Below, piece after piece: positions 1 through 64,000 of a stretch of DNA of 64,000 nt. The stretch is taken from NCBI RefSeq assembly GCF_013315695.1, contig NZ_CP054353.1. One strand, written 5' to 3'. Numbering within the stretch: position 1 is the stretch's first letter; every line of letters begins with the position of its first letter. This DNA comes from Escherichia coli. GTDB taxonomy: Bacteria > Pseudomonadota > Gammaproteobacteria > Enterobacterales > Enterobacteriaceae. The notes under the pieces are model-generated. The model saw only the letters and a program-made list of their open reading frames with translations. It did not search any database and had not been told where the DNA came from. The position numbers were made by a program, and so were the translations under genes.

Positions 1-669
1 TGAACGTTTAGCCGTATCAACCACAGCAATATACTGCTCGTTGGCTTCACGTAACCGACTCATTTTCGCCAACATTTCCGCATAGTAAATACGTGCCTGC
101 GGGCCGGGGTAATAAGAAACAAGCACCTCAAACTCACTTTCCGCATCAGCGTATTTTTCTTGTGCGGCTAACGCTCTGGCAAATAACAAATGCCCGTCTG
201 CCGACTGAAAATCGGGGTTATAACGCATCACATCTTCCAGCGTCTGCTGACAGGCGGCGAACTCCTGAATAGCAAATTGCACCTGCGCCAGGCTTAACAT
301 CATTACCGCTTCATGGGCGAAAATTCCGCTTAACGCCTGCTGATAATGGGGAACGGCTTCGTGATAACGCCCAAGGCGCGCCAGTTCGTTAGCTAACGCA
401 TAATGGTTTTGATTAGTCTCGGCAATCGCCAGCTCTTCGGTTAATTTGTGCAGGTGGCGTTCCGGGCTGATTTTGTCCTGCAGGCGCATCAGCAAAGTAC
501 GCCCGTGACGGTCAGCGCCCGTTTCAGGCAGCATGACCATGACGAAATACGCCACGCAGCCAATCACCGGAAAACAGAAGATAATAAAAATCCAGTATCG
601 CTCTTGTCCGGAGCGATAAGCGTGAATACAGCAAAGCAGTTCAAGCATGACGACAACGGCATAATGCAT
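1..669 (-). CDS. Membrane-anchored TPR-like repeat protein, N-terminal part only (3' end runs off window start)
   Basis: Minus-strand frame open from ATG at 669 to position 1 (not in ORF track because it leaves the window). Hand translation starts MHYAVVVMLELLCCIHAYRSGQERYWIFIIFCFPVIGCVAYFV (hydrophobic helix) followed by TPR-like repeats (LANELARLGRYHEAVPHYQQAL...). Not UgpB-like. Confidence 0.5.
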   Translation of the reverse strand, partial: MHYAVVVMLELLCCIHAYRSGQERYWIFIIFCFPVIGCVAYFVMVMLPETGADRHGRTLLMRLQDKISPERHLHKLTEELAIAETNQNHYALANELARLGRYHEAVPHYQQALSGIFAHEAVMMLSLAQVQFAIQEFAACQQTLEDVMRYNPDFQSADGHLLFARALAAQEKYADAESEFEVLVSYYPGPQARIYYAEMLAKMSRLREANEQYIAVVDTAKRS

Positions 670-753
670 GGGAGGGAACCTTTCCGTGGCAAATAAGTGG
701 TCTGGTTTTAATCCTCCCGGTCAGTTGAAACAAGTCTGTATACGGACGAAGAA

Positions 754-776
754 CCCGGCAGAAGCTGGCTGCCGGG
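754..776 (-). terminator. Hairpin downstream of livF (cccggcag / ctgccggg), candidate terminator
   Basis: Inverted repeat directly 3' of livF stop on minus strand, followed by a partly T-rich tract. Confidence 0.45.
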
Positions 777-787
777 TATTCGATAAT

Positions 788-1501
788 TTACCCGCCTAAA
801 TACGCACTTCTCACCGCTTCGTTTGCCAGCAGCGCATCGCCGGTATCGGAGAGCACCACATGACCGTTTTCCAGCACGTAGCCGCGATCCGCCAGCTTTA
901 GCGCCTGGTTGGCGTTCTGCTCGACGAGGAAGATGGTCATCCCCTGCTCGCGCAGTTGTTCGATGGTGTCGAAAATTTGCTGGATGATAATCGGTGCCAG
1001 CCCGAGCGATGGCTCATCAAGCAGTAGCAAACGCGGGTTACTCATCAAAGCGCGACCAATCGCCAGCATCTGCTGTTCACCGCCGGACATAGTGCCCGCT
1101 CGCTGAACACGGCGCTCATGCAGACGTGGAAACAGTTCGTAGACCCACTTTATGCGCTCCTGGAACTGGTCGCGTTCGGCAAAAAAGCCGCCCATCGCCA
1201 GGTTCTCTTCCACCGTCATCCGCGAGAAGACGCGACGCCCTTCCGGGACAATCGCTACCGCTTCGCGCATGATTTTCGCCGTCTGCCAGTCGGTAATGTC
1301 TTTATCATCAAACACAATTCGCCCGCTGGTGGCGCGCGGATCGCCGCATAACGTGCCGAGCAAGGTGGTTTTCCCCGCCCCGTTCGCGCCAATCAGCGTG
1401 ACAATTTCGCCCTGATTGATATGCAGGCTCACCTCATGCAGCGCCTGGATTTTGCCGTAGTGGGCGCTGACTTTGTCAAAGGACAACATGACTTTTTCCA
1501 T
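788..1501 (-). CDS. livF: Branched-chain amino acid ABC transporter ATP-binding protein LivF
   Basis: ORF 788..1513; start trimmed to MEKVMLSF. Walker A GANGAGKTT; matches remembered LivF (237 aa). Confidence 0.93.
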   Translation of the reverse strand: MEKVMLSFDKVSAHYGKIQALHEVSLHINQGEIVTLIGANGAGKTTLLGTLCGDPRATSGRIVFDDKDITDWQTAKIMREAVAIVPEGRRVFSRMTVEENLAMGGFFAERDQFQERIKWVYELFPRLHERRVQRAGTMSGGEQQMLAIGRALMSNPRLLLLDEPSLGLAPIIIQQIFDTIEQLREQGMTIFLVEQNANQALKLADRGYVLENGHVVLSDTGDALLANEAVRSAYLGG

Positions 1502-1502
1502 C

Positions 1503-2270
1503 TTATGCCTCACCTAAATAGGCTCGGATCACGTCCGGGTTATTACGGATCTGCTCCGGTGTACCGTTTGCCAGCGGCGTCCCCTGGTTGACCACGTAAA
1601 TTCGGTCTGAAATTCCCATCACCAGCTTCATATCGTGTTCAATCAACAAGATAGTGGTGTTGTGATGATTACGCAGTTCGGCAATCAGCTCATCCAGCTC
1701 TTTCGTCTCTTTCGGGTTAAGTCCTGCTGCCGGTTCGTCGAGCATTAAAATCTCCGGCTGCGTCACCATGCAGCGGGCGATCTCCAGACGACGCTGGTCG
1801 CCATAGGCCAGGTTACTCGCCTGACGGTTGGCGTGTTCCAGCAAACCAATGCGCTCAAGCCAGGTGGCGGCGCGGTCGAGCGCTTCGCTCTGGGCGCGAC
1901 GGAAAGAAGGCGTTTTCAACAGGCCGGAGAACAGCCCGGTTTTCAGTTGCTGATGCTGTGCCACCAGCAGGTTTTCAATCACCGTCATTTCACGGAACAG
2001 ACGTACATGCTGGAAGGTGCGCACCACGCCCATGCGGGCAATTTGCTGCCCCGGTAAACCTTCCAGATGCTGATCGCGCAGTAAAATGGTGCCGCCGGTG
2101 GGTTTATAGAATCCGGTCAGGCAGTTGAAGACCGTGGTTTTTCCGGCACCGTTAGGGCCGATTAACGAGACGATCTCCTGCGGGTACAGTTCGAGATTGA
2201 CGTTGTTCACCGCCAGCAGGCCGCCGAAGCGCATCATCAGACCGTTAACAGATAATAATGTCTGACTCAT
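1503..2270 (-). CDS. livG: Branched-chain amino acid ABC transporter ATP-binding protein LivG
   Basis: 255 aa, [17 protein letters not shown]..., Walker [10 protein letters not shown]. Confidence 0.93.
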
Positions 2271-3544
2271 GCCTGCTCTCCTTTCGCTGCGCCGTTCTTC
2301 AGCTTGAGTTGCGGGCGCGTCATGGGCAGCAAGCCCTGCGGACGCCAGATCATCATCAGCACCATCAAACCACCAAGCATTAACATGCTGTATTCGTTGA
2401 AATCACGCATCAACTCGCGCGATACCACCAGCAAAACAGCCGCCAGAATCACTGCAAATTGCGAGCCCATACCGCCGAGCACCACTATCGCCAGCACAAA
2501 CGCCGATTCGGCAAAAGTGAAGGATTCAGGGCTGACAAAGCCCTGGCGCGCAGCAAACAACGTTCCGGCAAAACCGGCAAACGCAGCGCTGATGGTAAAG
2601 GCAGTCAGCTTGATACGACGCGGGCTTAAGCCCAGCGAACGGCAGGCGATCTCGTCTTCACGCAACGCTTCCCACGCACGACCCAGCGGCATCCGCAGCA
2701 GGCGGTTAATGACAAACAGGCTTAACACCACCAGCAGCAACGCCACCAGGTAGAGGAAAATGACGCGATCGGAGGGATCGTATTTCAGGCCAAAGAAATT
2801 ACTGAACGTGTCCCAGCCGCCTTCGCGGGCGGTACGGCTGAACTCGAGGCCGAAGAAAGTCGGTTTCGGGATCTGACTAATTCCGTTCGGGCCACCGGTG
2901 ATTTCAGTGTTATTGAGCAGCAAGATGCGCACAATTTCGCCGAAACCGAGGGTAACGATCGCCAGATAGTCGCCACGTAAACGCAACACCGGGAAGCCGA
3001 GCAGGAAGCCCGCCGCCGCCGCCATCAACCCGGCAATCGGCAGACAGGTCCAGAAGCCCAGACCGTAATAGTGATTGAGCAGCGCAAAAGTGTAAGCGCC
3101 GATGGCGTAAAAGCCGCCGTATCCCAGCACCAGCAGACCAGAAAGACCTACCACCACGTTCAGCCCGAGACCGAGAATAATGTAGATCATGGTCAGGGTG
3201 GCGATATCCACCGTCCCACGTGAAACCATAAACGGCCACGCCACCGCAATCACCAGCAGCGCCACGAGAAACAGCTTTTGCTTCACCGTGGAGCCATCAA
3301 TCGCTGGCAGAATAAACTTAGGCCCGGAAACGCTTTTCAGCCCTTTCTGGAAAGCCGGTCGCAAAATCTGGAAGAAAAAGACCACCGCCGTGCCGATAAA
3401 CACCCACTGCCAACGGATGTCTGAAGCCGTGTCGACCACCAGTTTGGTGCCATCCAGCTCCAGTTGCACGCCCATAAAGACGCCAGCGAGGACAAAGAAC
3501 ATCGCGGCAGAGAGCAGCGCCATTGCAATATGCATCGGTTTCAT
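2267..3544 (-). CDS. livM: Branched-chain amino acid ABC transporter permease LivM
   Basis: 425 aa polytopic membrane protein, 4-bp overlap with livG, operon position. Confidence 0.92.
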
Positions 3545-4467
3545 ACTTTCTCTACCTCCGGGCGACCCAGAATACCGGTCGGCATCACCAGCAACACCAG
3601 AATCAGCAGGGCGAATGAGACCACATCTTTATATTCCGTACTCAGATAGGCAGAAGAGAGCGCCTCCGCAATCCCCAGAATCAGGCCGCCAATCATCGCT
3701 CCCGGAATGCTGCCAATCCCACCGAGCACCGCAGCGGTAAAGGCTTTCATCCCGGCCATAAAGCCGATGTAGGGGTTAATTACGCCGTAGAACTGACCGA
3801 GCAGCACACCCGCCACCGCCGCCATCGCCGCGCCAATCACAAAGGTCAGCGCAATCACCCGATCGGTGTTGATGCCAAGCAGGCTCGCCATTTTCAGATC
3901 TTCCGCGCAGGCACGACAGGCGCGCCCCATGCGGGAATAGCGAATGAAAATCGTCAGCGCCAGCATGGCGAGGAAAGTAACAATCCAGATCACCGCCTGC
4001 ATGGTGGTAATAGAGGCAGAGAAGTTTTCGCTATGGCCCACCACCCACTGACCGTTAAACAGGCTCGGCAGCGCCACGTCGCGCGAACCTTCGGTCAGGC
4101 TGACGTAGTTTTGCAGGAAGATAGACATGCCGATTGCGGAAATAAGCGCAATCAGGCGCTTAGAGTTACGCACCGGGCGATAGGCCACCCGTTCGATACT
4201 CCAGCCGTAGGCGCTGGCAATGACGATTGCGCCAACGAATCCCGCCGCCACCAGCAGCCAGCCGGTATCAATTCCCAGCATCATCAGTGCAGCGATGATC
4301 ATAAAGGAGACGTAGCTGCCGATCATATAAACCTCACCGTGGGCGAAGTTGATCATGCCGATAATGCCGTAAACCATGGTGTAGCCGATGGCTATCAGCG
4401 CGTAGGTACTGCCCAGCGTGACGCCGTTAAACATCTGCTGCAAGAAATACAAAAACTGCTCAGACAT
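3541..4467 (-). CDS. livH: Branched-chain amino acid ABC transporter permease LivH
   Basis: 308 aa membrane protein, operon position. Confidence 0.92.
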
Positions 4468-4514
4468 AAGGTAACCTTTCTAAACCCGCCCGTTTTTCAC
4501 GGGCAGTGGGATGA

Positions 4515-5624
4515 TCACTTGGCTGCCGTGGATGAACCGTCGGCGTGCCACTGGAAGACACCAAAATCAAATCCCTTAAGATCGCCTTTTTCATCCCAGT
4601 TCAGCGGCCCAATTACGGTGTTTGCACCGTTAGCTTTTAAATCTTTCACCAGCGCCAGCGGCTCATCGCTGCCGGTACGCTCAAGTGCAGTCGCCAGAGA
4701 TTGCACCGCCGCGTAAGTGATCCAGACATATGGCCCGGACGGATCTTTCTTGTCTGCTTTCAGCGCATCAACGATGTCCTGATTTGCCGGATCCTGGTCA
4801 TAGCGTTTTGGCATAGTGACCAACATGCCTTCGGCAGCATCGCCAGCAATATTCGACAACGACGCATTACCCACACCTTCCGGCCCCATAAACTGGGTTT
4901 TCAGGCCAACGGAACGGGCCTGGCGCAGCATCTGCCCCATTTCCGGGTAGTAACCGCCGTAGTAAACGAAGTCGATGTTTTCTTTTTTCAGGCGGGCGAT
5001 CAGCGCGGAGAAATCTTTCTCTCCAGCGGTAATGCCGTCGAAGAAGACGACGTTGGCGTTAGCCGCTTTCAGCCCGTCCTGCACCGAACGTGCCAGTCCT
5101 TCGCCATACTGTTGTTTGTCGTGAATGATGGCGATGCGCTGGGGCTTCACCGTCTCAAGAATGTATTTTGCCGCCGTTGGCCCCTGGGAAGAGTCCAGCC
5201 CGGCAGTACGCATGATGTATTGATAACCGCGTTGGGTCAGCTCCGGATTGGTCGCTCCCGGCGAGATCATCAGAATACCTTCGTCTTCATAGATATCTGA
5301 TGCAGGTTGGGTAGAGGAGGAACACAGATGACCAATAACATATTTAATGCCGTCGTTAACGATTTTGTTGGCGACCGCAACGGCTTGTTTCGGGTCGCAG
5401 GCGTCGTCATATTCCACGCCAACCAGTTTATCGCCCTTAATTCCCCCTTTGGCATTAATGTCTTTAATTGCCTGACGCGCGCCGTTAAATTCCATATCGC
5501 CCCACTGGGCAATCGGGCCGGACATCGCGCCGACAACGGCGACTTTAATATCGTCAGCCATAGCGGTGTGTGAAATTGTCAGTGCAATCATCCCTGCGAT
5601 GATAGTTTTCGCATTCCGTTTCAT
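4515..5624 (-). CDS. livK: Leucine-specific periplasmic binding protein LivK
   Basis: ORF 4515..5678; start moved to [15 protein letters not shown] (signal peptide). Paralogue of livJ. Confidence 0.9.
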
Positions 5625-6047
5625 AGTCAAAAATCCCCATTCGTGATGTTGTGTTGCTTTGTTTTTATGTGTTAACAAATCAGACTGTTCTTTTTTTATA
5701 CTGCACTGTTTTTACCTGTCTGATTAAGGGTTTAGCGCAGTACTTTGTGATGATAGCGATTAAAACCCCTATTTTTCAGTCGATTAATAACAGATAATAT
5801 TCTGAATTTATTGATAGATAAACAGAAAAAAGCGCCGTTGTCAGCATAAAATAACGGTACAAAGGGCAGAATAATTCACTACCATTTAGGGGATTATGCT
5901 GGATATTTTTCATTCTCTAATGTTTTAACTTTGTAATTATTGCTGAAAAAAAATTAATCACCTGCCAAAAGAAATAAAAAAGAGAAAGCCTCCGATTAAA
6001 TTATTTCGCTACACTGGTTCCACTTTTGTGATTTACACGGGTTCCCC

Positions 6048-6431
6048 ATGAAGCTGACCATCATTCGATTAGAAAACTTTAGCGACCAGGACCGGATTGA
6101 CCTGCAAAAGATCTGGCCGGAATATTCCCCTTCCTCTTTACAGGTTGACGATAACCACCGCATCTACGCCGCGCGTTTTAACGAGCGCCTGCTCGCGGCC
6201 GTGCGGGTAACCTTAAGCGGCACTGAGGGGGCACTGGATTCCCTGCGCGTGCGGGAAGTCACCCGCCGTCGCGGTGTGGGGCAATATCTGCTGGAAGAGG
6301 TTTTGCGTACCAATCCTGGCGTTTCATGTTGGTGGATGGCGGATGCTGGCGTGGAAGATCGCGGCGTGATGACGGCGTTTATGCGAGCACTGGGATTTAC
6401 GGCACAACAGGGTGGCTGGGAGAAGCGTTAA
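6048..6431 (+). CDS. panM: PanD maturation factor PanM/PanZ (GNAT fold)
   Basis: 127 aa, MKLTIIRLENFSDQDRIDLQKIW..., K-12 position between livK and livJ. Confidence 0.88.
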   Translation: MKLTIIRLENFSDQDRIDLQKIWPEYSPSSLQVDDNHRIYAARFNERLLAAVRVTLSGTEGALDSLRVREVTRRRGVGQYLLEEVLRTNPGVSCWWMADAGVEDRGVMTAFMRALGFTAQQGGWEKR

Positions 6432-6460
6432 TCGTCAAGTTTGATTTCACAAGTGATATT

Positions 6461-6560
<100 letters not shown>

Positions 6561-6618
6561 TGAAGCAACGTACTCGATATTAGCAATTTGGCGGCAACCC
6601 AAAGTTGCCGATTAATGA

Positions 6619-7722
6619 TTACTTCGCATCGGTCGCCGTGCCGTTGGCGTGCCAGTCAAATACGCCGAACTCAAAGCCTTTCAGATCGCCTTTCTCATCC
6701 CAGCTAAGCGGCCCCATCACCGTATCAACCGAGTTCGCTTTCAGGTATTTAGCGATCTCCGCCGGATCGTCAGACTGATTCAGCCCCGCTTGCAAAGATT
6801 GCAGCGCGGCGTAGGTGGTCCAGACGAACGCGCCGCTTGGGTCCTGTTTTTTCGCTTTGATCGCGTCAACAATCGGTTTGTTCGCCGGAACCTGATCGTA
6901 GTTCTTCGGCTTGGTCACCAGCAGCCCTTCCGCTGATTCGCCTGCAATGTTAGACAGCGAGACGTTAGCCACGCCTTCCGGCCCCATAAACTGAGTTTTC
7001 AACCCTGCCGCGCGTGCCTGACGCAGGATTTGCCCCATTTCCGGGTGATAACCACCGTAGTAAACGAAGTCGATATTCTCTTTCTTCAAACGCGCCACCA
7101 GGGTAGAGAAATCTTTTTCCCCAGCGGTGATACCATCAAAGAACACCACGTTAGCATTGCCTTTCTTCAGGCCGTCCTGCACCGCACGCGCCAGACCTTC
7201 GCCGTACTGCTGTTTGTCGTGGACGATAGCAATACGCTGCGGTTTCACTTTCTCAAGAATATATTTCGCCGCCGTCGGCCCCTGGTCGGAGTCCAGGCCG
7301 GTAGTGCGCAGGATCAGCTGATAGCCACGGGCGGTCAGCTCTGGCGCGGTTGCCGCTGGGGTGATCATTAAAATGCCTTCATCTTCATAGATGTCTGACG
7401 CTGGCTGCGTTGATGAAGAACAGAGGTGACCAATCACATATTTAATGCCGTCGTTAACGACTTTGTTCGCCACCGCAACCGCCTGTTTCGGGTCACAGGC
7501 ATCGTCATATTTCACGATTTGCAGTTTGTTGCCTTTGATACCACCTTTAGCATTGATATCCGCAACCGCCTGCTCAGCACCAGTAAACTCCTGGTCACCG
7601 TACTGCGCCACCGGACCGGACATTGCGCCTACGACGGCGACTTTAATATCTTCTGCCAGAGCCATATTGCTGAATGCCAGCGCGATACATCCTGCCAGTA
7701 ACGCTTTACCCTTTATGTTCAT
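6619..7722 (-). CDS. livJ: Leu/Ile/Val periplasmic binding protein LivJ
   Basis: ORF 6619..7821; start trimmed to [23 protein letters not shown] (signal peptide); 367 aa. Confidence 0.9.
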
Positions 7723-7940
7723 CCTGAGAATCCCCACTCTTCTGGTTATTACGTGTGTTGTGATGTTGTTGTGCAGCACTTTATTTCGTTTTATACGTAG
7801 CCACCCGTGCTTTAGCAGCATACTCTGCTAAAACATACCCCATTTTTATGATATTGGAATAGCTATTTTGACAGTTTATTAACAATCTGCGTGGGGATTG
7901 GCGTTTTGCCGGAGGGGGAAACTGATTATTGTAGAGGCCC

Positions 7941-7972
7941 AAAAAACAAAAACCCCGGACTCTCATCCAGGG
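7941..7972 (-). terminator. Rho-independent terminator of rpoH
   Basis: Hairpin ccccgga / tccaggg followed on minus strand by TTTTTGTTTTTT. Confidence 0.6.
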
Positions 7973-7993
7973 TTCTCTGCTTAATAGCGGAAA

Positions 7994-8848
7994 TTACGCT
8001 TCAATGGCAGCGCGCAATTTTTTCATCGCGTTCTTTTCCAGCTGACGCACACGCTCAGCGGAAACACCGTAACGGTCAGCCAGTTCCTGCAACGTGGACT
8101 TGTTGTCTTCGTCCAGCCAGCGCGCGCGGATGATATCCTGGCTACGCTCGTCCAGACCTTGCATCGCGTCGGTCAGACGGTTTGCCGCCTGCTCTTCCCA
8201 GTTATCATCTTCGATGCCGTCAGCAAAGTTAGATGATTTATCCTGCAGATAGAGCACCGGAGCCATCGGCTGGCTGTCGGAATCGTCATCGGAAGACAGG
8301 TCAAAGGTCATGTCCTGTGCCGCCATACGCGATTCCATCTCACGTACGTCTTTGCTGGTTACGCCCAGTTCACGGGCCACCATTTCGACTTCATCCTGAT
8401 TAAACCAGCCCAGACGCTGCTTGGTTTTACGCAGGTTGAAGAACAGTTTGCGCTGCGCTTTGGTGGTCGCAACTTTGACGATACGCCAGTTGCGCAGAAC
8501 GTATTCGTGGATCTCTGCTTTGATCCAGTGAACGGCGAAGGAGACCAGGCGCACACCCACTTCCGGGTTAAAACGGCGCACTGCTTTCATCAGGCCGATG
8601 TTACCTTCCTGAATCAAATCCGCCTGTGGCAGGCCATAGCCCGCATAATTACGAGCAATATGAACAACAAACCGCAGGTGAGACAGGATCAGCGTTTTAG
8701 CTGCTTCCAGATCGCCATGGTAATGCAGCTTTTCAGCCAGCGCCCGCTCCTCGTCAGCCGACAACATCGGCCACGCGTTAGCTGCCCGGATGTAGGAATC
8801 CAGGTTGCCAACTGGGGCTAAAGCTAAACTTTGCATTTTGTCAGTCAT
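7994..8848 (-). CDS. rpoH: RNA polymerase sigma-32 (heat-shock sigma factor)
   Basis: 284 aa, [43 protein letters not shown]... Confidence 0.96.
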
Positions 8849-8941
8849 TCAAATCCTCTCAATCGATATCTTCTGGCGCTTCAGTGGTAGCAACAACTGT
8901 GCCAGAGCTTAAGAGCAACGAGGTTATCATTCACTGTTTTA

Positions 8942-8968
8942 TCAGACAGTGATTTTATCCACAAGTTC
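8942..8968 (-). promoter_or_regulatory. Sigma-E-type promoter upstream of rpoH (GAACTT-N16-TCTGA)
   Basis: On minus strand GAACTT (8968..8963), 16-nt spacer, TCTGA (8946..8942); matches the sigma-E consensus and the known rpoH P3 arrangement. Confidence 0.6.
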
Positions 8969-9092
8969 AATGCAACGCTGTGAATAAATTACGCACAAAA
9001 TGTGACATAGAGATGAAATACCGGGAAGAGACAACGGGGTCTCTTTCCCTGCTACGGAACCCATTGCAGGGAAAGAGTATAACACGCTTTTA

Positions 9093-10151
9093 TTATTCAG
9101 GCGTAAAGTGGCGTAAATGTTGTACCGTGGCAAGCCACGCTGCCACCCAGCCAATCATCGAGCATACCAGCAGCAATAGCAGGCATTCATCGAACGATAA
9201 GCCATTGATATCAAACTTTGTTCCGAAAACCTGTGCCACTTCCGCAACCGCCGATGACAAACGCAGTACCAGAATTTCTGACAAAATTAGTGACAACAAT
9301 GCGCCAGAAAATCCCAGCAGTGCGCCACCGTACAGGAACGGGCGCAGGATGAAACCATCCGTCGCACCAATCAGTTTCTGCACGTTAATGGAGTCACGGC
9401 GAGCAAAGATACTCAGGCGCACACTGTTACCGATGACGAGGAACACTGCCGCCACCATCAACACGCCGATCATCGCGGAAACGCGCCCGACCAGCCCGGT
9501 TAACGCCGCCAGACGGGCAAACCAGCTGTCATCCATCCGCACTTCGTCAATGCCGTTGATCTGGGTGATACGATCACGCAGCGTATTCAGTGATTCCGTC
9601 CCCTGAAAATCGAGTTTCGGGATCACCACCGCCACTGCCGGAAGCGGGTTTTCTTCCAGCATATCCAGCGCACCACCAAAACCAGACCAGTTACGGAACT
9701 CGCCCAGTGCGTCTTCACGAGAAAGATAATTCACTTTCTCCACGCCTTGCTCAGCCTGCAACTGTGCCACCACGCCCGCAGCGGCGTCATCATCCAGCGT
9801 TTTTTGCAGATAAACAGTGATTTGCGGTGACGGATAATATTGCGTCGCCGCCTGGTTAACGTTTTTGTACACCATATAACAGACGCTGGGCAGCGTCAGG
9901 GAGATGGCGATAACCATCACCGTTAAAAACGTGGCGAACGGTTTGCTTTTCAGATCTTGCAATGCGCCGTGGAAGGCATAGCGCACCTGTTCGTTGAAAA
10001 CGTTGGTTTTGCGATTTACCGGTTTTGGCGAGGATTTCGCACGTTTCGGCGCGTTACGACCGCCGTCGCCAGAGCCGCCGACCGATTTACGGAAGCGATC
10101 CAGACGCCCGCCAAACTGCCGAATATGATTGATTGCATCGCGCTTATTCAT
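9093..10151 (-). CDS. ftsX: Cell division ABC transporter permease-like protein FtsX
   Basis: ORF 9093..10178; start trimmed to [15 protein letters not shown] (352 aa). Confidence 0.93.
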
Positions 10152-10812
10152 GGCCCACGCCTCCATGCAAGTGACCATCGCTCAGGGTGAGCATGCGATA
10201 GGAACGCCGCGAGATCAGGTTGATGTCGTGCGTTGCCATCAATACGGTTACCCCAACGCGGTTAAACTCTTCAAACAGCCGTAGAATCCCTTCCGACAAC
10301 GCGTCGTCCAGGTTACCGGTCGGTTCGTCCGCCAGCAATACCGCGGGCTTGTTCACCACCGCGCGGGCAATGCCAACACGCTGTTGTTCACCGCCCGAAA
10401 GCTGAATAGGGAAGTTCTTCGCTTTGTCCAGTAGCCCGACTTTATCCAGCGCCGCCGACACCCGGCGACGAATATCGTCACCGCTGGCACCGGCGATAAT
10501 CAGCGGGATCGCCACGTTATCGTAGACGGTACGGTCCATCAGCAGATGGTGATCCTGAAAAATCATACCGATCTGACGACGCAGAAATGGCACCTCGCGA
10601 TTTTTCAGTCGCGTGATGTCATGGCCGCTAAACCAGATTTTCCCAGCACTGGGCCGCTCAATCCCACAAATCAGCTTCAGGAGGGTACTTTTCCCTGCGC
10701 CGGAATGACCGGTCAGAAACGCCATCTCACCCGGCTGCATATGGAACGTCACGCCCTGCAGCGCTTGCCTCCCACCGAGATAAGCCTTGCTGACATGTTC
10801 AAAGCGAATCAT
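10144..10812 (-). CDS. ftsE: Cell division ATP-binding protein FtsE
   Basis: 222 aa, Walker [13 protein letters not shown] signature LSGGEQQR. Confidence 0.95.
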
Positions 10813-10814
10813 TG

Positions 10815-12329
10815 TTAATCCTCTCGGGCAAAAAGTGCCTCAATAAAGTCGTCCGCTTTAAACGGACGCAAATCCTCAATACGTTCGCCGACACCAATGT
10901 AGCGGATAGGAATACCAAACTGGTCAGCCACCGAGAAAATTACCCCACCTTTCGCTGTACCGTCCAGTTTCGTCAACGTAATGCCGGTTAAACCAACCGC
11001 TTCGTGGAACAGTTTGGCCTGGCTTACCGCATTCTGCCCGGTGCTGGCGTCAATTGTCAGCATAACTTCATGCGGGGCTTCAACGTCGAGCTTCTTCATC
11101 ACGCGGACGATTTTCTTCAGCTCTTCCATCAGGTGCGATTTGTTCTGCAAACGTCCGGCGGTATCGGCAATTAATACGTCGATGTTACGTGCCTTCGCAG
11201 CCTGAATGGCATCGAAGATAACAGAGGCAGAATCGGCACCAGTATGCTGAGCAATCACCGGAATATTGTTGCGCTGGCCCCAGACCTGAAGCTGTTCAAC
11301 CGCTGCCGCACGGAAGGTATCGCCCGCCGCCAGCATCACCGATTTACCCTGCTGCTCAAACTGACGCGCCAGCTTACCGATAGTGGTGGTTTTACCCACG
11401 CCGTTGACGCCTACCATCAGGATCACAAACGGCGCTTTGCCTTCGACGTTAAGCGGTTCATCGACTTTTGCCAGAATCTCGCCCATCTCTTCTTTCAACA
11501 GGCCGTAGAGCGCCTCAGCATCGCGAAGCTGCTTGCGGGTCGCGCCTTCGGTCAGATTAGTGATGATTTTGCGCGTAGTTTCCACACCCACGTCGGCAAT
11601 GAGCAGTTGTTCTTCCAGCTCTTCAAACAGATCATCGTCGATTTTTTTGCCACGGAACAGGCTGATAAATCCTGAACCGAGGTTTTCTTTAGTCTTCAGA
11701 AGGCTGCGTTTCAGGCGCGCGAAGAAACCTTCTTTGGTTGGTTTTTCCTGCTCCTGGGCAATTTCTTCAACCAACGGCTCTTCTTCTACCGCAGGAACAA
11801 GCTCCACCGCCTCTTCTGCGGCTTCATCAGCCAACGCCTGCGCTTCCAGCTCTTCGTCGGTAATCTCTTCTTTTGCCGCTTCTTCTTCCGCCGCGTCGAC
11901 AATCTCTACCGTTTCTGCTTCTGCCTGCCATTCTTCTGGCGAAATCTCTTCGGCTTTGACTTCTTCCGGCAGCGGTTGCTCTTCACGCTCACTAGCCACA
12001 GGCTCAGGTGTGGCTTCAGATTCAACTACCGGTTCCGGCTCTGCAATAACTTCCGGTTCGCTAACCGCTTCCGGCTGCGCTTTTTCGTTTTCGGCAACCT
12101 GTTCAGTGACTTGAACGACGTCGGCAGCGAAAGTTTCCGCCTCTGCTTCAGTATGTGTCTGAGGCAGCTCTTCTGTAGGCTGTTCAGCGACCTTCGCAGG
12201 CTCTTGCGCCTGAACGGTCTCTTCTACAACCGGTTGATCGTTCTGGACTTCTGTCTCTTTTTCCGGGGTCTGCTCTTTTTGACCAAAGCCCAGCCAGGAA
12301 AAAAAGCCACGTTTTTTTTCTTTCGCCAT
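10815..12329 (-). CDS. ftsY: Signal recognition particle receptor FtsY
   Basis: 504 aa; acidic E/A/P-rich N-terminal domain then NG GTPase domain (GVNGVGKTTT, DTAGR). Confidence 0.94.
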   Translation of the reverse strand: MAKEKKRGFFSWLGFGQKEQTPEKETEVQNDQPVVEETVQAQEPAKVAEQPTEELPQTHTEAEAETFAADVVQVTEQVAENEKAQPEAVSEPEVIAEPEPVVESEATPEPVASEREEQPLPEEVKAEEISPEEWQAEAETVEIVDAAEEEAAKEEITDEELEAQALADEAAEEAVELVPAVEEEPLVEEIAQEQEKPTKEGFFARLKRSLLKTKENLGSGFISLFRGKKIDDDLFEELEEQLLIADVGVETTRKIITNLTEGATRKQLRDAEALYGLLKEEMGEILAKVDEPLNVEGKAPFVILMVGVNGVGKTTTIGKLARQFEQQGKSVMLAAGDTFRAAAVEQLQVWGQRNNIPVIAQHTGADSASVIFDAIQAAKARNIDVLIADTAGRLQNKSHLMEELKKIVRVMKKLDVEAPHEVMLTIDASTGQNAVSQAKLFHEAVGLTGITLTKLDGTAKGGVIFSVADQFGIPIRYIGVGERIEDLRPFKADDFIEALFARED

Positions 12330-12481
12330 CTGCGACTACACTCCTCGCTGTTGCTTCATGGCACAGCGTTAACGACGCTATGTACATAGCAGCTATAAAA
12401 ATGATGAAATAGTCTATCACTTAACTTAATTCACATCACCGCCTGCAAGTATGTGTTAACAGGCGGATTGAGCAAATTGTC

Positions 12482-13078
12482 ATGAAAAAACCGAATCATT
12501 CCGGCAGCGGCCAAATCCGCATTATTGGCGGTCAGTGGCGAGGCCGTAAACTCCCGGTTCCGAATAGCCCTGGTCTGCGCCCCACCACCGATCGCGTACG
12601 TGAAACGCTGTTTAACTGGCTGGCGCCAGTCATTGTTGATGCGCAATGTCTGGATTGTTTCGCCGGCAGCGGCGCACTGGGGCTGGAAGCCTTGTCGCGC
12701 TACGCTGCGGGGGCTACGCTGATTGAGATGGAGCGCACAGTTTCTCAGCAGTTAATCAAAAATCTGGCGACGCTGAAAGCAGGCAATGCACGCGTGGTGA
12801 ACAGTAATGCGATGTCATTCCTGGCGCAAAAAGGTACGCCGCATAATATCGTATTTGTCGATCCGCCATTCCGTCGTGGCTTGTTAGAAGAGACGATTAA
12901 TTTACTGGAAGATAACGGCTGGCTGGCTGACGAAGCCTGGGTTTATGTCGAAAGCGAAGTCGAAAACGGTCTGCCCACCGTTCCGGCAAACTGGTCGTTA
13001 TATCGCGAAAAAGTAGCGGGTCAGGTTGCTTATCGCCTGTATCAACGTGAAACACAAGGAGAAAGTGATGCTGATTAA
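12482..13078 (+). CDS. rsmD: 16S rRNA m2G966 methyltransferase RsmD
   Basis: 198 aa, MKKPNHSGSGQIRIIGGQWRGRKL..., DPPF motif. Confidence 0.93.
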   Translation: MKKPNHSGSGQIRIIGGQWRGRKLPVPNSPGLRPTTDRVRETLFNWLAPVIVDAQCLDCFAGSGALGLEALSRYAAGATLIEMERTVSQQLIKNLATLKAGNARVVNSNAMSFLAQKGTPHNIVFVDPPFRRGLLEETINLLEDNGWLADEAWVYVESEVENGLPTVPANWSLYREKVAGQVAYRLYQRETQGESDAD

Positions 13079-13337
13079 TATTGGACGCTTGTTAATGCTC
13101 TGCGTATGGGGATTTTTAATCCTTAATATTTTTCAGCCCTTCCCACGCCCGCTGAATATTTTCGTTAATGTGGCGCTGATTTTTACCGTGCTGATGCATG
13201 GTATGCAACTGGCGCTATTGCAATCGACCTTACCAAAAGATGGCCCGCAGATGACGACCGCCGAAAAGGTGCGTATTTTCCTTTTCGGCGTGTTTGAACT
13301 GTTAATCTGGCAGAAGAAATTTAAAGTTAAAAAATAG
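13068..13337 (+). CDS. yhhL: Small inner-membrane protein YhhL (DUF1145)
   Basis: ORF 13026..13337; start set at MLINIGRLLML preceded by AAGGAG; overlaps rsmD stop. Confidence 0.8.
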   Translation: MLINIGRLLMLCVWGFLILNIFQPFPRPLNIFVNVALIFTVLMHGMQLALLQSTLPKDGPQMTTAEKVRIFLFGVFELLIWQKKFKVKK

Positions 13338-13339
13338 CG

Positions 13340-13699
13340 TTATTGCTCACCAACAAAGCTGACAAAGCGCGTTCCTTTATAGCTCAGCGTACCTTTCTCC
13401 CCCACCGTCAGGGCGTGGTACTGCTGAGCATCAAGGCGGAAGGTCTGCTCCAGCCCGCCGCTTTGCGGTTTGAAACTTGCCTCATAGCGCATGCTGGTTC
13501 CAGCCGGAGTGACCTCCTGCTGACGCGAACGGCGATCGTTAATCGGTTTTTCCCGCTTGTTGCTCACCACCACCAGCTTTTGCTGGAGCGGAGCCATATC
13601 ATTATCAGCTTTTTCCCGTCGCTGCTGCATAAAGCGAAACGATGCAGCGACAATAATTAAGCCAATGATAACAATAAAGAAAAGAGGTGGTTTACTCAT
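13340..13699 (-). CDS. yhhM: Uncharacterized protein YhhM (DUF2500)
   Basis: 119 aa, N-terminal TM helix, K-12 synteny. Confidence 0.85.
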   Translation of the reverse strand: MSKPPLFFIVIIGLIIVAASFRFMQQRREKADNDMAPLQQKLVVVSNKREKPINDRRSRQQEVTPAGTSMRYEASFKPQSGGLEQTFRLDAQQYHALTVGEKGTLSYKGTRFVSFVGEQ

Positions 13700-13839
13700 C
13701 GTTATCCCTCATCGGAAAATGAGGAAATAAGCATACCCTGCCAGTTATGGTGTTGTCATCCGTCCACCCTCGCCACTAAACTGGAGGCAAGACCGTAAGC
13801 ATTCCGCTTACGAAAAAATAACGAATTCAAGGAACTAAG

Positions 13840-14466
13840 ATGCTTTGGTCGTTTATCGCTGTCTGTCTTTCCGCATGGCTATCTGTGGATGCATCGTATC
13901 GTGGGCCAACCTGGCAACGCTGGGTGTTTAAACCGTTAACCCTTCTTCTCCTGCTGTTGCTGGCCTGGCAAGCGCCGATGTTCGACGCCATTAGCTATCT
14001 GGTGCTGGCGGGGCTGTGTGCCTCACTGCTGGGCGATGCGCTAACCCTGTTGCCACGTCAACGTCTGATGTACGCCATCGGCGCGTTTTTCCTCTCGCAC
14101 CTGCTGTACACCATCTATTTCGCCAGTCAGATGACGCTCTCCTTCTTCTGGCCTCTGCCGTTGGTGCTGTTGGTTCTGGGCGCGCTGTTACTGGCGATTA
14201 TCTGGACGCGTCTGGAAGAGTATCGTTGGCCTATCTGCACGTTTATCGGCATGACGCTGGTGATGGTGTGGCTGGCAGGTGAACTGTGGTTCTTCCGTCC
14301 GACCGCTCCGGCACTCTCTGCGTTTGTCGGCGCTTCGTTGCTGTTTATCAGTAACTTTGTCTGGCTGGGTAGTCACTATCGCCGACGCTTCCGTGCGGAC
14401 AACGCGATTGCTGCGGCCTGCTACTTTGCTGGTCACTTCCTCATCGTCCGCTCGCTGTATCTCTGA
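13840..14466 (+). CDS. yhhN: Inner membrane protein YhhN (YhhN family)
   Basis: 208 aa polytopic membrane protein, K-12 synteny. Confidence 0.88.
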
Positions 14467-14472
14467 TAAAAC

Positions 14473-14504
14473 TTGACTCTGGAGTCGACTCCAGAGTGTA
14501 TCCT
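14473..14504 (+). promoter_or_regulatory. zntA promoter with ZntR (MerR-family) operator
   Basis: -35 TTGACT (14473..14478), 20-bp spacer containing perfect palindrome ACTCTGGAGTCGACTCCAGAGT (14476..14497), -10-like TATCCT (14499..14504); elongated spacer typical of MerR-type promoters. Confidence 0.85.
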
Positions 14505-14539
14505 TCGGTTAATGAGAAAAAACTTAACCGGAGGATGCC

Positions 14540-16738
14540 ATGTCGACTCCTGACAATCACGGCAAGAAAGCCCCTCAATTTGCTGCGTTCAAACCGCTAA
14601 CCACGGTACAGAACGCCAACGACTGTTGCTGCGACGGCGCATGTTCCAGCACGCCAACGCTCTCTGAAAACGTCTCCGGCACCCGCTATAGCTGGAAAGT
14701 CAGCGGCATGGACTGCGCCGCCTGTGCGCGCAAGGTAGAAAATGCCGTGCGCCAGCTTGCAGGCGTGAATCAGGTGCAGGTGTTGTTCGCCACCGAAAAA
14801 TTGGTAGTCGATGCCGACAATGACATCCGTGCCCAGGTTGAATCTGCGGTGCAAAAAGCGGGCTATTCCCTGCGCGATGAACAGACCACCGACGAACCAC
14901 AAGCATCACGCCTGAAAGAGAATCTGCCGCTGATTACGCTAATCGTGATGATGGCAATCAGCTGGGGTCTGGAGCAGTTCAATCATCCGTTCGGGCAACT
15001 GGCGTTTATCGCGACCACGCTGGTTGGGCTGTACCCGATTGCTCGTCAGGCATTACGGCTGATCAAATCTGGCAGCTACTTCGCCATTGAAACCTTAATG
15101 AGCATAGCCGCTATTGGGGCGCTGTTTATTGGCGCAACGGCTGAAGCTGCGATGGTGTTGCTGCTGTTTTTGATTGGTGAACGACTGGAAGGCTGGGCCG
15201 CCAGCCGCGCGCGTCAGGGCGTTAGCGCGTTAATGGCGCTGAAACCAGAAACCGCCACGCGCCTGCGTAACGGTGAGCGTGAAGAGGTGGCGATTAACAG
15301 CCTGCGACCTGGCGATGTGATTGAAGTCGCCGCAGGTGGGCGTTTGCCTGCCGACGGTAAACTGCTCTCACCGTTTGCCAGTTTTGATGAAAGCGCCCTG
15401 ACCGGAGAATCCATTCCTGTGGAGCGCGCGACGGGCGATAAAGTTCCTGCAGGCGCCACCAGCGTAGACCGTCTGGTAACGCTGGAAGTGCTGTCAGAAC
15501 CGGGTGCCAGCGCCATTGACCGGATTCTGAAACTGATCGAAGAAGCCGAAGAGCGTCGCGCCCCCATTGAGCGGTTTATCGACCGTTTCAGCCGTATCTA
15601 CACGCCAGCGATTATGGCCGTCGCCCTGCTGGTAACGCTGGTGCCGCCGCTGCTGTTTGCCGCCAGCTGGCAGGAGTGGATTTATAAAGGGCTGACGCTG
15701 CTGCTGATTGGTTGCCCGTGTGCGTTAGTTATCTCCACGCCCGCGGCGATTACCTCCGGGCTGGCGGCAGCAGCGCGTCGTGGGGCGTTGATTAAAGGCG
15801 GCGCGGCGCTGGAGCAGCTGGGTCGTGTTACCCAGGTGGCGTTTGATAAAACCGGTACGCTGACCGTCGGTAAACCGCGCGTTACCGCGATTCATCCGGC
15901 AACGGGTATTAGTGAATCTGAACTGCTGACACTGGCGGCGGCGGTCGAGCAAGGCGCGACGCATCCACTGGCACAAGCCATAGTGCGCGAAGCACAGGTT
16001 GCTGAACTCGCCATTCCCACCGCCCAATCACAGCGGGCGCTGGTCGGGTCTGGCATTGAAGCGCAGGTTAACGGTGAGCGCGTGTTGATATGCGCTGCCG
16101 GAAAACATCCTGCTGATGCATTTGCTGGTTTGATTAATGAACTGGAAAGCGCCGGGCAAACGGTAGTGCTGGTAGTACGTAATGATGACGTGCTGGGTGT
16201 CATTGCGTTGCAGGATACCCTGCGCGCCGATGCTGCAACTGCTATCAGTGAACTGAACGCGCTGGGCGTCAAAGGGGTGATCCTCACCGGCGATAATCCA
16301 CGCGCCGCGGCGGCAATTGCCGGGGAGCTGGGGCTGGAATTTAAAGCGGGCCTATTGCCGGAAGATAAAGTCAAAGCGGTGACCGAGCTGAATCAACATG
16401 CGCCGCTGGCGATGGTCGGTGATGGTATTAACGACGCGCCAGCGATGAAAGCCGCCACCATTGGGATTGCAATGGGCAGTGGCACAGACGTGGCGCTGGA
16501 AACCGCCGATGCAGCATTAACCCATAACCACCTGCGCGGCCTGGTGCAGATGATTGAACTGGCACGCGCCACTCACGCCAATATCCGCCAGAACATCACC
16601 ATTGCGCTGGGGCTGAAAGGCGTTTTCCTCGTCACCACACTGTTAGGAATGACCGGGCTATGGCTGGCGGTGCTGGCAGATACGGGTGCGACGGTGCTGG
16701 TGACAGCGAATGCGTTAAGATTGTTGCGCAGGAGATAA
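14540..16738 (+). CDS. zntA: Zn(II)/Cd(II)/Pb(II)-translocating P-type ATPase ZntA
   Basis: 732 aa; N-terminal metal-binding GMDCAACARKVE, CPC motif, DKTGTLT phosphorylation motif, GDGINDAP. Confidence 0.96.
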   Translation: MSTPDNHGKKAPQFAAFKPLTTVQNANDCCCDGACSSTPTLSENVSGTRYSWKVSGMDCAACARKVENAVRQLAGVNQVQVLFATEKLVVDADNDIRAQVESAVQKAGYSLRDEQTTDEPQASRLKENLPLITLIVMMAISWGLEQFNHPFGQLAFIATTLVGLYPIARQALRLIKSGSYFAIETLMSIAAIGALFIGATAEAAMVLLLFLIGERLEGWAASRARQGVSALMALKPETATRLRNGEREEVAINSLRPGDVIEVAAGGRLPADGKLLSPFASFDESALTGESIPVERATGDKVPAGATSVDRLVTLEVLSEPGASAIDRILKLIEEAEERRAPIERFIDRFSRIYTPAIMAVALLVTLVPPLLFAASWQEWIYKGLTLLLIGCPCALVISTPAAITSGLAAAARRGALIKGGAALEQLGRVTQVAFDKTGTLTVGKPRVTAIHPATGISESELLTLAAAVEQGATHPLAQAIVREAQVAELAIPTAQSQRALVGSGIEAQVNGERVLICAAGKHPADAFAGLINELESAGQTVVLVVRNDDVLGVIALQDTLRADAATAISELNALGVKGVILTGDNPRAAAAIAGELGLEFKAGLLPEDKVKAVTELNQHAPLAMVGDGINDAPAMKAATIGIAMGSGTDVALETADAALTHNHLRGLVQMIELARATHANIRQNITIALGLKGVFLVTTLLGMTGLWLAVLADTGATVLVTANALRLLRRR

Positions 16739-16744
16739 GGCAAA

Positions 16745-16795
16745 CCGATCGCAACATTGAGCGCGATCGGTCCCCTCGCTCCTCTGGGGAGAGGG
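16745..16795. terminator. Hairpin cluster between convergent zntA and tusA
   Basis: ccgatcgc...gcgatcgg (16745..16770) and cctct-gggg-agagg (16781..16794). Confidence 0.4.
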
Positions 16796-16839
16796 TTAGG
16801 GTGAGGGGAAAAGGCGGCATCGAAGCCAATCTTTCCCCA

Positions 16840-17085
16840 TCAACCGCCTTTGCGAATCAAATAACGATAAGGCAGTCCATCCGTCTCTTTCGCAACCAGT
16901 TCGTGTTCCATAAAGGTACAAAACCCAGGAATATCGCGTGTCGTCGCCGGATCGTCAGCAATAATCAGCAACGTTTCACCTGGCTGCATATTGCGCACTG
17001 TTTTGCGCACCATCATTACTGGTTCCGGGCAGCGCAGGCCAAGTGCGTCGAGTGTGTGGTCAGGGCTGGAAAAGAGATCGGTCAT
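16840..17085 (-). CDS. tusA: Sulfur carrier protein TusA
   Basis: 81 aa, [28 protein letters not shown] (CPxP motif). Confidence 0.95.
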
Positions 17086-17263
17086 TTTCTTCTCATCACA
17101 TAAAAAAACGGCGCTAGTTTACGCCCTGTGAGTCCGTAAGCAAACCAGGTTAACGATTGCGTGAAAATTAACCATTGCATTGTCAACGTAAAGCAGTATC
17201 ATGCGGCGGCTCGAAAAAAGGGTCAGCACGTTATTATGTTAAGGTAACAGACGTGTCGTACGT

Positions 17264-17299
17264 ATTGGGTTCCCTCACCCCAATGGTTAATCAAAAAGG
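17264..17299 (+). promoter_or_regulatory. Candidate preQ1-I-like riboswitch/leader element in yhhQ 5' UTR
   Basis: Hairpin ATTGGG-UUCCCUCA-CCCAAT followed by A-rich tail GGTTAATCAAAAAGG that includes the SD, ending 6 nt before the yhhQ ATG; architecture resembles the preQ1-I aptamer as I remember it. Confidence 0.35.
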
Positions 17300-17305
17300 T
17301 ACAAT

Positions 17306-17971
17306 ATGAACGTTTTCTCGCAAACGCAACGCTATAAGGCGTTGTTCTGGTTATCGTTATTTCATCTTCTGGTGATCACCTCCAGTAACTATCTGGTTCA
17401 GCTTCCCGTCTCCATTTTTGGTTTCCATACCACCTGGGGCGCGTTTAGCTTTCCGTTTATTTTCCTTGCTACCGACCTGACTGTGCGTATTTTTGGCGCA
17501 CCGCTGGCTCGTCGCATCATCTTTGCGGTAATGATCCCCGCATTGCTGATCTCCTACGTCATCTCATCGCTGTTTTATATGGGGTCATGGCAAGGATTCG
17601 GCGCGCTCGCCCACTTCAACCTGTTTGTCGCCCGTATCGCCACCGCCAGTTTCATGGCCTACGCGCTGGGGCAGATCCTCGACGTGCACGTTTTTAACCG
17701 CCTGCGTCAGAGTCGTCGCTGGTGGCTGGCACCGACGGCTTCCACCCTGTTTGGTAACGTCAGCGACACGCTGGCCTTCTTCTTCATTGCCTTCTGGCGC
17801 AGCCCGGATGCCTTTATGGCTGAACACTGGATGGAAATCGCGCTGGTCGATTACTGTTTCAAAGTGTTAATCAGTATCGTTTTCTTCCTGCCAATGTATG
17901 GCGTATTACTCAATATGCTGTTGAAAAGACTGGCAGATAAATCCGGAATCAACGCTTTGCAGGCGAGTTAA
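17306..17971 (+). CDS. yhhQ: Queuosine precursor (preQ0/preQ1) transporter YhhQ (COG1738)
   Basis: 221 aa polytopic membrane protein, MNVFSQTQRYKALFWLSLFHLLVITSSNYLVQ... Confidence 0.92.
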   Translation: MNVFSQTQRYKALFWLSLFHLLVITSSNYLVQLPVSIFGFHTTWGAFSFPFIFLATDLTVRIFGAPLARRIIFAVMIPALLISYVISSLFYMGSWQGFGALAHFNLFVARIATASFMAYALGQILDVHVFNRLRQSRRWWLAPTASTLFGNVSDTLAFFFIAFWRSPDAFMAEHWMEIALVDYCFKVLISIVFFLPMYGVLLNMLLKRLADKSGINALQAS

Positions 17972-18043
17972 AGGTTCGTTATCAGAGTTGTGATAAGATG
18001 GATGAATGAGCCGTTATGGCCGTTTATCGAAAGGAAGAAGTCA

Positions 18044-18601
18044 ATGCGCAATCTGGTTAAATATGTCGGAATTGGCCTGCTGGTTATGGGGCTTGCGGCC
18101 TGTGATGATAAAGACACTAACGCTACGGCGCAGGGTTCGGTCGCGGAAAGTAACGCTACCGGGAATCCCGTCAACCTGCTTGATGGCAAGTTAAGTTTCT
18201 CGCTGCCAGCGGATATGACCGACCAGAGCGGTAAGCTGGGAACGCAGGCTAATAACATGCATGTCTGGTCCGACGCCACCGGGCAAAAAGCAGTCATCGT
18301 CATCATGGGCGATGATCCGAAAGAAGATCTGGCGGTGCTGGCGAAGCGCCTGGAAGATCAGCAACGTAGCCGCGATCCGCAGCTGCAAGTGGTAACCAAT
18401 AAAGCCATTGAGCTGAAAGGTCACAAAATGCAGCAGTTAGACAGCATTATCTCCGCGAAAGGCCAGACGGCGTACTCTTCCGTTATTCTGGGTAACGTGG
18501 GTAATCAACTGCTGACCATGCAAATTACGCTGCCCGCTGACGATCAGCAAAAAGCACAGACCACCGCAGAAAACATCATTAATACGCTGGTTATTCAGTA
18601 A
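18044..18601 (+). CDS. dcrB: Periplasmic lipoprotein DcrB
   Basis: ORF 17990..18601; start at [20 protein letters not shown] (lipobox), SD AAGGAAG upstream. Confidence 0.9.
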
Positions 18602-18604
18602 GTT

Positions 18605-19822
18605 TTAAGATGATGAGATGGCCTCAGGTACTTCCACCGGAGGCCGTTTTTTTAATCGCCACGTCAGTAATAACGCGATTGCGACCAGTCCCGCCGCCGC
18701 CAGATAAATCACCGGGACGCCCGCCCAACTCATCACCAGCCCAGCCAGTGGTCCGGTCACGCCAAGCGATAAATCCATAAATACGGTGTAAGTTGCCAGC
18801 GCCGCCCCCTGATTTTGCTGCGGAACCGCTTTTACCGCCACTACGCCCAATGCCGGGAACACCAGCGAAAACCCCGCCCCCGCGAGTAAGACGCCGATTT
18901 TCGCCATCCACGGCATAGTCGCCACGCCAACCAGTAGCAGGCCGATTATCTCAACGCTAAAGCAAATCATCGCCACGTTTAAGCCGCCGATACGGTTAAT
19001 GCCGTTAGGAAATAACAAACGCGTACCGACAAACGCACAGCTAAACAGCGTCAGCGCGAAAGCCGCACCGTCCCAACCTTTAGCGTCATAAAACAGCGTG
19101 ATAAAGGTGGCGATAACGCCAAATCCGGCGGAAGCCAGTGCCAGCGCCATACCGTACAGCCAGACGCGCCCAAGCACCGCACGAAACGGCAGCGGTTTGC
19201 CTTTACTGGCTTTTACCGTCGGACGCGGGATCGCCAACAAAATGGCCACCAGCGCCACGCCCATAATGATTAACGCTAACGCCTGCAATCCGCCCCAGTG
19301 ATAAAACACGACACCTAACGGCGCACCCATCGCCATCGCCCCGTAAGTGACAATACCGTTCCACGAAATCACCCGCCCGATATGTAGCGAACCAACCACG
19401 CCAACACCCCACAGGGTCGATCCCGTTCCGGCAAAACTTTGCCCAATCCCAAGGATTACGCGCCCCAGGCACAGTAATAACAGGCTGATGACGGGCAGAC
19501 TGGCGGTTAATCCCGCCGTCAGATATCCCAGACCGCTCAAAAAGCAGCCGCATAAACCGAAGACGACAATCTTTTTGGGTCCCAGCAAATCGGCGTAACG
19601 TCCGGCATGAGGACGGCTCAGCAAGGTGGCGAAATATTGCAGGCTGATAACCAACCCTGCCCAGAAGGCACTAAATCCCATCACATCATGGACATAGCCC
19701 GGTAATACAGCGAGCGGCAACCCGATGGTGAGGTAGCTGGCGAAGTTAAACATGACAATGGAGACAATGCGCAAATTCAGGCGCAATCCGTTTAGCGCGG
19801 GTTCGGCTACGGGTTCGGGCAT
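18605..19822 (-). CDS. yhhS: MFS transporter YhhS
   Basis: ORF 18605..19864; start trimmed to MPEPVAEPALNGLRLNL (405 aa); 12-TM MFS-like. Confidence 0.9.
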   Translation of the reverse strand: MPEPVAEPALNGLRLNLRIVSIVMFNFASYLTIGLPLAVLPGYVHDVMGFSAFWAGLVISLQYFATLLSRPHAGRYADLLGPKKIVVFGLCGCFLSGLGYLTAGLTASLPVISLLLLCLGRVILGIGQSFAGTGSTLWGVGVVGSLHIGRVISWNGIVTYGAMAMGAPLGVVFYHWGGLQALALIIMGVALVAILLAIPRPTVKASKGKPLPFRAVLGRVWLYGMALALASAGFGVIATFITLFYDAKGWDGAAFALTLFSCAFVGTRLLFPNGINRIGGLNVAMICFSVEIIGLLLVGVATMPWMAKIGVLLAGAGFSLVFPALGVVAVKAVPQQNQGAALATYTVFMDLSLGVTGPLAGLVMSWAGVPVIYLAAAGLVAIALLLTWRLKKRPPVEVPEAISSS

Positions 19823-19953
19823 GAGGATCACCACATTTTTACAACAGTGTTTCATTTTTACCACGTGCTGACGTGAAAATCAGCAGTAAGAATCAGAATA
19901 TTGCTGGCGTGACTCCCGCTACACTTAATACAAAAAGTCACAAGGAAGCCCCA

Positions 19954-21003
19954 ATGGAAACCCCTCAACCCGATAAAACGGGCATGCACATTCTGCTCAA
20001 GCTGGCCTCGCTGGTGGTGATCCTCGCGGGAATTCACGCAGCGGCAGATATCATTGTGCAGCTATTACTGGCGCTGTTTTTTGCCATCGTTCTCAACCCG
20101 CTCGTCACCTGGTTTATTCGTCGGGGAGTACAACGCCCCGTTGCCATTACGATTGTGGTTGTGGTGATGCTGATCGCACTCACCGCGCTGGTCGGCGTAC
20201 TGGCGGCATCGTTTAACGAATTTATCTCTATGCTGCCGAAGTTTAATAAGGAGCTGACGCGCAAACTTTTTAAATTGCAGGAGATGTTGCCTTTTCTTAA
20301 TTTGCATATGTCGCCGGAGCGAATACTGCAGCGGATGGACTCGGAAAAAATGGTTACCTTCACCACGGCGCTAATGACCGGGCTTTCCGGGGCAATGGCG
20401 AGCGTGCTTTTGCTGGTGATGACCGTAGTTTTCATGCTGTTTGAAGTGCGCCACGTCCCTTACAAAATGCGTTTTGCGTTGAATAATCCACAGATTCACA
20501 TCGCCGGACTACACCGCGCCTTAAAAGGTGTTTCGCACTATCTTGCATTGAAGACACTGCTAAGTTTATGGACAGGCGTAATCGTCTGGCTGGGGCTGGC
20601 GCTAATGGGCGTACAGTTTGCGCTGATGTGGGCAGTACTGGCGTTTTTGCTCAACTACGTGCCCAATATCGGCGCGGTAATTTCCGCCGTACCGCCAATG
20701 ATTCAGGTGCTGCTGTTTAATGGCGTTTACGAATGTATTCTGGTCGGCGCATTGTTTTTAGTGGTCCATATGGTCATCGGCAATATTTTAGAACCTCGGA
20801 TGATGGGCCATCGCCTGGGGATGTCCACCATGGTGGTATTTCTTTCATTGTTAATTTGGGGATGGCTGCTCGGCCCGGTAGGGATGCTACTTTCGGTGCC
20901 ATTAACCAGCGTGTGTAAAATCTGGATGGAAACCACCAAAGGCGGTAGCAAACTGGCGATTTTACTGGGGCCAGGCAGACCGAAAAGTCGGTTACCGGGA
21001 TGA
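19954..21003 (+). CDS. yhhT: AI-2E/PerM family transporter YhhT
   Basis: ORF 19873..21003; start at METPQPDKTGMHILLKL preceded by AAGGAAG (349 aa). Confidence 0.9.
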   Translation: METPQPDKTGMHILLKLASLVVILAGIHAAADIIVQLLLALFFAIVLNPLVTWFIRRGVQRPVAITIVVVVMLIALTALVGVLAASFNEFISMLPKFNKELTRKLFKLQEMLPFLNLHMSPERILQRMDSEKMVTFTTALMTGLSGAMASVLLLVMTVVFMLFEVRHVPYKMRFALNNPQIHIAGLHRALKGVSHYLALKTLLSLWTGVIVWLGLALMGVQFALMWAVLAFLLNYVPNIGAVISAVPPMIQVLLFNGVYECILVGALFLVVHMVIGNILEPRMMGHRLGMSTMVVFLSLLIWGWLLGPVGMLLSVPLTSVCKIWMETTKGGSKLAILLGPGRPKSRLPG

Positions 21004-21057
21004 GGCGACAAGTGATACGATACGCACTTTCATTTTCCATTAAACGTTGGCCCTGAT

Positions 21058-21645
21058 ATGTATCGGATAGTTCTGGGGAAAGTTTCGACCTTAAGCGCAG
21101 CTCCTCTGCCACCGGGTTTACGCGAGCAAGCACCGCAAGGTCCACGACGCGAACGCTGGCTGGCGGGGCGTGCATTGCTTTCGCACACGCTTTCCCCGCT
21201 ACCGGAGATCATCTATGGCGAACAAGGCAAACCTGCATTCGCGCCGGAAACGCCGCTATGGTTCAACTTAAGCCATAGCGGTGACGATATCGCCCTGCTG
21301 TTGAGCGATGAAGGCGAAGTCGGCTGCGATATCGAAGTGATTCGCCCGCGCGCCAACTGGCGCTGGCTGGCGAACGCCGTATTCAGCCTTGGGGAACATG
21401 CCGAGATGGACGCCGTGCATCCTGATCAGCAACTGGAAATGTTCTGGCGCATCTGGACGCGCAAAGAAGCCATCGTTAAACAGCGTGGCGGCAGCGCCTG
21501 GCAAATCGTCAGCGTAGACAGCACCTATAACTCCTCGCTGTCAGTCAGCCATTGTCAGCTAGAAAATTTAAGCCTGGCGATCTGCACCCCTACCCCCTTT
21601 ACGCTCACCGCCGACAGTGTGCAATGGATCGATTCAGTTAACTGA
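21058..21645 (+). CDS. acpT: 4'-phosphopantetheinyl transferase AcpT
   Basis: 195 aa, K-12 synteny immediately upstream of nikA. Confidence 0.9.
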   Translation: MYRIVLGKVSTLSAAPLPPGLREQAPQGPRRERWLAGRALLSHTLSPLPEIIYGEQGKPAFAPETPLWFNLSHSGDDIALLLSDEGEVGCDIEVIRPRANWRWLANAVFSLGEHAEMDAVHPDQQLEMFWRIWTRKEAIVKQRGGSAWQIVSVDSTYNSSLSVSHCQLENLSLAICTPTPFTLTADSVQWIDSVN

Positions 21646-21690
21646 TCCGCCCACCCGACTGCCCATCTATTGATCCAGAACAGGTAATCA

Positions 21691-21718
21691 GTATGACGAA
21701 TACTTAAAATCGTCATAC
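21691..21718 (+). promoter_or_regulatory. NikR operator (GTATGA-N16-TCATAC) in nikA promoter
   Basis: Perfect dyad GTATGAcgaatacttaaaatcgTCATAC, 38 bp upstream of nikA start; matches the known NikR site. Confidence 0.85.
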
Positions 21719-21755
21719 TTATTTCCGCCATCTATTTTAATCCATTGGGGTTACC

Positions 21756-23330
21756 ATGTTCTCTACACTCCGCCGCACTCTATTTGCGCTGCTGGCTTGT
21801 GCGTCTTTTATCGTCCATGCCGCTGCACCAGATGAAATCACCACCGCCTGGCCGGTGAATGTCGGGCCACTAAACCCGCACCTTTACACGCCTAACCAAA
21901 TGTTCGCCCAGAGCATGGTTTATGAACCACTGGTGAAATATCAGGCAGACGGTTCGGTGATCCCGTGGCTGGCAAAAAGCTGGACCCATTCAGAAGATGG
22001 CAAAACCTGGACCTTCACCCTGCGTGATGATGTGAAATTCTCTAACGGTGAACCGTTTGATGCAGAGGCCGCGGCAGAAAACTTCCGCGCTGTGCTCGAC
22101 AACCGTCAACGTCACGCCTGGCTGGAGCTGGCAAACCAGATTGTTGATGTCAAAGCTCTCAGTAAAACCGAGCTGCAAATCACCCTGAAAAGCGCCTACT
22201 ACCCTTTCCTGCAAGAACTGGCCCTGCCCCGTCCTTTCCGCTTTATCGCCCCCTCGCAGTTTAAAAACCACGAAACCATGAACGGAATTAAAGCGCCGAT
22301 TGGCACCGGGCCGTGGGTTTTACAGGAATCGAAACTGAATCAGTACGATGTCTTCGTCCGTAACGAAAACTACTGGGGCGAAAAGCCGGCGATTAAAAAG
22401 ATCACCTTTAACGTGATCCCGGACCCGACTACCCGCGCAGTAGCGTTTGAAACCGGCGATATCGATCTACTATACGGTAATGAAGGGCTATTACCGCTCG
22501 ATACCTTCGCCCGCTTTAGCCAGAACCCGGCTTACCACACCCAACTGTCACAGCCGATCGAAACCGTGATGCTGGCGCTCAATACTGCCAAAGCCCCCAC
22601 CAACGAGCTGGCCGTACGTGAAGCTCTCAATTACGCGGTAAACAAAAAATCGCTGATCGATAACGCGTTGTATGGCACCCAGCAGGTCGCCGACACCCTG
22701 TTTGCCCCTTCCGTGCCCTATGCCAATCTCGGCCTGAAACCGCGCCAGTACGATCCGCAGAAAGCGAAGGCGTTGCTGGAACAAGCAGGCTGGACGCTGC
22801 CCGCAGGCAAAGACATCCGCGAGAAAAATGGTCAGCCGCTGCGCATTGAACTGTCGTTCATCGGCACCGATGCGTTAAGCAAATCAATGGCCGAAATCAT
22901 TCAGGCTGATATGCGCCAGATTGGCGCGGATGTCACGCTGATCGGCGAAGAAGAGAGCAGTATCTATGCTCGTCAGCGCGACGGTCGTTTTGGCATGATT
23001 TTCCACCGTACCTGGGGCGCGCCATACGATCCACACGCCTTCCTGAGTTCAATGCGCGTACCGTCGCACGCTGACTTCCAGGCACAGCAAGGTTTAGCCG
23101 ACAAGCCACTGATTGATAAAGAGATTGGCGAAGTGCTGGCGACACACGACGAAACACAACGTCAGGCACTGTATCGCGACATTCTGACCCGTCTGCATAA
23201 CGAGGCGGTTTATCTGCCCATCAGCTATATCTCAATGATGGTGGTTTCAAAACCGGAACTGGGTAACATCCCCTACGCGCCGATCGCCACCGAAATCCCG
23301 TTCGAACAGATTAAACCGGTGAAACCTTAA
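21756..23330 (+). CDS. nikA: Nickel ABC transporter periplasmic binding protein NikA
   Basis: 524 aa with signal peptide. Confidence 0.96.
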
Positions 23331-24270
23331 TGTTGCGTTATGTATTACGCCGCTTTCTGCTGCTGATCCCGATGGTGCTCGCCGCCTCGGTGATCATTTT
23401 TCTGATGCTGCGCCTCGGCACCGGCGACCCGGCGCTCGATTATCTGCGTCTGTCTAACCTGCCGCCGACGCCGGAAATGCTGGCTTCTACCCGCACCATG
23501 CTGGGGCTGGATCAGCCGTTGTACGTGCAGTACGGAACCTGGTTGTGGAAAGCGCTGCATCTTGACTTTGGTATCTCATTCGCCAGCCAACGCCCGGTGC
23601 TGGACGATATGCTGACCTTCCTGCCCGCCACGCTGGAGCTGGCGGGTGCGGCGCTGGTATTAATTCTGCTCACTTCCGTGCCGCTCGGCATCTGGGCGGC
23701 GCGCCATCGCGACCGCCTGCCGGATTTCGCCGTGCGTTTTATCGCGTTTCTTGGCGTGTCGATGCCTAACTTCTGGTTGGCGTTTTTACTGGTGATGGCA
23801 TTTTCAGTGTATCTGCAATGGCTGCCCGCGATGGGTTACGGCGGCTGGCAGCACATCATTTTGCCTGCGGTTTCCATCGCTTTTATGTCGCTGGCGATTA
23901 ACGCGCGTCTGCTGCGCGCCAGTATGCTGGACGTCGCCGGTCAGCGTCATGTGACCTGGGCGCGACTGCGCGGCCTGAACGACAAACAGACCGAACGCCG
24001 CCACATCCTGCGCAATGCCTCGCTGCCGATGATCACCGCCGTGGGGATGCACATTGGCGAACTGATTGGCGGGACGATGATTATCGAAAACATCTTTGCC
24101 TGGCCGGGCGTCGGGCGCTATGCGGTGTCGGCGATTTTCAACCGTGACTATCCGGTGATCCAGTGCTTTACGCTGATGATGGTGGTGGTTTTTGTGGTCT
24201 GTAATTTGATTGTCGATTTGCTCAACGCCGCGCTGGACCCGCGTATTCGTCGTCATGAAGGAGCCCACGC

Positions 24271-24274
<4 letters not shown>
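23330..24274 (+). CDS. nikB: Nickel ABC transporter permease NikB
   Basis: 314 aa, ABC permease, operon position. Confidence 0.95.
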
Positions 24275-27078
<2,804 letters not shown>

Positions 27079-27227
27079 CACCTACCCACGCGCCGTTATT
27101 TCCTGACGGCGCAGTAAATTCCTGCCAAATATCGACTCACGTCACATTTTTTTGATCACGATTTGGTCCCTCAAAATGTGAGACGCTTCGATCCTCTTTT
27201 TCTCCCGTTCACCTACTATACGCTTGA

Positions 27228-27255
27228 AGTTGTCCATGATTGTCCATAGACAACT
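27228..27255 (+). promoter_or_regulatory. Candidate operator upstream of island GntR regulator
   Basis: Inverted repeat AGTTGTC-N14-GACAACT with embedded direct repeat TTGTCCAT x2, about 20 bp upstream of regulator start. Confidence 0.35.
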
Positions 27256-27276
27256 GTAAATGTTCAGGTGCGCGCC

Positions 27277-28023
27277 ATGAAATCATTAAGTAAGTCGTCA
27301 CAAATACCGCTCTATCAACAAGTGGTGGAGTGGATAAGAGAAAGTATTTATACCGGGGATCTGGTGGAAGACGATCGCATTCCTTCGGAATACCAGATTA
27401 TGGATATGCTGGAAGTGAGTCGGGGAACCGTTAAAAAAGCGGTCGCCCAACTGGTAAAAGAAGGCGTGTTGATTCAGGTCCAGGGGAAGGGAACTTTTGT
27501 CAAAAAAGAGAACGTGGCATATCCGTTAGGTGAAGGATTATTGTCATTCGCGGAATCGCTGGAAAGCCAGAAAATACATTTTACCACTGAAGTTATTACG
27601 TCACGGATTGAACCGGCTAATCGTTATGTGGCAGAGAAATTAAGAATAACGCCCGGTCAGGATATTCTTTACCTTGAGCGTTTACGTTCAATTGGTGATG
27701 AAAAAGCGATGCTGATAGAGAACCGTATCAATATTGAGCTATGCCCCGGCATCGTGGAAATCGATTTTAATCAACATAATTTATTTCCAACAATAGAAAG
27801 TTTGTCGCAAAGAAAAATTCGTTACTCGGAAAGTCGCTATGCCGCGCGATTAATTGGTAATGAACGCGGTCATTTTTTAGATATCAGTGAAGATGCACCC
27901 GTTTTGCATCTGGAGCAGTTAGTCTTTTTCTCCCGAGAGTTACCCGTTGAGTTTGGCAACGTCTGGTTAAAAGGAAATAAATATTATCTGGGCACCGTGC
28001 TGCAACGGCGGGAAGTGAGTTAA
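27277..28023 (+). CDS. GntR/HutC-family transcriptional regulator (winged HTH + UTRA effector domain)
   Basis: ORF 27268..28023 (GTG); ATG at 27277 with AGGTG SD. HTH region IPSEYQIMDMLEVSRGTVKKAVAQLVKEGVL. Confidence 0.8.
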   Translation: MKSLSKSSQIPLYQQVVEWIRESIYTGDLVEDDRIPSEYQIMDMLEVSRGTVKKAVAQLVKEGVLIQVQGKGTFVKKENVAYPLGEGLLSFAESLESQKIHFTTEVITSRIEPANRYVAEKLRITPGQDILYLERLRSIGDEKAMLIENRINIELCPGIVEIDFNQHNLFPTIESLSQRKIRYSESRYAARLIGNERGHFLDISEDAPVLHLEQLVFFSRELPVEFGNVWLKGNKYYLGTVLQRREVS

Positions 28024-28047
28024 ATACACTTTTTTATGAGGAATAAA

Positions 28048-28521
28048 ATGCAAGGCATACAGTTTCAGGAAAATTATATTCAACGACTTCCGGCAGGGTT
28101 AAGCGTTGAACAGATCATCCGTCAGTTAGCGCAACCGTTGGTTGCTGCTGAGCTGGTGGTCCCTGATTTTGCCAATCACGTACTGAAACGTGAGGCGACG
28201 TACCCAACGGGGCTGCCTACCGAACCACCGTGCGTCGCCATTCCGCACACGGACCATAAACATGTCCGGCACAATGCAATTGCCGTCGGTATTTTGCCAG
28301 AGCCGGTAGAGTTTGCCGATATGGGCGGCGACCCTGATCCCGTACCTGTCAGGGTGATTTTTTTGCTCGCCTTAAGTGAAAGTAATAAACAATTAAATGC
28401 CCTGGGCTGGATTATGGAGATGATTCAGGATACGCCCTTTATGCGCGCCCTGCTTACGATGGAAACAACAGAAATACACACAGTAATCTTAAACAAAATG
28501 AATGAACGAGGTGAAATATGA
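28048..28521 (+). CDS. PTS EIIA component, galactitol (GatA-like) family
   Basis: ORF 28036..28521; ATG 28048 after GAGGA. Phospho-His region CVAIPHTDHKHV resembles GatA AIAIPHCEA. Confidence 0.8.
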   Translation: MQGIQFQENYIQRLPAGLSVEQIIRQLAQPLVAAELVVPDFANHVLKREATYPTGLPTEPPCVAIPHTDHKHVRHNAIAVGILPEPVEFADMGGDPDPVPVRVIFLLALSESNKQLNALGWIMEMIQDTPFMRALLTMETTEIHTVILNKMNERGEI

Positions 28522-28799
28522 GTCAAACCATTTTATTTGTCTGCGCCACAGGTATTGCCACATCCACGGCGGTAACAGAAAAAGTCATGGAGTATTGCAA
28601 AGAGCACGGCCTTAACGTCAATTATTCCCAAACCAACGTTGCCTCTTTACCCGGTAATACCGACGGCGTAGCGCTGGTTGTTTCAACGACTAAAGTGCCT
28701 TATGAACTCGACGTCCCGGTAGTTAACGGCTTGCCGATTATTACCGGTATTGGCGAAGAGAAAGTACTGGCGCAAATTGTTTCGATTCTTAAAAAGTAA
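28518..28799 (+). CDS. PTS EIIB component, galactitol (GatB-like) family
   Basis: 93 aa, ILFVCATGIATST (phospho-Cys loop); 4-bp overlap with EIIA gene. Confidence 0.8.
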   Translation: MSQTILFVCATGIATSTAVTEKVMEYCKEHGLNVNYSQTNVASLPGNTDGVALVVSTTKVPYELDVPVVNGLPIITGIGEEKVLAQIVSILKK

Positions 28800-28872
28800 T
28801 TAATAATTAATTCCAACCCACTCCATCAGGCGCTAACGCGAGGTGCGCTCTCGCCTGAAAAAGAGGTTTATT

Positions 28873-30231
28873 ATGAACGATATCGCGCATACCCTCTATA
28901 ATATTGTGCAATATATATTGGGATTTGGCCCCACGGTAATGTTGCCGTTGGTGTTATTTATTCTTGCTCTCTGTTTTAAAGTAAAACCCGCTAAAGCCTT
29001 ACGCTCGTCATTAACAGTCGGCATTGGTTTTGTCGGTATTTATGCCATTTTCGATATTCTTACCAGCAATGTCGGGCCAGCGGCCCAGGCGATGGTTGAA
29101 CGCACCGGAATTAATTTACCGGTGGTGGATTTAGGCTGGCCGCCGCTTTCCGCTATTACATGGGGTTCGCCAATTGCCCCGTTTGTTATTCCCCTGACCA
29201 TTCTGATTAATGTCGCAATGCTGGCGTTAAATAAAACCCGCACCGTTGATGTAGATATGTGGAACTACTGGCATTTTGCCCTTGCCGGTACGCTGGTTTA
29301 TTACAGCACCGGCAGCCTATTCTTTGGTTTGCTGGCGGCCGCGATTGCCGCAGTGGTGGTGCTAAAACTCGCCGACTGGTCTGCGCCACTGGTACAAAAA
29401 TACTTTGGCCTGGAAGGGATCTCATTGCCGACGCTCTCTTCGGTGGTGTTCTTCCCGGTCGGTCTGCTGGTCGACAAAATCATCGACCATATCCCTGGCC
29501 TCAATCGTATTCATATCGACCCGGAAACCGTACAGAAAAAGTTTGGCATCTTCGGCGAACCGATGATGGTTGGCACTATTCTGGGCATTCTGCTCGGCGT
29601 AATTGCCGGATACGATTTCAAAAAAGTCTTGCTGCTTGGCATCAGCATTGGCGGTGTGATGTTCATCCTGCCACGCATGGTTCGCATCCTGATGGAAGGT
29701 TTATTACCGCTGTCTGAAGCCATTAAAAAGTATCTCAATGCCAAATACCCTGACCGTGACGATCTCTATATAGGACTGGATATCGCCGTTGCCGTAGGTA
29801 ACCCGGCGATTATCTCCACCGCCCTGCTGCTGACGCCAATCTCGGTCTTTATCGCGTTTGTCCTCCCAGGTAATGAAGTCCTGCCGCTTGGCGACCTTGC
29901 CAACCTGGCGGTAATGGCGTCGATGATTGCTTTAGCCAGCCGTGGCAATATTTTCCGCACCGTTCTGGCGGCGATCCCGGTGATTATTGCCGACCTGTGG
30001 ATTGCCACTAAAATCGCGCCGTTTATTACCGGAATGGCGAAAGACGTTAACTTCAAATTTGCCGAAGGCTCCAGCGGCCAGGTTTCCAGTTTCCTTGATG
30101 GCGGTAACCCGTTCCGCTTCTGGCTGCTGGAAATCTTCAACGGCAATCTCATCGCCATTGGTCTGGTGCCGGTTATCGCCCTGATACTGTATGGCATTTT
30201 CCGAATGACGCGGAGCACGGTTTATGCCTGA
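28873..30231 (+). CDS. PTS EIIC permease, galactitol (GatC-like) family
   Basis: ORF 28843..30231; ATG 28873 after AAGAGG. Polytopic; strong resemblance to GatC (GPTVMLP..., GEPMMVGTILG, FGDLANL). Confidence 0.82.
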   Translation: MNDIAHTLYNIVQYILGFGPTVMLPLVLFILALCFKVKPAKALRSSLTVGIGFVGIYAIFDILTSNVGPAAQAMVERTGINLPVVDLGWPPLSAITWGSPIAPFVIPLTILINVAMLALNKTRTVDVDMWNYWHFALAGTLVYYSTGSLFFGLLAAAIAAVVVLKLADWSAPLVQKYFGLEGISLPTLSSVVFFPVGLLVDKIIDHIPGLNRIHIDPETVQKKFGIFGEPMMVGTILGILLGVIAGYDFKKVLLLGISIGGVMFILPRMVRILMEGLLPLSEAIKKYLNAKYPDRDDLYIGLDIAVAVGNPAIISTALLLTPISVFIAFVLPGNEVLPLGDLANLAVMASMIALASRGNIFRTVLAAIPVIIADLWIATKIAPFITGMAKDVNFKFAEGSSGQVSSFLDGGNPFRFWLLEIFNGNLIAIGLVPVIALILYGIFRMTRSTVYA

Positions 30232-31732
30232 TAACAGCGCAGCTATCGTTATCGATATTGGCACCACCAATTGCAAAGTCACCTGCTTTTCCTGCCTGGA
30301 TGCAACGACGTTGGGCGCGCATAAATTCGTGACGGCAAAACAGATCTCCCCACAGGGCGATGTCGATTTCGATATCGACGTCCTCTGGCAGGAGGTCCGC
30401 CAGGCAATAGCGCAACTGAGCGCCGCTTCGCCGCTGCCGGTCAGGCGGATAAGCATTGCCAGTTTTGGCGAGTCAGGGGTGTTTCTTGACGAGCATGGCG
30501 AGATCCTGACGCCAATGCTGGCATGGTATGACCGCCGCGGTGAAGAGTACCTGGCAACGCTTAGTGAGGCAGACAGTGCGGCGCTTTATGACATCTGCGG
30601 GCTACCGCTGCACAGCAATTACTCTGCCTTCAAAATGCGTTGGTTGCTGGAGCATTATCCACTGCGTAATCGCCGCGGCCTGCGTTGGCTACATGCGCCG
30701 GAAGTACTGCTCTGGCGGCTGACTGGCGAACAGCGTACGGATATCACCTTAGCCAGCCGTACGCTGTGTCTGGACGTGCGTAAAGGCGAATGGTCAGCGA
30801 AAGCGGCGGCGTTGTTACACGTTCCCTGTTCAGCATTTGCGCCATTGGTGCAGCCAGGCGAGCACGCCGGATGGGTCAGCGAGTCGCTCTGCAAAACGCT
30901 TGGGTTCTTGCAACCGGTCAGCGTGACGCTGGCCGGGCATGACCATATGGTGGGTGCGCGGGCGTTGCAGATGACGCCGGGCGATATCCTTAACTCGACG
31001 GGCACCACAGAAGGCATTCTGCAACTGGATACACAACCGACGCTGGATGAACAGGCCAAACGTGACAAGCTGGCAAACGGCTGTTATTCGCTTGCAAACC
31101 AGTTCACCCTGTTTGCGTCGCTGCCGGTGGGCGGTTTCGCTCTGGAGTGGCTGCGCAACACGTTCCGGCTAACCGATGAGGAGATCGCCGCATCACTTAC
31201 TCGCGGACATGCGGATTACCTGGCGGGGAACTGGTCGCTCGATGACATTCCCGTTTTTATTCCGCATCTTCGCGGTTCGGGTTCGCCCTATAAAAATCGC
31301 CATACCCGAGGATTATTTTATGGGCTTGGCGATACGTTAAATATCGATATGTTAATTGCCAGCGTCTCACTGGGATTAACCATGGAATTTGCCAACTGCT
31401 TCGCCTGTTTTAATGTGCCCGGCACCAGCGCGTTAAAAGTGATAGGTCCGGCAACCCATAATCCCCTTTGGCTGCAATTAAAGGCGGATATTTTACAGCG
31501 TCCGGTTGAAGCAATTGCATTTAACGAGGCGGTTTCTGTCGGAGCATTATTAACCGCCGCACCGGATATTCCACCGCCGCAAGTCACCATAGCCCAACGT
31601 TTGTTACCGAATCGGGCGAGATACCATCAATTACAGCGTTATCAGCACAAATGGAAAAGCTGGTATCAGTTGAAATTACAGCAAGAAGGCGTGATGCCAT
31701 TACATCATCGGGAGGAGCACTATGTTGAGTAA
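30224..31732 (+). CDS. FGGY-family carbohydrate kinase
   Basis: 502 aa; N-terminal AAIVIDIGTTNCKV ATPase motif; 8-bp overlap with EIIC gene. Confidence 0.75.
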   Translation: MPDNSAAIVIDIGTTNCKVTCFSCLDATTLGAHKFVTAKQISPQGDVDFDIDVLWQEVRQAIAQLSAASPLPVRRISIASFGESGVFLDEHGEILTPMLAWYDRRGEEYLATLSEADSAALYDICGLPLHSNYSAFKMRWLLEHYPLRNRRGLRWLHAPEVLLWRLTGEQRTDITLASRTLCLDVRKGEWSAKAAALLHVPCSAFAPLVQPGEHAGWVSESLCKTLGFLQPVSVTLAGHDHMVGARALQMTPGDILNSTGTTEGILQLDTQPTLDEQAKRDKLANGCYSLANQFTLFASLPVGGFALEWLRNTFRLTDEEIAASLTRGHADYLAGNWSLDDIPVFIPHLRGSGSPYKNRHTRGLFYGLGDTLNIDMLIASVSLGLTMEFANCFACFNVPGTSALKVIGPATHNPLWLQLKADILQRPVEAIAFNEAVSVGALLTAAPDIPPPQVTIAQRLLPNRARYHQLQRYQHKWKSWYQLKLQQEGVMPLHHREEHYVE

Positions 31733-31991
31733 AACCGTGGAGGTCAGAAACAGTACTGGCCTGCATGCACGTCCGGCGGCCTGTCTGGCGAAAGCCGCCA
31801 AAAAATATAGCTGTAAAGTGACGCTGCATTATGAAGGTAATGATATTAATGCCACCAGCATGATGAATATTATGCGCGCCGGAATAAAAGGCGGAAAAAC
31901 GGTGGAAATACGCTGCGAAGGTGATGATGAAAACGAGGCAATACAAACTCTCACTACCTTATTTCGCGACCGCTTCGGTGAAGCTGAATAA
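31722..31991 (+). CDS. HPr-like phosphocarrier protein (island-encoded paralogue)
   Basis: 89 aa; active-site GLHARPAA (His-15 equivalent); overlaps kinase gene. Confidence 0.8.
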   Translation: MLSKTVEVRNSTGLHARPAACLAKAAKKYSCKVTLHYEGNDINATSMMNIMRAGIKGGKTVEIRCEGDDENEAIQTLTTLFRDRFGEAE

Positions 31992-32022
31992 TTAACTGAT
32001 ATTAAAAGATGAGGTTTTCAAT

Positions 32023-32883
32023 ATGCCATTAGTTAATGGACGGATACTGCTCGACCGCATTCAGGAAAAACGGGTATTAGCGGGCGCATTTAATACCACC
32101 AATCTGGAGACAACGATTTCAATTTTAAACGCCATTGAGCGTTCAGGATTACCCAACTTCATTCAGATTGCGCCCACCAATGCACAACTGTCGGGATACG
32201 ATTACATTTATGAAATCGTGAAACGTCACGCTGATAAAATGGATGTTCCGGTCAGTCTTCATCTTGATCACGGGAAAACTCAGGAGGATGTTAAACAGGC
32301 GGTGCGCGCGGGCTTTACCTCGGTCATGATTGACGGTGCCGCATTCTCTTTTGAAGAGAATATCGCTTTCACCCAGGAAGCTGTCGATTTCTGTAAATCC
32401 TATGGCGTACCGGTTGAAGCGGAGCTGGGGGCGATTCTCGGCAAAGAAGACGATCACGTCAGCGAAGCCGATTGCAAAACGGAACCGGAAAAGGTGAAGA
32501 CCTTTGTCGAACGCACCGGTTGCGACATGCTGGCAGTTTCTATTGGTAACGTTCATGGCCTGGACGATATACCGCGGATCGATATCCCCCTGCTGAAGCG
32601 CATTGCCGAAGTCAGCCCGGTGCCGCTGGTTATTCACGGCGGCTCCGGTATCGCCCCGGAGATATTACGCAGTTTCGTTAATTATCGCGTCGCTAAAGTG
32701 AATATCGCCAGCGATCTGCGCAAAGCGTTTATCACCGCAGTCGGCAAAGCCTATGTGAATAATCACAACGAGGCGAATCTGGCACGAGTGATGGCATCAG
32801 CAAAAAACGCCGTCGAGGAAGATGTGTATAGCAAAATCCTGATGATGAATGAGGGGCATCGGTTGATTAGAAAGGCATCTTAA
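32023..32883 (+). CDS. Class II ketose-bisphosphate aldolase (GatY/KbaY/FbaA family)
   Basis: 286 aa; LHLDHG, VEAELG, HGGSG motifs of class II FBA family. Confidence 0.82.
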   Translation: MPLVNGRILLDRIQEKRVLAGAFNTTNLETTISILNAIERSGLPNFIQIAPTNAQLSGYDYIYEIVKRHADKMDVPVSLHLDHGKTQEDVKQAVRAGFTSVMIDGAAFSFEENIAFTQEAVDFCKSYGVPVEAELGAILGKEDDHVSEADCKTEPEKVKTFVERTGCDMLAVSIGNVHGLDDIPRIDIPLLKRIAEVSPVPLVIHGGSGIAPEILRSFVNYRVAKVNIASDLRKAFITAVGKAYVNNHNEANLARVMASAKNAVEEDVYSKILMMNEGHRLIRKAS

Positions 32884-32895
32884 GAGCCACAAAAA

Positions 32896-32930
32896 TATAG
32901 CGGCGCAACAGAAATTGTTGGGCCGCTATA
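32896..32930. terminator. Bidirectional terminator hairpin between aldolase and HicB-like gene
   Basis: tatagcggcgcaac / gttgggccgctata stem; T-run follows on minus strand (TATATTTTTG). Confidence 0.55.
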
Positions 32931-32932
32931 AG

Positions 32933-33292
32933 TTATAAATGATTCAAACGCTCATTTAGCGTTTCAATAATATAAGTATTTACAGAGACTTGTTGCTGCG
33001 CAGCCGCATTATTAAGGCGTTCACTCAGCGATTCTGGATAGCGTAATGTAAAGGTCTTAATCTTTTCTGTACGCGCATACGGCTCAATACCCGCAGCTTT
33101 ACAATCCTCAAGATACTCTCGCAGGGAAAGCTCCCCTTCTTTTTGCAGCCCCTGAATGCTGTCAGAGACAAAATCACAATAACCTGACAAGCCCAGGAAT
33201 TTGCCACGAAATGCATTCAGTTCTGGCACGTAAGTGATAACAGCAGGTTGCCCGGCAATCTCCATAGAGTTTGGCGTCTTCAGTTTGATCAT
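32933..33292 (-). CDS. HicB-family antitoxin-like protein (C-terminal ribbon-helix-helix)
   Basis: 119 aa; C-terminal SERLNNAAAQQQVSVNTYIIETLNERL looks like an RHH DNA-binding motif; 4-bp overlap with upstream small gene. Confidence 0.6.
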   Translation of the reverse strand: MIKLKTPNSMEIAGQPAVITYVPELNAFRGKFLGLSGYCDFVSDSIQGLQKEGELSLREYLEDCKAAGIEPYARTEKIKTFTLRYPESLSERLNNAAAQQQVSVNTYIIETLNERLNHL

Positions 33293-33564
33293 GGTTTTAC
33301 CCCTATACTTAGTAACCAGTCACGCACGCTTTCTACAGCGCCTTTATCGGTATCTGGCGACGGATGAGGCCGATGGAAACACGCAACGCTCATATTTAGT
33401 ATGAACTTACAACGCGAACCTCTTCCTTCCTTAATTTCTCCGCCTAATGCTTTAACCAGTGACTCTATATCAGACCACTTAATCCCTTGAGGAACAGGAG
33501 ATTTAAATATTTGATCCAATGTATTTTTTTGTTTCTTCCGTAAAGCCTGTACCAGGGTTCTCAT
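33289..33564 (-). CDS. HicA-family toxin-like protein (putative mRNA interferase)
   Basis: 91 aa; GSRCKFIL...HRPHP...DTDKGAVESVRDWL resembles the HicA pattern; upstream partner of the HicB-like gene. Confidence 0.55.
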   Translation of the reverse strand: MRTLVQALRKKQKNTLDQIFKSPVPQGIKWSDIESLVKALGGEIKEGRGSRCKFILNMSVACFHRPHPSPDTDKGAVESVRDWLLSIGVKP

Positions 33565-33636
33565 GGCATGTCCTTATGACTTCACTTTATGACATCAATA
33601 GTATGACATCACAATATGAAGTCAAGTTTCCCTTCC

Positions 33637-45581: not shown

Positions 45582-47081
45582 ATGCTACATTTGTTTGCTG
45601 GCCTGGATTTGCATACCGGGCTGTTATTATTGCTTGCACTGGCTTTTGTGCTGTTCTACGAAGCCATCAATGGTTTCCATGACACAGCCAACGCCGTGGC
45701 AACCGTTATCTATACCCGCGCGATGCGTTCTCAGCTCGCCGTGGTTATGGCGGCGGTGTTCAACTTTTTGGGTGTTTTGCTGGGTGGTCTGAGTGTTGCC
45801 TATGCCATTGTGCATATGCTGCCGACGGATCTGCTGCTTAATATGGGATCGTCTCATGGCCTTGCCATGGTGTTCTCTATGTTGCTGGCGGCGATTATCT
45901 GGAACCTGGGTACCTGGTACTTTGGTTTACCTGCATCCAGCTCTCATACGCTGATTGGCGCGATCATCGGGATTGGTTTAACCAATGCGTTGATGACCGG
46001 GACGTCAGTGGTGGATGCACTCAATATCCCGAAAGTATTAAGTATTTTCGGTTCTCTGATCGTTTCCCCTATTGTCGGCCTGGTGTTTGCTGGCGGTCTG
46101 ATTTTCTTGCTGCGTCGCTACTGGAGCGGCACCAAGAAACGCGCCCGTATCCACCTGACCCCAGCGGAGCGTGAAAAGAAAGACGGCAAGAAAAAGCCGC
46201 CGTTCTGGACGCGTATTGCGCTGATCCTTTCCGCTATCGGCGTGGCGTTTTCGCACGGCGCGAACGATGGTCAGAAAGGTATTGGTCTGGTTATGTTGGT
46301 ATTGATTGGCGTCGCACCAGCAGGCTTCGTGGTGAACATGAATGCCACTGGCTACGAAATCACCCGTACCCGTGATGCCATCAACAACGTGGAAGCTTAC
46401 TTTGAGCAGCACCCTGCGCTGCTGAAACAGGCTACCGGTGCTGATCAGTTAGTACCGGCTCCGGAAGCTGGCGCAACGCAACCTGCGGAGTTCCATTGCC
46501 ATCCGTCGAATACCATTAACGCGCTCAACCGCCTGAAAGGCATGTTGACTACCGATGTGGAAAGCTACGATAAGCTGTCGCTTGATCAACGTAGCCAGAT
46601 GCGCCGCATTATGCTGTGCGTTTCTGACACTATCGACAAAGTGGTGAAGATGCCTGGCGTGAGTGCTGACGATCAGCGTCTGTTGAAGAAACTGAAGTCC
46701 GACATGCTTAGCACCATCGAGTATGCGCCGGTGTGGATCATCATGGCGGTCGCGCTGGCGTTAGGTATCGGTACGATGATTGGCTGGCGTCGTGTGGCAA
46801 CGACTATCGGTGAGAAAATCGGTAAGAAAGGCATGACCTACGCTCAGGGGATGTCTGCCCAGATGACGGCGGCAGTGTCTATCGGCCTGGCAAGTTATAC
46901 CGGGATGCCGGTTTCCACTACTCACGTACTCTCCTCTTCTGTCGCGGGGACGATGGTGGTAGATGGCGGCGGCTTACAGCGTAAAACCGTAACCAGTATT
47001 CTGATGGCCTGGGTATTTACCCTTCCGGCTGCGGTACTGCTTTCCGGCGGGCTGTACTGGCTCTCCTTGCAGTTCCTGTAA
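45582..47081 (+). CDS. pitA: Low-affinity inorganic phosphate / metal-phosphate transporter PitA
   Basis: 499 aa polytopic membrane protein; GANDGQKG motif. Confidence 0.95.
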
Positions 47082-47098
47082 TCGTACGCACCAAAACG

Positions 47099-47129
47099 AG
47101 CGGGTCAGTTTACTGGCCCGCTTTTTTTA
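47099..47129 (+). terminator. Rho-independent terminator of pitA
   Basis: agcggg...cccgct stem followed by TTTTTTT. Confidence 0.75.
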
Positions 47130-47151
47130 TGCGTCATTATTGCTGAAGTGC

Positions 47152-47487
47152 TTAATGCCAAATCATCAATGCAATCAGGCTGACCACCACCAGACCACAC
47201 AATGCGCTGGTCAGAATAAACTGCCGACGCACCCGCTCACAGCGGCGAATAAACTCATCATCGTGATGATCGCGATAACGTTGGGCATAGATATACCAAA
47301 CGAGACGCACCTGTTTGTTGGGTTGGCCATGTGAGGTAAAAAAGCCCCCTCCATCAACATATTGATAGAGCAATGGATCGCAGTTACGCAGTACCACTAA
47401 CAACGCGCGTAGTGATGAGAAATAGCGCGCCATGTTAACAATGCAAACGACACATAAAGCCCAAAATAATGCGACGGTGCTTATCAT
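47152..47487 (-). CDS. uspB: Universal stress protein B
   Basis: 111 aa, two TM segments, [23 protein letters not shown]... Confidence 0.93.
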
Positions 47488-47877
47488 ACCTCCTCCCCGG
47501 CGACCTGCCCGCGGAGTTCCACCCCGGGGCTACCGCTCCCGATACGCTGCCAATCAGTTAACACCAGGTCCTGGAGAAACCGCTTTTGTGGTGACCAACA
47601 TCCGAGCGGCTCTATAGATAGTGTAGGAGATCAGGTTGTTTTTTTTCCAGAAGGTTAACCACTATCAATATATTCATGTCGAAAATTTGTTTATCTAACG
47701 AGTAAGCAAGGCGGATTGACGGATCATCCGGGTCGCTATAAGGTAAGGATGGTCTTAACACTGAATCTTTACGGCTGGGTTAGCCCCGCGCACGTAGTTC
47801 GCAGGACGCGGGTGACGTAACGGCACAAGAAACGCTAGCTGGCCAGTCATCGACAACTTTATGGAAGGAGTAACACT

Positions 47878-48312
47878 ATGGCTTATAAACACATTCTCAT
47901 CGCGGTCGACCTCTCCCCGGAAAGCAAAGTTCTGGTAGAGAAAGCAGTCTCTATGGCTCGCCCCTACAATGCGAAAGTTTCTCTGATCCACGTAGATGTA
48001 AACTACTCTGACCTATACACCGGGCTTATCGATGTGAATCTGGGTGATATGCAGAAACGCATCTCTGAAGAGACACATCATGCGCTGACCGAGCTTTCAA
48101 CCAATGCAGGCTACCCAATCACTGAAACCCTGAGTGGCAGCGGCGACCTGGGCCAGGTACTGGTCGATGCAATCAAGAAATACGATATGGATCTGGTGGT
48201 TTGTGGTCACCACCAGGACTTCTGGAGCAAACTGATGTCTTCCGCACGTCAGCTGATCAACACCGTTCACGTTGATATGCTGATTGTTCCGCTGCGCGAC
48301 GAAGAAGAATAA
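47878..48312 (+). CDS. uspA: Universal stress protein A
   Basis: 144 aa, [39 protein letters not shown]... Confidence 0.96.
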
Positions 48313-48337
48313 TCTTCCCTCCACGACGTGTTCCTGA

Positions 48338-48368
48338 ACGCCCGCATATGCGGGCGTTTTGCTTTTTG
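48338..48368 (+). terminator. Rho-independent terminator of uspA
   Basis: cgcccgc atat gcgggcg hairpin followed by TTTTGCTTTTT. Confidence 0.8.
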
Positions 48369-48627
48369 GCGCGCCTTGTTACCTTGCAGCGTAAACACCT
48401 TATCTGGCCTACGGTCTGCGTACGCAATCAAAATCCCCTGCCAATACAACATTTAACACCATCATATTTTCCATCATTAGTGTGATCAGCTGGTTATTTT
48501 CTGTTGTAATAGTGTATTAATCTATTCACCGCATCAATATTAAGAATCTCTGACAGATGTAAACTTTTTCGCGCGTTATCCCTTACGCGTTCATACTTTT
48601 CAGGATGGTATTGGAAGGTTAATAAAT

Positions 48628-50100
48628 ATGAATACAACAACACCCATGGGGATGCTGCAGCAACCTCGCCCATTTTTCATGATCTTTTTTGTCGAGTTAT
48701 GGGAGCGATTCGGCTACTACGGCGTGCAGGGCGTACTGGCTGTTTTCTTCGTTAAGCAGCTTGGATTCTCGCAAGAACAGGCTTTTGTCACTTTTGGTGC
48801 TTTTGCTGCGCTGGTCTATGGCCTCATTTCCATTGGCGGCTATGTCGGCGACCACCTGCTGGGGACCAAACGCACCATTGTTCTCGGAGCACTTGTGCTG
48901 GCGATTGGCTACTTCATGACCGGCCTGTCGCTACTTAAGCCTGACCTGATTTTCATCGCCCTGGGGACTATCGCTGTCGGTAACGGCCTGTTTAAAGCTA
49001 ACCCAGCCAGCTTGCTTTCGAAGTGCTATCCGCCGAAAGATCCGCGGCTTGATGGCGCATTTACCCTGTTCTATATGTCGATCAACATCGGCTCGTTGAT
49101 AGCGTTATCGCTGGCCCCTGTGATCGCTGATAGATTCGGCTATTCAGTCACCTACAACCTGTGCGGTGCGGGATTAATTATCGCGCTATTGGTTTACATC
49201 GCCTGTCGCGGAATGGTGAAAGACATTGGTTCTGAACCCGACTTCCGGCCGATGAGCTTCAGCAAACTGTTGTACGTGTTACTTGGCAGCGTGGTGATGA
49301 TCTTCGTCTGTGCATGGCTGATGCACAACGTAGAAGTCGCCAATCTGGTGCTGATTGTTCTCTCCATCGTCGTCACCATCATTTTCTTTCGTCAGGCATT
49401 CAAGCTGGATAAAACCGGGCGCAATAAAATGTTTGTCGCCTTTGTCCTGATGCTCGAAGCGGTGGTGTTTTACATTCTCTACGCCCAGATGCCAACGTCG
49501 CTGAACTTCTTTGCCATCAACAACGTGCATCATGAAATTCTCGGCTTTTCCATCAACCCGGTCAGCTTCCAGGCGCTTAACCCGTTCTGGGTGGTACTCG
49601 CCAGCCCAATACTGGCAGGCATTTACACGCATCTGGGTAACAAAGGCAAAGATCTCTCGATGCCGATGAAGTTTACTCTCGGCATGTTTATGTGCTCACT
49701 GGGCTTTTTGACGGCTGCAGCGGCTGGAATGTGGTTTGCGGATGCCCAGGGGCTGACATCGCCATGGTTTATCGTGCTGGTGTACTTATTCCAGAGCTTA
49801 GGTGAACTGTTTATTAGCGCCCTTGGCCTGGCGATGATTGCTGCCCTGGTGCCGCAGCATTTGATGGGCTTTATTCTCGGGATGTGGTTCCTGACGCAGG
49901 CTGCCGCGTTCTTGCTGGGCGGCTATGTGGCAACATTTACCGCAGTACCAGACAACATTACCGATCCGCTTGAGACGTTGCCCGTCTATACCAACGTGTT
50001 TGGTAAGATTGGCCTGGTTACGCTGGGCGTTGCCGTAGTGATGCTATTGATGGTGCCGTGGCTGAAACGCATGATTGCGACGCCGGAAAGCCATAGCTAG
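48628..50100 (+). CDS. dtpB: Dipeptide/tripeptide:H+ symporter DtpB (POT family)
   Basis: 490 aa; ExxERFxYYG POT signature ([13 protein letters not shown]). Confidence 0.94.
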
Positions 50101-50112
50101 TTTCCCATTCTC

Positions 50113-50135
50113 CCGACCAGCAATCGCCGGTCGGG
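50113..50135 (+). terminator. Hairpin downstream of dtpB (cccgacc...ggtcggg)
   Basis: 7-bp stem immediately after dtpB stop; no strong T-tract. Confidence 0.35.
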
Positions 50136-50486
50136 ATCCTCTCTGGTTTAACTTCCCGCCAAAATCAAACACGCACAAAACCGCACAAAAACCTCTATTC
50201 ACGCAGAGTCACGCATTAATAATTCTATTAACAAGAAATATTTGAATCCTGGAAAGCAATACGCAAAATTAATGAAAACAGTGCAACCAATTGTTTAATA
50301 TGAAAATATAATAAATCATGTGATTCATCTCTCAAATATTAACGATCTCCATAGGCAATGCATGTTTCTGCGCATAAATTACAAACATGCAAAAACACGC
50401 ATTAAGATGTAAACAAAATGATGCTGGCTGCATAAAAATCATGCTGGCAGTAAGCCTTAATCAATGAAGAAACGTGGAGAATGAAG

Positions 50487-51296
50487 ATGGATCAAGCAAA
50501 CAAATGGTTGGATCTCTCAGGAAAAGTGGTGATCGTGACCGGGGGCAGTATGGGGTTAGGCGAAAAAATGGTCGAAAACCTCTCTGCAAATGGCGCAAAT
50601 GTCGTTTATGCCGATCTGGCTCCCAACCAGAGCTTTAATGAGATGGAAGGCATTACCTTTATAAAATGTGATGTCACAAAAAAGACCCAGGTTGAAGCTC
50701 TCACACAGACAGTCGTAGAAAAGTTTGGTCATATTGATGGCCTGGTTAATAACGCCGGGGTCAGCCGCCCGCGACTGTTGGTCGATGTATTTAAACAAAA
50801 ACCAGAGTACGAACTTAGTGAAGACGACTTTGATTTTATGGTGGGAGTGAATCAAAAAGCCGTTTACCTGGTATCGCAGGCCGTAGCTCGTCAGATGGTC
50901 GAACAGCAGTCAGGCGTCATTATTAATATGACATCTGAAGCAGGTGTTCAGGGATCGCGTGGACAAAGCTGTTATTCAGCGACAAAAGCCGCCGTCAATG
51001 CATTCACCTTTTCATGGGCAAAAGAACTGGGTCCGTTTAACGTTCGCGTTGTCAGCGTTGAACCAGCTATAAACGTTCCTACTCCTATGAACAGCGAAGC
51101 GAATTTCCGTGCTCTTGCTTATACACGCGGCACAGATCCCTCACATGTTCATAAAGATTACAAAGGAATTATCCCGCTTGGTCGCCCTGGCAAACTCGAA
51201 GAAATCGCTGACTTAATTTCTTTCCTGGTTTCGGATCGTTCTTCCTACATTACCGGTTCCGTGATCAATATCACCGGCGGTAAATCACACCATTAA
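50487..51296 (+). CDS. Short-chain dehydrogenase/reductase (SDR) family oxidoreductase
   Basis: ORF 50481..51296; ATG 50487 after GGAGA. Gly-rich VTGGSMGLG motif, YSATK catalytic motif. Confidence 0.8.
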   Translation: MDQANKWLDLSGKVVIVTGGSMGLGEKMVENLSANGANVVYADLAPNQSFNEMEGITFIKCDVTKKTQVEALTQTVVEKFGHIDGLVNNAGVSRPRLLVDVFKQKPEYELSEDDFDFMVGVNQKAVYLVSQAVARQMVEQQSGVIINMTSEAGVQGSRGQSCYSATKAAVNAFTFSWAKELGPFNVRVVSVEPAINVPTPMNSEANFRALAYTRGTDPSHVHKDYKGIIPLGRPGKLEEIADLISFLVSDRSSYITGSVINITGGKSHH

Positions 51297-51323
51297 TCAA
51301 TAATCACTAAAATGGAGCCGACC

Positions 51324-52790
51324 ATGGGGAACAGTAAAATTGCCAATAGCCCTGCGTTAGCGAAAATAAGAAAGTTTGGTGGAGTAATGAGCGGCATGGT
51401 AATGCCGAATCTGGGTGCCTTTGTAGGATGGGGGTTAATGGCCGCTATCTTCATTCCTAACGGATGGTTTCCTAATGAAAAATTAGGCCAGATGGTCGGC
51501 CCCATCCTGAATTATCTTTTCCCATTACTTATTGGGTATACCGCAGGTTATAACATTCACGGTCAGCGCGGAGGGGTCATCGCTGCTTTCGCAACGATGG
51601 GCGTCATCGTAGGTTCTGAAATAACCATGATAAGCGGCGCGATGGTCATGGGGCCGTTATCGTCCTGGCTATTGAAAAAGTTTGACCAGAAAGTACAGCA
51701 CCGAATTAAACCTGGCTTCGAGATGTTTGTAAATAATTTCAGTCTGGGAATAATAGGACTGCTTTGTGCAATCTTTGCTTATATGACAGTGGGGCCGGTT
51801 ATCCGCGTCCTGATCGTTATTATCACTTCAGGCGTGAACTGGTGTACCAGTCATAATTTACTGCCGTTACTATCAGTATTTATGGCTCCTGCACAGGTGC
51901 TTTTCCTGAATAACGTGGTGAACCACGGTATTCTCGCGCCAATTGGTTTTGCCCAAGTTCCTGAATTGGGTAAATCAATTATGTTCCTTGTGGATACCAA
52001 TAACGGTCCCTTGCTCGGAACATTGATGGCCATCGCCCTGTTTGGTCGTAGTCGTGCGAAGAAAACAGCACCAATGGCGATGTTTATCGCCGGTATTGCA
52101 GGGATTGGTGAAGTCTACTTCCCGTTTGTACTGGCTAATCCGTTGTTAGTCTTCGCAACAATGGGCGGCCTTGCTGTCTCTTTGTTCTTACAGGTGATCA
52201 TGGGCGGCGGTTTGATCGGTGTGGCTTCGCCGGGGAGTTTGATCGCCATCGCCATGATGACGCCTAAAAGTGCGATTATTGCCAACCTGGTATCTATCAG
52301 CGCCGGTTTTGTCGTCTCCTGTACACTTGGCTGGTTAATTCTCAAAATTAGCCCCGGTTCAGAAGATGATGACGAAGAAAATCCGGTCATCGTCGGTGGT
52401 CGTCAGGTGAGATCTGTTAGCGACTTTGTCCCTGGCATCTCAAACGTGACGGCGGCAACCAGTAATAAAACCGTTCAACGCATTTTGGTTGCCTGTGATT
52501 CAGGTATGGGGTCCAGCGCGATGGGGGCATCTGTTTTACGAAAACGGTTAAAAGCTGAAGGGCTCGATTACATAACTGTTGTCAACGATTCCGCAAACAG
52601 AGTAGGTAGAGATTACGATATTGTCATTACGCTTTCCGGACTACTCGAACGCGCAAGACTAAGTTGCGAGAATGAAAATACTGTTTTTATGACGGTGAAA
52701 AACTTTATTAAGTTAAGTGACTATGATGAGGCAGTGTCCTATATAAAAACGCAAGAAAATGTTACTCAACGTGAGGAGGCGACGGCATGA
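51324..52790 (+). CDS. PTS EIICB component, mannitol (MtlA/CmtA-like) family
   Basis: ORF 51312..52790; ATG 51324 after GGAG. N-terminus GMVMPNLGAFVGWGLMAAIFIP resembles MtlA; C-terminal EIIB ILVACDSGMGSSAMG (phospho-Cys). Confidence 0.82.
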   Translation: MGNSKIANSPALAKIRKFGGVMSGMVMPNLGAFVGWGLMAAIFIPNGWFPNEKLGQMVGPILNYLFPLLIGYTAGYNIHGQRGGVIAAFATMGVIVGSEITMISGAMVMGPLSSWLLKKFDQKVQHRIKPGFEMFVNNFSLGIIGLLCAIFAYMTVGPVIRVLIVIITSGVNWCTSHNLLPLLSVFMAPAQVLFLNNVVNHGILAPIGFAQVPELGKSIMFLVDTNNGPLLGTLMAIALFGRSRAKKTAPMAMFIAGIAGIGEVYFPFVLANPLLVFATMGGLAVSLFLQVIMGGGLIGVASPGSLIAIAMMTPKSAIIANLVSISAGFVVSCTLGWLILKISPGSEDDDEENPVIVGGRQVRSVSDFVPGISNVTAATSNKTVQRILVACDSGMGSSAMGASVLRKRLKAEGLDYITVVNDSANRVGRDYDIVITLSGLLERARLSCENENTVFMTVKNFIKLSDYDEAVSYIKTQENVTQREEATA

Positions 52791-53215
52791 CATCCATTTT
52801 CTCACCGAATAACATTATCCTGAACGCAAAAGCAGGAGATAAATACGAGGCTATTACTCTTACTGGTAATATTCTTAAACAAAATGGTTATGTCACTGAA
52901 GAATACATCCAGAGAATGAAACTAAGGGAGGAGATCGTTTCAACCTATCTTGGTAATGGTCTGGCAATTCCCCATGGCACTGATGGTTCAGATTGCGAGA
53001 TTGTTAAATCTGGAATCTCTCTGGTACAGTTTCCCGATGGTATTGATTTTGGCGATGGGAATACTGCCTATATAACCATTGGCATTGCCGGAAAAGAAGG
53101 CGAACACTTGGATCTGTTAAATAAGATCGCCTTAATTTGTATTGACGAAGATAATGTTAAAGCATTGCGTAACGCTAAAACCATTGAACAGGTTTTACAA
53201 GTACTCAACATCTAA
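52787..53215 (+). CDS. PTS EIIA component, mannitol (CmtB/MtlA-IIA-like) family
   Basis: 142 aa; LAIPHGTDGSD phospho-His region; 4-bp overlap with EIICB. Confidence 0.8.
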   Translation: MTSIFSPNNIILNAKAGDKYEAITLTGNILKQNGYVTEEYIQRMKLREEIVSTYLGNGLAIPHGTDGSDCEIVKSGISLVQFPDGIDFGDGNTAYITIGIAGKEGEHLDLLNKIALICIDEDNVKALRNAKTIEQVLQVLNI

Positions 53216-53255
53216 GATATACTCATTATTCTATGAATAAAATGAGTATGTTACG

Positions 53256-53954
53256 ATGAAAGCTGCCAGACAAGACATTATCCTTCAAATACTTGAGAAA
53301 GAGAAAAAGATTGTTGCCAGTAAATTAAGTGAGCGTCTTAAGGTTTCTGAAGACACCATAAGACGCGACTTAAATGAACTGGCTAACCAGGGGTTAATTC
53401 GTCGGGTTCATAGCGGCGCGATTCGTGTGGGGCCTGCCATTACCGACTTTAACGTCAGGCAAGATCTGAATATTAATGAGAAGGTTAAGCTTGCAAAGAA
53501 AGCAGTACATTTAATTAAAGAAAATAGCGTCATTTTAATTGATGGAGGAACAACTAATTACGAATTAGTAAAGCTGATCCCTAAAGATTTAAAGTGTACG
53601 GTTGTCTCCAATAACATACCTATTCTGCATCTTTTAAGTGATTATCAGAATGTAGAGGTCATTGGTCTTGGTGGTCGCCTGTATAAAAACTCTTTAGTGT
53701 TGATTGGCGCAGAGACTATTCGCGAACTTGAGGCAATTCGCCCTGATATTTATTTCATGGGTGTTGCGCATGTTGATAGCGAAGTGGGTGTTACCATTCC
53801 TGGTCTAGATGAGTGCTATACCAAACAAAAAATGGCTCAAGTCTCAAATGAAGTTGCCATCCTCGTAACAGAGGAAAAACTTGAGACGCGTTCTAATTTC
53901 GTCGTGTCCTCACTCAAGGATATTAACTATATATTTACGAGTAAGGACATCTAA
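53256..53954 (+). CDS. DeoR-family transcriptional regulator
   Basis: 232 aa; N-terminal HTH LSERLKVSEDTIRRDLNELANQGLIRRVHSGAI plus DeoR-type sugar-phosphate sensing domain. Confidence 0.8.
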   Translation: MKAARQDIILQILEKEKKIVASKLSERLKVSEDTIRRDLNELANQGLIRRVHSGAIRVGPAITDFNVRQDLNINEKVKLAKKAVHLIKENSVILIDGGTTNYELVKLIPKDLKCTVVSNNIPILHLLSDYQNVEVIGLGGRLYKNSLVLIGAETIRELEAIRPDIYFMGVAHVDSEVGVTIPGLDECYTKQKMAQVSNEVAILVTEEKLETRSNFVVSSLKDINYIFTSKDI

Positions 53955-53971
53955 AAACATGAGGTATTTTA

Positions 53972-55144
53972 ATGAAACGCGTATTAATTATCGGCGCTGG
54001 CCGCCTTGGTAAAGGTTTTGTTGGAGAAACTTTTGATAACGCAGGCTGGAATATTACTTTCCTTGATAAAGATCCACGAGTTATTGATGAATTAAATCGT
54101 CATAATAAATATACCGTTCAGGTATTCCGCACCGATGATATCATCATGCATGAGGTAACCAATTTTCGTGCCTTTGCTACAGATGATAACTACTCCGTAA
54201 TGAATGACTTCCTGGAATCTTCCGTTATTATGTGTCCGCTATATCCGGAAGATTTTGAAGAGTCTGCGCGTTATCTCGGAAAATGCTTTGAACAGCAGTT
54301 TAAAGTTGACCCTGATAAAAAAATGACGCTCATTTGCCTGACCAATAAAAATCATATTATTAAAGACATCGAAGCCTGGTATCGCAATGCCATTCCTTCA
54401 GCGCAGGCGCGAGACTGGTTTGATTCCCATGTCGCCATTCGTGACTCGATCGTCAGACGTTCAACCGATGCCGAAACGCATTACGCAACGCAGATCGATA
54501 GCACCGCTGTCGCCTCCTTATTGATTCAAACCCCGCTGTACAATGACATTAGCGACGTGGAATGGCTGGAGCCACGCGATCATCTGGAAATGCTTAAAGA
54601 CATTAAAGTCTTTACCATCAATGGCCCACACGCCACCACTGCTTATTACGGACACCTGAAAGGTTATAACACCATTCCGGATGCCTCCGCAGACCCGGAA
54701 GTAGCCGCATTAGCCAATGCGGTACACGACGTCACCATCAAGGCGGTGATGACAGAATATCCGCAAATCACCCGTGAAGCCCTTACGGACCTGGAATATT
54801 TGCCGAAAGCCAAGAACGAGCTCCCCGACTCAATCCATCGCGTCGCCTATGATCCCGTGCGCAAATTAGCCTTTAAAGACCGCTTAATGGGCGTGGTGCA
54901 GCTTTGCCTGAAATACAATCTTGATTATTCACCGCTAACCAAAGCCATCGCCTGTGGCCTCGCTTACTATGCCGAAGACGACCGCGCTTCTGTAAATCTG
55001 CAACAGCAGATGCAGAAAAAGGGCTTGCTGACGACAACCGCGCAAATTATCGGTTTGCCGAAAGATCATCCCGTCACGCTAAATGTTGCACAACAATATT
55101 TAGCGTTGGATGCTGAAAATTTAATTCCAGCCATACCGTGTTAA
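53972..55144 (+). CDS. Mannitol dehydrogenase-family polyol-phosphate dehydrogenase (MtlD-like)
   Basis: 390 aa; N-terminal Rossmann VLIIGAGRLGKGFVGETF resembles MtlD. Confidence 0.7.
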   Translation: MKRVLIIGAGRLGKGFVGETFDNAGWNITFLDKDPRVIDELNRHNKYTVQVFRTDDIIMHEVTNFRAFATDDNYSVMNDFLESSVIMCPLYPEDFEESARYLGKCFEQQFKVDPDKKMTLICLTNKNHIIKDIEAWYRNAIPSAQARDWFDSHVAIRDSIVRRSTDAETHYATQIDSTAVASLLIQTPLYNDISDVEWLEPRDHLEMLKDIKVFTINGPHATTAYYGHLKGYNTIPDASADPEVAALANAVHDVTIKAVMTEYPQITREALTDLEYLPKAKNELPDSIHRVAYDPVRKLAFKDRLMGVVQLCLKYNLDYSPLTKAIACGLAYYAEDDRASVNLQQQMQKKGLLTTTAQIIGLPKDHPVTLNVAQQYLALDAENLIPAIPC

Positions 55145-55146
55145 TT

Positions 55147-55434
55147 ATGATGTCTGAATCAACATGCTGTGCGAATTTTATTATTAAAAATGAACATGGT
55201 ATTCATGCCCGACCTGGTGCGTACATTGTGAATCTTTTAAAACCGTTTAACTGTGCGGTGAAAATTGCCAACCTGTCACGCAATGATCATTACGTTAATG
55301 CAAAAAGTCTTATGGCATTAATGTCGCTGGGAATAAAAAACGGGCATGAAGTCAGTGTTATTTTTGATGGTAAAGACGCACAAAGCGCATTACAAAAGCT
55401 GAGCGCTGAAATTGAAAACGGCTTAGGTGAATAG
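55147..55434 (+). CDS. HPr-like phosphocarrier protein (second island-encoded paralogue)
   Basis: ORF from GTG 55138; ATG at 55147/55150. GIHARPGA active-site His, NAKSLMALMSLG Ser-46-like region. Confidence 0.78.
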   Translation: MMSESTCCANFIIKNEHGIHARPGAYIVNLLKPFNCAVKIANLSRNDHYVNAKSLMALMSLGIKNGHEVSVIFDGKDAQSALQKLSAEIENGLGE

Positions 55435-55447
55435 GCCTTATCTGCTG

Positions 55448-55469
55448 GCGCTTATTACTTAATAAGCGC
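55448..55469 (+). promoter_or_regulatory. Perfect 9-bp-stem hairpin between HPr-like and GldA-like genes
   Basis: gcgcttatt-actt-aataagcgc; possible intra-operon attenuator or processing site. Confidence 0.3.
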
Positions 55470-55492
55470 TCTAATATTAAGGATTGATGATT

Positions 55493-56584
55493 ATGATTAC
55501 CACAGCAATATTCCCTGGAAGATATATTCAGGGGGCGGGAGCTATTGAGCAATGTTTAGGTGAGGAGTTATCCCGTTTTGGCAACAAGGCAATGATTGTG
55601 GAAGATCCGGTAGTTAATCAAACCATCGGCGGCAAAATTGCCGACGCGCTAAACGAAGATTTTACTTACGAGCTGGAAATTTTTAATCGCGAATGCTGCG
55701 ATGAAGAAATTGAACGAATCTGCAAATGCACGCAGGCCTGTGGCGCGAAGATGATTGTGGGTATCGGCGGCGGCAAAACGCTGGACACCGCCAAGGCCGT
55801 CGGTGCTACTCTTAATTTGCCGATCATCGTCATCCCTACGCTGGCGTCTACCGATGCGCCATGCAGCTCGCTGGTTGTCATTTACACGGCGCAGGGTCAG
55901 TTCAAACGTTATATGATGATCCCCCATAACCCGTCCCTTGTTTTCATCGACTCGCAGGTGGTAGCCAATGCGCCGGTGCGTTTCCTGCTCTCGGGTATCG
56001 GTGATGCCCTGGCAACCTGGTTTGAAGCCGAAGATTGCCGGATCAAAGGCGCAGGAAATATGACCGGGCGTCCGGGGCCGATGTCTGCCTATGCGCTGGC
56101 GAAATTGTGCTTCGACACCATCCTGGAGTACGGCGAACAGGCGGTAACGGCTTGCCGTATGCATCAGGTTACCCCCGCCCTTGAACATGTTATCGAAGCC
56201 AATACGCTACTTTCCGGGCTGGGCTTTGAGAGCGGCGGGCTTGCTGCCGCGCACGCCATTCATAACGGGCTGACGGTTGTGCCTGAAACGAAAGCGTTCT
56301 GGCATGGCGAAAAAGTGGCCTTTGGCACCCTGGCCATGCTGCTAATGACCGACAGAAAACCGGAGCTGATAGCCCAGGTTTATACGTTTTACCGAAGCGT
56401 GGGGCTGCCAGTGACGCTTGCCGAAATTGGCATCACCGATAGTTCACCAGAGCATCTGATGAAAATTGCCCAGGCCGCCTGCCAGCCGGGCGAAACGATG
56501 CATAACGAACCTTTTGAGATCACGCCAGAAAGCGTCGTCGCGGCTTTAATTGCTGCCGACGCATACGGCAAAAAATACCATTAA
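55493..56584 (+). CDS. Iron-containing (group III) alcohol dehydrogenase, glycerol dehydrogenase GldA-like
   Basis: ORF from TTG 55484; ATG 55493. GIGGGKTLDTAKA, ASTDAPCSSL, GFESGGLAAAHAIHNG motifs match GldA family. Confidence 0.82.
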   Translation: MITTAIFPGRYIQGAGAIEQCLGEELSRFGNKAMIVEDPVVNQTIGGKIADALNEDFTYELEIFNRECCDEEIERICKCTQACGAKMIVGIGGGKTLDTAKAVGATLNLPIIVIPTLASTDAPCSSLVVIYTAQGQFKRYMMIPHNPSLVFIDSQVVANAPVRFLLSGIGDALATWFEAEDCRIKGAGNMTGRPGPMSAYALAKLCFDTILEYGEQAVTACRMHQVTPALEHVIEANTLLSGLGFESGGLAAAHAIHNGLTVVPETKAFWHGEKVAFGTLAMLLMTDRKPELIAQVYTFYRSVGLPVTLAEIGITDSSPEHLMKIAQAACQPGETMHNEPFEITPESVVAALIAADAYGKKYH

Positions 56585-56620
56585 TTATCTCAGATTGTTG
56601 ACAAAGTGCGCTTTGTTCAT

Positions 56621-56719
56621 GCCGGATGCGGCGTGAACGCCTTATCCGGCCTACAAAATCATGCAAATTCAATATATTGCACAAACCACGTAGGCCTGAT
56701 AAGGCGTAGCGCATCAGGC
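56621..56719. repeat. REP/BIME element between convergent island genes
   Basis: gccggatgcggcgtgaacgccttatccggcctaca and gtaggcctgataaggcgtagcgcatcaggc REP units. Confidence 0.8.
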
Positions 56720-56748
56720 AGTTTTTTCGTTTGTCATCAGTCTCTTTT

Positions 56749-64000: not shown

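Follow-up and report, generated by a model that had tools for sequence, protein, structure and literature searches.

The 64,000-nucleotide stretch of Escherichia coli DNA under study (contig NZ_CP054353.1; hereafter the window) opens within a gene. Window positions 1–669 on the minus strand were shown to cover 90%, from the 5′ end, of a 248-codon gene that lies between livF and ugpB and is intact and of an expressed type. Taken jointly, the evidence makes it quite likely that this is an ancestral gene which is under selection, has been lost from the K-12-type majority of E. coli and encodes a membrane-tethered scaffold of tetratricopeptide repeats (TPR); it is referred to below as the TPR gene.

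Identification of the gene at the window edge

Translation of the minus strand gives an open frame of 223 codons, running from an ATG at 669–667 to the window edge with no stop. This frame had been noted in an earlier reading of the window made from its letters only (the sequence-only reading), and it stays uninterrupted when it is extended in E. coli MSB1_4I (NZ_LR898874.1), a genome that is collinear with the window at 99.98% identity over positions 1–12800 and 14094–64000. There the gene continues for 25 further codons and a stop, so that its 3′ end lies 78 bp past the left edge of the window. The complete coding sequence in MSB1_4I (L001 11923–12669; 248 aa) is annotated in RefSeq as WP_000558835.1, 'tetratricopeptide repeat protein', with the identical start codon, and the window product differs from it at a single one of the 223 visible residues, having V for A ('SLAQVQ' vs 'SLAQAQ').

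The TPR gene is missing from the list of open reading frames made for the window because its frame runs off the edge, as the sequence-only reading had supposed. In this region the list holds only livF and an 82-aa frame on the plus strand (448–696), which is an antisense shadow of the TPR gene. The open frame was confirmed to be a real gene and not a chance one by the RefSeq coding sequence, by full-length homologues (243–258 aa) that align with it end to end, by conservation of Met1 in at least 90% of 92 homologues and by a dN/dS of 0.09–0.12 between E. coli alleles. On the strength of the translation, the collinear coding sequence and this ratio, as well as the Pfam matches and AlphaFold2 (AF2) model described below, window 1–669 (minus strand) was annotated as codons 1–223 of the 248 of a WP_000558835.1-like gene for a membrane protein with a PLDc_N hairpin and TPR repeats.

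Predicted architecture of the protein

Profile matches and structural modelling showed a predicted order of a PLDc_N-type hairpin, a linker helix, five TPR repeats and a basic C-terminal helix. With the 223-aa fragment as query, the Pfam profiles TPR_19 (PF14559; 37.0 bits against a gathering cut-off of 25) and TPR_2 (PF07719; 30.4 against 27) were matched above threshold, and PLDc_N (PF13396) passed marginally over residues 26–43, with 23.5 bits for the fragment and 23.4 for the full-length protein against a cut-off of 23.3. Among the 92 homologues, all matched TPR_19 and TPR_14, and 54 matched PLDc_N at E≤0.01 (best 4.7e-07).

The AF2 model, built from the alignment of these 92 sequences, has a pLDDT of 94.9 and a pTM of 0.81. 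It places a hydrophobic hairpin at the N-terminus (helices 2–19 and 25–52, the latter kinked at P34), followed by an amphipathic linker helix (54–67), ten helices forming five TPR repeats (71–222) and a strongly basic C-terminal tail (225–247), nine of the last 27 residues being K or R. On the minus strand of the window the two-helix hairpin of PLDc_N type, delimited as residues 2–47 by the profile match, conservation and the AF2 helices, corresponds to 529–666, and the TPR repeats (residues ~71–222), delimited by the AF2 model, the Foldseek comparison and invariant alignment columns, to 4–459. The hydrophobic N-terminus and the three or more TPR-like repeats of the sequence-only reading are thus both recovered by Pfam and AF2, the actual count of repeats being five. 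A Foldseek search of the PDB returned only TPR superhelices (consensus TPR/CTPR, MamA, OGT and YrrB), the top matches with a probability of 1.00, and searching the PDB by sequence yielded nothing beyond weak, generic TPR matches (E≥0.006). No catalytic or enzymatic domain was found in the protein.

The most conserved positions of the protein lie in the hairpin, where H16, W26, G37, Y41 and P48 are each kept in 91 of the 92 homologues and P34 in 85; a few structural TPR positions are also kept. Closer members of the family share the motifs NPDFxSADGHLL(F/Y)AR (residues 151–165) and YYPG (187–190), and Y186, the residue before YYPG, is an invariant column in an alignment of 20 sequences.

A widespread family without a name

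The protein is a member of a widespread, unnamed and uncharacterised family of proteins of ~245–250 aa. Homologues share 67–75% identity with it in Citrobacter, 42–44% in Pseudomonas and 36% in Exilibacterium, and many metagenomic sequences belong here too. An exhaustive search, counted in clusters at 50% identity, returned 1778 clusters at E≤0.001, 786 at E≤1e-10 and 111 at E≤1e-30. It is a sizeable conserved family which has neither a Pfam or NCBIfam entry of its own nor a published function; a literature search by locus tag (Z4823, ECs4300) and by WP and NP accessions found nothing relevant on the protein.

Across six non-enterobacterial or metagenomic homologues no recurrent gene neighbour was identified. 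The Pseudomonas homologue lies beside genes for a LOG-family protein and MscS, that of Exilibacterium beside an ECF sigma factor and a kinase-like gene, and three metagenomic copies beside mnmE and a metallo-beta-lactamase gene, Bax1-I and SSF transporter genes, and genes for a caspase-like protein and a NUDIX protein, respectively. As the neighbours differ in every case outside the Enterobacteriaceae, no function can be borrowed from context. The N-terminal module that the protein shares with the cardiolipin synthase ClsA makes it a cheap target for knockout and localisation work in O157:H7 or Citrobacter.

Membrane topology and probable function

The likeliest role of the protein is that of a membrane-tethered, protein-binding scaffold. 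In this proposal the protein would be held at the inner membrane by its hairpin and would bind a partner protein or peptide in the groove of its TPR domain, so that, by analogy with adaptors of the LapB/YciM type, the whole may serve as a membrane-localised scaffold or adaptor and not as an enzyme or a transporter component.

The topology of the hairpin is ambiguous, with a modest preference for a TPR domain on the cytoplasmic side. Counting K and R residues gives means of 0.02 for the N-terminus, 2.15 for the loop and 3.09 for the 16 residues after helix 2, and ClsA has been described with a likewise 'positive after each helix' pattern (PMC9385802). The cytoplasmic side is favoured because there is more charge after helix 2, because the tail is very basic and because a hairpin with a 9-residue loop is easily inserted; the protein might accordingly be drawn as an N-in/C-in hairpin with its TPR domain facing the cytoplasm.

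The same architecture could also be placed the other way round (N-out/C-out), with a periplasmic TPR domain and a role in the envelope like that of CpoB/YbgF or NlpI, a reading that we regard as possible but the less probable. By the positive-inside rule, an uncharged N-terminus followed by a loop with about two K/R points to a cytoplasmic loop, and the best NCBIfam similarity of the protein, although far below the cut-off, is to the TPR region of YbgF (E=3.5e-07). However, the 16 residues after helix 2 are more basic still (3.1 K/R), the C-terminal 27 residues contain 9 K/R, and the export of 200 residues without a signal-peptide-like n-region is less simple than the insertion of a hairpin with a 9-residue loop. 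These counter-points are not decisive, and the cytoplasmic arrangement is preferred with corresponding caution.

For a passive anchor, such strong conservation of the hairpin would not be required, and to see the protein as a simple scaffold may be to overlook a role in sensing or one related to lipids. The nearly invariant intramembrane residues of the family (H16, W26, P34, G37, Y41 and P48) recur in the unexplained N-terminal motif of ClsA. It is conceivable, though improbable, that the conserved hairpin is a targeting module, or one sensing anionic lipid or curvature, which is shared with ClsA and would recruit the client of the TPR domain to cardiolipin-rich membrane. If this were true, E. 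coli of the O157 and K-12 types would differ in real physiological terms by having or lacking the TPR gene.

The livF–ugpB junction compared with K-12

In MSB1_4I the genes follow one another on one strand in the order livF, TPR gene and ugpB-ugpA-ugpE-ugpC-ugpQ, and the whole ugpBAECQ operon is intact to the left of the window. The start of ugpB lies ~360 bp past the stop of the TPR gene, and ugpB is therefore present and intact just off the window. The spacer between livF and ugpB measures 1224 bp with the TPR gene in the lineage of the window, whereas in K-12 MG1655 it is 398 bp and holds no gene.

Comparison of the two junctions by blastn showed that the common sequence stops 183 bp upstream of the ugpB start and resumes exactly at the livF stop codon. 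Between these points lies a variable segment of 1041 bp in the lineage of the window (window −253 to 787) and an unrelated one of 215 bp in K-12 (L002 3510–3724), which includes two REP-like palindromes, GCCGGATGCGGCGTAAACGCCTTATCAGGCCTAC and GCCTGATAAGCGCAGCGCATCAGGC. The boundaries are those given by blastn of both junctions, as a global MAFFT alignment misplaced the right flank. The flanking gene livF occupies window 788–1501 on the minus strand (788–1513 in the list of open reading frames) according to that list, the RefSeq annotation and the blastn breakpoint, and its stop codon (788–790) forms the right boundary of the segment that differs from K-12. The K-12 segment also holds its own, different hairpin after livF, GGAGTCAAAAGACTCC.

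The order that the sequence-only reading had assumed for K-12, with ugpB directly beside livF, is indeed that of MG1655, and the 223-aa fragment has no matching K-12 gene at this locus. That reading had proposed an additional or a replacement gene at the junction. Because ugpB is intact beyond the exchange of 1041 bp for 215 bp, the TPR gene is additional to the K-12 complement and the idea of a replacement falls away. UgpB itself, a protein with a signal peptide and the SBP_bac_1/8 fold, was ruled out as the product of the window gene, no SBP domain being found by Pfam; the earlier remark that the N-terminus is not the UgpB signal peptide agrees with this, and the true ugpB begins 360 bp further on.

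The livF–ugpB spacer of E. coli thus exists as two old and unrelated haplotypes, one with the TPR gene and the other with REP elements. They part 183 bp ahead of ugpB, and what precedes the ugp regulatory region is therefore not the same in all strains. No sign of an unusual system was seen at this junction, and the order of genes in K-12 is not a safe reference for other lineages of E. coli.

Distribution among E. coli genomes

Matches to the first 669–800 bases of the window were counted among 5426 complete E. coli genomes. By this measure the TPR gene is present in 659 of them (~12%), almost always as a single copy and always on the chromosome (660 of 660 copies), while the K-12-type junction is matched over at least 80% of its length in 4630. 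Carriers include O157:H7 (TW14359, Sakai, EDL933 and many more), O55:H7 and O145:H28. The gene is intact in O157:H7 TW14359, Sakai and O145 and is annotated as intact in nearly all of the 659 listed carriers; one E. coli strain has it interrupted by IS3, and partial copies occur in some Shigella entries.

The copy in Sakai is annotated as ECs_4300, 'hypothetical protein'. The gene livF is Z4824 in EDL933 according to an O157 transcriptome table (PMC5343319), and the TPR gene there is consequently Z4823. These O157:H7 genes (ECs_4300/Z4823; WP_000558835.1/WP_000558842.1) are the same gene as that of the window, at the same locus and of the same length (248 aa), and the O157 allele, with ~94% DNA identity to that of the window, shows no substantive difference. 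The TPR gene has been annotated since the first O157:H7 genomes, and its occurrence beside livF is an ordinary presence/absence difference between strains. The sequence-only reading had described it as unexpected, which does not hold for a gene annotated in 659 complete E. coli genomes, O157:H7 references among them, and representing the ancestral state of the locus.

The strain of the window is itself unusually divergent for its E. coli label, with 95.6% identity to K-12 over liv, and only 15 of the 5426 complete genomes reach at least 99% in a match to window 1–800. Possibly the strain represents a deep or cryptic lineage of Escherichia.

Ancestral residence at the locus

The comparison with other genera indicates that the TPR gene is ancestral at this locus, is under purifying selection where it is present and has been lost from the K-12-type majority. 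The order livF–TPR gene–ugpB, with the TPR gene directly after livF and in the same orientation, was found in further Escherichia assemblies, and the 90% cluster of the protein includes entries named E. fergusonii, E. coli and Shigella boydii. The position between livF and ugpB is also kept in an enterobacterial metagenome genome with 77% identity. In Citrobacter freundii the TPR gene (75% identity) again follows livF in the same orientation, with extra genes before ugpB. In C. freundii CP055551 the space between the TPR gene and ugpB (L003 6850–8324) is taken up by two open reading frames (93 and 135 aa) with no Pfam match and a Phd/YefM-Fic (Doc-like) toxin-antitoxin pair. These additions mark the livF–ugpB spacer as a recurrent site of gene gain and loss.

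Divergence within E. coli agrees with long residence. Between the lineage of the window and O157, dS is 0.22 for the TPR gene, 0.24 for livF and 0.18 for ugpB. When 25 kb (window 1–12800, L001 1–24800) are compared in tiles of 1 kb, the lineage of the window is 94–97% identical to Sakai, and the 94% identity of the TPR gene to its O157 allele is therefore background divergence. The comparison with Citrobacter is saturated at synonymous sites (pS 0.80), and no dN/dS was derived for that pair. The G+C content of the gene is ~0.50, and in the MSB1_4I annotation no integrase, transposase, tRNA, direct repeats or other mobility features were found at the site. The shared position across genera, the matching dS, the native G+C and the lack of mobility genes argue for an old resident that most E. 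coli have lost, and the low dN/dS between E. coli alleles indicates that selection maintains it where it is present. On this reading the 1041 bp from the livF stop to 183 bp upstream of ugpB were exchanged for 215 bp with the two REP-like elements.

That the K-12 arrangement is instead ancestral, and the TPR gene a small islet acquired horizontally by a minority of E. coli, is very improbable. Such an origin would fit a gene carried by only 12% of the complete genomes, at a junction that also varies elsewhere (the extra C. freundii reading frames with Phd/Fic, the IS3 in one E. coli copy), and with distant homologues that occupy unrelated contexts. It does not sit well, however, with the identical position and orientation after livF in Escherichia, the 77% metagenome genome and Citrobacter, with a synonymous divergence equal to that of the flanking livF and ugpB, or with a native G+C and the lack of integrase, transposase, tRNA and direct repeats; moreover, it is the K-12 allele that bears REP elements, and these typically enter intergenic DNA secondarily. 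Loss of an ancestral gene is thus the preferred explanation.

A decaying pseudogene or a functionless chance frame is scarcely credible: its absence without obvious harm from 85% of E. coli genomes, the IS3 disruption in one strain and the partial copies in Shigella entries might be read in this way, but the dN/dS of ~0.1, the conservation over the full length from Escherichia to Pseudomonas and beyond, the high-confidence predicted fold and the intact annotation in nearly all 659 listed carriers speak against it.

Putative expression signals

A Shine-Dalgarno-like GGAAAGG was read from the sequence at 679–685 (minus strand), 9 nt upstream of the ATG, and may serve as the ribosome-binding site of the TPR gene. 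It is conserved in the Escherichia alleles, and the Citrobacter and metagenome genomes have AAAGG or GGAAAGG. Further upstream lie two blocks, ACAGACTTGTTTCAA (725–739) and GGGAGGATTAAA (707–718); no other block of the spacer is conserved across Escherichia, Citrobacter and the 77% metagenome genome. From this cross-genus conservation, the region at 707–739 (minus strand) is proposed as a candidate promoter or regulatory site of the TPR gene itself.

On the livF side, RNA folding identified a G+C-rich hairpin, CCCGGCAG-N7-CTGCCGGG, followed by UUCUUCGU, at 754–776 (minus strand), 11 nt after the livF stop. Its stem is kept in Citrobacter with a different sequence, and it is probably a terminator or attenuator of the liv operon, setting livF apart from the TPR gene. 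Its weak T-run kept it from being flagged in the terminator scan. The same scan identified, inside the variable segment and 130 bp past the stop of the TPR gene, a hairpin that resembles a terminator and carries a T-run (L001 11793–11769).

It may be conjectured that the TPR gene forms a self-contained transcription unit, which would perhaps be transcribed alone from the upstream blocks, between the hairpin after livF and its own terminator. As sigma-70 and terminator scans of the spacer between livF and the TPR gene flagged no promoter there, a promoter of its own stays a conjecture.

Other differences around the window

A number of other differences were observed along the window. According to the MSB1_4I annotation, a HicA/HicB type II toxin-antitoxin pair adjoins yhhJ (32933–33564, minus strand); we take this pair to lie outside the K-12 order yhhJ–nikR. 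Between HicAB and nikR (27277–32883) there is a sugar-utilisation islet, presumably absent from K-12, which encodes a GntR regulator, a galactitol-type PTS (IIA/IIB/IIC), an FGGY kinase, an HPr-like protein and a class II aldolase. A second islet of ~8 kb, which we likewise assume to be absent from K-12, lies between rsmJ and dtpB (50486–58743). It encodes a ribulose-phosphate 3-epimerase, a 6-phospho-3-hexuloisomerase (hxlB), a HAD hydrolase, glycerol and mannitol dehydrogenases, an HPr-like protein, a DeoR regulator, a mannitol-type PTS (IIA/IICB) and a sorbitol-6-phosphate dehydrogenase.

Two features of Sakai are missing in the lineage of the window. One is a 15-kb cluster of acyl-carrier-protein, fatty-acid-synthase-like and acyltransferase genes (ECs_4324–4341; L021 32682–47698) located between yhhT and acpT, genes that directly follow one another in the lineage of the window; the other is a pair of an acetyltransferase toxin and its antitoxin (L021 16978–17778) between panM and livJ. 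Window 11001–12000, in the ftsY region, is 89% identical to Sakai (L021 22309–23307), with 95–97% in the neighbouring tiles, and ftsY is annotated as 1515 bp in MSB1_4I and 1497 bp in Sakai. The acidic N-terminal region of FtsY, which is variable, probably accounts for the low identity of this tile.

Comparison with known systems

The protein was compared with the named systems that it resembles in part. A role in anti-phage defence, or an origin as a phage-borne gene, was ruled out, since no PADLOC or PHROGs profile matched the protein at E≤0.1 and all 660 copies are chromosomal. The HemY-type TPR protein was rejected (TIGR00540; 18.1 bits against a cut-off of 142).

CpoB/YbgF was likewise rejected (TIGR02795; 30.8 bits against a cut-off of 90.1), although this is the best NCBIfam similarity of the protein, confined to the TPR region. 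The TPR protein lacks the signal peptide, coiled-coil N-domain and tol-pal context of CpoB/YbgF. Adaptors of the LapB/YciM type are similar in general design: like the TPR protein, they are small, carry a TPR array behind a membrane anchor at the N-terminus and lack a catalytic domain. LapB has one transmembrane helix and a C-terminal zinc domain of rubredoxin type, whereas the TPR protein begins with the two-helix PLDc_N hairpin and ends in a basic helix that lacks a Cys cluster, and LapB/YciM (NF008756) was rejected as an identity for it (12.7 bits against a cut-off of 474).

The hairpin itself is the point of likeness to the cardiolipin synthases. The motif W-x7-P-x2-G-x3-Y is common to the hairpin of the TPR protein and to the PLDc_N of ClsA-type cardiolipin synthases and many small membrane proteins, and both ClsA and the TPR protein have two hydrophobic stretches that are each followed by positive charges. 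The N-terminal domain of ClsA is described as only 'predicted' to be transmembrane, its conserved motif being of unknown function (PMC9385802). That the TPR protein is a lipid-metabolism enzyme or a fragment of a cardiolipin synthase has next to no probability and such catalysis is effectively refuted: PLDc_N is the N-terminal module of ClsA-type enzymes (PMC9385802) and there is a weak NCBIfam match to bac_cardiolipin, but the cardiolipin synthase model (TIGR04265) gives 12.8 bits against a cut-off of 290 and covers residues 22–98 only, there is no HKD/PLDc catalytic domain, and residues 71–222 are TPR helices by Pfam, AF2 model and fold search. What follows the shared module separates the two proteins, PLDc_N being fused to TPR repeats in the protein of the window and to HKD phospholipase D domains in ClsA.

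Follow-up and report, generated by a model that had tools for sequence, protein, structure and literature searches.

The ftsY locus

The DNA analysed here is a 64,000-nt stretch of an Escherichia coli chromosome (contig NZ_CP054353.1), hereafter called the window. On its minus strand, an open reading frame that runs from ATG to stop at positions 10815–12329 encodes FtsY, the receptor of the signal recognition particle (SRP), as a protein of 504 aa. The product scores 385.8 bits against the NCBIfam model TIGR00064 (ftsY), above the equivalog cut-off of 260.7, and stays under the cut-offs of the Ffh and SRP54 models. Pfam places PF02881 (SRP54_N) at aa 217–282, followed by PF00448 (SRP54) at aa 300–500; the E. 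coli FtsY of the PDB matches the reading frame with E=1e-285, and the G1, G3 and G4 motifs are seen in the translation as GVNGVGKTT, DTAGR and TKLDG. ftsY is an essential gene. It is the first gene of a ftsY-ftsE-ftsX operon, in which ftsE starts 3 nt past the ftsY stop and ftsX overlaps ftsE. The exact window protein corresponds to an existing MULTISPECIES entry and is found on 873 contigs. The genes and domains concerned are the following.

10144–10812, minus strand: ftsE, chimeric, with about 100 5' codons of E. albertii type and the rest of E. coli type; protein unchanged
10815–12329, minus strand: ftsY coding sequence (SRP receptor, E. albertii-type allele), 504 aa plus stop; from the reading frame, TIGR00064, Pfam and the PDB match
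10818–11687, minus strand: NG domain of FtsY, aa 215–504 (SRP54_N helical bundle and SRP-type GTPase); from Pfam
11688–12329, minus strand: acidic A domain of FtsY, aa 1–214; 26.6% Glu, net charge -44, pI 4.07
12482–13078, plus strand: rsmD (16S rRNA m2G966 methyltransferase), E. albertii type; from the annotation of the identical MS 21-1 locus
13068–13337, plus strand: yhhL (DUF1145), E. albertii type, dS 0.348; from the MS 21-1 annotation
13340–13699, minus strand: yhhM (DUF2500), E. albertii type, dS 0.382; from the reading frame and the MS 21-1 annotation

Length of FtsY and the acidic A domain

The first-pass annotation had described this FtsY as longer than the K-12 protein, 504 aa against about 497. 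The K-12 figure is right, because E. coli FtsY is 497 aa long in PDB entries 5gad_l and 2yhs_A and in MG1655 (b3464). MG1655 served as the K-12 reference throughout; a "DH5alpha"-labelled record, CP026085.1, was dropped, its ftsY being different from that of MG1655. Pairwise alignment with the K-12 protein confirms the difference in length and resolves it into three indels of +4, +2 and +1 residues, all of which map, as had been proposed, to the acidic A domain.

12054–12065, minus strand: indel 1, 12 nt, GTTAGCGAACCG (VSEP, aa 89–92); from the codon alignment and a HMMER alignment to PDB FtsY
12012–12017, minus strand: indel 2, 6 nt (EA, aa 105–106); from the codon alignment
11838–11840, minus strand: indel 3, CAG (Q164); from the codon alignment

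Apart from the indels, 26 of 193 aligned A-domain positions are substituted relative to K-12, and dN/dS is 0.18 in this domain against 0.006 in NG. The NG domain differs from that of MG1655 by a single substitution, S257T in K-12 numbering (303/304 identical), despite a dS of 0.495. The composition of the A domain is close to that of K-12, where the net charge is -41, the pI 4.09 and the Glu content essentially equal.

The three indels are distributed differently among the species. VSEP occurs in the window, in E. albertii and in two further non-coli Escherichia, and is lacking in K-12, ST648 and 06-00048. The second indel lies inside a hot spot formed by a degenerate 8-aa repeat, xPxPVVEx, at which two other Escherichia species are 30 nt longer than E. 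coli. Q164 is present in the window and in four other aligned Escherichia sequences, two of them E. coli, and is missing from MG1655, which reads ELET-ALAA at this place where ST648 and 06-00048 read ELEAQAL. [quoted passage not shown]

The domain had also been said to contain repetitive acidic segments. It is indeed acidic, but repetitive only in a weak sense. Tandem Repeats Finder, run over 10700–12450 at its lowest score (minimum 30), found no array at any of the three indel sites; its sole array, two copies of 12–15 nt at 11866–11894, lies off them. A repeat search of the A-domain DNA gave short degenerate pairs only, for example a 12-nt direct pair with 24-nt spacing at 12024–12059, and the periodicity of the domain, at 24 nt, is likewise degenerate. 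The length difference is therefore not of the variable-number tandem repeat kind, for which an array at the variable sites and alleles on a near-identical background would be expected; the 26 substitutions are accompanied by about 120 synonymous differences from E. coli across ftsY (dS 0.42–0.50).

A tract of E. albertii type

The divergence is not confined to ftsY. The genes from yhhM to the start of ftsE, ftsY included, have dS values of 0.33–0.50, against 0.07–0.12 for the flanking genes; for rsmD, dS is 0.331 and dN 0.017 relative to MG1655. Within ftsE, dS is 0.346 over codons 1–100 and 0.066 over codons 101–222, and dN is zero, all differences being synonymous; the same FtsE accession, WP_000617723.1, is accordingly common to MS 21-1 and a K-12-type strain. 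In both the sliding-window and the informative-site analysis, the sequence changes abruptly from E. coli type to E. albertii type and back again, with the following limits.

10502–10521: right junction interval, 20 nt, in ftsE at about codons 98–104; no species-distinguishing site
10522–13798: minimal E. albertii-derived tract, 3,277 nt, delimited by informative sites; maximal extent 10502–13907
13799–13907: left junction interval, 109 nt, in the yhhM-yhhN spacer and the first yhhN codons; no species-distinguishing site

Full alignment covered eight loci from E. albertii and a small number of E. coli sequences. The tract is 99.5–99.97% identical to the eight E. albertii genomes, with 99.97% for L086 and L088 and 99.54% for the type strain, compared with 91.2% for ST648 and 91.6% for K-12; CP045690 and CP117600 each show 1 mismatch in 3,277 nt. 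At the sites that distinguish E. albertii from ST648, the tract carries the E. albertii base at about 311 of about 323. The E. coli base stands at the other 12 or so, most of which vanish when closer E. albertii references are used, and a small mismatch-repair patchwork within the tract is conceivable. Beyond the left junction, the base is that of E. coli at every one of the 75 consecutive sites between 14585 and 13908, and below 10501 it is so at nearly every site.

The surroundings are those of an ordinary E. coli. Immediately beside the tract, identity is 98.5% and 99.1% to ST648 versus 88.7% and 92.5% to E. albertii, and when 4.5 kb and 3.6 kb of flank are taken, it is 98.4–99.3% to ST648-like E. 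coli. The FtsE, FtsX, RpoH, YhhN, TusA, YhhQ and DcrB proteins of the flanks have the same accessions as in K-12. The window is effectively identical to MS 21-1, and its other nearest relatives in the region are ST648-like. Gene order is collinear in K-12, ST648 and MS 21-1, and the annotation of these three loci contains no mobile element at the tract. When the whole window was compared with ST648 in 500-nt tiles, the parts shared outside the tract were 94–100% identical, mostly 97–100%. The stretches without a hit were accessory genes, and no tile fell below 93% except at the ftsY tract, so that further E. albertii-like patches were not found in these 64 kb.

Distribution of the allele

With the window ftsY as query, 5 of 5,426 complete E. 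coli genomes match at 100%, and the other 5,420 at about 89% (the 80–90% band). The K-12 ftsY gives the mirror image: 839 genomes at 99% or more, 4,581 at 95–99%, five at 80–90% and none between. The five carriers are MS 21-1, MSB1_4I and three OZ records; their ftsY genes are identical, and their flanks are 99.9–100% identical to the window, the left flank at 100%. The same sequence also occurs in the assembly UGAA01000001.1, with 16 more similar places beyond those listed. The earlier suggestion that the allele might serve as a strain marker is borne out by this rarity: present in 5/5,426 complete genomes, its sequence cleanly marks a rare lineage of human-associated E. coli.

On the donor side, when each species was represented by one genome, the E. 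albertii type strain gave 99% amino acid identity over the A domain and the next-best Escherichia hits 85%. FtsY is 504 aa long in the type strain and in all 8 other E. albertii-labelled members among those listed for the cluster; members of 466–498 aa are also present. The loci L086 and L088–L093 were assigned to E. albertii by the identity of their flanks to the type strain. For CP045690 and CP117600 this flank identity is 98.5–99.5%, compared with 88.7% and 92.5% to the window. The tract is carried by all eight E. albertii loci, a small donor sample.

Origin of the 504-residue FtsY

The tract is nearly identical to the DNA of E. albertii, whose FtsY has 504 aa, and therefore the long allele arrived ready-made by homologous recombination. 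Very probably, a rare lineage of E. coli has had its own yhhM, yhhL, rsmD and ftsY, together with the beginning of ftsE, replaced by 3.3–3.4 kb of E. albertii DNA, in what was apparently a recent interspecies import. Four points are shown directly: the sequence is a mosaic, the donor was E. albertii, the DNA moved into E. coli, and the allele is rare there. The analysis found no evidence against the mosaic.

As to the course of events, donor DNA would have entered by transduction, conjugation or transformation, and RecA-dependent crossovers would have taken place in short blocks of identical sequence at the two ends, 109 nt on the left and 20 nt on the right. For RecBCD/RecA processing, the 20 nt of perfect identity at the right junction lies in the lowest part of the range. 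This syntenic homologous recombination exchanged the complete ftsY, about 100 codons at the 5' end of ftsE, and yhhM, yhhL and rsmD. The 504-aa FtsY is simply the normal E. albertii protein, and the +4, +2 and +1 residues are old differences in a fast-evolving, disordered A domain that did not originate in the window strain.

It is unlikely that the import was adaptive, with a benefit to this human-gut E. coli lineage from the FtsY A domain, RsmD, YhhL or YhhM, or that it is one of many E. albertii segments scattered over the genome. Either case, if true, would be at odds with the position that core genes are not exchanged between the two species.

The first-pass annotation had attributed the extra length to repeat expansion or contraction, that is, to slippage by which the strain's own ftsY gained 21 nt in the A domain. 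The domain is certainly prone to indels: ftsY is 1488, 1494, 1497 or 1515 nt long in E. coli genomes, cluster members of other lengths exist, the second indel falls in an 8-aa repeat whose copy number varies among Escherichia species, and the 12-nt pair with its 24-nt spacing is present. Slippage does not, however, explain why 26 A-domain residues and some 120 synonymous sites differ as well, why the divergence runs through four neighbouring genes, or why the tract matches E. albertii at 99.97%, and no tandem array lies at the indel sites. With the whole gene and its neighbours about 9% diverged from E. coli and near-identical to E. albertii, an in-situ repeat change as the cause in the window strain was rejected and is given hardly any weight. 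One indel may go back to slippage in the degenerate xPxPVVEx repeat; if so, this belongs to the much older timescale on which the Escherichia species split.

Transfer in the reverse direction, from E. coli to E. albertii, or from a third species into both, is very improbable too. That the exact protein is common to the two species is by itself without direction. However, the tract is found in 8/8 E. albertii loci, which differ from the type strain at 13–22 of 3,277 nt, no more than their flanks diverge, and it is absent from 5,420/5,425 E. coli genomes; a third source is disfavoured by the one-per-species scan, in which no other species exceeds 85% in the A domain.

That the window might be a mislabelled E. 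albertii, or another Escherichia species, is hardly credible. Genomes labelled E. coli but belonging to other Escherichia species have been reported (PMC9830988), and one such case is L005 (SCPM-O-B-8794), which is labelled E. coli and has an FtsY of 512 aa at about 90% identity. The window, in contrast, follows ST648 tile by tile outside the 3.4 kb tract, and its flanks are far closer to ST648 than to E. albertii at both ends.

An ancient trans-species polymorphism, or incomplete lineage sorting, in which both allele classes were kept since the split of E. coli and E. albertii, could in principle yield two very different classes of allele within one species. It would predict a divergence from E. 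albertii like that of the flanks, 8–11%, where the tract shows 1 nt in 3,277; the junctions are sharp, and the allele is limited to five genomes with almost identical flanks, which leaves this explanation next to no probability. An assembly chimera or contamination by E. albertii reads has nothing specific in its favour and is practically inconceivable, as the same sequence stands in five independently sequenced complete genomes, with MS 21-1 checked across the junctions, and again in UGAA01000001.1.

The import from E. albertii is an ordinary case of a known process and reveals no new biology or mechanism. A literature search of incomplete coverage returned nothing specific on this import or on MS 21-1, and a prior description may exist. 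Its interest lies in the precision of the map: an E. albertii-to-E. coli import in the core genome that replaced the essential ftsY and left behind a chimeric but silent ftsE. According to a population-level analysis, E. albertii and E. coli do not recombine with each other (PMC9830988), and the tract is a concrete counter-example to that claim.

The hybrid SRP receptor

In FtsY, a basic N-terminal segment binds lipids, a membrane-targeting sequence lies at the A/N junction, and the central A domain binds SecYEG non-specifically, via electrostatics (PMC5094494); for K-12, that paper gives a Kd of about 0.18 uM between FtsY-A and SecYEG in nanodiscs. The window protein has the same residues as K-12 at aa 1–14 and in the membrane-targeting sequence, KPTKEGFFARLKRSLLKTK. 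From the 303/304 identity of the NG domain, the GTP-dependent complex with Ffh/4.5S RNA and the binding of SecYEG are probably retained. As all functional elements known for FtsY are kept, the hybrid receptor is expected to cooperate with the Ffh, 4.5S RNA and SecYEG of E. coli in the normal way. With the lipid-binding N terminus, the targeting sequence, the charge and the NG domain all conserved, a neutral effect is likely, as the first-pass annotation had supposed, and the import was most likely harmless and selectively near-neutral. A heterologous disordered A domain with 26 substitutions and seven additional residues would seem compatible with the E. coli SRP and SecYEG, which amounts to a natural experiment; such compatibility agrees with the model of a non-specific electrostatic tether (PMC5094494).

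Comparison with known systems

Like K-12 FtsY (b3464; PDB 2YHS and 5GAD), the window protein consists of a disordered acidic A domain followed by an NG GTPase and is encoded in the same ftsYEX operon, with identical N-terminal lipid-binding segment and membrane-targeting sequence and one NG substitution. Unlike it, the protein has 504 instead of 497 aa, its A domain carries three indels and 26 substitutions, and the synonymous divergence of the gene is about 0.45. The closer match is the rsmD-ftsY-ftsE region of E. albertii (NBRC 107761, CP045690, CP117600), which shares the FtsY length of 504 aa and the tract DNA at 99.5–99.97%; 3 A-domain residues differ from the type strain NBRC 107761. What distinguishes the window from the E. 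albertii neighbourhood is that the tract is placed in an E. coli chromosome.

Introgression of core genes between species by homologous recombination has been surveyed, for example in Neisseria (PMC9650840), and described for Campylobacter coli and C. jejuni (PMC3749442). The window resembles these cases in that a short orthologous segment was replaced in synteny, with no mobile element, junctions in conserved sequence and about 90% identity between donor and recipient. It differs from genome-wide introgression in being a single small tract in 64 kb, between two species that have been called non-recombining (PMC9830988).

Finally, length polymorphism of FtsY occurs across the Enterobacteriaceae, where proteins of 487–529 aa in Escherichia, Citrobacter and Salmonella vary in the A domain only, as here; in the E. 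coli sampled the range is 495–498 aa. The window differs from these other variants in that its length came with a foreign allele and not by a local indel.

An E. albertii recombination tract in E. coli

The real feature of this region is a recent 3.3-3.4 kb recombination tract from Escherichia albertii to E. coli, which carries the E. albertii 504-aa FtsY. In a six-way alignment read in 150-nt windows, the sequence outside the tract is 98-100% identical to the E. coli comparator ST648 versus 84-93% to E. albertii, and inside it is 98-100% identical to E. albertii versus 82-95% to E. coli; the switch to E. albertii-like sequence lies near 13,900 and the switch back near 10,500. The bounds of the tract, 3,277-3,406 nt, were drawn from runs of informative sites, defined as positions at which ST648 and E. 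albertii differ. From 14585 to 13908, 75 consecutive sites are all of E. coli type, from 13798 to 10522 about 311 of 323 are of E. albertii type, and from 10501 downward nearly all are again of E. coli type.

Extent and junctions of the tract
10522-13798, minimal tract by informative sites, 3,277 nt
10502-13907, maximal tract by informative sites, 3,406 nt
yhhM-yhhN spacer and start of yhhN, first junction interval, 109 nt without a species-distinguishing site
Inside ftsE, second junction interval, 20 nt without a species-distinguishing site

The tract covers yhhM, yhhL, rsmD, the complete ftsY, and ~100 codons at the start of ftsE. Nei-Gojobori estimates of dS and dN between the window and MG1655 were obtained by gene.

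dS, window versus MG1655 (Nei-Gojobori)
yhhN: 0.12
yhhM: 0.38
yhhL: 0.35
rsmD: 0.33
ftsY, A domain (acidic N-terminal aa 1-214): 0.42
ftsY, NG domain (aa 215-504): 0.50
ftsE, codons 1-100: 0.35
ftsE, codons 101-222: 0.07
ftsX: 0.12

The dS values of 0.42 and 0.50 give the A and NG domains the same age, and constraint is their sole difference (dN/dS of 0.18 and 0.006, respectively). For FtsE dN is 0, and the protein is unaltered.

The host chromosome is otherwise an ordinary E. coli one, with only local divergence: MS 21-1, a strain effectively identical to the window, shares the RefSeq accessions of FtsE, FtsX, RpoH, YhhN, TusA, YhhQ, and DcrB with a K-12-type strain, and ST648-like E. coli match the flanks of the tract (4.5 kb and 3.6 kb) at 98.4-99.3% identity. 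A megablast search of 5,426 complete E. coli genomes with the window ftsY found a bimodal distribution, with 100% identity in five genomes (MS 21-1, MSB1_4I, OZ547117, OZ546925, and OZ546911) and ~89% in the remaining 5,420. The reciprocal search with the K-12 gene placed 839 genomes at ≥99%, 4,581 at 95-99%, and five at 80-90%, with none between the two lower bands.

Donor and direction of transfer

When the first 260 residues of FtsY were compared with one genome per bacterial species, the best match was the E. albertii type strain NBRC 107761 (99% identity), followed by other Escherichia at 85% and by Citrobacter and Salmonella at 61-72%. The exact protein is catalogued as 'MULTISPECIES ... 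FtsY [Enterobacteriaceae]' on 873 contigs, and all eight E. albertii-labelled members among those listed in its cluster are 504 aa long. The contigs that encode it are of two kinds. One (L087) has the E. coli context of the window, as do, similarly, 16 further places; in seven complete genomes (L086 and L088-L093) the flanks match the E. albertii type strain at 98.3-99.7% identity and the window at just 88.6-88.7% and 92.4-92.7%.

At the nucleotide level, the tract differs by 1 nt from CP045690, by 1 nt from CP117600, and by 15 nt from the type strain, versus 285 substitutions plus 30 gap positions from ST648. Its presence in all eight E. albertii loci and in five of 5,425 E. coli genomes sets the direction as E. 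albertii to E. coli. Among the E. albertii loci the tract lies 13-22 mismatches from the type strain, a spread consistent with the ANI above 98% reported within this species (PMC4700944). An old polymorphism shared by the two species is ruled out by the near-identity of the tract to living E. albertii strains.

Length and indels of FtsY

The ATG-to-stop reading frame at 10815-12329 on the minus strand encodes a protein of 504 aa that is unambiguously FtsY. Its score against NCBIfam TIGR00064 is 385.8 bits (cut-off 260.7), its alignment with the E. coli FtsY chains 5gad_l and 2yhs_A (497 aa; E = 1e-285) runs over the full length, and it contains the following Pfam domains.

aa 217-282, SRP54_N
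aa 300-500, SRP54

In MG1655, b3464 measures 1,494 nt and encodes 497 aa; together with the reading frame and the PDB chains, this bears out both lengths in the first-pass annotation, 504 aa here and ~497 aa in K-12. Alignment with K-12 FtsY places the seven additional residues entirely in the A domain, as three indels.

12054-12065, minus strand, indel 1, VSEP (aa 89-92)
12012-12017, minus strand, indel 2, EA (aa 105-106)
11838-11840, minus strand, indel 3, Q164

Their history was read from a codon alignment that included two other non-coli Escherichia genomes and three E. coli sequences. E. albertii and both other species carry the 12-nt VSEP segment, which all three E. coli lack; the simplest account of this difference would be a deletion in the E. 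coli lineage. Indel 2 lies within a degenerate 8-aa unit, xPxPVVEx, found three times in the two other species and twice in E. coli, with E. albertii having two copies and a remnant; repeat slippage on the timescale of species divergence is a reasonable explanation for it. The absence of Q164 is peculiar to K-12 MG1655, as ST648, 06-00048 (another E. coli comparator), and the window share EAQAL. TRF and a repeat search found no true tandem array at any of the three sites, and the allele arrived whole with the E. albertii tract, which rejects repeat expansion or contraction in this strain. Thus, the earlier length observation stands and its interpretation holds only in part, the source being an imported allele and not a local repeat change.

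Among 60 evenly spaced E. coli genomes, ftsY measured 1,497 nt in 37, 1,494 nt in 20, 1,488 nt in two, and 1,515 nt in one; hence, 498 aa is the commonest length, K-12's 497 aa is rarer, and 495 and 504 aa account for two genomes and one. Cluster members of 466-491 aa labelled E. coli or Shigella also occur in the database. The ftsY at 6001-7494 of NZ_CP026085.1, labelled DH5alpha, differs from that of MG1655, and both proteins reach 497 aa via different indels (ELEAQAL...PPV-EEQ versus ELET-AL...PPAEEEQ); this contig either is wrongly labelled or is no true K-12 derivative at the ftsY locus. The species-representative genomes NZ_JAATUR010000004.1 ('Escherichia coli strain SCPM-O-B-8794'; FtsY of 512 aa) and Escherichia sp. 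E1V33 (509 aa) have one additional xPxPVVEx unit and are just ~88-95% identical to the E. coli flanks of the window. The former, though labelled E. coli, seems to belong to an Escherichia lineage other than E. coli.

Function of the imported FtsY

The A domain is intrinsically disordered, and its acidic centre binds SecYEG electrostatically and non-specifically (PMC5094494). Glu content is 26.6% in both the imported and the K-12 protein. Because the lipid-binding N terminus (residues 1-14) and the membrane-targeting sequence at the A/N junction are those of K-12, net charge (-44 versus -41) and pI (4.07 versus 4.09) are conserved, and the NG part differs by a single conservative substitution, S257T, the hybrid receptor would be expected from its sequence to work normally and the import to be near-neutral. 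That the lineage has persisted in several independent isolates from humans agrees with both expectations.

Other differences within the window

Tiling of the 64-kb window against ST648 revealed no other patch below 93% identity besides the ftsY tract; tiles without an ST648 match are accessory genes in three stretches. A block of ~5.8 kb (~27,080-32,920, between nikR and the hicAB toxin-antitoxin pair) is missing from ST648 and, in the MS 21-1 record, encodes a GntR regulator, PTS IIA, IIB, and galactitol-type IIC, an FGGY kinase, an HPr-like protein, and a class II aldolase. Also missing is a block of ~9 kb (~50,100-59,000, between dtpB and rsmJ) with genes for sorbitol-6-phosphate dehydrogenase, PTS mannitol-type IICB/IIA, a DeoR regulator, and mannitol and glycerol dehydrogenases, along with an HPr-like protein, a HAD hydrolase, hxlB, and ribulose-phosphate 3-epimerase. 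At 1-~790, between livF and ugpB, lies a gene for a tetratricopeptide-repeat protein (WP_000558835.1 in MS 21-1) without an ST648 counterpart at this position.

The ataR/ataT (TacA/GNAT) toxin-antitoxin pair is missing from the livJ-panM spacer (~6,420-6,610) in both the window and ST648; it is present there in K-12 and several E. albertii loci, and ataT is truncated in 06-00048. The toxin gene hicA (~33,000-33,300) is intact in the window lineage (WP_001259770.1 in MS 21-1), and its ST648 copy is annotated as a pseudogene that contains an internal stop. Tiles 1001-1500, 2501-3000, and 35001-35500 (livF/livG/livM and rbbA) are just 94-95% identical to ST648, probably owing to ordinary within-species recombination.

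Mechanism and relation to known introgression

The tract is an orthologous replacement at a syntenic site with junctions in conserved sequence, and no mobile element is associated with it. The E. albertii DNA may have entered via transduction, conjugation, or transformation, and RecA-mediated exchange would have followed. FtsY, including its variable A domain, is already well characterised, and the exact protein had been catalogued; no prior description of an E. albertii ftsY import was found in the literature, of which coverage was incomplete. Core-gene introgression between species is widespread in bacteria (PMC9650840), and the tract is a new instance of this already known process. It is a clean single exception to the population-level statement that E. 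albertii and E. coli do not recombine, and it leaves that population-level conclusion unchallenged (PMC9830988).

Follow-up and report, generated by a model that had tools for sequence, protein, structure and literature searches.

The preQ1 riboswitch (class I, type III) in front of yhhQ in Escherichia coli: identity with the published RNA, near-invariance in Enterobacteriaceae and a gap in Rfam 15

The closest described system to the element analysed here is the type III subgroup of class I preQ1 riboswitches. According to PMC10622847 and the 2024 review PMC11625349, in which the original work is cited, this subgroup was defined in 2014 by McCown et al. from 293 sequences, almost all from Pseudomonadota and upstream of yhhQ, and the first evidence of binding came from in-line probing of a representative from Shigella dysenteriae. 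In the gamma-proteobacteria yhhQ is almost the exclusive target of the type III members, and the specificity cytosine is 97% conserved in the type III consensus (PMC10622847, PMC11625349). Transport of preQ0 and preQ1 by YhhQ has been reported (PMC5372724).

The E. coli member was characterised by Schroeder et al. (J Biol Chem 2023, PMC10622847), in whose Table S1 the 'WT Eco riboswitch 36-mer' has the sequence AUUGGGUUCCCUCACCCCAAUGGUUAAUCAAAAAGG. This RNA binds preQ1 with a KD of 57.9 nM and 1:1 stoichiometry by ITC; by SPR, the KD was 120 nM for preQ1 versus 16 µM for preQ0, a 133-fold difference, and the complex with preQ0 had a half-life of 4.5 s (PMC10622847). The cocrystal structure, at 2.30 Å (PDB 8fza), was obtained with a 30-mer variant whose linker had been shortened and redesigned; the shorter linker led to a higher affinity by ITC, and A-minor contacts were visible in the crystal. 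In this structure the four bases of the Shine-Dalgarno sequence (SD) are all buried, within the pocket, its ceiling and P2, the last being formed by the pairing of C10, C11 and U12 with G36, G35 and A34 of the SD, whilst the methylamine of preQ1 is hydrogen-bonded to O6 of G5 and to the phosphate of C12, in the crystal numbering (PMC10622847). In a GFPuv reporter in queC-deletion E. coli, preQ1 caused a dose-responsive 6.1-fold repression with an EC50 of 291 nM, which was lost in the mutants U7C, C15U, C16U and A33C. In particular, U7C, C15U and C16U abolished, or nearly so, both binding and regulation, the A33 mutants showed a ~39,000-fold loss of affinity and no residual regulation, and the G6DAP/C16U mutant lost 645-fold in affinity. 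The reporter construct had a heterologous promoter, a C-G in place of U-A at the second pair of P1 and an extended SD, AAGGAGG (PMC10622847).

Type II of class I, known from Thermoanaerobacter tengcongensis (Tte) and from the Bacillus subtilis queC leader, is like type III an H-type pseudoknot that binds one ligand; in both, an AC motif with the specificity cytosine precedes the 3' strand of P1, the pocket is nearly identical and an A-rich L3 runs in the minor groove of P1. By contrast, the loop of type III is shorter and all-pyrimidine, the turn of P2 is tighter, four SD bases are buried instead of two, and one of them, A33, touches the ligand. The discrimination against preQ0 is also different (133-fold for type III and 17-fold for Tte), as are the genes regulated, yhhQ for type III and queT or queCDEF for type II. 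Type I, represented by Carnobacterium antarcticum, shares with type III the same pseudoknot fold and the UU motif after the 5' strand of P1, but it accommodates two stacked preQ1 molecules and has a larger loop, whereas type III binds one. The preQ1-II and preQ1-III classes are larger pseudoknots of the HLout type, unlike the 36-nt H-type element described below.

The stretch of DNA analysed here (the window) comprises 64,000 nucleotides of E. coli contig NZ_CP054353.1. A string search with AUUGGGUUCCCUCACCCCAAUGGUUAAUCAAAAAGG gave exactly one match in the window, at 17264-17299 on the plus strand, with 36/36 identical positions and zero mismatches. Given this exact match, the element is one and the same as the E. 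coli preQ1 riboswitch (class I, type III) of the literature and, therefore, is already known, at the level of the subgroup since 2014 and as the characterised E. coli member since 2023. For this exact sequence ligand binding, the residues of the pocket and preQ1-dependent repression of a reporter have been demonstrated (PMC10622847). Position n of the WT riboswitch corresponds to position 17263+n of the window, and the features of the locus are the following:

17175-17180, 17197-17202 and 17203-17209, plus strand: putative yhhQ promoter, with -35 TTGCAT, 16-nt spacer, -10 TATCAT and GC-rich discriminator GCGGCGG, respectively (phylogenetic footprint)
17264-17299, plus strand: complete type III preQ1-I riboswitch, aptamer plus expression platform, a 36-nt H-type pseudoknot (36/36 match to the literature; 57.5-bit match of model R1, see below)
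17264-17269, plus strand: 5' strand of P1, A1-G6 (sequence, pair counts)
17270-17278, plus strand: pyrimidine-rich loop UUCCCUCAC, 9 nt, U7-C15 (sequence, conservation, published pairings)
17270, plus strand: U7, ligand contact (published structure and mutants)
17273-17275, plus strand: C10, C11 and U12, anti-SD strand of P2 (published crystal structure)
17278, plus strand: C15, specificity base, Watson-Crick pair with preQ1 (published structure and mutants)
17279-17284, plus strand: 3' strand of P1, C16-U21 (sequence, pair counts)
17285-17295, plus strand: L3, made of the variable linker GGUUAAUC (17285-17292) and the start of the poly-A, A30-A32 (17293-17295) (conservation, crystal)
17293-17297, plus strand: poly-A run AAAAA (invariant among orthologues)
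17296-17299, plus strand: Shine-Dalgarno AAGG, whose A33 (17296) reads an edge of preQ1 (invariance, published mutants)
17297-17299, plus strand: A34, G35 and G36, pairing with U12, C11 and C10 to form P2 (published crystal structure)
17300-17308, plus strand: 6-nt spacer TACAAT and yhhQ start codon ATG (17306-17308) (sequence)
17306-17971, plus strand: coding sequence of yhhQ, the regulated gene, whose 221-aa product is a transporter for preQ0/preQ1 salvage (list of open reading frames, RefSeq product name, PMC5372724)

An earlier note on this DNA, made from the letters alone, had described at this site a 6-bp hairpin followed by an A-rich tail that contains the SD and ends 6 nt before the ATG. 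The sequence confirmed this description: ATTGGG (17264-17269) and CCCAAT (17279-17284) form a 6-bp stem immediately 5' of yhhQ, the tail GGTTAATCAAAAAGG (17285-17299) terminates in AAGG, and TACAAT (17300-17305) separates it from the start codon. The loop, on the other hand, had been counted as 8 nt, and is of 9 nt (TTCCCTCAC, 17270-17278). The same note had proposed the compact preQ1-I architecture with a pseudoknot sequestering the SD, which the literature on the exact 36-mer has borne out (PMC10622847), and had regarded yhhQ as the gene of a queuosine-precursor transporter under a preQ1 riboswitch, in agreement with PMC5372724, with the type III literature and with the RefSeq product name of the ORF, 7-cyano-7-deazaguanine/7-aminomethyl-7-deazaguanine transporter. 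Thus, a genuine riboswitch of 36 nt could be recognised from the sequence without any tool. The gene neighbourhood around the site is the enterobacterial zntA - tusA - yhhQ - dcrB - yhhS.

Several distinctive traits of type III are found at this locus. P1 is short (ATTGGG/CCCAAT), with G6-C16 as the top pair making the floor of the pocket, and the loop at 17270-17278 is rich in pyrimidines, starts with UU and ends with AC. As in type III, four to five conserved adenines precede the 3' strand of P2 and are joined to P1 by a variable linker; the element lies just 5' of yhhQ (COG1738), with the SD within the aptamer and G36 located 6 nt before the ATG. The complementarity between 17273-17275 and 17297-17299 required for P2 is present, and its three pairs are invariant in the set of species described below. 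The aptamer is identical (36/36) to that of the type III system of McCown et al. 2014 and Schroeder et al. 2023 (PDB 8fza), with the same gene downstream.

We conclude, with a probability of roughly 0.96, that the type III preQ1 riboswitch of class I described from E. coli occupies 17264-17299, in the 5' leader of yhhQ and acting as a translational OFF switch that hides the SD. The 36-nt RNA folds as an H-type pseudoknot composed of P1, the loop carrying the anti-SD strand, the A-rich tail and the SD; the tail runs in the minor groove of P1, and AAGG closes the knot as P2. The ligand sits between P1 and P2, where C15 (by Watson-Crick pairing), U7 and A33 read it. Since A33 is both the first base of the SD and a reader of preQ1, the bound ligand would lock the whole SD in the pseudoknot, 6 nt from the ATG. 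With the SD locked, access of the 30S subunit would be blocked and translation of the preQ0/preQ1 transporter would not be initiated, a negative feedback by which ample preQ1 would result in less importer. The same switch would operate on the native chromosomal yhhQ mRNA, hiding AAGG from the 30S subunit.

To evaluate conservation we gathered yhhQ loci from 80 species of Enterobacteriaceae by similarity of the YhhQ protein (88-99% amino-acid identity); as the loci were chosen through the protein, the choice was blind to the RNA. The core GGGTTCCCT(C/A)ACCCC was found upstream of the start codon in 80/80 species, and so was AAAAAGG, placed 6-7 nt before the ATG. In the resulting 81 sequences, eight of the nine loop positions are invariant, the exception being C13 (79 C and 2 A), and U7, U8, A14, C15 and the SD AAGG never change; over core and tail, 21/22 positions are invariant. 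The 49 distinct versions of the element differ in the lower pairs of P1, in the linker and in everything 5' of P1, where 55 different 15-mers were counted directly upstream of the stem among the 81 sequences. The distance between the end of the core (C18) and the poly-A stretch is 6-11 nt, with variable sequence, and reaches 47-73 nt in three loci. As a neutral yardstick we used yhhQ itself in the same 81 sequences: only 18 of its 200 third-codon positions (9%) and 2 of its 54 fourfold-degenerate sites (4%) are invariant, and invariant runs in the 600 nt of coding sequence reach at most 6 nt. The invariance of 21/22 non-coding positions, compared with such diverged neutral sites, indicates strong selection on the nucleotide sequence. 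Within E. coli, a 61-nt query spanning the element was present in 5425/5426 complete genomes, as a rule once per chromosome, and in 4873 of them at ≥99% identity.

The pairing of P1 was inspected in the same orthologues. Across 46 distinct orthologous sequences the pairs G4-C18, G5-C17 and G6-C16 never change, and the sole compensatory change of the stem is U3-A19 to A-U, carried by 4 Buttiauxella loci that amount to 2 distinct sequences. The pair 2-20 forms in 30/44 scored sequences (68%), or in 33/49 (67%) if the variants with a long linker are included, and the sixth pair of E. coli, A1-U21, is not conserved, pairing in 24% of the versions; the conserved P1 elsewhere has 4-5 bp versus the 6 bp of E. 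coli. When the pairs of the published pseudoknot were scored on the alignment, 96.2% of the cells contained standard pairs, versus 37-72% with the partners slid by 1-3 columns; the columns of P2 showed pairing in 100% of the cells and variation in none. The support from covariation is, thus, thin, consisting of one pair in two distinct sequences among the 46 distinct orthologues of Enterobacteriaceae. Since P2 is invariant and one pair is compensatory in a shallow set of species, the argument for selection rests on conservation against the neutral benchmark.

The earlier note had named beforehand a search with the preQ1 models of Rfam as a check, and counted the lack of a match towards a refutation. 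With Rfam 15, cmscan at E ≤ 10 gave no match whether 901 nt or only 66 nt surrounding the site were searched, no preQ1 family was detected at gathering score in the whole 64-kb window, and a permissive search found no preQ1 family in 20 orthologous loci of other genera; that is, RF00522 (PreQ1), RF01054 (preQ1-II) and RF02680 (preQ1-III) did not reach E ≤ 10 either here or in those orthologues. RF00522, cited as the family of class I, has no match at this site, and RF01054 and RF02680 share with it the intent of describing preQ1 riboswitches. To obtain a model specific for the subtype, we built R1 from 45 non-Escherichia orthologues, including P1 only because covariance models cannot represent pseudoknots, and searched with the filters off. 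Alignment A3, extending through the ATG, was used for the model, and A2, trimmed at GG, was set aside as MAFFT had left its tails out of register. R1 gave a single strong match in the 64-kb window, with 57.5 bits and E 3.7e-16, covering 17264-17308; its next-best match scored 16.5 bits on the tail from SD to ATG only. The latter, AAAGGTCACAAAATG at 18411-18430 on the plus strand, lies inside dcrB and resembles the enterobacterial consensus of the yhhQ SD-spacer-ATG; since no aptamer accompanies it and its ATG is the in-frame codon of an internal Met, the resemblance is probably a coincidence.

Since binding, structure and reporter data exist and the subtype-specific model finds the site, the negative result with Rfam does not refute the riboswitch. 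Judged on this site and on the 20 orthologous loci, all of type III, it is a gap of coverage or sensitivity for a very small subtype and not counter-evidence. A validated element without any Rfam match also means that very small pseudoknotted aptamers should not be considered refuted by 'no Rfam hit'. The annotations are in line with this gap. The RefSeq record inspected has no feature between tusA and yhhQ and, among the matches listed, the other E. coli RefSeq records name only yhhQ under the match and no riboswitch. Hence the remark in the earlier note on the apparent lack of a riboswitch annotation for E. coli yhhQ holds for RefSeq records, but not for the literature, where the element was characterised in 2023. 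The value as a discovery is nil, because the riboswitch has been published with structure, binding and reporter data; on the other hand, a standard automated route misses a validated riboswitch present in 5425/5426 complete genomes of E. coli, and what remains of interest is this annotation gap and the regulation of the native chromosomal yhhQ, so far inferred.

Different explanations of the conserved block were considered. The aptamer could be real and yet respond in the cell mainly to preQ0 rather than to preQ1. For YhhQ, a preference for importing preQ0 over preQ1 has been reported, and earlier in-line probing is cited as suggesting a preQ0 preference of type III, both according to PMC10622847. 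However, the SPR values obtained with the exact RNA (120 nM for preQ1 and 16 µM for preQ0) and the 4.5 s half-life of the preQ0 complex argue for the opposite preference, and the contacts of the methylamine with O6 of G5 and the phosphate of C12 are impossible for a nitrile, which makes a mainly preQ0-driven switch very unlikely. It could also be proposed that the block is an operator for a protein or an sRNA, or a site for ribosome loading, and that binding of preQ1 in vitro is irrelevant in the native context. The conservation by itself reveals selection on the sequence and not the identity of the binding partner, the covariation in the species set is weak, and the published switching was measured in a reporter, native regulation being inferred from it. 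Nevertheless, mutations of the ligand contacts abolish binding and switching in vivo in parallel, the conserved positions coincide with the residues of the pocket and the pseudoknot, and the regulated gene transports the compound family of the ligand; an operator of this kind appears, consequently, highly improbable.

The possibility that a functionless hairpin lies by chance beside an ordinary SD would agree with the folding energies and with the lack of a match in Rfam. The minimum free energy of 17255-17320 is -8.5 kcal/mol with z = +0.51, and 132/200 shuffled sequences fold at least as well; by thermodynamics alone the hairpin is unremarkable, and a nested fold of minimum energy cannot represent a pseudoknot. 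The exact match with the published RNA, the near-invariance in 80 species and the unique match of R1 show that the element is more than chance. Thus, 21/22 positions invariant in 81 sequences, against 4-9% at neutral sites, the E of 3.7e-16 given by a model from which Escherichia was left out, and the published binding, structure and reporter data refute this explanation, whose probability is negligible. The SD-hiding preQ1 riboswitch is, therefore, the reading we retain.

Although the aptamer is the published one, the native leader and the reporter construct are not identical. The native leader has AAGG-TACAAT-ATG in place of AAGGAGG and U-A in place of C-G at the second pair of P1; its SD, of AAGG only, is weaker, and a putative extension of ~55 nt would precede the aptamer on its 5' side. 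Because the SD is only AAGG and ~55 nt appear to be inserted in Escherichia between promoter and aptamer, the regulation of native yhhQ may differ from that of the reporter, and the forms with an insert in L3, of the Klebsiella/Raoultella type, may represent an uncharacterised sub-variant of type III with altered switching. We regard this proposal as tentative and rather unlikely; if it is true, the identity of the element in the window does not change. The forms in question are those of Enterobacter sp. 10-1 (L076:496-600), Raoultella terrigena (L080:496-600) and a Klebsiella MAG (L078:60-138), in which the distance from the hairpin to the AAAAAGG containing the SD is 47-73 nt, compared to 6-11 nt. 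The insert folds as a hairpin of its own, closed by CCC(G)/CGGG (-27 kcal/mol, z from -1.1 to -1.8, in the two long ones), which would bring the poly-A and the SD back beside P1. Moreover, the inserts of L076 and L080 contain a second TCCCTCAC, which repeats the aptamer loop in part.

Upstream of the element, in an alignment of the species anchored at a conserved block, TTGCA(A/T) and (G/A)CAGTA(T/A)NAT are conserved in all 81 sequences, with a spacer constant in length and variable in sequence, and this footprint is the basis of the putative promoter listed above. A scan for consensus promoters called none at the yhhQ leader; the promoter was missed because its -35 matches the consensus in 3/6 positions only. 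Judging from the position of these motifs, transcription would start roughly 55 nt upstream of the aptamer, so that the aptamer would be within the transcript. Between the -10 block and the aptamer there are 61 nt in E. coli (17203-17263), up to 161 nt elsewhere and, in most genera, 11-13 nt; with 11-13 nt, transcription would begin immediately before P1. In the species with a long leader a second conserved block, similar to AATAGCGTGTNGCACG, is found just 5' of P1, with ACAGACGTGTCGTACG as the E. coli version, and it may be either an inserted element or a second promoter. An ORF of 44 aa (17175-17309), which overlaps the leader, was considered as a leader peptide and dismissed, because the upstream sequence and its length vary freely among genera and no conserved frame is possible.

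Further upstream, AGGTTAACGATTGCGT at 17147-17162, between the divergent genes tusA and yhhQ, hardly varies among the 80 species. With 12/16 matches to the consensus ACGCAAACGTTTGCGT, it resembles a PurR operator. YhhQ has been reported as a member of the PurR regulon (PMC5372724). On the minus strand, at 17100-17125, a terminator-like hairpin GGCGTAAACTAGCGCC followed by GTTTTTTTAT is located ~15 nt upstream of the start codon of tusA; such a position is odd for a terminator, and the hairpin may be a leader element of tusA or a product of chance. Finally, the sole match of Rfam at gathering score in the 64-kb window was the sRNA RF02751 ES036 (CssrF), at 56655-56697 on the plus strand, with 42.9 bits versus a threshold of 37.6 and E 2.4e-05.

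Follow-up and report, generated by a model that had tools for sequence, protein, structure and literature searches.

What would a sugar kinase of the FGGY family do beside a PTS whose product is already phosphorylated? The question is raised by a 64,000-nucleotide stretch of Escherichia coli DNA (contig NZ_CP054353.1; hereafter the window), in which an island between nikR and yhhJ combines a PTS of the galactitol (Gat) type with an FGGY kinase and a class II aldolase. The original prediction offered two options: the PTS product could receive a second phosphate, or the kinase could serve a non-PTS entry route. The comparative evidence presented here favours the former and gives less support to the latter. 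Most likely, the operon takes up a rare sugar, adds two phosphates to it and cleaves the product.

The ORF listing and the RefSeq annotation of 96.8-100% identical DNA confirmed that the island is a real, intact operon of seven genes (27277-32883, plus strand), with all ORFs intact (Table 1). NCBIfam profile assignments were consistent with all seven family calls, so that the predicted content of regulator, EIIA, EIIB, EIIC, FGGY kinase, HPr paralogue and aldolase was confirmed from all three sources. The predicted overlaps of 4 bp (EIIA/EIIB), 8 bp (EIIC/FGGY) and 11 bp (FGGY/HPr) were found exactly in the ORF listing and, as also anticipated, no dehydrogenase gene was present among the ORFs of the island. 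The regulator ORF opens at a GTG at 27268, slightly ahead of the gene start at 27277.

Table 1 Features of the island and its right flank (window coordinates).
Feature	Position	Strand	Remarks
12-nt palindrome TGTCCATAGACA	27241-27252		candidate GntR/HutC operator
GntR/HutC-family transcriptional regulator	27277-28023	+	first operon gene; winged-helix and UTRA effector domain
PTS EIIA, PTS_EIIA_2 type	28048-28521	+	family match and motif
PTS EIIB, PTS_IIB	28518-28799	+	family match and motif
PTS EIIC, galactitol (Gat) family, membrane permease	28873-30231	+	TIGR00827 match
FGGY-family carbohydrate kinase, 502 aa, full length	30224-31732	+	PF00370 and PF02782
HPr paralogue (phosphocarrier)	31722-31991	+	TIGR01003 match
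Class II (zinc) ketose-phosphate aldolase, PF01116, PRK07998 type	32023-32883	+	NF005943 match
Hairpin	32896-32930		between convergent aldolase and hicB genes; right edge of island
hicB	32933-33292	-	RefSeq annotation of matching DNA; type II toxin-antitoxin pair with hicA
hicA	33289-33564	-	RefSeq annotation of matching DNA; type II toxin-antitoxin pair with hicB

The island occupies the site that in K-12 MG1655 holds rhsB-yhhH-yrhC'-yhhI, and the order given in the original prediction was correct. Homology to island-free genomes stops at 27076/27077 on the left and at 32921/32922 on the right, and the limits first proposed (27079-32935) were thus accurate to about 15 bp. The island does sit at the rhsB site, but the nikR-yhhJ interval, a hotspot of variation, exists in at least four states of occupancy, and a simple replacement of rhsB does not describe it. 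The right breakpoint falls within a stable hairpin (-22.9 kcal/mol, z-score -5.6; none of 200 shuffled sequences folded as stably); because no T-run was found there, its role as a bidirectional terminator is put forward only as a possibility. Consensus matches resembling promoters or terminators were no more numerous in this region than in shuffled sequence. The adjoining hicB/hicA pair (32933-33564, minus strand) is next to the island in O157:H7, missing beside it in Nissle and present in other strains devoid of the island, and is a separate insertion or deletion unit, a neighbour outside the operon. The vpe locus, which encodes a carbohydrate permease in uropathogenic E. coli, was rejected as the identity of the island: in strain NCTC 86 it adjoins the deoK operon within region of difference 40, whereas the island is flanked by nikR and yhhJ and has no deoK in its vicinity.

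Of 5426 complete E. coli genomes, 1631 (~30%) carried the island, among them O157:H7 and the commensal Nissle 1917; it is hence not specific to extraintestinal pathogens (ExPEC). The same module was detected in Salmonella, Klebsiella, Enterococcus, Listeria and Negativicutes, and is an old, self-contained unit distributed across phyla, not the altered gat operon of a single lineage; sister versions carry Zn-dependent polyol(-phosphate) dehydrogenases. Between E. coli lineages with dS of 0.09-0.24, dN/dS was 0.01-0.21 across the seven genes (0.08 for the regulator, 0.05 for the kinase), indicating purifying selection on all of them. That the kinase might be a pseudogene was countered by its intact, selectively constrained ORF; its 98%-identical cluster, which carries PF00370 and PF02782, contains 4169 near-identical sequences of full length and few truncated ones. 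The Salmonella counterpart is most likely STM3779-85; going by the locus tags, we take STM3780-85 to be the module. A 2024 Salmonella paper placed STM3780-85 under "unknown sugars", and co-expression of this cluster is listed for a chicken caecal community. Our literature search retrieved no characterisation of the module and no study of its substrate, in line with the original claim that no substrate had been defined.

A full set of PTS phosphorelay parts is present and intact, comprising a dedicated HPr, the EIIA histidine, the EIIB cysteine and a Gat-type EIIC. The HPr paralogue belongs to the HPr family (TIGR01003, 103.5 bits against a cut-off of 47.9) and has the active-site His15 in GLHARPA as well as Ser46. 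His67 of EIIA (AIPHTDH, read from the translation) and Cys9 of EIIB (FVCATGIATS) are the predicted phosphorylatable residues. EIIC matched the entire EIIC-GAT profile (TIGR00827, residues 15-422) with 476 bits against a cut-off of 542 and is 76% identical to its Enterococcus counterpart; its orthologues carry PF03611. This domain, together with separate soluble EIIA and EIIB proteins bearing His and Cys, places the system in the PTS galactitol family (TC 4.A.5). Orthology to the galactitol-specific GatABC of K-12 was rejected, all three scores lying below their cut-offs (56.5 bits against 139 for EIIA with the GatA model NF007236, and 60.2 against 95 for EIIB with the GatB model NF007643) and GatD and GatZ being absent from the island; EIIA is thus a member of the family without being a GatA orthologue.

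The regulator, named 'GntR family transcriptional regulator' in RefSeq, gave full-length NCBIfam matches to HutC-type GntR models, all below equivalog cut-offs, and its Salmonella orthologue carries PF00392 and PF07702. Its winged helix and UTRA domain and the palindrome upstream of its gene, a candidate operator, place it in the GntR/HutC subfamily. The palindrome (extended form TTGTCCATAGACAA, 27240-27253) occurs only once in the window, and positions 27230-27237 hold a repeat of its half-site, TTGTCCAT. The pattern TGTC[CT]AT[AG]GACA, for which about 0.7 matches would be expected by chance, was found 20 times when 1.41 Mb of related loci were scanned: 19 matches either shortly preceded the GntR gene of the module or coincided with its annotated start, and 17 had an identical offset, although the genera concerned have kinases with no more than 61-80% identity.

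That the kinase is of the FGGY family, as claimed, was borne out by its FGGY_N and FGGY_C domains, DxGTT ATP site and catalytic Asp240. D11, G13 and T15 are invariant within its subfamily, and D11 and D240 are still invariant when E. coli FucK, RhaB, XylB, GlpK and LyxK are added. The profile assignment called for in the original prediction placed it below the equivalog cut-off of every characterised subfamily, and XylB, GlpK, FucK, RhaB, AraB, GntK, LsrK and pentulose kinase were all rejected; the best models were XylB (143.5 bits against 380), GlpK (127.5 against 590) and FucK (115.9 against 471). The motif AGHDHMVGA resembles AGHDTQ of FucK and ASHDTA of RhaB, with whole-protein identities to these enzymes of 18-22%.

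The aldolase had been described as GatY-like. It is indeed a class II PF01116 enzyme (NF005943, 556 bits against 364; TIGR00167, 220.7 against 215.6), in which H80, D82, H83, E132, E134, H178, H205 and N227, comprising the zinc and catalytic residues, are conserved with AgaY, GatY and KbaY and invariant among 78 module aldolases. Identity as a GatY or KbaY tagatose-1,6-bisphosphate aldolase was rejected, with 239 bits against 383 for the GatY model, 181.8 against 542 for KbaY, 32-36% sequence identity and no GatZ/KbaZ homologue in the island or beside the module in six Pfam-annotated relatives. R233, which class II aldolase structures suggest may bind a distal phosphate, is also invariant in the 78 sequences; its equivalent is Lys in the bisphosphate aldolases GatY and KbaY, Cys in the monophosphate-cleaving YdjI (PF01116, annotated as an octuluronate-1-phosphate aldolase) and Gln in the S. 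aureus FBP aldolase. R233 may thus indicate, though indirectly, that the island enzyme acts on a bisphosphate rather than a monophosphate.

In a census of 80 loci, with counts over 76 loci from different species carrying the kinase subfamily, 74 had a PF01116 aldolase next to the kinase. Of the 76 loci, 62 possessed a Gat PTS and 13, all from Actinobacteria, a second, XylB-like (xylulokinase-like) FGGY kinase; the two never occurred together (0/76), and one locus, at a contig edge, had neither. With a PTS or a second kinase in every architecture, the module always offers two phosphorylating activities and one aldolase, and its variable part would be the component acting on the free sugar. The actinobacterial partner kinase has the motif GGGDNAA and scores 330 bits with the XylB model; an RbtT/DalT-type transporter is encoded nearby. 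In 22 PTS-bearing relatives there are additional Zn-dependent dehydrogenases, which among named proteins best match galactitol-1-phosphate 5-dehydrogenase. In 40 of the 62 PTS loci, across phyla, the end of the EIIC gene overlaps the start of the FGGY gene or is no more than 10 nt away from it. An HPr paralogue next to the module was confined to Enterobacterales in this census (32 of 76 loci).

We propose that the operon would serve the self-contained, autoregulated catabolism of a ketose. Phosphate would pass from EI through the HPr paralogue, EIIA and EIIB to the sugar during its import by EIIC, landing on a terminal hydroxyl distant from the keto group; the FGGY kinase would then use ATP to phosphorylate C1, beside the keto group, and the aldolase would split the resulting ketose 1,omega-bisphosphate into dihydroxyacetone phosphate (DHAP) and an aldose phosphate (glyceraldehyde 3-phosphate in the case of a hexulose), both of which would go straight into glycolysis. 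A GntR/HutC repressor would bind TGTCCATAGACA until released by a phosphorylated intermediate, and the dehydrogenase-bearing versions in other taxa would use the corresponding polyol. That the PTS product is phosphorylated again and cleaved as a bisphosphate is, in our judgement, an evenly balanced proposition; that the natural substrate of this subfamily is a sugar phosphate, making it a ketose omega-phosphate 1-kinase, we suggest more tentatively. No FGGY kinase is known to accept a phosphorylated sugar, the characterised members being known to use unphosphorylated substrates, and the proposed activity, not described for this family, would therefore be without precedent. If correct, the module would be a pathway that gene transfer has carried between phyla and that handles a rare ketose or its polyol (e.g. 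an uncommon hexulose or a heptulose); in the gut, this nutrient could be exploited by E. coli O157:H7, phylogroup B2 strains and Salmonella.

A second phosphorylation is favoured by the mutual exclusivity of PTS and second kinase in a module that always retains two phosphorylating activities and an aldolase, by the likeness of the AGHDHM motif to the ketose 1-kinases FucK and RhaB while the partner kinase resembles xylulokinase, by R233 and by the tight EIIC/FGGY junction. The dehydrogenases of the 22 relatives point the same way by implying a distal phosphate: the polyol-phosphate dehydrogenases GatD, MtlD and SrlD yield ketoses with the phosphate distant from the keto group, on which a DHAP-forming aldolase can therefore act only after C1 phosphorylation. 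The low dN/dS of all seven genes and the co-expression listed for STM3780-85, which we presume to be the same locus, also favour the proposed reading. Against it, the motif argument involves few residues, and whole-protein scores do not favour FucK over XylB or GlpK; the exclusivity may reflect a single evolutionary event, since all 13 PTS-less loci are actinobacterial, and the XylB-like enzyme could simply act as xylulokinase in a pentitol branch running in parallel. The argument from R233, with its presumed role, is weakened by Gln in the S. aureus enzyme, and monophosphate-cleaving PF01116 aldolases exist, namely YdjI and IolJ.

Were the PTS instead to phosphorylate C1, the aldolase could release DHAP and a free aldose (e.g. 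D-glyceraldehyde or erythrose) for a triokinase-like FGGY kinase, as in the fructose 1-phosphate pathway of liver. This route, which we consider rather unlikely, would keep the kinase on an unphosphorylated substrate, as is known for characterised members; it too involves two phosphorylations and one aldolase, as the census demands, the fructose PTS shows that a PTS can phosphorylate a ketose at C1, and YdjI, a monophosphate-acting enzyme, scores 150 bits against the island aldolase, compared with 168 for AgaY. It would, however, make the XylB-like (GGGDNAA) enzyme of Actinobacteria the C1 kinase and the FucK/RhaB-like (HD) one the triokinase, the reverse of what their motifs suggest, while oxidation of the GatD/MtlD/SrlD style would leave the dehydrogenase variants with a distal phosphate that a DHAP-forming aldolase could not cleave, and the basic residue invariant in the module is Cys in YdjI. 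It is improbable that the kinase serves PTS-independent entry or salvage, converting free sugar that arises in the cell by hydrolysis or dephosphorylation, or enters by facilitated diffusion, into the same monophosphate as the PTS. FGGY kinases are known to use free sugars, and some PTS pathways have salvage kinases such as Mak or glucokinase. Salvage kinases, however, are as a rule encoded elsewhere and can be dispensed with, whereas no partner accompanies the aldolase more constantly than this kinase, whose translation is coupled to that of EIIC in 40 of 62 PTS loci. The actinobacterial versions, moreover, have two kinases without a PTS, and no step in the island would turn the PTS monophosphate into an aldolase substrate unless its phosphate were already at C1, in which case a salvage kinase would be redundant. 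A cryptic or decaying remnant functionless in E. coli would accord with the variable hotspot, the promoter- and terminator-like matches no commoner than in shuffled sequence and the lack of an assigned phenotype; seven intact ORFs under constraint, thousands of full-length kinases, the conserved operator-like palindrome and the reported expression of the Salmonella cluster, taken as orthologous, make it very improbable.

Among known systems, gatYZABCD of K-12 shares with the island the Gat-family EIIA, EIIB and EIIC and a PF01116 aldolase, in that case cleaving a ketohexose 1,6-bisphosphate, but the island proteins fall short of the equivalog cut-offs set for GatA, GatB, GatC and GatY. The gat operon has GatD and GatZ and lacks kinase and HPr, while the island shows the opposite; the baseline of a gat operon with a PfkB-type kinase was thus mistaken, gatYZABCD having no kinase gene. 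FucK/FucA and RhaB/RhaD pair a C1-phosphorylating FGGY kinase, with the His-Asp catalytic motif of the island kinase, with a metal-dependent DHAP-forming aldolase, as proposed here; their aldolases belong to another fold family (PF00596) and cleave monophosphates, and the L-fucose and L-rhamnose pathways handle free 6-deoxy-ketoses taken up by symporters. The ydj cluster of K-12 encodes the PF01116 aldolase YdjI with a dedicated sugar kinase, YdjH, and two Zn-dehydrogenases, the latter a feature also of the Bacillales, Erwinia and Pantoea versions of the module, but YdjH is PfkB-type, MFS carriers replace the PTS, and YdjI cleaves a 1-monophosphate and has no basic residue at the R233 position. 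In the D-tagatose pathway of Klebsiella oxytoca and Bacillus licheniformis, a ketose phosphate from a PTS is converted by a dedicated kinase, TagK, into the bisphosphate for a GatY-type aldolase, with a PfkB-type kinase and Fru-type PTS in place of the FGGY kinase and Gat PTS of the island. Since the Salmonella tagatose genes are listed separately (STM3253-5), tagatose is no obvious substrate for STM3780-85. The well-established fruBKA operon of E. coli and Salmonella likewise combines its own HPr-like phosphocarrier with a PTS permease for a ketose, and its kinase phosphorylates the PTS product once more, so that a class II aldolase receives a ketose bisphosphate. It differs in having a Fru-family PTS, the LacI-type regulator Cra/FruR in place of a GntR/HutC protein, the PfkB-family FruK and no aldolase of its own, relying on the housekeeping FbaA. 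Of the "unusual wiring" originally claimed, the combination of PTS, second kinase, aldolase and dedicated HPr is therefore established fruBKA logic, and the unusual element is the kinase family, FGGY in place of PfkB.

Between nikR, which ends at 27078, and the convergent hicB, the ORF list places seven co-directional genes on the + strand, with starts set according to how RefSeq annotates matching DNA (96.8-100% identity). They are tightly spaced, with the overlaps of 4, 8 and 11 bp that the original prediction had read from the sequence and remaining gaps of 24, 73 and 31 bp. Its other readings of the gene content also held: NCBIfam scans upheld every family call, and no dehydrogenase gene appears in the ORF list within the island. 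None of the seven proteins reached the curated cut-off of a functionally named NCBIfam orthologue group, with 56.5 bits for EIIA on the GatA model (cut-off 139), 60.2 for EIIB on GatB (95), 476 for EIIC on EIIC-GAT (542), 143.5 for the FGGY kinase on XylB (380) and 239 for the aldolase on GatY (383). Cut-offs were passed for two models, the generic HPr and NF005943 'class II aldolase' (556 against 364), the latter bearing no substrate name. The translations retain the phosphorelay residues HPr His15, EIIA His67 and EIIB Cys9, and alignments show conservation of the kinase ATP site and catalytic Asp240 and of the aldolase zinc ligands. GC content is uneven across the island (27250-32250): most of the kinase gene (30250-31249) has 0.57-0.59, compared with 0.41-0.48 in the regulator, EIIA and EIIB genes and 0.44-0.47 in HPr and the beginning of the aldolase.

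Genes and candidate operator of the island (positions in the window)
Feature	Position	Strand	Source or remark
12-nt palindrome TGTCCATAGACA	27241-27252		upstream of the regulator gene; candidate operator
GntR regulator	27277-28023	+	ORF list, RefSeq
EIIA	28048-28521	+	ORF list, RefSeq
EIIB	28518-28799	+	ORF list, RefSeq
EIIC	28873-30231	+	ORF list, RefSeq
FGGY kinase	30224-31732	+	ORF list, RefSeq
HPr-family protein	31722-31991	+	ORF list, RefSeq
Class II aldolase	32023-32883	+	ORF list, RefSeq

The pattern TGTC[CT]AT[AG]GACA occurs 20 times in 1.41 Mb of related loci, 19 times at the same place upstream of the GntR gene, against a chance expectation of about 0.7. This placement is consistent with an autoregulated operon and a putative HutC-type operator. 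Scans for promoter and terminator consensus sequences gave matches no commoner than in shuffled sequence, and no Rfam family was detected in 26900-33700. Between the aldolase gene and hicB the sequence folds into a stable predicted hairpin (-22.9 kcal/mol, z = -5.6).

The nikR-yhhJ interval (window 27077-33636) is one of the eleven rhs positions in E. coli according to a survey published in 2009, and is a hotspot of variation, found in this species in at least four states: rhsB-yhhH-yhhI in K-12 (annotated in MG1655 as rhsB-yhhH-yrhC'-yhhI, so the order given in the original prediction was right), hicAB alone in other strains, the PTS island with hicAB in this window and in O157:H7, and the PTS island alone in Nissle 1917. 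Homology to island-free genomes stops at 27076 and picks up at 32922. The island was found in 1631 of 5426 complete E. coli genomes, O157:H7 and Nissle 1917 among them, and was chromosomal every time. The hicB/hicA toxin-antitoxin pair (32933-33564, - strand) comes and goes independently of the PTS island; in strain WP5-S18-ESBL-08 the hicA gene (locus L090, 12368-12643) has an internal stop and is annotated as a pseudogene. The Salmonella module (locus L003) is followed by a GIY-YIG-domain gene and then by a RelE and HTH protein pair (12002-12668), a toxin-antitoxin pair of a different family from hicB/hicA.

Relatives of the kinase with 61-80% identity occur in Citrobacter, Salmonella, Klebsiella oxytoca, Cedecea, Rahnella, Sodalis and others, and relatives with 33-40% identity in Enterococcus, Listeria, Lactobacillales, Bacillales, Negativicutes, Coriobacteriia and Actinobacteria. 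Pfam-annotated contexts and an HMM scan of 80 loci from different species revealed five module architectures. Enteric type 1 begins with GntR-EIIA-EIIB-EIIC-FGGY and ends with HPr and aldolase, whose order varies; in two loci the aldolase instead comes straight after GntR. Enterococcus, Lactobacillales and Negativicutes have regulator-aldolase-EIIA-EIIB-EIIC-FGGY without HPr, while enteric type 2 (Erwinia, Pantoea, Raoultella, Serratia) is EIIA-EIIB-EIIC-FGGY-Zn dehydrogenase-GntR-aldolase-HPr. The Bacillales arrangement is EIIABC-Zn dehydrogenase-aldolase-FGGY-Zn dehydrogenase, the second dehydrogenase having galactitol-1-phosphate 5-dehydrogenase as its best named match, and that of Actinobacteria is MFS-aldolase-FGGY-second FGGY with a divergent GntR gene, a Zn dehydrogenase and a transporter, but no PTS. 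Given this wide taxonomic spread and varied architecture, the island is an old, mobile, self-contained module rather than a gat operon rewired in a single E. coli lineage.

The E. coli and Enterococcus versions share 76% identity in EIIC and 69% in the aldolase, which points to spread of the module by transfer between phyla; the corresponding values for EIIA and kinase are 38% and 37%. Identities between E. coli and K. oxytoca are 90% for EIIC, 89% for the aldolase, 63% for the kinase, 53% for EIIA and 42% for HPr. The parts of the module thus differ strongly in evolutionary rate, with kinase, EIIA and HPr fast compared with EIIC and aldolase, and the fast set might, judging from these rates, comprise interaction partners. 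In Enterococcus raffinosus, E. malodoratus and E. avium (loci L035-L037, about 10800-19100) a second PF01116 aldolase follows the module, the next genes in E. malodoratus including a PRD/EIIA-type regulator and a Zn dehydrogenase; the first two species also carry another FGGY kinase that is more distantly related. It seems that a related second sugar locus has been appended to the module there.

All architectures combine two phosphorylating activities with one DHAP-type aldolase. Of the 76 loci that exceed 9 kb, 62 carry Gat EIIC and 13 an XylB-like second kinase, none has both, and the single locus with neither lies at the edge of its contig. It is the variable activity (PTS or XylB-like kinase) that can act on a free sugar, and the constant FGGY kinase would therefore have to act second. 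Its substrate would be either the sugar phosphate, giving a ketose bisphosphate for the aldolase to cleave, or a free cleavage product. To the first order of events we give roughly an even chance, favoring it over the second, which we consider rather unlikely. Because the PTS-less loci all belong to Actinobacteria, the mutual exclusivity of PTS and second kinase may be a single event. The constant kinase has the motif AGHDHM and shares its His-Asp with the ketose 1-kinases FucK (AGHDTQ) and RhaB (ASHDTA), a thin argument for a bisphosphate; the variable kinase of Actinobacteria carries GGGDNAA, the motif of xylulokinase, and its score on the XylB model is 330 bits. Oxidation of a polyol phosphate by enzymes of the GatD/MtlD/SrlD type gives a ketose with its phosphate distal to the keto group. 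The variants with dehydrogenases would yield such a ketose, which would need phosphorylation at C1 before a DHAP-forming aldolase could act, and this too favors the bisphosphate. So does R233 of the aldolase, which is invariant in 78 module aldolases; GatY and KbaY, both bisphosphate aldolases, have Lys instead, and YdjI, which cleaves a monophosphate, has Cys. R233 presumably contributes to the distal phosphate site, which was compared by alignment only, and its position is Gln in one bona fide FBP aldolase, which counts against the argument. An exact established precedent for phosphorylation of the PTS product is fruBKA, an operon with an HPr-like protein of its own, a ketose PTS and a kinase that takes the product of the PTS as its substrate. 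We know of no FGGY kinase that uses a phosphorylated substrate, and if this one does, the known chemistry of the family would be extended.

The aldolase adjoins the FGGY kinase in 74 of the 76 loci, and among the 62 PTS loci there are 40 in which the EIIC stop and kinase start overlap or lie at most 10 nt apart; a salvage role for the kinase appears improbable. A search for orthologous aldolases with a PfkB kinase in place of the FGGY kinase yielded none among the 120 best aldolase homologues, which by their source names seem to come from module-bearing taxa. The original prediction had allowed for the kinase being a pseudogene, but it is full length and belongs to a cluster of 4169 sequences formed at 90% identity, and dN/dS across the seven genes is 0.01-0.21 with dS of 0.09-0.24 (this strain against O157:H7). 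By these measures the island genes are functional, and we see hardly any likelihood that the island is a cryptic remnant. In one E. coli protein of 313 aa (P0068), 98% identical to part of the kinase, FGGY_C (PF02782) is joined to EIIC-GAT (PF03611), probably through a frameshift or assembly artefact where the EIIC and kinase genes overlap by 8 bp.

As for the substrate, known PF01116 aldolases act on 3S ketose phosphates, and a heptulose or a D-hexulose resembling fructose or tagatose would fit. Once identified, it would be a further niche-defining carbon source of enteric pathogens and probiotics. That the locus might be a known, characterized operon with a defined substrate, as the original prediction had allowed, found no support, no study characterizing the module being found in the literature searched. 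The vpe operon/permease locus of uropathogenic E. coli is a separate island, adjoining deoK. The tetritol/erythrulose pathway, with the FGGY kinase LerK and the aldolase-like isomerase LerI, was dropped because the literature has LerI and TpiA as homologues, contradicting our assumption that LerI is a PF01116 protein. The Salmonella module most likely corresponds to STM3779-85, an equivalence that we assume from the locus tags, the published descriptions and the uhp neighborhood. The sole functional label found is 'Unknown sugars', under which a 2024 paper places STM3780-85, expressed in a permissive chicken caecal community; the same paper lists other Salmonella genes for tagatose. A 2011 paper describes STM3784 as 'a putative sugar phosphotransferase' activated by ArcA.

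The operon is catabolic and uncharacterized, yet common and widely distributed. By sequence its closest relatives are the Gat PTS and the GatY/KbaY/FBA aldolases, and its closest kinase-aldolase pairings FucK/FucA, RhaB/RhaD and YdjH/YdjI. The gat baseline of PTS, dehydrogenase, PfkB-type kinase and aldolase against which it was originally set was mistaken, because the gat operon of MG1655 (locus L097, 2170000-2180000) has no kinase gene; its gatC is annotated as a pseudogene and IS3E splits its gatR. In function, the closest analogue of the island operon is fruBKA. The original observation was confirmed and its interpretation partly supported, but the description as unusual wiring does not stand: the operon follows the design of PTS, second kinase and aldolase known from fruBKA, though with a non-orthologous kinase, and what is new here lies in the activity predicted for the FGGY subfamily and in the nutrient.

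Follow-up and report, generated by a model that had tools for sequence, protein, structure and literature searches.

Within the 64,000-nucleotide stretch of Escherichia coli DNA analysed here (the window), nikABCDE–nikR is followed by an accessory segment that runs from a regulator gene to an aldolase gene, and then by hicBA and yhhJ. The genes of the accessory segment form an operon on the plus strand and are followed by a hairpin:

27277–28023, plus strand: GntR/HutC-subfamily regulator of 248 amino acids, with Pfam GntR and UTRA domains
28036–28521, plus strand: PTS EIIA, operon gene
28518–28799, plus strand: PTS IIB, operon gene
28843–30231, plus strand: PTS IIC of the Gat family, operon gene
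30224–31732, plus strand: FGGY kinase, operon gene
31722–31991, plus strand: HPr, operon gene
32023–32883, plus strand: class II ketose-bisphosphate aldolase (NCBIfam NF005943), last gene of the operon
32897–32929, no strand assigned: hairpin TATAGCGGC...GCCGCTATA, past the aldolase gene and between the convergent aldolase and hicB genes

The hairpin is likely to mark the end of the operon and is probably a bidirectional terminator. The hicBA toxin–antitoxin pair lies beyond it at the right end of the island (32933–33564, minus strand). The longest open reading frame for EIIC starts with the GTG at 28843 and the RefSeq start lies 30 bp downstream (28873), giving an IIB–IIC gap of 43 or 73 bp.

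The regulator consists of an N-terminal GntR winged-helix domain (PF00392, E = 4e-16) and a C-terminal UTRA effector domain with the chorismate-lyase fold (PF07702, E = 1e-26), both scoring above the curated cut-offs, and was therefore placed in the HutC subfamily. Its relatives in the PDB are NagR, DasR and YydK, and a structural-genomics entry titled 'Putative regulator' (3HFI) spans regulator residues 79–248 (E = 8e-109).

About 1,635 of 5,426 complete E. coli genomes (about 30%) carry the island; the carriers include O157:H7, O145:H28, ST131, APEC O2:K1 and IAI39-like strains. In genomes without it (K-12 and HS), homology stops at around 27076, the nikR stop codon, so the entire intergenic region upstream of the regulator belongs to the island. 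A hairpin with no T-run (GCGCCGT-N9-ACGGCGC, 27090–27112) and a 16-nt direct repeat (GCGCCGTTATTTCCTG/GCGCAGTAAATTCCTG, in the 27076–27112 region) are also on the island side. We found no literature on the operon or on the motif described below, including binding, expression or transcription-start data for the locus.

An earlier note on this DNA had placed a candidate operator in what it called the island's only non-coding stretch of any size, and the gene map agrees: the gap before the regulator is 198 bp (27079–27276), compared with 12, 43, 31 and 49 bp elsewhere in the cluster, and is thus the only room for a promoter. The suggestion that one site could provide both autoregulation and operon control is supported as well, because the regulator gene opens a tightly packed operon and a single upstream site can serve both. 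The features of this stretch are as follows:

27131–27146, no strand assigned: CRP-like site 2, ATCGActcacgTCACA, matching 7/10 in E. coli and lying 46 bp upstream of site 1
27177–27192, no strand assigned: CRP-like site 1, TGTGAgacgctTCGAT, matching 7 of 10 core positions and centred at 27184.5, about −41.5 relative to the predicted start
27214–27219, plus strand: predicted −10 element TACTAT, with TAnnAT columns conserved across genera; 8 bp upstream of the dyad
27228–27255, no strand assigned: predicted composite operator, a 28-bp near-palindrome AGTTGTCCATG-ATTGTC-CATAGACAACT with three TTGTnnAT boxes
27230–27237, plus strand: box 1, TTGTCCAT, an auxiliary half-site in direct repeat with box 2, which starts 10 bp further downstream
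27240–27253, no strand assigned: core 14-bp palindrome TTGTCCATAGACAA, made of boxes 2 and 3 in GT-N6-AC geometry
27240–27247, plus strand: box 2, part of the core palindrome
27246–27253, minus strand: box 3, inverted and overlapping box 2 in the core palindrome
27260–27267, plus strand: speculative fourth box in phase with the others, ATGTTCAG (core TGTTCA); it follows box 2 by 20 bp and overlaps the Shine–Dalgarno sequence
27265–27279, plus strand: Shine–Dalgarno sequence AGGTG (27265–27269) and ATG (27277) of the regulator, identical to the RefSeq start

In the window, positions 27228–27255 read AGTTGTCCATGATTGTCCATAGACAACT. The repeats described in the earlier note are present to the letter: the dyad AGTTGTC-N14-GACAACT is exact, with arms at 27228–27234 and 27249–27255 and 14 nt between them, and the embedded tandem has TTGTCCAT at 27230–27237 and again at 27240–27247, 10 nt from start to start. 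A repeat search extended the dyad to 11-nt arms, AGTTGTCCATG and CATAGACAACT, which are complementary at 10 of 11 positions around a 6-nt spacer. Inside it, the second TTGTCCAT and the right arm together make up the 14-bp near-palindrome TTGTCCATAGACAA at 27240–27253, in which 6 of 7 pairs are symmetric.

Each of these repeat features, taken alone, is unremarkable. The window contains 42 dyads with 11-nt arms, at most one mismatch and a spacer of 0–10 nt, many of them overlapping registers of one hairpin, against about 7.6 expected per 64 kb of Markov-1 random sequence. Exact 8-mer repeats at a spacing of 10 occur five times in the window, with 1.3 expected; TTGTCCAT shows no over-representation there (3 matches versus 2.2 expected), and the core palindrome, allowing up to two mismatches, has no second site in the island. 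The N14 pattern with up to two mismatches is unique in the window, yet at least one such match appeared in 15 of 100 shuffles. These figures are what a chance repeat without function might produce, random sequence yielding both such dyads and such 8-mers at the rates given. We judged the site to be more than chance because it is conserved across loci, not because of window statistics.

Scanning an alignment of regulator homologues against one genome per species gave 51 loci, from Enterobacterales, Gilliamella, Enterococcus and Selenomonadaceae (Selenomonas and Centipeda). The regulator adjoins the same PTS, FGGY-kinase and aldolase genes in every full-length locus, and an HPr gene accompanies it wherever tblastn detected one. 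In group A the regulator is 83–100% identical and the genes form a single operon as in E. coli; in group B it is 66–72% identical and the genes form two units, PTS–kinase–dehydrogenase and regulator–aldolase–HPr. A distant set with 54–59% identity comprises Gilliamella, Enterococcus, Selenomonas and Centipeda.

The earlier note had named a lack of conservation in homologous islands as evidence against its proposal; we found that 50 of the 51 loci, across phyla, have TTGTnCAT-type boxes in a 10- or 20-bp register immediately before the regulator gene. The one exception (L021) has no site at the regulator gene and a site at the PTS promoter only. The group A site, AAGTTGTACATGATTGTCyATAGACAACT, is fixed at −47 from the ATG, and the group B site reads AACTTGTkCATAsTyGTAyAyAGAyGATCT. 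Gilliamella has boxes at −63, −53, −43 and −33, the avium-group Enterococcus loci have them at −96, −86, −66, −46 and −26, and the Selenomonas site is AAGATGTACATAGTTGTATATAGACAAG. Proteobacterial sites follow the order direct, direct, inverted, with the last two boxes overlapping as the 14-bp palindrome, and the Enterococcus and Gilliamella operators are pure arrays of same-orientation boxes. All lineages share the 10-bp register, and in the distant set these boxes are the only tight clusters of near-consensus boxes in a 10/20-bp register.

Comparison of 28 distinct sites showed no variation at columns T5, G6 and A10 in box 1, T14, G16, T17 and A20 in box 2, and G23 and A24 in the inverted box 3, which defines the unit as TTGTnnAT. 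Box 1 is the most variable, reading TTGTCCAT in Escherichia and Citrobacter, TTGTACAT in the rest of group A and TTGAACAT at group B PTS promoters; only the first two genera have the exact 8-mer tandem, which makes it lineage-specific. When 17 distinct group A enterobacterial upstream regions were aligned, 71% of the operator columns were invariant and the mean top-base frequency there was 0.96, compared with 0.53–0.63 for the spacers and 0.46 for the distal intergenic region, making the operator the best-conserved non-coding block among these sequences. Among 13 Escherichia sequences (94–100% identity range), the operator and the −10 element are invariant and all SNPs fall in 27079–27206, with none in 27207–27270.

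The 21-nt leader between operator and ATG (27256–27276) is itself almost invariant across genera (0.88–0.96), beyond what the Shine–Dalgarno sequence needs. The candidate fourth box ATGTTCAG within it is nearly invariant in group A and is not present in group B leaders.

These comparative data already contradict the chance reading. The site has been kept while the distal flanks were randomised, the motif recurs at nearly all loci and across phyla, and an independent second copy occurs at another promoter (see below), leaving a functionless repeat with almost no probability. The randomised flanks also speak against recent transfer of one DNA segment.

A −10 element at 27214–27219 would put the transcription start near 27226 and the operator at about +3 to +30. 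A strict sigma-70 consensus scan and a terminator scan of 26950–27400 called nothing, so the −10 element and the start were placed by conservation only; over the whole island, promoter and terminator match counts equalled those of shuffles. In Enterococcus and Selenomonas the boxes begin a few bases after near-consensus −35/−10 pairs, as judged by eye.

The two CRP-like sites differ in how they are kept. At site 1, group A conserves an AAAnTGTGA half and does not keep the other half, and the equivalent positions in group B reach 9/10. The position of site 2 scores 9–10/10 in 14 of the 16 other group A loci and 7/10 in E. coli and Citrobacter. The E. coli sites, at 7/10, are at chance level: the CRP core pattern with up to three mismatches has 153 matches in the window against 208 expected. 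Measured upstream from box 1, CRP-like sites lie at 45.5 and 91.5 bp in group A, at 43.5–46.5 bp at group B regulator promoters (none was found in L031), at 62.5–65.5 bp at group B PTS promoters and, with a 10/10 match, at 25.5 bp in Gilliamella. These distances would fit −41.5 or −61.5 given a transcription start 2–4 bp before box 1.

The constant 46-bp spacing would put the two sites at about −41.5 and −87.5, the latter not a canonical CRP position. Between them, at 27153–27157, a TGATC containing a Dam GATC site is kept in 15 of 17 group A sequences and, with the TCACA upstream of it, reads TCACA-N6-TGATC. An alternative promoter with CAAAAT as its −10 element, driven by the upstream CRP-like site, was rejected by hand on spacing (about −45.5).

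With a start near 27226 the dyad would stand at the 5′ end of the transcript, where it could act as RNA, as a stem–loop that stabilizes the mRNA or modulates translation, instead of as protein-binding DNA. The predicted fold of 27226–27290 (−16.1 kcal/mol, z = −2.4 versus shuffles) includes a second hairpin over the Shine–Dalgarno sequence and start codon, and the 5′ untranslated region is unusually conserved in group A. That conservation follows sequence (TTGT..AT), however, and not pairing. In the outer 11-bp stem, paired cells amount to 68.8% (shuffles 69.6%) and the covariation score to 0.165 (shuffles 0.168), which rules out this stem as a selected hairpin; only 6 of 11 stem positions pair in the one group B site inspected by hand, the same-orientation boxes of Enterococcus and Gilliamella cannot form a stem, and Rfam gave no match. 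An RNA element is thus very unlikely, and the E. coli leader fold is probably a by-product of operator symmetry. The N14 dyad of the earlier note exists, but the conserved unit is a different one: a single box plus the 14-bp palindrome with GT-N6-AC geometry, its outer stem showing no covariation.

We built a position weight matrix (PWM) from regulator-upstream sites only. It had a single match in the window, at 27227 with 40.2 bits, and nothing else there reached 10 bits. In group B, it identified a second site of 24.8–37 bits upstream of the separate PTS operon, for example AGGTTGAACATAGTTGTACATAGACAACCA; in L023 this site lies about 70–100 bp before the EIIA start. Over about 0.6 Mb of loci nothing else exceeded 14.7 bits, apart from shifted re-scorings of the same sites. 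A motif found at both promoters of a split regulon, and travelling with the regulator across phyla, is best explained as the operator of that regulator.

Some GntR-family proteins activate, and both the binding protein and the transcription start are predicted ones, so that another protein might bind here or the adjacent regulator might act as an activator. We consider this improbable. The phyla in which the motif accompanies the regulator gene have few other regulators in common, the motif marks both promoters of the split regulon, and the site bears the GT/AC signature of the family (PMC4494728). By eye, it is unlike the consensus sites of CRP, Cra, NagC/Mlc or cre. Finally, a site just downstream of the −10 element, with CRP-like sites upstream, has the geometry of repression.

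The split-operon loci of group B, such as that of Raoultella planticola (L023), have two Zn-dependent dehydrogenases alongside (in L023 at 4777–5811 and 7936–9114). These enzymes suggest a polyol substrate there, by analogy with galactitol-1-P dehydrogenase, and the E. coli version, which has none, suggests a ketose.

The GntR family is known to have GT...AC palindromes, additional half-sites beside them and direct-repeat operators, and a 4-nt GT–AC distance (GTMTAKAC) holds for most HutC sites, with listed exceptions (PMC4494728). The earlier note had appealed to GT-N-AC cores in operators of this family: TTGTCCATAGACAA fits the family palindrome NyGTNxACNy, with GT and AC placed symmetrically and the G and T positions invariant in 28 sites, but the distance is 6 nt (GTCCATAGAC) and not the 4 nt typical of HutC. 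The motif does not appear in the supplementary tables of the GntR motif catalogue (PMC4494728).

The closest characterized relative with a DNA complex is NagR/YvoA (E = 2.6e-21, PDB comparison), which binds the dre operators of Bacillus subtilis and, like the regulator here, combines a winged helix–turn–helix with a UTRA domain (PMC4333415). Its operator, too, is a palindrome of 14 bp centred on A/T, and the PTS-linked sugar operon that follows likewise contains the regulator gene; the inducer of NagR is a sugar phosphate (PMC4333415). NagR reads GTGGTCTAGACCAC, with GT-N4-AC and two G per ideal half-site, whereas the core here is TTGTCCATAGACAA, with GT-N6-AC and one G. In NagR the consecutive G pair of the ideal half-site is read by Arg38 and Arg48 (PMC4333415). 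The G-reading Arg48 and the wing Gly69 are kept here as Arg49 and Gly70, whereas Arg38, which reads the second G, is replaced by Tyr39, and by Asn in most orthologues. The single-G half-site (TTGT) would agree with this pattern of one arginine kept and one replaced. The NagR site also lacks the extra same-orientation box found here 10 bp upstream.

Other members of the family resemble the site in its remaining features. FarR/MngR (direct repeats TGTATTAWTT) and NagQ (TGGTATT), both exceptions among HutC operators (PMC4494728), use same-orientation TGT-containing boxes about one helical turn apart. As direct repeats, boxes 1 and 2 are spaced at 10 bp and the Enterococcus arrays at 10/20 bp. Unlike FarR/MngR and NagQ sites, the E. 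coli site mixes direct and inverted repeats, its last two boxes forming a palindrome, and its box is TTGTnCAT. A palindrome with a weaker adjacent half-site has been described by comparative genomics for four HutC orthologous groups (PMC4494728), and the site here similarly has a strong palindrome with an extra, more variable box on one side. The extra boxes of those groups lie 7–12 nt from the site centre, whereas box 1 and the palindrome here are 13 nt apart, centre to centre.

The enzymes of the island recall another system. The galactitol (gat) PTS pathway of E. coli comprises Gat-family EIIA, IIB and IIC components, a class II ketose-bisphosphate aldolase and the DeoR-type regulator GatR. 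The island shares the Gat-family EIIA, IIB and IIC and the class II ketose-bisphosphate aldolase, and the split loci add Zn-dependent dehydrogenases. It differs in having a GntR/HutC regulator instead of the DeoR-type GatR, an FGGY-family kinase and its own HPr.

From the anatomy of the sequence, its conservation and its co-occurrence with the regulator gene, we infer binding and repression: with a probability of roughly 80%, the neighbouring HutC-subfamily GntR repressor uses the 28-bp element as its auto-regulatory operator, at a CRP-dependent promoter from which a sugar phosphate releases it. The operator would begin about 4 bp downstream of the predicted start, at the only promoter region of the regulator–PTS–kinase–HPr–aldolase operon. 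When sugar is absent, the winged-helix domains would sit on the boxes: one dimer would cover the palindrome, and box 1 would be bound through further contacts or by a second dimer. Regulator bound at about +3 to +30 would block RNA polymerase and so repress the six catabolic genes along with its own. A phosphorylated sugar, either made by the PTS or the product of the kinase, may then bind the UTRA domain and release the repressor, and cAMP–CRP may activate from the upstream CRP-like sites. We propose that, under this dual control by repressor and cAMP–CRP, the operon needs both its inducer and the absence of glucose.

A bolder interpretation, which we regard as doubtful, is that the site represents a distinct HutC operator architecture. 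It would consist of arrays of the 8-bp TTGTnCAT box in a strict 10-bp register, mixing direct and inverted copies with GT-N6-AC spacing, and would be occupied by more than one dimer, bound cooperatively or as a tetramer; the ribosome-binding site may be overlain by a fourth box. Under this interpretation the same layout would span lineages from Firmicutes to Enterobacterales, and the sugar pathway under its control, an undescribed one, would combine a Gat-type PTS and a class II aldolase with an FGGY kinase whose substrate is a sugar phosphate.

The mechanism of the auto-regulatory operator that we favour is conventional, an ordinary kind of bacterial switch; the predicted operator has a somewhat unusual geometry. 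It provides a concrete, testable regulatory model for an accessory sugar-utilization island whose pathway, with its Gat-family PTS, FGGY kinase, own HPr and class II ketose-bisphosphate aldolase, is uncharacterized. The operator and its invariant positions are themselves reagents, as a 28-mer, box mutants and a reporter for inducer screening, that could identify the substrate of the pathway, and the 3HFI structure can be used directly for ligand docking or soaking towards the inducer. For the family, the site extends the catalogue of HutC operators by a case of GT-N6-AC spacing with a phased auxiliary box.

Follow-up and report, generated by a model that had tools for sequence, protein, structure and literature searches.

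A 64,000-nucleotide stretch of Escherichia coli DNA (NCBI RefSeq assembly GCF_013315695.1, contig NZ_CP054353.1; hereafter the window) carries two genes for free-standing HPr-family proteins, designated HPr1 and HPr2, each of which is probably a functional, operon-private phosphocarrier of the HPr type, acting as donor in a relay from Enzyme I (EI) through HPr to the cognate IIA protein. Both genes are already annotated as HPr (in either case the RefSeq product name is ‘HPr family phosphocarrier protein’) and fit a familiar pattern; the observation thus holds but is rather unremarkable, and no new kind of system is involved. As had been proposed in a first-pass annotation of the window, each HPr gene was found to be located inside an accessory PTS operon of its own, referred to here as island 1 and island 2 (Table 1).

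Table 1. Genes of the two accessory PTS islands, with positions in the window and the profile or annotation on which each assignment is based
Gene product	Coordinates	Strand	Evidence
Island 1
GntR/UTRA-family regulator	27277..28023	+	RefSeq; NCBIfam GntR-family matches; 88-94% identical in orthologous operons
PTS EIIA (PTS_EIIA_2, galactitol/fructose type)	28048..28521	+	RefSeq; GatA-like 56.6 bits, below cut-off
PTS EIIB (galactitol type)	28518..28799	+	RefSeq, NCBIfam; overlaps IIA by 4 nt
PTS EIIC, Gat family	28873..30231	+	PF03611 308 bits; TIGR00827 476 bits (below cut-off 542)
FGGY-family carbohydrate kinase	30224..31732	+	PF00370, PF02782; no NCBIfam equivalog reached
HPr1, free-standing HPr-family phosphocarrier	31722..31991	+	89 aa; WP_000949581.1
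Class II ketose-bisphosphate aldolase	32023..32883	+	PF01116 272.6 bits; NF005943 556 bits (above cut-off 364)
Island 2
Short-chain dehydrogenase, sorbitol-6-phosphate dehydrogenase-like	50487..51296	+	NF004817 360 bits (cut-off 304); RefSeq
Mannitol-type PTS EIICB	51324..52790	+	NF011663 506 bits, positions 7-477, below full-IICBA cut-off; RefSeq
PTS EIIA, closest to FruB N-terminal IIA domain	52787..53215	+	PF00359 118.5 bits; NF008319 132 bits, positions 5-139
DeoR-family regulator	53256..53954	+	Profile searches; RefSeq
Mannitol-dehydrogenase-family oxidoreductase	53972..55144	+	PF01232, PF08125; no equivalog reached
HPr2, free-standing FPr-type HPr phosphocarrier	55147..55434	+	95 aa; WP_001330103.1
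Glycerol dehydrogenase (GldA-like)	55493..56584	+	NF006941 504 bits (above cut-off 336)
HAD-family sugar/hexitol phosphatase-like protein	56749..57399	-	NF008087 (HxpB) 188.8 bits, just under cut-off 191
6-phospho-3-hexuloisomerase (HxlB)	57480..58037	-	TIGR03127 172 bits (above cut-off 160)
Ribulose-phosphate / allulose-6-phosphate 3-epimerase family protein	58034..58744	-	TIGR01163 183 bits (below 212.6); NF007266 146.7 bits

Two HPr-family proteins of different lineages

The two ORFs had been described in the first-pass annotation as encoding HPr-like phosphocarriers with the active-site histidine, and both belong to the genuine HPr family as judged from matches to PF00381 (HPr1 101.6 bits, E 2.4e-29; HPr2 89.4 bits, E 1.6e-25; cut-off 23) and TIGR01003 (103.5 and 80 bits, respectively; cut-off 47.9), and from the motif, which reads GLHARPAA at residues 13-20 of HPr1 and GIHARPGA in HPr2. 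In an alignment of these proteins with PtsH, NPr, the HPr domains of FruB and DhaM, and B. subtilis HPr, the columns of Gly13, His15, Arg17, Pro18 and Ser46 are invariant; the comparison with PtsH, NPr, FruB and DhaM, which had been put forward as a check, left the His15 context intact in HPr1 as well as in HPr2. HPr1 was modelled with AlphaFold2 (pLDDT 93.7) as an open-faced beta-sandwich in which, as in HPr, the elements follow the order beta-alpha-beta-beta-alpha-beta-alpha and His15 is placed at the beginning of helix 1, with strands at residues 2-7, 32-37, 40-43 and 60-66 and helices at residues 16-27, 47-53 and 70-82; the model superposes on solved HPr structures with TM values of 0.87-0.95 (0.94 for T. 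tengcongensis HPr and 0.87 for E. coli HPr). The ATG of HPr1 is preceded, 5 nt upstream, by a strong Shine-Dalgarno sequence (GGGAGGA). For HPr2 the RefSeq start was taken; this ATG follows the stop codon of the mannitol-dehydrogenase-family gene at a distance of 2 nt, and a clear Shine-Dalgarno sequence was not visible ahead of it.

The two genes are separated by 23.2 kb on the + strand, and their products are 35% identical and of different lineages. Their designation as paralogues holds in a distant family sense and not beyond it, while their description as two independent instances is supported by this level of identity, by the difference in lineage and by the independent spread of the two islands among strains. 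The general E. coli HPr, PtsH, resembles the island proteins in length, in the positions of His15, Arg17 and Ser46, and in fold (which was modelled for HPr1), but is 33-35% identical to them, and its gene is adjacent to ptsI-crr rather than being part of a sugar-specific operon. When compared with the PtsH equivalog NF008104, HPr1 scores 52 bits and HPr2 35.6 bits (cut-off 153). NPr (PtsO) and the HPr domain of DhaM are likewise HPr paralogues dedicated to one pathway; the island proteins remain below the cut-off of the NPr equivalog NF008146 (HPr1 48.5 bits, HPr2 36.2 bits; cut-off 119) and of the DhaM equivalog NF008478, which they match in its HPr domain only (47.7 and 46.1 bits; cut-off 520). 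The npr gene follows rapZ in the rpoN-ptsN-rapZ-npr operon, whereas HPr1 and HPr2 are encoded in sugar-catabolic operons. DhaM is a multidomain protein (IIA-Man, HPr and EI N-terminal domain) which feeds a Dak-type kinase, in contrast to the FGGY kinase of the HPr1 operon, and no dhaKL neighbours of either HPr gene were found.

By identity and score, HPr1 matches Firmicute-type HPrs better than PtsH, in that it is 40-44% identical to the former and 34% to the latter (although PtsH itself is 44% identical to the Firmicute HPr that matches HPr1 best), scores 60-77 bits against Firmicute-type HPrs in the PDB as compared to 45 bits against E. coli HPr, and matches the Firmicute-type NCBIfam model with 76.7 bits as compared to 52 bits for the PtsH model. 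Its identity to FruB, which is of a different lineage, is 29-30%. In an exhaustive search of 1.84 billion representatives the HPr1 cluster is isolated, with scores falling from 124 to at most 80 bits, and the nearest full-length relatives outside it are 47-50% identical, those with a name representing mixed taxa (Escherichia marmotae, Ruminococcus and Sutterella). The HPr1 clade is confined to the Enterobacterales, where it always occurs in an operon for a Gat-type PTS, an FGGY kinase and a class II aldolase. No donor lineage stands out in these score and identity comparisons, which counts against HPr1 being a carrier suited to a foreign IIA, and a Firmicute origin of HPr1 is no more than possible.

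HPr2 is 40% identical to the C-terminal domain of FruB (86.7 bits, as compared to 40-56 bits for other HPr paralogues), and its best NCBIfam match is the FruB model NF008319, at profile positions 282-374 (105 bits). The two share the motif NEHG-x-HARPG and a three-residue insertion after strand 2 which is absent from HPr1, and they group in a neighbour-joining tree, a weak grouping given the approximately 90 residues available. By its sequence, HPr2 is a free-standing version of the FruB (FPr) HPr domain.

Operon context and relation to known systems

FPr represents a well-supported group of HPr paralogues (PMC2405797). In common with HPr2, FPr is an HPr paralogue devoted to one sugar system, its coding sequence being part of the operon for the PTS it supplies, and it is positioned between EI and a Fru-type EIIA, HPr2 being paired with a FruB-like EIIA. 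Differences are that FPr is fused to EIIA and a central domain in a 376-aa protein and serves a fructose PTS, whereas HPr2 is free-standing, is encoded two genes from EIIA in E. coli, and belongs to a PTS with a mannitol-type EIICB. The fused architecture of FruB is not present in island 2, where IIA is separate, the central domain is absent and the 105-bit match to NF008319 compares with a cut-off of 302. HPr2 and the FruB-like EIIA would in effect constitute a split FruB (FPr); in Yersinia alsatica, the island-2 version has its IIA gene directly next to its HPr gene. Island 2 is a polyol island, the glycerol dehydrogenase gene of which is missing from its Superficieibacter and Yersinia versions.

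Island 1 is the E. coli counterpart of Salmonella STM3779-STM3785, the genes of which likewise encode a GntR regulator, IIA, IIB and Gat-type IIC proteins, an FGGY kinase, a class II aldolase and an HPr. One account presents the Salmonella island as a full PTS whose specificity is unknown (PMC3604774); a study of 2024 still placed it among systems for ‘unknown sugars’ and classed STM3780-85 as expressed in a caecal community (PMC11000858). The Salmonella kinase is 63% identical to that of island 1, and the STM3779 HPr is 46% identical to HPr1 and has Gly rather than Ser at position 46; the Salmonella island occupies another chromosomal site and has the order kinase-aldolase-HPr. A literature search on the E. 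coli operons (nikR/yhhJ region; CFT073, EDL933 and Sakai loci; HPr paralogue with FGGY) retrieved the Salmonella island only.

A third island of this type was encountered in E. marmotae. Like island 1, this Gat-family island encodes IIA, IIB, a Gat-type IIC, an aldolase and a free-standing HPr (88 aa), the latter being 48% identical to HPr1 and among the closest proteins outside its cluster; it additionally encodes a dehydrogenase. Unlike island 1, it has a PRD/Mga-type regulator, an aldolase of the FucA type (Aldolase_II) and no FGGY kinase, and it is located between serA and zapA.

Distribution and conservation of the HPr genes

HPr1 is present in 1,635 of the 5,426 complete E. coli genomes (30%), including CFT073, EDL933, LF82 and ST131, whereas HPr2 is present in 16. 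Both alleles as found in the window occur together in six, and island 1 was absent from both of the two genomes checked among the ten other HPr2 carriers. The pair had been called uncommon in the first-pass annotation, which is accurate for the carriage of both genes; a single HPr gene in an accessory PTS operon is not unusual, given the presence of HPr1 in 30% of complete genomes and the existence of the E. marmotae island.

The island-1 kinase was used in a peptide-pattern scan of contigs, the patterns of which were very specific and returned ten loci, the Salmonella and Firmicute versions being retrieved by protein search. An HPr gene was found in all of the approximately 15 enterobacterial island-1 operon loci, which represent three gene orders and several chromosomal sites, in a distant operon of Pantoea rwandensis (kinase 37% identical), and in all four island-2 versions. 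Three homologous Firmicute operons (Enterococcus, Pectinatus and Listeria) carry aldolase, IIA, IIB, IIC and kinase genes, and none of the three has an HPr gene within 7 kb; evidently the general HPr suffices for these operons in Firmicute hosts.

The dN/dS ratio is approximately 0.12 for HPr1 relative to Citrobacter amalonaticus (dS near 1) and 0.19 for HPr2 (two E. coli alleles), which at the level of codon comparison indicates that both genes are under purifying selection. Together with their retention in every enterobacterial version examined, this argues that the HPr genes have a function. Both HPrs are nevertheless among the fastest-evolving proteins of their own operons: dN of HPr1 is 0.12-0.47, as compared to 0.02-0.06 for IIB and IIC, and HPr2 and its orthologue in Salmonella share 70% identity, as compared to 91-94% for IICB and the DeoR regulator. 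Three island-1 proteins are fast-evolving, namely the kinase, IIA (dN 0.17-0.27) and HPr. Between E. coli strains HPr2 is 94.4% identical, as compared to 98.4% for the whole island. Special selection on HPr2 as the cause of this divergence was ruled out by a recombination breakpoint at the start of the gene, dS being at most 0.02 in the upstream genes and 0.10-0.17 from HPr2 through the epimerase gene.

The rapid amino acid change relative to neighbouring genes would also be expected if the island HPrs were functional yet not needed, PtsH charging the island EIIAs and the HPr genes persisting by co-inheritance with their operons. This reading, which we regard as possible but unlikely, is furthermore favoured by the Firmicute operons that work without a private HPr and by truncated or frameshifted HPr1 alleles in a minority of E. 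coli assemblies, which suggest that HPr1 may be dispensable in some backgrounds. It is opposed by the full-length coverage of HPr1 in all 1,635 complete E. coli genomes with island 1, by the low dN/dS ratios (0.12-0.19), by the invariance of Gly13, His15, Arg17 and Pro18 throughout the HPr1 clade, and by the retention of HPr in every enterobacterial version examined despite saturated synonymous sites and three rearrangements of gene order.

Relation of HPr1 to the FGGY kinase

The kinase gene of island 1 overlaps the IIC gene by 8 nt and the HPr1 gene by 11 nt, the latter overlap having been taken in the first-pass annotation as a sign of stoichiometric coupling. This interpretation is not supported, because the window contains 17 overlapping same-strand junctions of 1-11 nt each, among them those of IIA with IIB (4 nt), of IIC with the kinase (8 nt) and of rsmD with yhhL, two unrelated genes (11 nt), and because the HPr gene is placed after the aldolase gene, not the kinase gene, in Salmonella (as it is in Winslowiella and Pantoea rwandensis). 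Promoter and terminator scans of both islands yielded counts at the level of shuffled sequence and are consequently silent on separate transcription of the HPr genes.

A mainly signalling role, in which HPr1 and/or HPr2, depending on their own state of phosphorylation, would act by binding or phosphorylating an operon protein such as the FGGY kinase, has precedents in the action of HPr~P on Firmicute glycerol kinase, of EIIA-Glc on E. coli GlpK, and of NPr in the nitrogen PTS. In favour of such a role, regulation by the PTS is established for FGGY kinases such as GlpK, and HPr1 shares its fast evolution with the kinase and IIA of its operon. Furthermore, throughout the Escherichia/Citrobacter/Pantoea subgroup the 3’ end of the kinase gene extends 11-32 nt into the HPr gene, including in operons in which the aldolase gene has been relocated to the front. 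However, such overlaps are commonplace in the window, the HPr gene is found after the aldolase gene in the three taxa named above, the Firmicute versions have the kinase without a private HPr, and the regulators of the two islands are of the GntR/UTRA and DeoR types, which lack a PRD domain for HPr to phosphorylate. The island kinase also has no histidine at the position of His232 in Enterococcus GlpK: the loop ‘syRfygsevpia’ of E. casseliflavus GlpK (chain 3h3n; R at the His232 position) aligns with ‘slcKtlgflqpvs’ of the island kinase. GlpK-type regulation of the island-1 kinase by HPr was rejected on account of this missing activation-loop histidine, and a mainly regulatory role for the island HPrs is considered very improbable.

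Proposed role in phosphoryl transfer

For the favoured reading, that of operon-private phosphocarriers, it is proposed that phosphate would pass from PEP to EI and then to His15 of the island HPr, from which it would be transferred to the EIIA of the same operon, to EIIB and finally to the incoming sugar at EIIC; the EIIA of each island is the presumed acceptor of phosphate from its own HPr. HPr1 would thereby serve the Gat-family PTS, the product of which would undergo a second phosphorylation, by the FGGY kinase, before cleavage by the class II aldolase, while HPr2, with the FruB-like EIIA, would feed the mannitol-type EIICB for polyol catabolism. A private HPr may provide a matched donor for a foreign or specialised EIIA, made only upon induction of the operon, as is FPr for the fructose PTS; FPr is also a precedent for uptake, in this case of fructose, without PtsH. 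The direction of phosphoryl transfer, the proteins that take part in it and whatever independence it has from PtsH are inferred from these comparisons, and the insulated phosphoryl flux or regulatory role that had been suggested for dedicated HPr copies is only plausible.

A stronger version is that Gat-family modules of the island-1 type run in Enterobacterales only by means of a private HPr, PtsH being unable to charge their EIIA, such that the HPr1 clade would be an obligatory adaptor which insulates these modules from the PtsH/EIIA-Glc network and which, in the Escherichia subgroup, may gate the overlapping FGGY kinase. This would explain the presence of HPr in every enterobacterial version examined and its absence from the three Firmicute ones, yet it is judged to be decidedly unlikely.

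Biological implications

Under the favoured reading of operon-private donors, two as yet uncharacterised E. coli operons for accessory sugar uptake would be complete PTS branches downstream of EI. The general HPr, which drives catabolite control, may accordingly be neither required for their activity nor a channel through which that activity is reported. Approximately 30% of strains carry island 1, among them the uropathogen CFT073 and O157:H7, and Salmonella shares it. While the practical value of the finding is modest, the difference between the enterobacterial operons, which always include an HPr gene, and the three Firmicute operons, which have none, leads to a hypothesis on the compatibility of donor and acceptor following horizontal transfer of a PTS.

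Two HPr-family proteins encoded within accessory PTS islands

The window was found to be 100% identical to chromosomes of human-associated E. coli (isolate AF3, NZ_OZ547117.1, and strain MS 21-1), and because of this identity the RefSeq annotation of the AF3 record could be transferred to it (window coordinate = record coordinate - 3,177,732). The two HPr ORFs proposed by the first-pass annotation are indeed present, both on the + strand, and score far above the cut-offs of PF00381 (101.6 bits for HPr1 and 89.4 bits for HPr2; cut-off 23) and TIGR01003 (103.5 and 80 bits, respectively; cut-off 47.9). Their conserved active-site histidine was likewise borne out, the Gly13, His15, Arg17, Pro18 and Ser46 columns being invariant in an alignment of HPr1, HPr2, E. 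coli PtsH (the general HPr), NPr, the HPr domains of FruB and DhaM, and B. subtilis HPr. The AlphaFold2 model of HPr1 (pLDDT 93.7) displays the canonical order of strands and helices, with His15 located where helix 1 starts, and superposes on solved HPr structures with TM 0.87-0.95. Five nucleotides upstream of HPr1 lies a strong ribosome-binding site, GGGAGGA; HPr2 begins 2 nt beyond the stop codon of the gene before it, and an obvious Shine-Dalgarno sequence was not seen upstream of its start.

Features of the window and of compared loci from other genomes (L024, L033 and L034)
Feature	Position	Strand	Description
HPr1	31722..31991	+	89 aa ORF
HPr2	55147..55434	+	95 aa ORF
Island 1	27277-32883		Between nikR and hicBA/yhhJ: GntR regulator, EIIA, EIIB, Gat-family EIIC, FGGY kinase, HPr1, class II ketose-bisphosphate aldolase; GC mosaic (about 0.45 at regulator and IIA, 0.57 in kinase)
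hicA/hicB	32933-33564	-	Type II toxin-antitoxin pair, between island 1 and yhhJ
AT-rich stretch	39000-43000		GC 0.33-0.38; two tandem DUF4049 genes, yhiJ and a paralogue
Island 2 (dtpB-rsmJ)		+	Sorbitol-6-phosphate-dehydrogenase-like SDR, mannitol-type EIICB, FruB-like EIIA, DeoR regulator, mannitol-dehydrogenase-family enzyme, HPr2, glycerol dehydrogenase
Island 2 (dtpB-rsmJ)		opposite	HAD phosphatase, 6-phospho-3-hexuloisomerase, ribulose/allulose-phosphate epimerase
Island 2 recombination breakpoint	55147 onward, to about 58744		At HPr2 start; divides two E. coli allele classes
REP (BIME-like) palindrome pair	56618-56722		Typical of E. coli; between convergent glycerol dehydrogenase and HAD phosphatase genes
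Aryl-polyene-like cluster	L024 38756-44001; L033 1-4609		ApeP/FabG2/ketosynthase/MMPL, upstream of acpT
Third accessory PTS island	L034 3014-9475		Between serA and zapA: IIA, IIB, Gat-type IIC, PRD/Mga-type regulator, FucA-type aldolase, HPr, iron-dependent alcohol dehydrogenase

HPr paralogues embedded in operons are a known kind of protein, exemplified by FPr (the HPr-like C-terminal domain of FruB), NPr and DhaM; the cryptic fructose-like PTS operons of K-12 provide further examples with their fused EI-HPr proteins. HPr1 and HPr2, both already named ‘HPr family phosphocarrier protein’ in RefSeq, are catalogued, uncharacterised members of it. Another Gat-family island that includes an HPr gene is present in Escherichia marmotae: the third accessory PTS island of the table, on an E. 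marmotae-type metagenome scaffold.

Elsewhere, IS elements surround the DUF4049 genes in strain DSM 103246, and the window strain carries yhhT where DSM 103246 and Combat11I9 have the aryl-polyene-like cluster beside acpT.

Relationship to other HPr paralogues

Judged by their sequences, HPr1 and HPr2 are copies neither of each other (35% identity) nor of ptsH: for both, identity to PtsH is 33-35% and to NPr about 31%, and both fall short of the NCBIfam cut-offs for PtsH, NPr, FruB and DhaM. HPr2 clearly belongs to the FPr type, a well-supported HPr paralogue group (PMC2405797): with the HPr domain at the C-terminus of FruB it has 40% identity (86.7 bits), a three-residue insertion and the NEHG-x-HARPG motif in common. 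Its top NCBIfam match corresponds to positions 282-374 of the FruB profile, that of the island 2 EIIA to positions 5-139, and together the two look like FruB divided into its IIA and HPr halves; the counterparts of these two genes lie side by side in Yersinia alsatica. The HPr1 clade is small and isolated: when 1.84 billion representative proteins were searched exhaustively, the cluster of HPr1 itself scored 124 bits and no other full-length protein more than 80 bits. No donor lineage emerged from sequence similarity.

Distribution of the islands

The HPr1 operon occurs in 1,635 of 5,426 complete E. coli genomes, carriers including CFT073, ATCC 25922, LF82, an ST131 strain and O157:H7 EDL933. 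Escherichia whittamii and Citrobacter amalonaticus have it in the identical nikR-yhhJ slot and synonymous sites are saturated between the E. coli and C. amalonaticus versions; island 1 is thus of old standing and variably retained, not recently imported. The hicA/hicB pair is not part of the island, since it directly adjoins nikR in strains without island 1.

Operons orthologous to island 1 show three gene orders. Escherichia and C. amalonaticus have kinase-HPr-aldolase; Pantoea and Enterobacter cancerogenus have the aldolase in front and kinase-HPr at the far end; the order kinase-aldolase-HPr is that of Winslowiella and Salmonella. In Salmonella the operon corresponds to STM3779-STM3785, an island presented in the literature as a complete PTS whose specificity is unknown (PMC3604774); in 2024 it was still placed under ‘unknown sugars’, and expression was scored for it in a caecal community (PMC11000858). 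The HPrs of these operons form one clade with two subgroups, the first with Ser46 kept and the gene beside the kinase, the second with Gly46 and the gene after the aldolase. Pantoea rwandensis has a more distant cluster (kinase 37% identical) in which HPr is likewise present.

Island 2, with a GC content (0.38-0.47) below that of its flanks, is rare (16/5,426 complete genomes). Some Salmonella enterica and Superficieibacter carry it at the same site, and Y. alsatica carries it in rearranged form; all these versions contain an HPr gene. An 8-kb island 2 query matches dozens of places per genome because of the REP palindromes.

Both HPr genes occur as in the window in only six of the complete genomes, namely five essentially identical to it and strain GF131. 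The other island 2 allele class (10 genomes) lacked island 1 in both genomes checked, and the islands are thus independent. Their presence in one strain is a rare coincidence, in agreement with the earlier remark that two independent instances in one window are uncommon.

Sequence conservation and integrity of the HPr genes

The dN/dS ratio is about 0.12 for HPr1 relative to C. amalonaticus and 0.19 for HPr2 between two E. coli alleles, and the catalytic motif does not vary across either clade. Both proteins change faster than most neighbouring gene products; in island 1, dN of EIIA, kinase and HPr exceeds that of EIIB, EIIC, regulator and aldolase five- to tenfold. Between-genera identity along this island is 64-84% for EIIA, FGGY kinase and HPr and 88-96% for EIIB, EIIC and regulator, with synonymous sites saturated throughout; the aldolase is 93% identical in same-order operons and 72% in Pantoea. 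That HPr2 diverges further within E. coli is accounted for by the recombination breakpoint at its start, dS being 0.02 or less upstream of HPr2 and 0.10-0.17 from HPr2 through the epimerase.

HPr1 is truncated or frameshifted in a minority of E. coli assemblies (alleles P0013, P0027, P0038, P0045 and P0055); the N-terminally truncated protein has 57 aa and is without His15, and one truncated form was found on 55 contigs. That the island HPrs are functional but redundant passengers is rather unlikely.

Proposed role of the island HPrs

The 11-nt overlap between the 5’ end of HPr1 and the preceding FGGY kinase gene, from which stoichiometric coupling to the kinase had been suggested, does exist but is uninformative. 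Overlaps of 1-11 nt are found at seventeen same-strand junctions in the window, including IIA/IIB, IIC/kinase and the unrelated rsmD/yhhL (11 nt); the HPr gene lies apart from the kinase in Salmonella-type operons, Firmicute operons keep the kinase without HPr, and the kinase itself has no histidine at the loop position where HPr phosphorylates glycerol kinase in Firmicutes. The sole point in favour of coupling is that Pantoea keeps the kinase-HPr overlap despite its moved aldolase. A mainly regulatory function of the island HPrs is improbable.

HPr1 and HPr2 most likely each act, on a somewhat better than even assessment, as an operon-private phosphocarrier, which would receive phosphate from Enzyme I on His15 and then hand it to its operon's EIIA. 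FPr is a phosphate donor of this kind in the fructose PTS. HPr was present in every enterobacterial operon examined, whereas the three homologous Firmicute operons (Enterococcus alishanensis, Pectinatus frisingensis and Listeria immobilis), consisting of regulator, aldolase, IIA, IIB, IIC and kinase, had none within 7 kb, tblastn at E <= 1 included. This difference suggests a reason for a private HPr, which may act as a donor matched to an EIIA poorly served by the general HPr of Enterobacterales.

Follow-up and report, generated by a model that had tools for sequence, protein, structure and literature searches.

We find that the GC-rich DNA upstream of uspB very probably comprises the core sigma-S promoter and the 5' untranslated leader of this gene, both encoded on the minus strand. 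Both are already known, the promoter being a catalogued sigma-S promoter, and the locus as a whole is ordinary and largely known. Our analysis of the 64-kb stretch of Escherichia coli DNA, referred to here as the window, thus re-identified a catalogued sigma-S promoter and its leader and removed a false lead, a supposed terminator on the plus strand. The small additions are conserved hairpins in the leader, which lie outside the RNA family databases, and a Term-seq 3' end 13 nt before the start codon that had gone unremarked.

Locus and base composition

The surroundings of the GC-rich stretch are the pitA / uspB / uspA / dtpB locus of E. coli, with the following coding regions:

Ending at 47081, plus strand: pitA (ORF list)
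47152-47487, minus strand: uspB coding sequence, 111 aa, PF10625, the A of the ATG being 47487 (ORF list; RefSeq annotation of identical DNA; Pfam on homologues)
47878-48312, plus strand: uspA coding sequence (ORF list)

The 461-nt segment 47440-47900 is present as one copy per genome, at 99% identity or more, in 5422 of 5426 complete E. coli genomes, and the annotation over this segment in those genomes consists of uspB and uspA only. The annotation of K-12 MG1655 holds no additional feature between uspB and uspA.

The interval singled out in the initial annotation, 47497-47640, begins 10 nt before the start codon of uspB and extends away from that gene. It had been described as an unusually GC-rich stretch of about 130 bp. 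The richness stands, at 62.5% GC for 47497-47600 and 63.5% for the whole leader (47488-47613) against a window average of 50.9%; the length does not, the GC-rich part being approximately 105-125 nt. Over the full 144 nt of the interval the value is 58.3%, because its right end enters the AT-rich promoter. Across the whole 64-kb window, 5.4% of 104-nt windows have at least 62.5% GC. Among non-coding 104-nt windows (approximately 3300, mean GC 40%, with non-coding sequence approximated by masking ORFs of at least 110 aa) this level is reached by 0.33%, every one of them within the uspB-uspA intergenic region, and 47497-47600 is the GC-richest non-coding stretch of the 64 kb. The leader RNA, read from the minus strand, is G-rich, with 49 G and 31 C in its 126 nt.

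GC-rich intergenic DNA in E. coli is usually due to REP/BIME repeats. As the cause of the GC richness upstream of uspB they were ruled out, since the sequence occupies exactly one place per genome in 5422 genomes and a single-copy locus is not a REP-type repeat.

Three further observations concern the flanks of this locus. In the gap between pitA and uspB (window 47081-47152), the present strain is missing a 173-bp insertion found in K-12 MG1655, in which the terminator stem (CGAGCGGGTCAGCTGGCCCGCTT) occurs a second time, flanking a REP/BIME-like sequence (GCCGGATGCGGCGTGAACGCCTTATCCGGCCTAC...). The present strain has a single bidirectional terminator at 47098-47123, common to pitA and uspB. 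Between uspA and dtpB, K-12 RefSeq lists yriA (24 aa) and yriB (17 aa), two tiny overlapping genes on the minus strand, in a region that corresponds to approximately 48379-48463 of the window.

The sigma-S promoter of uspB

The promoter is made up of the following elements, listed outward from the transcription start:

Approximately 47613 +/-1 (47612-47614), minus strand: uspB TSS (Peano et al. 2015 Table 1 and Table S3; sequence located in K-12 and in the window)
47620-47626, minus strand: -10 element of sigma-S type, cTACACT, with C at -13 (Peano et al. 2015 Table S3; conservation)
47639-47652, minus strand: -35 region with A8 tract, TTCTGGAAAAAAAA (Peano et al. 2015 Table S4; promoter alignment)
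47653-47660, no strand assigned: palindrome GGTTAACC, about -40 to -47 of the uspB promoter (anchored promoter alignment)

An E-sigmaS ChIP-seq peak at 3637750-3637949 in old K-12 coordinates has been assigned to uspB, and an experimentally validated uspB TSS lies at 3637871 in the same coordinates (Peano et al. 2015, PMC4447067). The same study gives the '-20 to +1' sequence of uspB as TGATCTCC-TACACT-ATCTAT (Table S3) and its '-35 region' as TCTGGAAAAA (Table S4). The title of Farewell et al. 1998 likewise describes uspB as sigma-S regulated. The ChIP-seq peak corresponds to roughly 47491-47691 of the window, and the two published strings are the reverse complement of 47614-47633 ('-20 to +1') and 47642-47651 ('-35'). 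The offset between old and new K-12 coordinates, which we take as given, places the uspB TSS at approximately 47613; since the conversion between genome versions rests on this assumed offset, the position carries an uncertainty of one nucleotide on either side. With the TSS at this position, 47488-47613 is the 5' UTR (approximately 125 nt) and 47614-47652 the core promoter. The more cautious reading offered in the initial annotation, that the stretch may be only the uspB leader, is thereby borne out by a published start site.

The sigma-S -10 consensus (KCTAYRCTT, with C at -13 and approximately 7 nt upstream of a mapped TSS) is matched by cCTACACTAT at 47617-47627 on the minus strand. Conservation of the promoter was assessed on an alignment of 58 distinct sequences, drawn from 80 Enterobacteriaceae loci and 8 more distant Enterobacterales and anchored on the -10 element. 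The segment ATCTCCTACACTAT is nearly invariant across more than 70 Enterobacteriaceae, and CTACACT or CTACAAT is retained in Serratia, Dickeya, Edwardsiella, Mixta, Lonsdalea and Rahnella.

The T8 run on the plus strand, reported in the initial annotation as the end of the GC-rich stretch, does exist. It occupies 47639-47646, beginning one base before the end of the marked interval (47640) and continuing past it, and is one of two runs of at least eight T within the 64-kb window. Read from the minus strand, it becomes an A8 tract, located in the -35/spacer region of uspB between about -26 and -33. The pattern TGG(Y)A5-8 occurs at a fixed distance from the -10 element in 53 of the 58 distinct Enterobacterales promoters and, among the distant genera, is kept by Dickeya, Mixta and Lonsdalea. 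Because the A-tract is conserved at fixed spacing, we regard the T-run as a selected promoter element of the opposite strand. RNA polymerase carrying sigma-S binds the cTACACT -10 element together with the TGGA8 -35/A-tract, and transcription from approximately 47613 yields a G-rich leader of about 125 nt ahead of the uspB ATG.

Two side observations were made on the promoter alignment. The 8-bp palindrome GGTTAACC is centred at about -43 of uspB and about -95 of uspA, and reads GRTTAACS in most Enterobacteriaceae; it is a candidate protein site, perhaps one at which a single regulator serves both divergent promoters, uspB and uspA. Five loci from Kosakonia and relatives retain this sigma-S promoter and A-tract and have a leader of approximately 190 nt. 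It exceeds the leader of other Enterobacteriaceae by roughly 60 nt, and an unrelated GC-rich insert follows the TSS.

The plus strand at the T-run

Another proposal in the initial annotation was a small plus-strand transcript ending at the T-run. In its fuller form, a small transcript, or an RNA antisense to the 5' end of uspB, would traverse the GC-rich region and terminate intrinsically at T8, a reading to which we attach next to no probability. Apart from the T8 run itself, the one feature in its favour is that the plus-strand MFE structure pairs both ends of the region just upstream of the run; the stability of this fold is unexceptional (z = -0.78), as 45 of 200 shuffles are at least as stable. 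A terminator scan of 47000-48500 returned three sites, including the pitA and uspA terminators, none of them at 47639-47646, and no hairpin abuts the run. No promoter-like site was found on the plus strand by a consensus promoter scan of 47000-48500, which gave zero sites and also missed the known uspA and uspB promoters, so that a negative outcome says nothing about -10 elements that are imperfect or of sigma-S type. In the published Term-seq tables for LB OD 0.4, LB OD 2.0 and M63, a check that the initial annotation had itself suggested, no plus-strand 3' end is listed between 3639154 and 3640022 and hence none at the T-run (Adams et al. 2021, PMC7815308). The T-run is moreover accounted for by the conserved A-tract of the uspB promoter. 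Judged by the refuting condition set in the initial annotation itself, a small plus-strand RNA at this position is not supported, and it is close to refuted; on our reading the plus strand holds no gene in this interval. Two plus-strand ORFs in the region, 47432-47617 (61 aa) and 47469-47561 (30 aa), were rejected as mechanical; both are antisense to uspB and have non-triplet indels between genera.

As a separate observation, a plus-strand Term-seq 3' end lies within the uspA 5' UTR (approximately 47751-47877), at 3640022, which is window position 47789, 89 nt before the uspA ATG. It has a read count of 9200 and a Rho score of 0.57 in LB 0.4, where it is scored 'No', and counts of 5336 in LB 2.0 and 2392 in M63 (Adams et al. 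2021, PMC7815308). This end is approximately 40 nt inside the long uspA leader, beside the inverted repeat CCCCGCGC...GCGGG, and may reflect a transcript that ended prematurely or a fragment of that leader.

Structure and conservation of the leader

On the minus strand, the leader RNA contains two local hairpins and a possible extension of one of them:

47577-47612, minus strand: SL1, 5'-terminal stem-loop, leader +2..+37 (MFE; z-scores; pair table)
47507-47530, minus strand: SL3, GC-rich hairpin GCCCCGGGG-UGGAA-CUCCGCGGGC, leader +84..+107 (MFE; RNAalifold; covariation)
47534-47536 with 47500-47502, minus strand: outer GCG:CGC helix, putative extension of SL3, +78-80 with +112-114 (invariant)

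From the TSS through the start codon, the minus-strand RNA folds at -48.8 kcal/mol compared with -49.5 +/- 4 for shuffled sequences (z = +0.17), and the +1..+114 leader fragment has a folding z of -0.37. Since the whole leader is no more stable than its dinucleotide shuffles, the term "structured" fits the two local hairpins only. A covariance-model scan, proposed as a check in the initial annotation, returned nothing within 47488-47877 (Rfam 15 cmscan of 46900-48700, both strands, E<=10). The suggestion of a short structured RNA holds in part, on the other strand: there are two conserved hairpins and a 3' end at 47500 on the minus strand, and an RNA ending there would, if it starts at the uspB TSS, be a leader fragment of approximately 114 nt and not an independent gene.

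SL1 and SL3 are conserved across Enterobacteriaceae with compensatory changes and are present in no RNA family database. For SL3, the consensus GYCCCGGRG-loop-CUCCGYGGGC is also the RNAalifold consensus of 71 leaders. Standard pairs account for 97.3% of cells in these leaders and for 41-50% after sliding of the 3' partners; in five of the eight pairs both sides have changed, and none of 500 shuffles matches the observed score, a covariation signal that is modest in that it comprises 15 double-change cells in closely related genera. The outer GCG:CGC helix is invariant and is thus no evidence for or against pairing.

SL1 is conserved in its position and shows covariation. Its start falls at +2 to +5, 1-4 nt from the TSS, in every one of 51 distinct leaders, with variable loop size and stem length. 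The first 40 nt or so have a median z of -2.3 over the same 51 leaders, 29 of which fall below -2. The sole variable column of the SL1 5' arm forms C-G, A-U, G-U, G-C, U-A or U-G pairs in 42 of the 51, a table that is biased toward pairing because it was taken from the per-sequence MFE folds. By analogy with the ompA leader, where such an effect has been demonstrated, SL1 may serve as a 5'-terminal stabiliser that limits 5'-end-dependent attack by RNase E/RppH, a role that would suit a stationary-phase mRNA. Two features expected of such stabilisers, a stem-loop within approximately 4 nt of the 5' end and conservation of its structure, are found in SL1.

The whole leader is 116-136 nt long in approximately 70 Enterobacteriaceae species, and the alignments show its middle to be poorly conserved from genus to genus. 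In the distant Enterobacterales Serratia, Dickeya, Edwardsiella, Mixta, Lonsdalea and Rahnella, the sigma-S -10 element, a leader of 135-200 nt and the G-rich SD are retained, and the leader sequence of the Enterobacteriaceae is not.

A leader peptide was also considered. A 15-codon ORF at +13..+60 (47554-47601, minus strand; AUG UUG GUC ..., encoding MLVTTKAVSPGPGVN and ending at UGA) lies partly inside SL1 and is found in Escherichia and in some Citrobacter or Salmonella-like leaders. Because Klebsiella, Raoultella and Kluyvera lack its AUG and indels disrupt the frame in other leaders, it was rejected as a conserved leader peptide. The idea of CsrA binding, based on a GGA in UCGGAUGU near the 5' end and on the SD, found no support in a literature search.

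Separately, the 3' half of the leader (47488-47540, minus strand) contains at least four G-runs (GGG, GGGG, GGG, GGGG), and most other genera have GGGG...GGGCGGG...GGGG. An RNA G-quadruplex that competes with SL3 and the SD is conceivable from these runs.

The Shine-Dalgarno region

Two segments of the leader bear on translation initiation:

47489-47498, minus strand: very strong G-rich SD, GGGGAGGAGG (sequence; invariant alignment columns)
47562-47576, minus strand: CU-rich stretch CUCC...CCUGGUG, ACUCUUUCAC in most other genera (per-species MFE folds)

The high GC content of the leader is explained by the GC-rich SL3 and this adjoining SD. Within the SD region, the segment CGCCGGGGAGG is almost invariant in Enterobacteriaceae.

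One alternative to a plain promoter and leader is that the leader acts as a cis switch, in which the CU-rich stretch at 47562-47576 pairs with the SD until temperature, ethanol, a protein or an sRNA opens it, the 3' end at -13 then being premature termination or cleavage of the untranslated RNA. We consider such a switch distinctly unlikely. The SD does pair with the upstream CU-rich stretch in the MFE structures predicted for E. coli and most other genera, despite the sequence difference between Escherichia and the others, and outside Escherichia the motif CACUCUUUCAC is conserved. In a control with the upstream 75-90 nt shuffled, the SD was more paired than in at least 38 of 40 shuffles for 14 of the 71 leaders. 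The overall effect in the 71 leaders is nevertheless weak (median 0.76 versus 0.69), the pairing probability of the E. coli SD is 0.63 both in the native leader and in its shuffles, and so G-rich an SD finds partners in nearly any sequence of such composition. The SD side is invariant, which makes a covariation test impossible. As for the termination that this reading allows at -13, the G-rich leader RNA is a poor Rho loading site, and there is no listed Rho termination region with a start coordinate beginning 36394 to 36399, in data from exponential phase, when uspB is barely expressed. Because SD pairing is nearly unchanged by shuffling, we make no claim of SD sequestration.

The minus-strand 3' end at 47500

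A published 3' end falls inside this leader:

47500 (NC_000913.3 3639733), minus strand: Term-seq 3' end of class 'orphan', at -13 from the uspB ATG, leader C114 (Adams et al. 2021 supplementary files 1 and 3)

The mean read count of this end is 109,975 in LB OD 2.0 and 42,672 in M63, and it is absent from the LB OD 0.4 sheet; the uspB terminator end at 3639154 has counts of 130,524 and 25,150 in LB OD 2.0 and M63, respectively (Adams et al. 2021, PMC7815308). The 47500 end was taken as published, from these curated tables. Its detection in LB OD 2.0 and M63 and not in LB OD 0.4 fits sigma-S-dependent expression. The main text of Adams et al. 2021 (PMC7815308) does not mention uspB, and the leader fragment is neither discussed nor northern-validated there. 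The end lies 7 nt 3' of SL3, at the final nucleotide of the putative extended SL3 helix, and no U-tract is found at this position. Given the missing U-tract and the G-rich leader, neither intrinsic nor Rho-dependent termination is an obvious cause.

Most likely, the 47500 end marks a stable leader fragment that arises as a decay intermediate. SL3 would act as a barrier, so that an mRNA cut or degraded from its 3' side would leave a fragment of approximately 114 nt ending at 47500, produced either by cleavage near the ribosome-binding site or by 3'-to-5' trimming. This fragment would survive because SL1 shields its 5' end and SL3 its 3' end. What speaks against a minor decay intermediate is the abundance, since the count at 47500 is on par with that of the uspB terminator end and above the expectation for such an intermediate.

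A hairpin-assisted transcriptional pause before the SD, which would aid transcription-translation coupling and produce no stable RNA, is a very improbable source of this end. The elemental pause consensus is reportedly G-11 G-10 ... Y-1 G+1, and an end at +115, one nucleotide past the mapped one, would fit it, with SL3 ending 7-8 nt upstream. The mapped end is at +114, however, where +1 would be C and not G. Term-seq was moreover performed on total RNA, in which nascent transcripts are a tiny fraction, and yet the count equals that of the terminator end.

Beyond a stable decay intermediate, it is possible that the fragment of approximately 114 nt has an independent function. One specific form of this idea is that the uspB leader gives rise to an independent sigma-S-dependent RNA (+1 to 47500) with a function in trans, as a base-pairing sRNA or a sponge, like ChiZ and IspZ. 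We regard this as unlikely, even with a number of observations in its favour. As expected of a 5' UTR-derived sRNA, there is a discrete 3' end inside the 5' UTR in published data; this end is reproducible and has a high count in two conditions, comparable to that of the mRNA's own terminator, and the fragment would keep both conserved hairpins. Functional 5' UTR fragments have also been demonstrated (Adams et al. 2021, PMC7815308). On the other hand, the 3' end has neither a U-tail nor a terminator, and the central leader is poorly conserved between genera. Among the matches listed by a RIL-seq-based sRNA predictor (2 of 8 uspB occurrences), uspB appears as 'CDS' nodes with an sRNA probability of approximately 0.0005-0.0007. 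A literature search on uspB leader RNA (UTR, CsrA, Hfq, RIL-seq) gave nothing specific. The preferred reading of the 47500 end remains a stable fragment left by decay.

In its broadest form, the proposal is that the stationary-phase uspB leader yields an abundant sigma-S-dependent RNA of approximately 114 nt, bounded by the two hairpins that are conserved across Enterobacteriaceae. This RNA would function in trans, as an sRNA or a sponge, or else reflect a regulated decision, taken just upstream of the SD, between full-length uspB mRNA and a truncated leader. We consider this doubtful. If the truncation were regulated, the decision would limit UspB synthesis; overproduction of UspB is said to be toxic. 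A regulated truncation or a functional leader RNA would, if real, mean that this stationary-phase membrane stress protein, itself poorly understood, is also subject to post-transcriptional control, and would enlarge the small class of 5'-UTR-derived RNAs by one.

Comparison with known systems

The GC-rich stretch resembles REP/BIME repeats in being GC-rich, palindrome-containing intergenic DNA and differs from them in that the uspB locus is single-copy; a genuine BIME does occur in K-12 400 bp away, between pitA and uspB, and is missing from the present strain. With intrinsic terminators the sole likeness is the T8 run on the plus strand. The uspB T8 run differs from them in having no adjacent GC-rich hairpin (none ends 0-2 nt before it) and no mapped 3' end.

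The uspB end shares with ChiZ and IspZ a defined, abundant 3' end within a 5' UTR and a TSS that is presumably that of the mRNA, and all three come from one data set (PMC7815308). The mode of 3' end formation differs, however: IspZ ends at an intrinsic terminator and ChiZ by Rho termination, whereas the uspB end has no U-tract and its leader is not C-rich and rut-like.

SL1 can be compared with the 5'-terminal stabilising stem-loops of long-lived mRNAs, of which hp1 of the ompA 5' UTR is reportedly one. As in that class, the stem-loop sits close to the start of a long leader, in SL1 at a distance of 1-4 nt, and keeps its position as its sequence covaries; SL1 has no sequence similarity to ompA, and for uspB a stabilising role is suggested by this analogy.

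The closest match is with the sigma-S promoters, such as those of dps, osmY and ychH, among which uspB is itself catalogued (Peano et al. 2015, PMC4447067). They share with uspB the cTACACT element, the C at -13, a degenerate -35 in an A/T-rich setting and E-sigmaS occupancy in ChIP. Nothing essential is different in uspB, although its A7-8 tract (-26..-33) is unusually well conserved and the GGTTAACC palindrome lies at about -43.

Follow-up and report, generated by a model that had tools for sequence, protein, structure and literature searches.

A short palindrome lies between the HPr-like and GldA-like genes of a PTS operon of Escherichia coli, and it raises the question of whether it has a function and, if so, whether it would act in transcription, in the mRNA or as a protein-binding site in the DNA. 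The locus was analyzed within the window, a 64,000-nucleotide stretch of E. coli DNA to which coordinates refer unless another sequence is named. An earlier note had described, at positions 55448-55469, a perfect 9-bp stem with a 4-nt loop located 13 nt after the HPr-like stop codon and upstream of the GldA-like ribosome-binding site, and had considered an internal attenuator, an RNase-processing or stabilizing element, and a protein-binding dyad. The geometry was borne out by the sequence and the coordinates of the window: the palindrome reads GCGCTTATT-ACTT-AATAAGCGC, 13 nt (55435-55447) separate the HPr-like TAG from it, and the Shine-Dalgarno (SD) of the GldA-like gene begins 9 nt past its end. 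The GldA-like gene begins after 22 nt, and its ATG at 55493 agrees with the PGAP annotation of an identical genome. Read as DNA, the palindrome is a perfect 10+2+10 dyad; read as RNA, it gains the closing pair G55447·U55470 and thus comprises 10 pairs, one G·U and nine Watson-Crick, of which four are G-C. The features of the junction and of the 3' end of the operon are the following:

55147..55434, + strand: HPr-like gene of 95 aa with its stop codon TAG at 55432-55434 (Pfam PTS-HPr, E = 1.6e-25; PGAP: HPr family phosphocarrier protein).

55435..55446, + strand: stop-to-stem spacer of 12 nt, unconserved (2-4 of 13 aligned columns identical between lineages).

55447..55470, + strand: RNA stem-loop of 10 pairs with the loop ACUU (fold of -11.8 kcal/mol alone; core 10 pairs paired in 5 of 5 aligned sequences).

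55457..55460, + strand: tetraloop ACUU, variable across lineages (ACUU, UUCU, UUUA, UUCAU; loop identity 1-2 of 4).

55471..55478, + strand: A+U-rich single-stranded spacer from hairpin to SD in the window sequence, a possible endonuclease entry site.

55479..55483, + strand: SD AAGGA of the GldA-like gene, not occluded by the hairpin (probability of being unpaired 0.5-0.65 in all variants).

55493..56584, + strand: GldA-like gene of the Fe-ADH family, last in the + strand operon (Pfam Fe-ADH; PGAP 'glycerol dehydrogenase').

56590..56745, no strand assigned: BIME of two inverted REP elements at the 3' end of the operon, after the GldA-like stop (present by sequence match in 5,425 of 5,426 E. 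coli genomes).

The junction is located inside an 8.6-kb island between dtpB and rsmJ that is present in 16 of 5,426 complete E. coli genomes, as two alleles about 3% apart (the allele B junction is that of loci L002, L022 and L031). The + strand encodes an SDR dehydrogenase, the IICB and IIA components of a mannitol-family PTS, a DeoR-type regulator, an enzyme of the mannitol-dehydrogenase family and the HPr-like and GldA-like proteins, and the - strand encodes an Rpe-like enzyme, a 6-phospho-3-hexuloisomerase-like enzyme and a HAD phosphatase. With two polyol-phosphate dehydrogenases and an HPr paralogue among its products, the gene set (50300-58900) suggests the catabolism of some hexitol or ketose; no description of the island was found in a literature search. 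Using sensitive blastn (E-value limit 10), the hairpin was detected as a single copy in each of the 16 island-bearing genomes and nowhere else in the 5,426. Its sequence is identical in all 16, an identity that is uninformative on conservation with alleles only about 3% apart. Strain GF131 (L003, NZ_CP172134) carries the GldA-like gene, at positions 894-1801, as an annotated pseudogene interrupted by an internal stop, and its hairpin and HPr-like gene are intact. Other GldA paralogues of E. coli (H47-H70) are DhaD genes of dha regulons with promoters of their own and are irrelevant to the junction.

The HPr-GldA junction is rare in public data. A genome scan with the GldA protein gave 13 loci, among which only those of Salmonella share the junction, and a metagenome scan with a DNA pattern made of the SD and the first GldA codons gave one locus, which is the E. 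coli allele B. The junction hairpin was found in four diverged lineages: E. coli, Salmonella enterica (L005 and L033; GldA 84% identical), the Logan contig L021 (GldA 85% identical) and contig L032. The island of L032 is degraded: what adjoins rsmJ is HPr, the hairpin, the leader and no more than the first few codons of GldA. Given as 5' arm / loop / 3' arm, the hairpin reads CUGGCGCUUAUU / ACUU / AAUAAGCGCUCU in E. coli, CUGGCGCUUAUU / UUCU / AAUAAGCGUCAA in L021, UUGGCGCUUAUU / UUUA / AAUAAGCGCCAA in L032 and UUGACGCUUAU / UUC / AUGGGCGUCAA in Salmonella, where the innermost U-A is unpaired in the RNAfold structure and the loop becomes UUUCA, of 5 nt.

Conservation of the stem was assessed against its surroundings. 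At the four-fold degenerate sites of the flanking genes, E. coli differs from L021 at 60% and from Salmonella at 71%, which amounts to saturation, whereas 18, 19 and 14 of the 20 core stem columns are identical between lineages (70-95%). The corresponding values are 4/13, 3/13 and 2/13 in the upstream flank and 1-2 of 4 in the loop. Binomial probabilities for the conservation of the stem are 5e-6 and 1.8e-4, and in simulations of neutral drift all 10 pairs survived in at most 1.4e-4 of the trials. The earlier note had named conservation of the dyad among homologous loci as a check, and its absence as a ground for dropping the idea; the dyad proved conserved in all four lineages.

The stem substitutions also bear on the strand that carries the structure. 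Every one of them retains a standard pair on the mRNA strand: one pair passes from G-C (E. coli, L032) to G·U (L021) and A-U (Salmonella), and three further pairs show a one-sided change to G·U. The core 10 pairs are 100% paired in the five aligned rows, and sliding the partner columns reduces this value to 29-48%. A formal covariation test was not significant, 208 of 500 shuffles reaching the observed score with five rows from four independent lineages; covariation alone is therefore no proof, and the weight lies on conservation against the saturated background. The sense strand folds at -12.3 to -16.5 kcal/mol across all variants and the antisense fold is weaker (-9.3 in L021, -7.7 in Salmonella). 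As G·U pairs hold on the sense RNA only, the structure is strand-specific, which points to selection acting on the mRNA and not on duplex DNA or on an antisense transcript. In addition, the sequence of the 5' arm is more conserved than pairing alone needs, a feature that could reflect sequence-specific recognition. Combined, these comparisons show that the hairpin is real and under purifying selection.

The stability of the hairpin is ordinary (about -12 kcal/mol), and by its sequence alone it is mildly beyond chance. Counting perfect hairpins with 9 bp or more in the stem and 3-8 nt in the loop gives seven in the window, compared to 1.7 +/- 1.6 in dinucleotide shuffles, so that one perfect hairpin of this size within 64 kb is unremarkable. 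The local fold of the hairpin region has a z of -1.9; equal or greater stability is found in about 3% of all 34-nt + strand windows and in 0.24% of those with a G+C content of at most 45%. Because this stability is not unusual, the case for a function rests on conservation.

In Superficieibacter (L024, L025) the same island occupies the same chromosomal site (uspA ... rsmJ-prlC) and, otherwise identical, lacks the GldA-like gene; HPr is followed there by the terminator ACAGGTTTACC-N8-GGTAAACCTGT with a run of eight T (T8). A homologous hairpin with a T-run, a canonical and bidirectional-looking terminator, is found after GldA in Salmonella and L021, at the place that the BIME occupies in E. 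coli. Relative to the HPr-terminator arrangement, the hairpin, the leader and GldA thus read as an insertion or deletion module. Since Superficieibacter without GldA has HPr and then the terminator, and the homologue of this terminator stands after GldA in Salmonella and L021, the module would be a block placed upstream of the ancestral terminator. The possibility that the junction hairpin is itself a decayed ancestral terminator was rejected, because the sequence of the Superficieibacter terminator is unrelated and its homologue persists after GldA.

Two known systems provide models for a hairpin at such a position. In malE-malF, an intercistronic REP hairpin is protective on the 3' side. In papBA, RNase E cuts just upstream of an intercistronic hairpin, which then stabilizes the downstream cistron. 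The reading that we favor, and to which we would give an even chance of being right, is that the junction hairpin is a sense-strand intercistronic stem-loop that acts after transcription, as a decay barrier or processing boundary in the mRNA of the PTS operon. RNA polymerase would read through the hairpin into the GldA-like cistron; an endonuclease, probably RNase E, would cut the unstructured, A+U-rich RNA downstream and so expose a 3' end; PNPase and RNase II would degrade from 3' to 5' back to the hairpin and stall there; and the transporter-regulator-dehydrogenase-HPr segment would consequently outlast the GldA segment. In a variant resembling papBA, the cut would occur just upstream and the hairpin would protect the 5' end of the GldA mRNA. 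Protection of the 3' end of the segment ending with HPr appears the more likely of the two forms. We infer the nuclease steps and the direction of the stability difference from the features of the junction.

This proposal is made because a hairpin inside an operon, the lack of a U-tract and conservation among enterobacteria are the features reported by Dar & Sorek 2018 (PMC5927463) for the protective 3' structures of differentially decaying E. coli operons, which occur without a uridine tract. In that study, 75-91% of shared protective hairpins are conserved in Salmonella and Enterobacter, and the listed energies range from about -10.6 to -30 kcal/mol (PMC5927463). The junction hairpin resembles malE-malF and this class in that it is a stable stem-loop just downstream of a cistron inside an operon, lacks a U-tract, is conserved in orthologous operons of four lineages and has an energy within this range. 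The ptsH-ptsI pair is an example of a protected pair, with a half-life ratio of 2.4 (PMC5927463), and its upstream gene encodes HPr, as at the present junction. Differences are also apparent. The hairpin is single-copy and not a REP element, unlike that of malE-malF; it is intergenic, whereas most of the structures of the class lie within the downstream coding region (PMC5927463); and its -12 kcal/mol, at the weak end of known protective structures, counts against a decay barrier. Of the options listed in the earlier note, that of an RNase-processing or stabilizing element is therefore the one we favor, on account of stem conservation against saturated sites, pairing on the sense strand only and the features of protective hairpins, with a mechanism that is deduced.

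AU↓AUU at 55474-55478 matches the RNase E motif RN↓WUU (PMC5927463; the arrow marks the cut), a motif that carries little information, and may be read as a candidate site. RNase E-like motifs beside the hairpin showed no consistent conservation between lineages. The papBA comparison is supported by the position of the hairpin a few nucleotides upstream of the downstream SD and by a comparable hairpin before the same gene family in a second operon; it differs in that the 8-12 nt from stop to hairpin are unconserved and would be covered by a terminating ribosome.

If the decay-barrier reading is correct, the junction adds a case in which programmed decay sets the stoichiometry of an operon, here that of a sugar-alcohol PTS island acquired horizontally. 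The hairpin then belongs to a well-known kind of element, as a new and uncatalogued member found in a rare accessory operon, and opens no new question; in practice, clones of the operon should retain it, and annotations should not label it a terminator.

Among the alternatives, a possible but unlikely one is a leader element that belongs to the GldA-like gene, travels with it and tunes its translation or 5' stability; the hairpin might, for instance, shield the SD from structures upstream or halt ribosomes sliding onward past the HPr stop codon. This reading agrees with the absence of the hairpin, leader and GldA as a block from the Superficieibacter island, where HPr is directly followed by the terminator found after GldA in Salmonella and L021. 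It also agrees with two operons in which an HxlA-like gene precedes a GldA-like gene (L007, L018), where a hairpin again stands 9-10 nt before the same AAGGA SD. The 5' arm in E. coli, GCGCTTATTACT, resembles the 3' arm and tail of the Klebsiella-type hairpin, GCTCTTATTACT (local alignment p of about 0.01; MAFFT alignment). On the other side, similarity to L018 is not significant (p = 0.18), the Klebsiella-type hairpins go undetected by a covariance model built on the E. coli type, stand-alone GldA homologues lack such a hairpin, and the SD is about equally accessible in all variants, with no conserved helix that sequesters it. Homology of the two hairpin types, marginal by alignment (p = 0.01 and 0.18) and unseen by the covariance model, was not retained. 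Sequestration of the SD, or translational coupling, through an outer CCUUA-UAAGG helix was likewise rejected: the helix, although predicted in E. coli, lacks conservation, and each variant leaves the SD 50-65% unpaired.

In L007 and L018 the hairpin just before the GldA-like SD is unrelated in sequence and tolerates G·U pairs. It is conserved as UAAGAGCGGA-N5-UCYGCUCUUA (L018, 3946-4000; L007, 5946-6000), 6-7 nt after the upstream stop. The GldA-like gene of these loci is about 71-73% identical to that of the window and is the last of an operon that also contains genes for a glucose-type PTS EIICB, a GPI/cupin protein, a SIS protein and an HxlA-like protein. The presence of this second hairpin may be taken as a point for the papBA-like form or for a general leader role.

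We consider it improbable that the palindrome acts at the DNA level, as a dyad to which a dimeric transcription factor (the DeoR-type regulator of the island or a host factor) binds, with the effect of a roadblock or a second operator. The perfect 10+2+10 symmetry of its DNA form, the conservation of the arms beyond what pairing needs and the presence of a DeoR-family gene in the operon would all suit such a site. However, a different motif, GCRTKTTTNTGCGYAT, is present as inverted pairs 25 nt apart at both promoters of the E. coli island and recurs in the islands of Salmonella and Superficieibacter. Both divergent promoter regions contain GCATGTTTYTGCGYAT without mismatch, at 50360 and at 58762, and each occurrence has its inverted partner at a distance of about 25 nt. 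The motif spans 50360-50400 and 58762-58803 in the window, 1866-1906 and 10199-10214 in L033 and 1230-1245 in L024, and it takes the near-identical form GCGTTTTTCTGCGCAT with the same geometry in Salmonella and Superficieibacter. A search for the hairpin half-site at the island promoters gave none in promoter region P1 and a single one-mismatch match in P2 of E. coli and of Superficieibacter. The other motif, which both promoters share in three genera, is a better candidate than the hairpin and probably serves the DeoR-type regulator of the island as operator. Furthermore, in Salmonella the spacing of the half-sites is shifted by 1 bp and two A-to-G changes make them unequal, changes that do not affect RNA pairing but would matter to a symmetric DNA site. 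The suggestion of a protein-binding dyad made in the earlier note is disfavored by the other motif at both promoters, by this spacing change and by the G·U-type changes that break DNA symmetry.

It is about as doubtful that the palindrome has no function at all. It would then be a chance or hitch-hiking sequence whose arms template-switch (quasi-palindrome) correction keeps complementary, or else a scar left when GldA was joined to the operon by recombination. Its ordinary stability for the genome, the roughly 1.7 perfect 9-bp hairpins expected by chance per 64 kb and its position at the edge of a module that some islands have and others lack are compatible with such an origin. Against it, sequence and structure persist across saturated lineages in which the adjacent intergenic bases are randomized, and template-switch correction would yield perfect Watson-Crick arms, not the G·U pairs of L021 and Salmonella.

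A weak intrinsic terminator, or a pause site that lowers transcription into the GldA-like gene, is more improbable still. The likeness to an intrinsic terminator lies in a stem-loop with four G-C pairs just past a stop codon, the usual place of a terminator, and in a tail that contains some U in E. coli (CUCUAAUAUU). The stem is only weakly G+C-rich (10 pairs, four G-C and one G·U, -11.8 kcal/mol), and no U-run of about 5-8 was found 3' of it in the four lineages: the first 8 nt after the stem contain 3, 1, 1 and 4 T in E. coli, L021, L032 and Salmonella, respectively, compared to 7-8 in the bona fide terminators of the islands. The sequence of the tail is not conserved and a scan for consensus terminators does not report 55448-55469, in agreement with the lack of a T-run described previously. 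The hairpin also lies inside the operon and not at the end of a transcription unit, as a GldA-like gene with an SD follows it, and the true terminator of the island is found elsewhere. No promoter internal to the operon was found for this gene by promoter scan, and without a promoter of its own strong termination at the hairpin would silence a conserved gene. The -10-like hexamers 3' of the hairpin were rejected as a GldA promoter on reading the sequence, because transcripts would start inside or past the SD. The internal attenuator or terminator proposed in the earlier note is thus not supported, since no lineage shows a U-tract and a real operon terminator can be identified elsewhere. The hairpin is not an antitermination element of the RAT or BglG-SacY PTS type either: no terminator overlaps it, no match to an antiterminator family was found in the ten island proteins scanned, and the sole regulator is of the DeoR type.

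Equally hard to credit is a stricter form of the leader reading, a portable sequence-specific leader in which GCKCTTATTACT travels with the GldA-like gene and the hairpin containing it is re-created in each operon context. The partner of GCKCTTATTACT would then be an arm lying upstream in the HxlA-GldA operons, and an inverted duplication lying downstream in the HPr-GldA operons. If true, it would imply strong selection for a structured signal before the GldA SD, perhaps read by an RNA-binding factor.

Membership in a known repeat or RNA family was also assessed. As for REP and BIME, which are palindromic intergenic elements able to stabilize upstream mRNA, a genuine BIME is located 1.1 kb downstream; the hairpin differs from them in its unrelated sequence and in its single copy per island-bearing genome, as judged by blastn in the 5,426 genomes, and a covariance model found no further copy in 295 kb of related loci. 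No match to Rfam 15 was obtained at the junction at the gathering threshold, and at E values up to 10 only a chance match to CRISPR-DR was seen, on the other strand (55370-55412). An RNase III site was dismissed, as a canonical substrate needs a stem longer than 10 bp.

Several further features of the island and its relatives were noted. A match to the Rfam sRNA ES036/CssrF lies at 56655-56697, inside the BIME. The best sigma-70-like match in the island, TTTACA-18-TATACT (10/12), is located at 53194-53223, at the end of the IIA gene and just upstream of the gene for the DeoR-type regulator, and may be an internal promoter for the regulator. In L032 (ENA ERZ907425 contig), positions 469-566 comprise an internally deleted HPr gene, the hairpin in a perfect 12-bp version, the leader of GldA and about five of its codons, fused beside the 3' end of rsmJ; the entire convergent operon is missing. 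Finally, on the - strand of the window a 15-pair hairpin followed by CTTTTTT is present at 57423-57456, between the hexuloisomerase-like and HAD phosphatase genes, a terminator-like element within the convergent operon.
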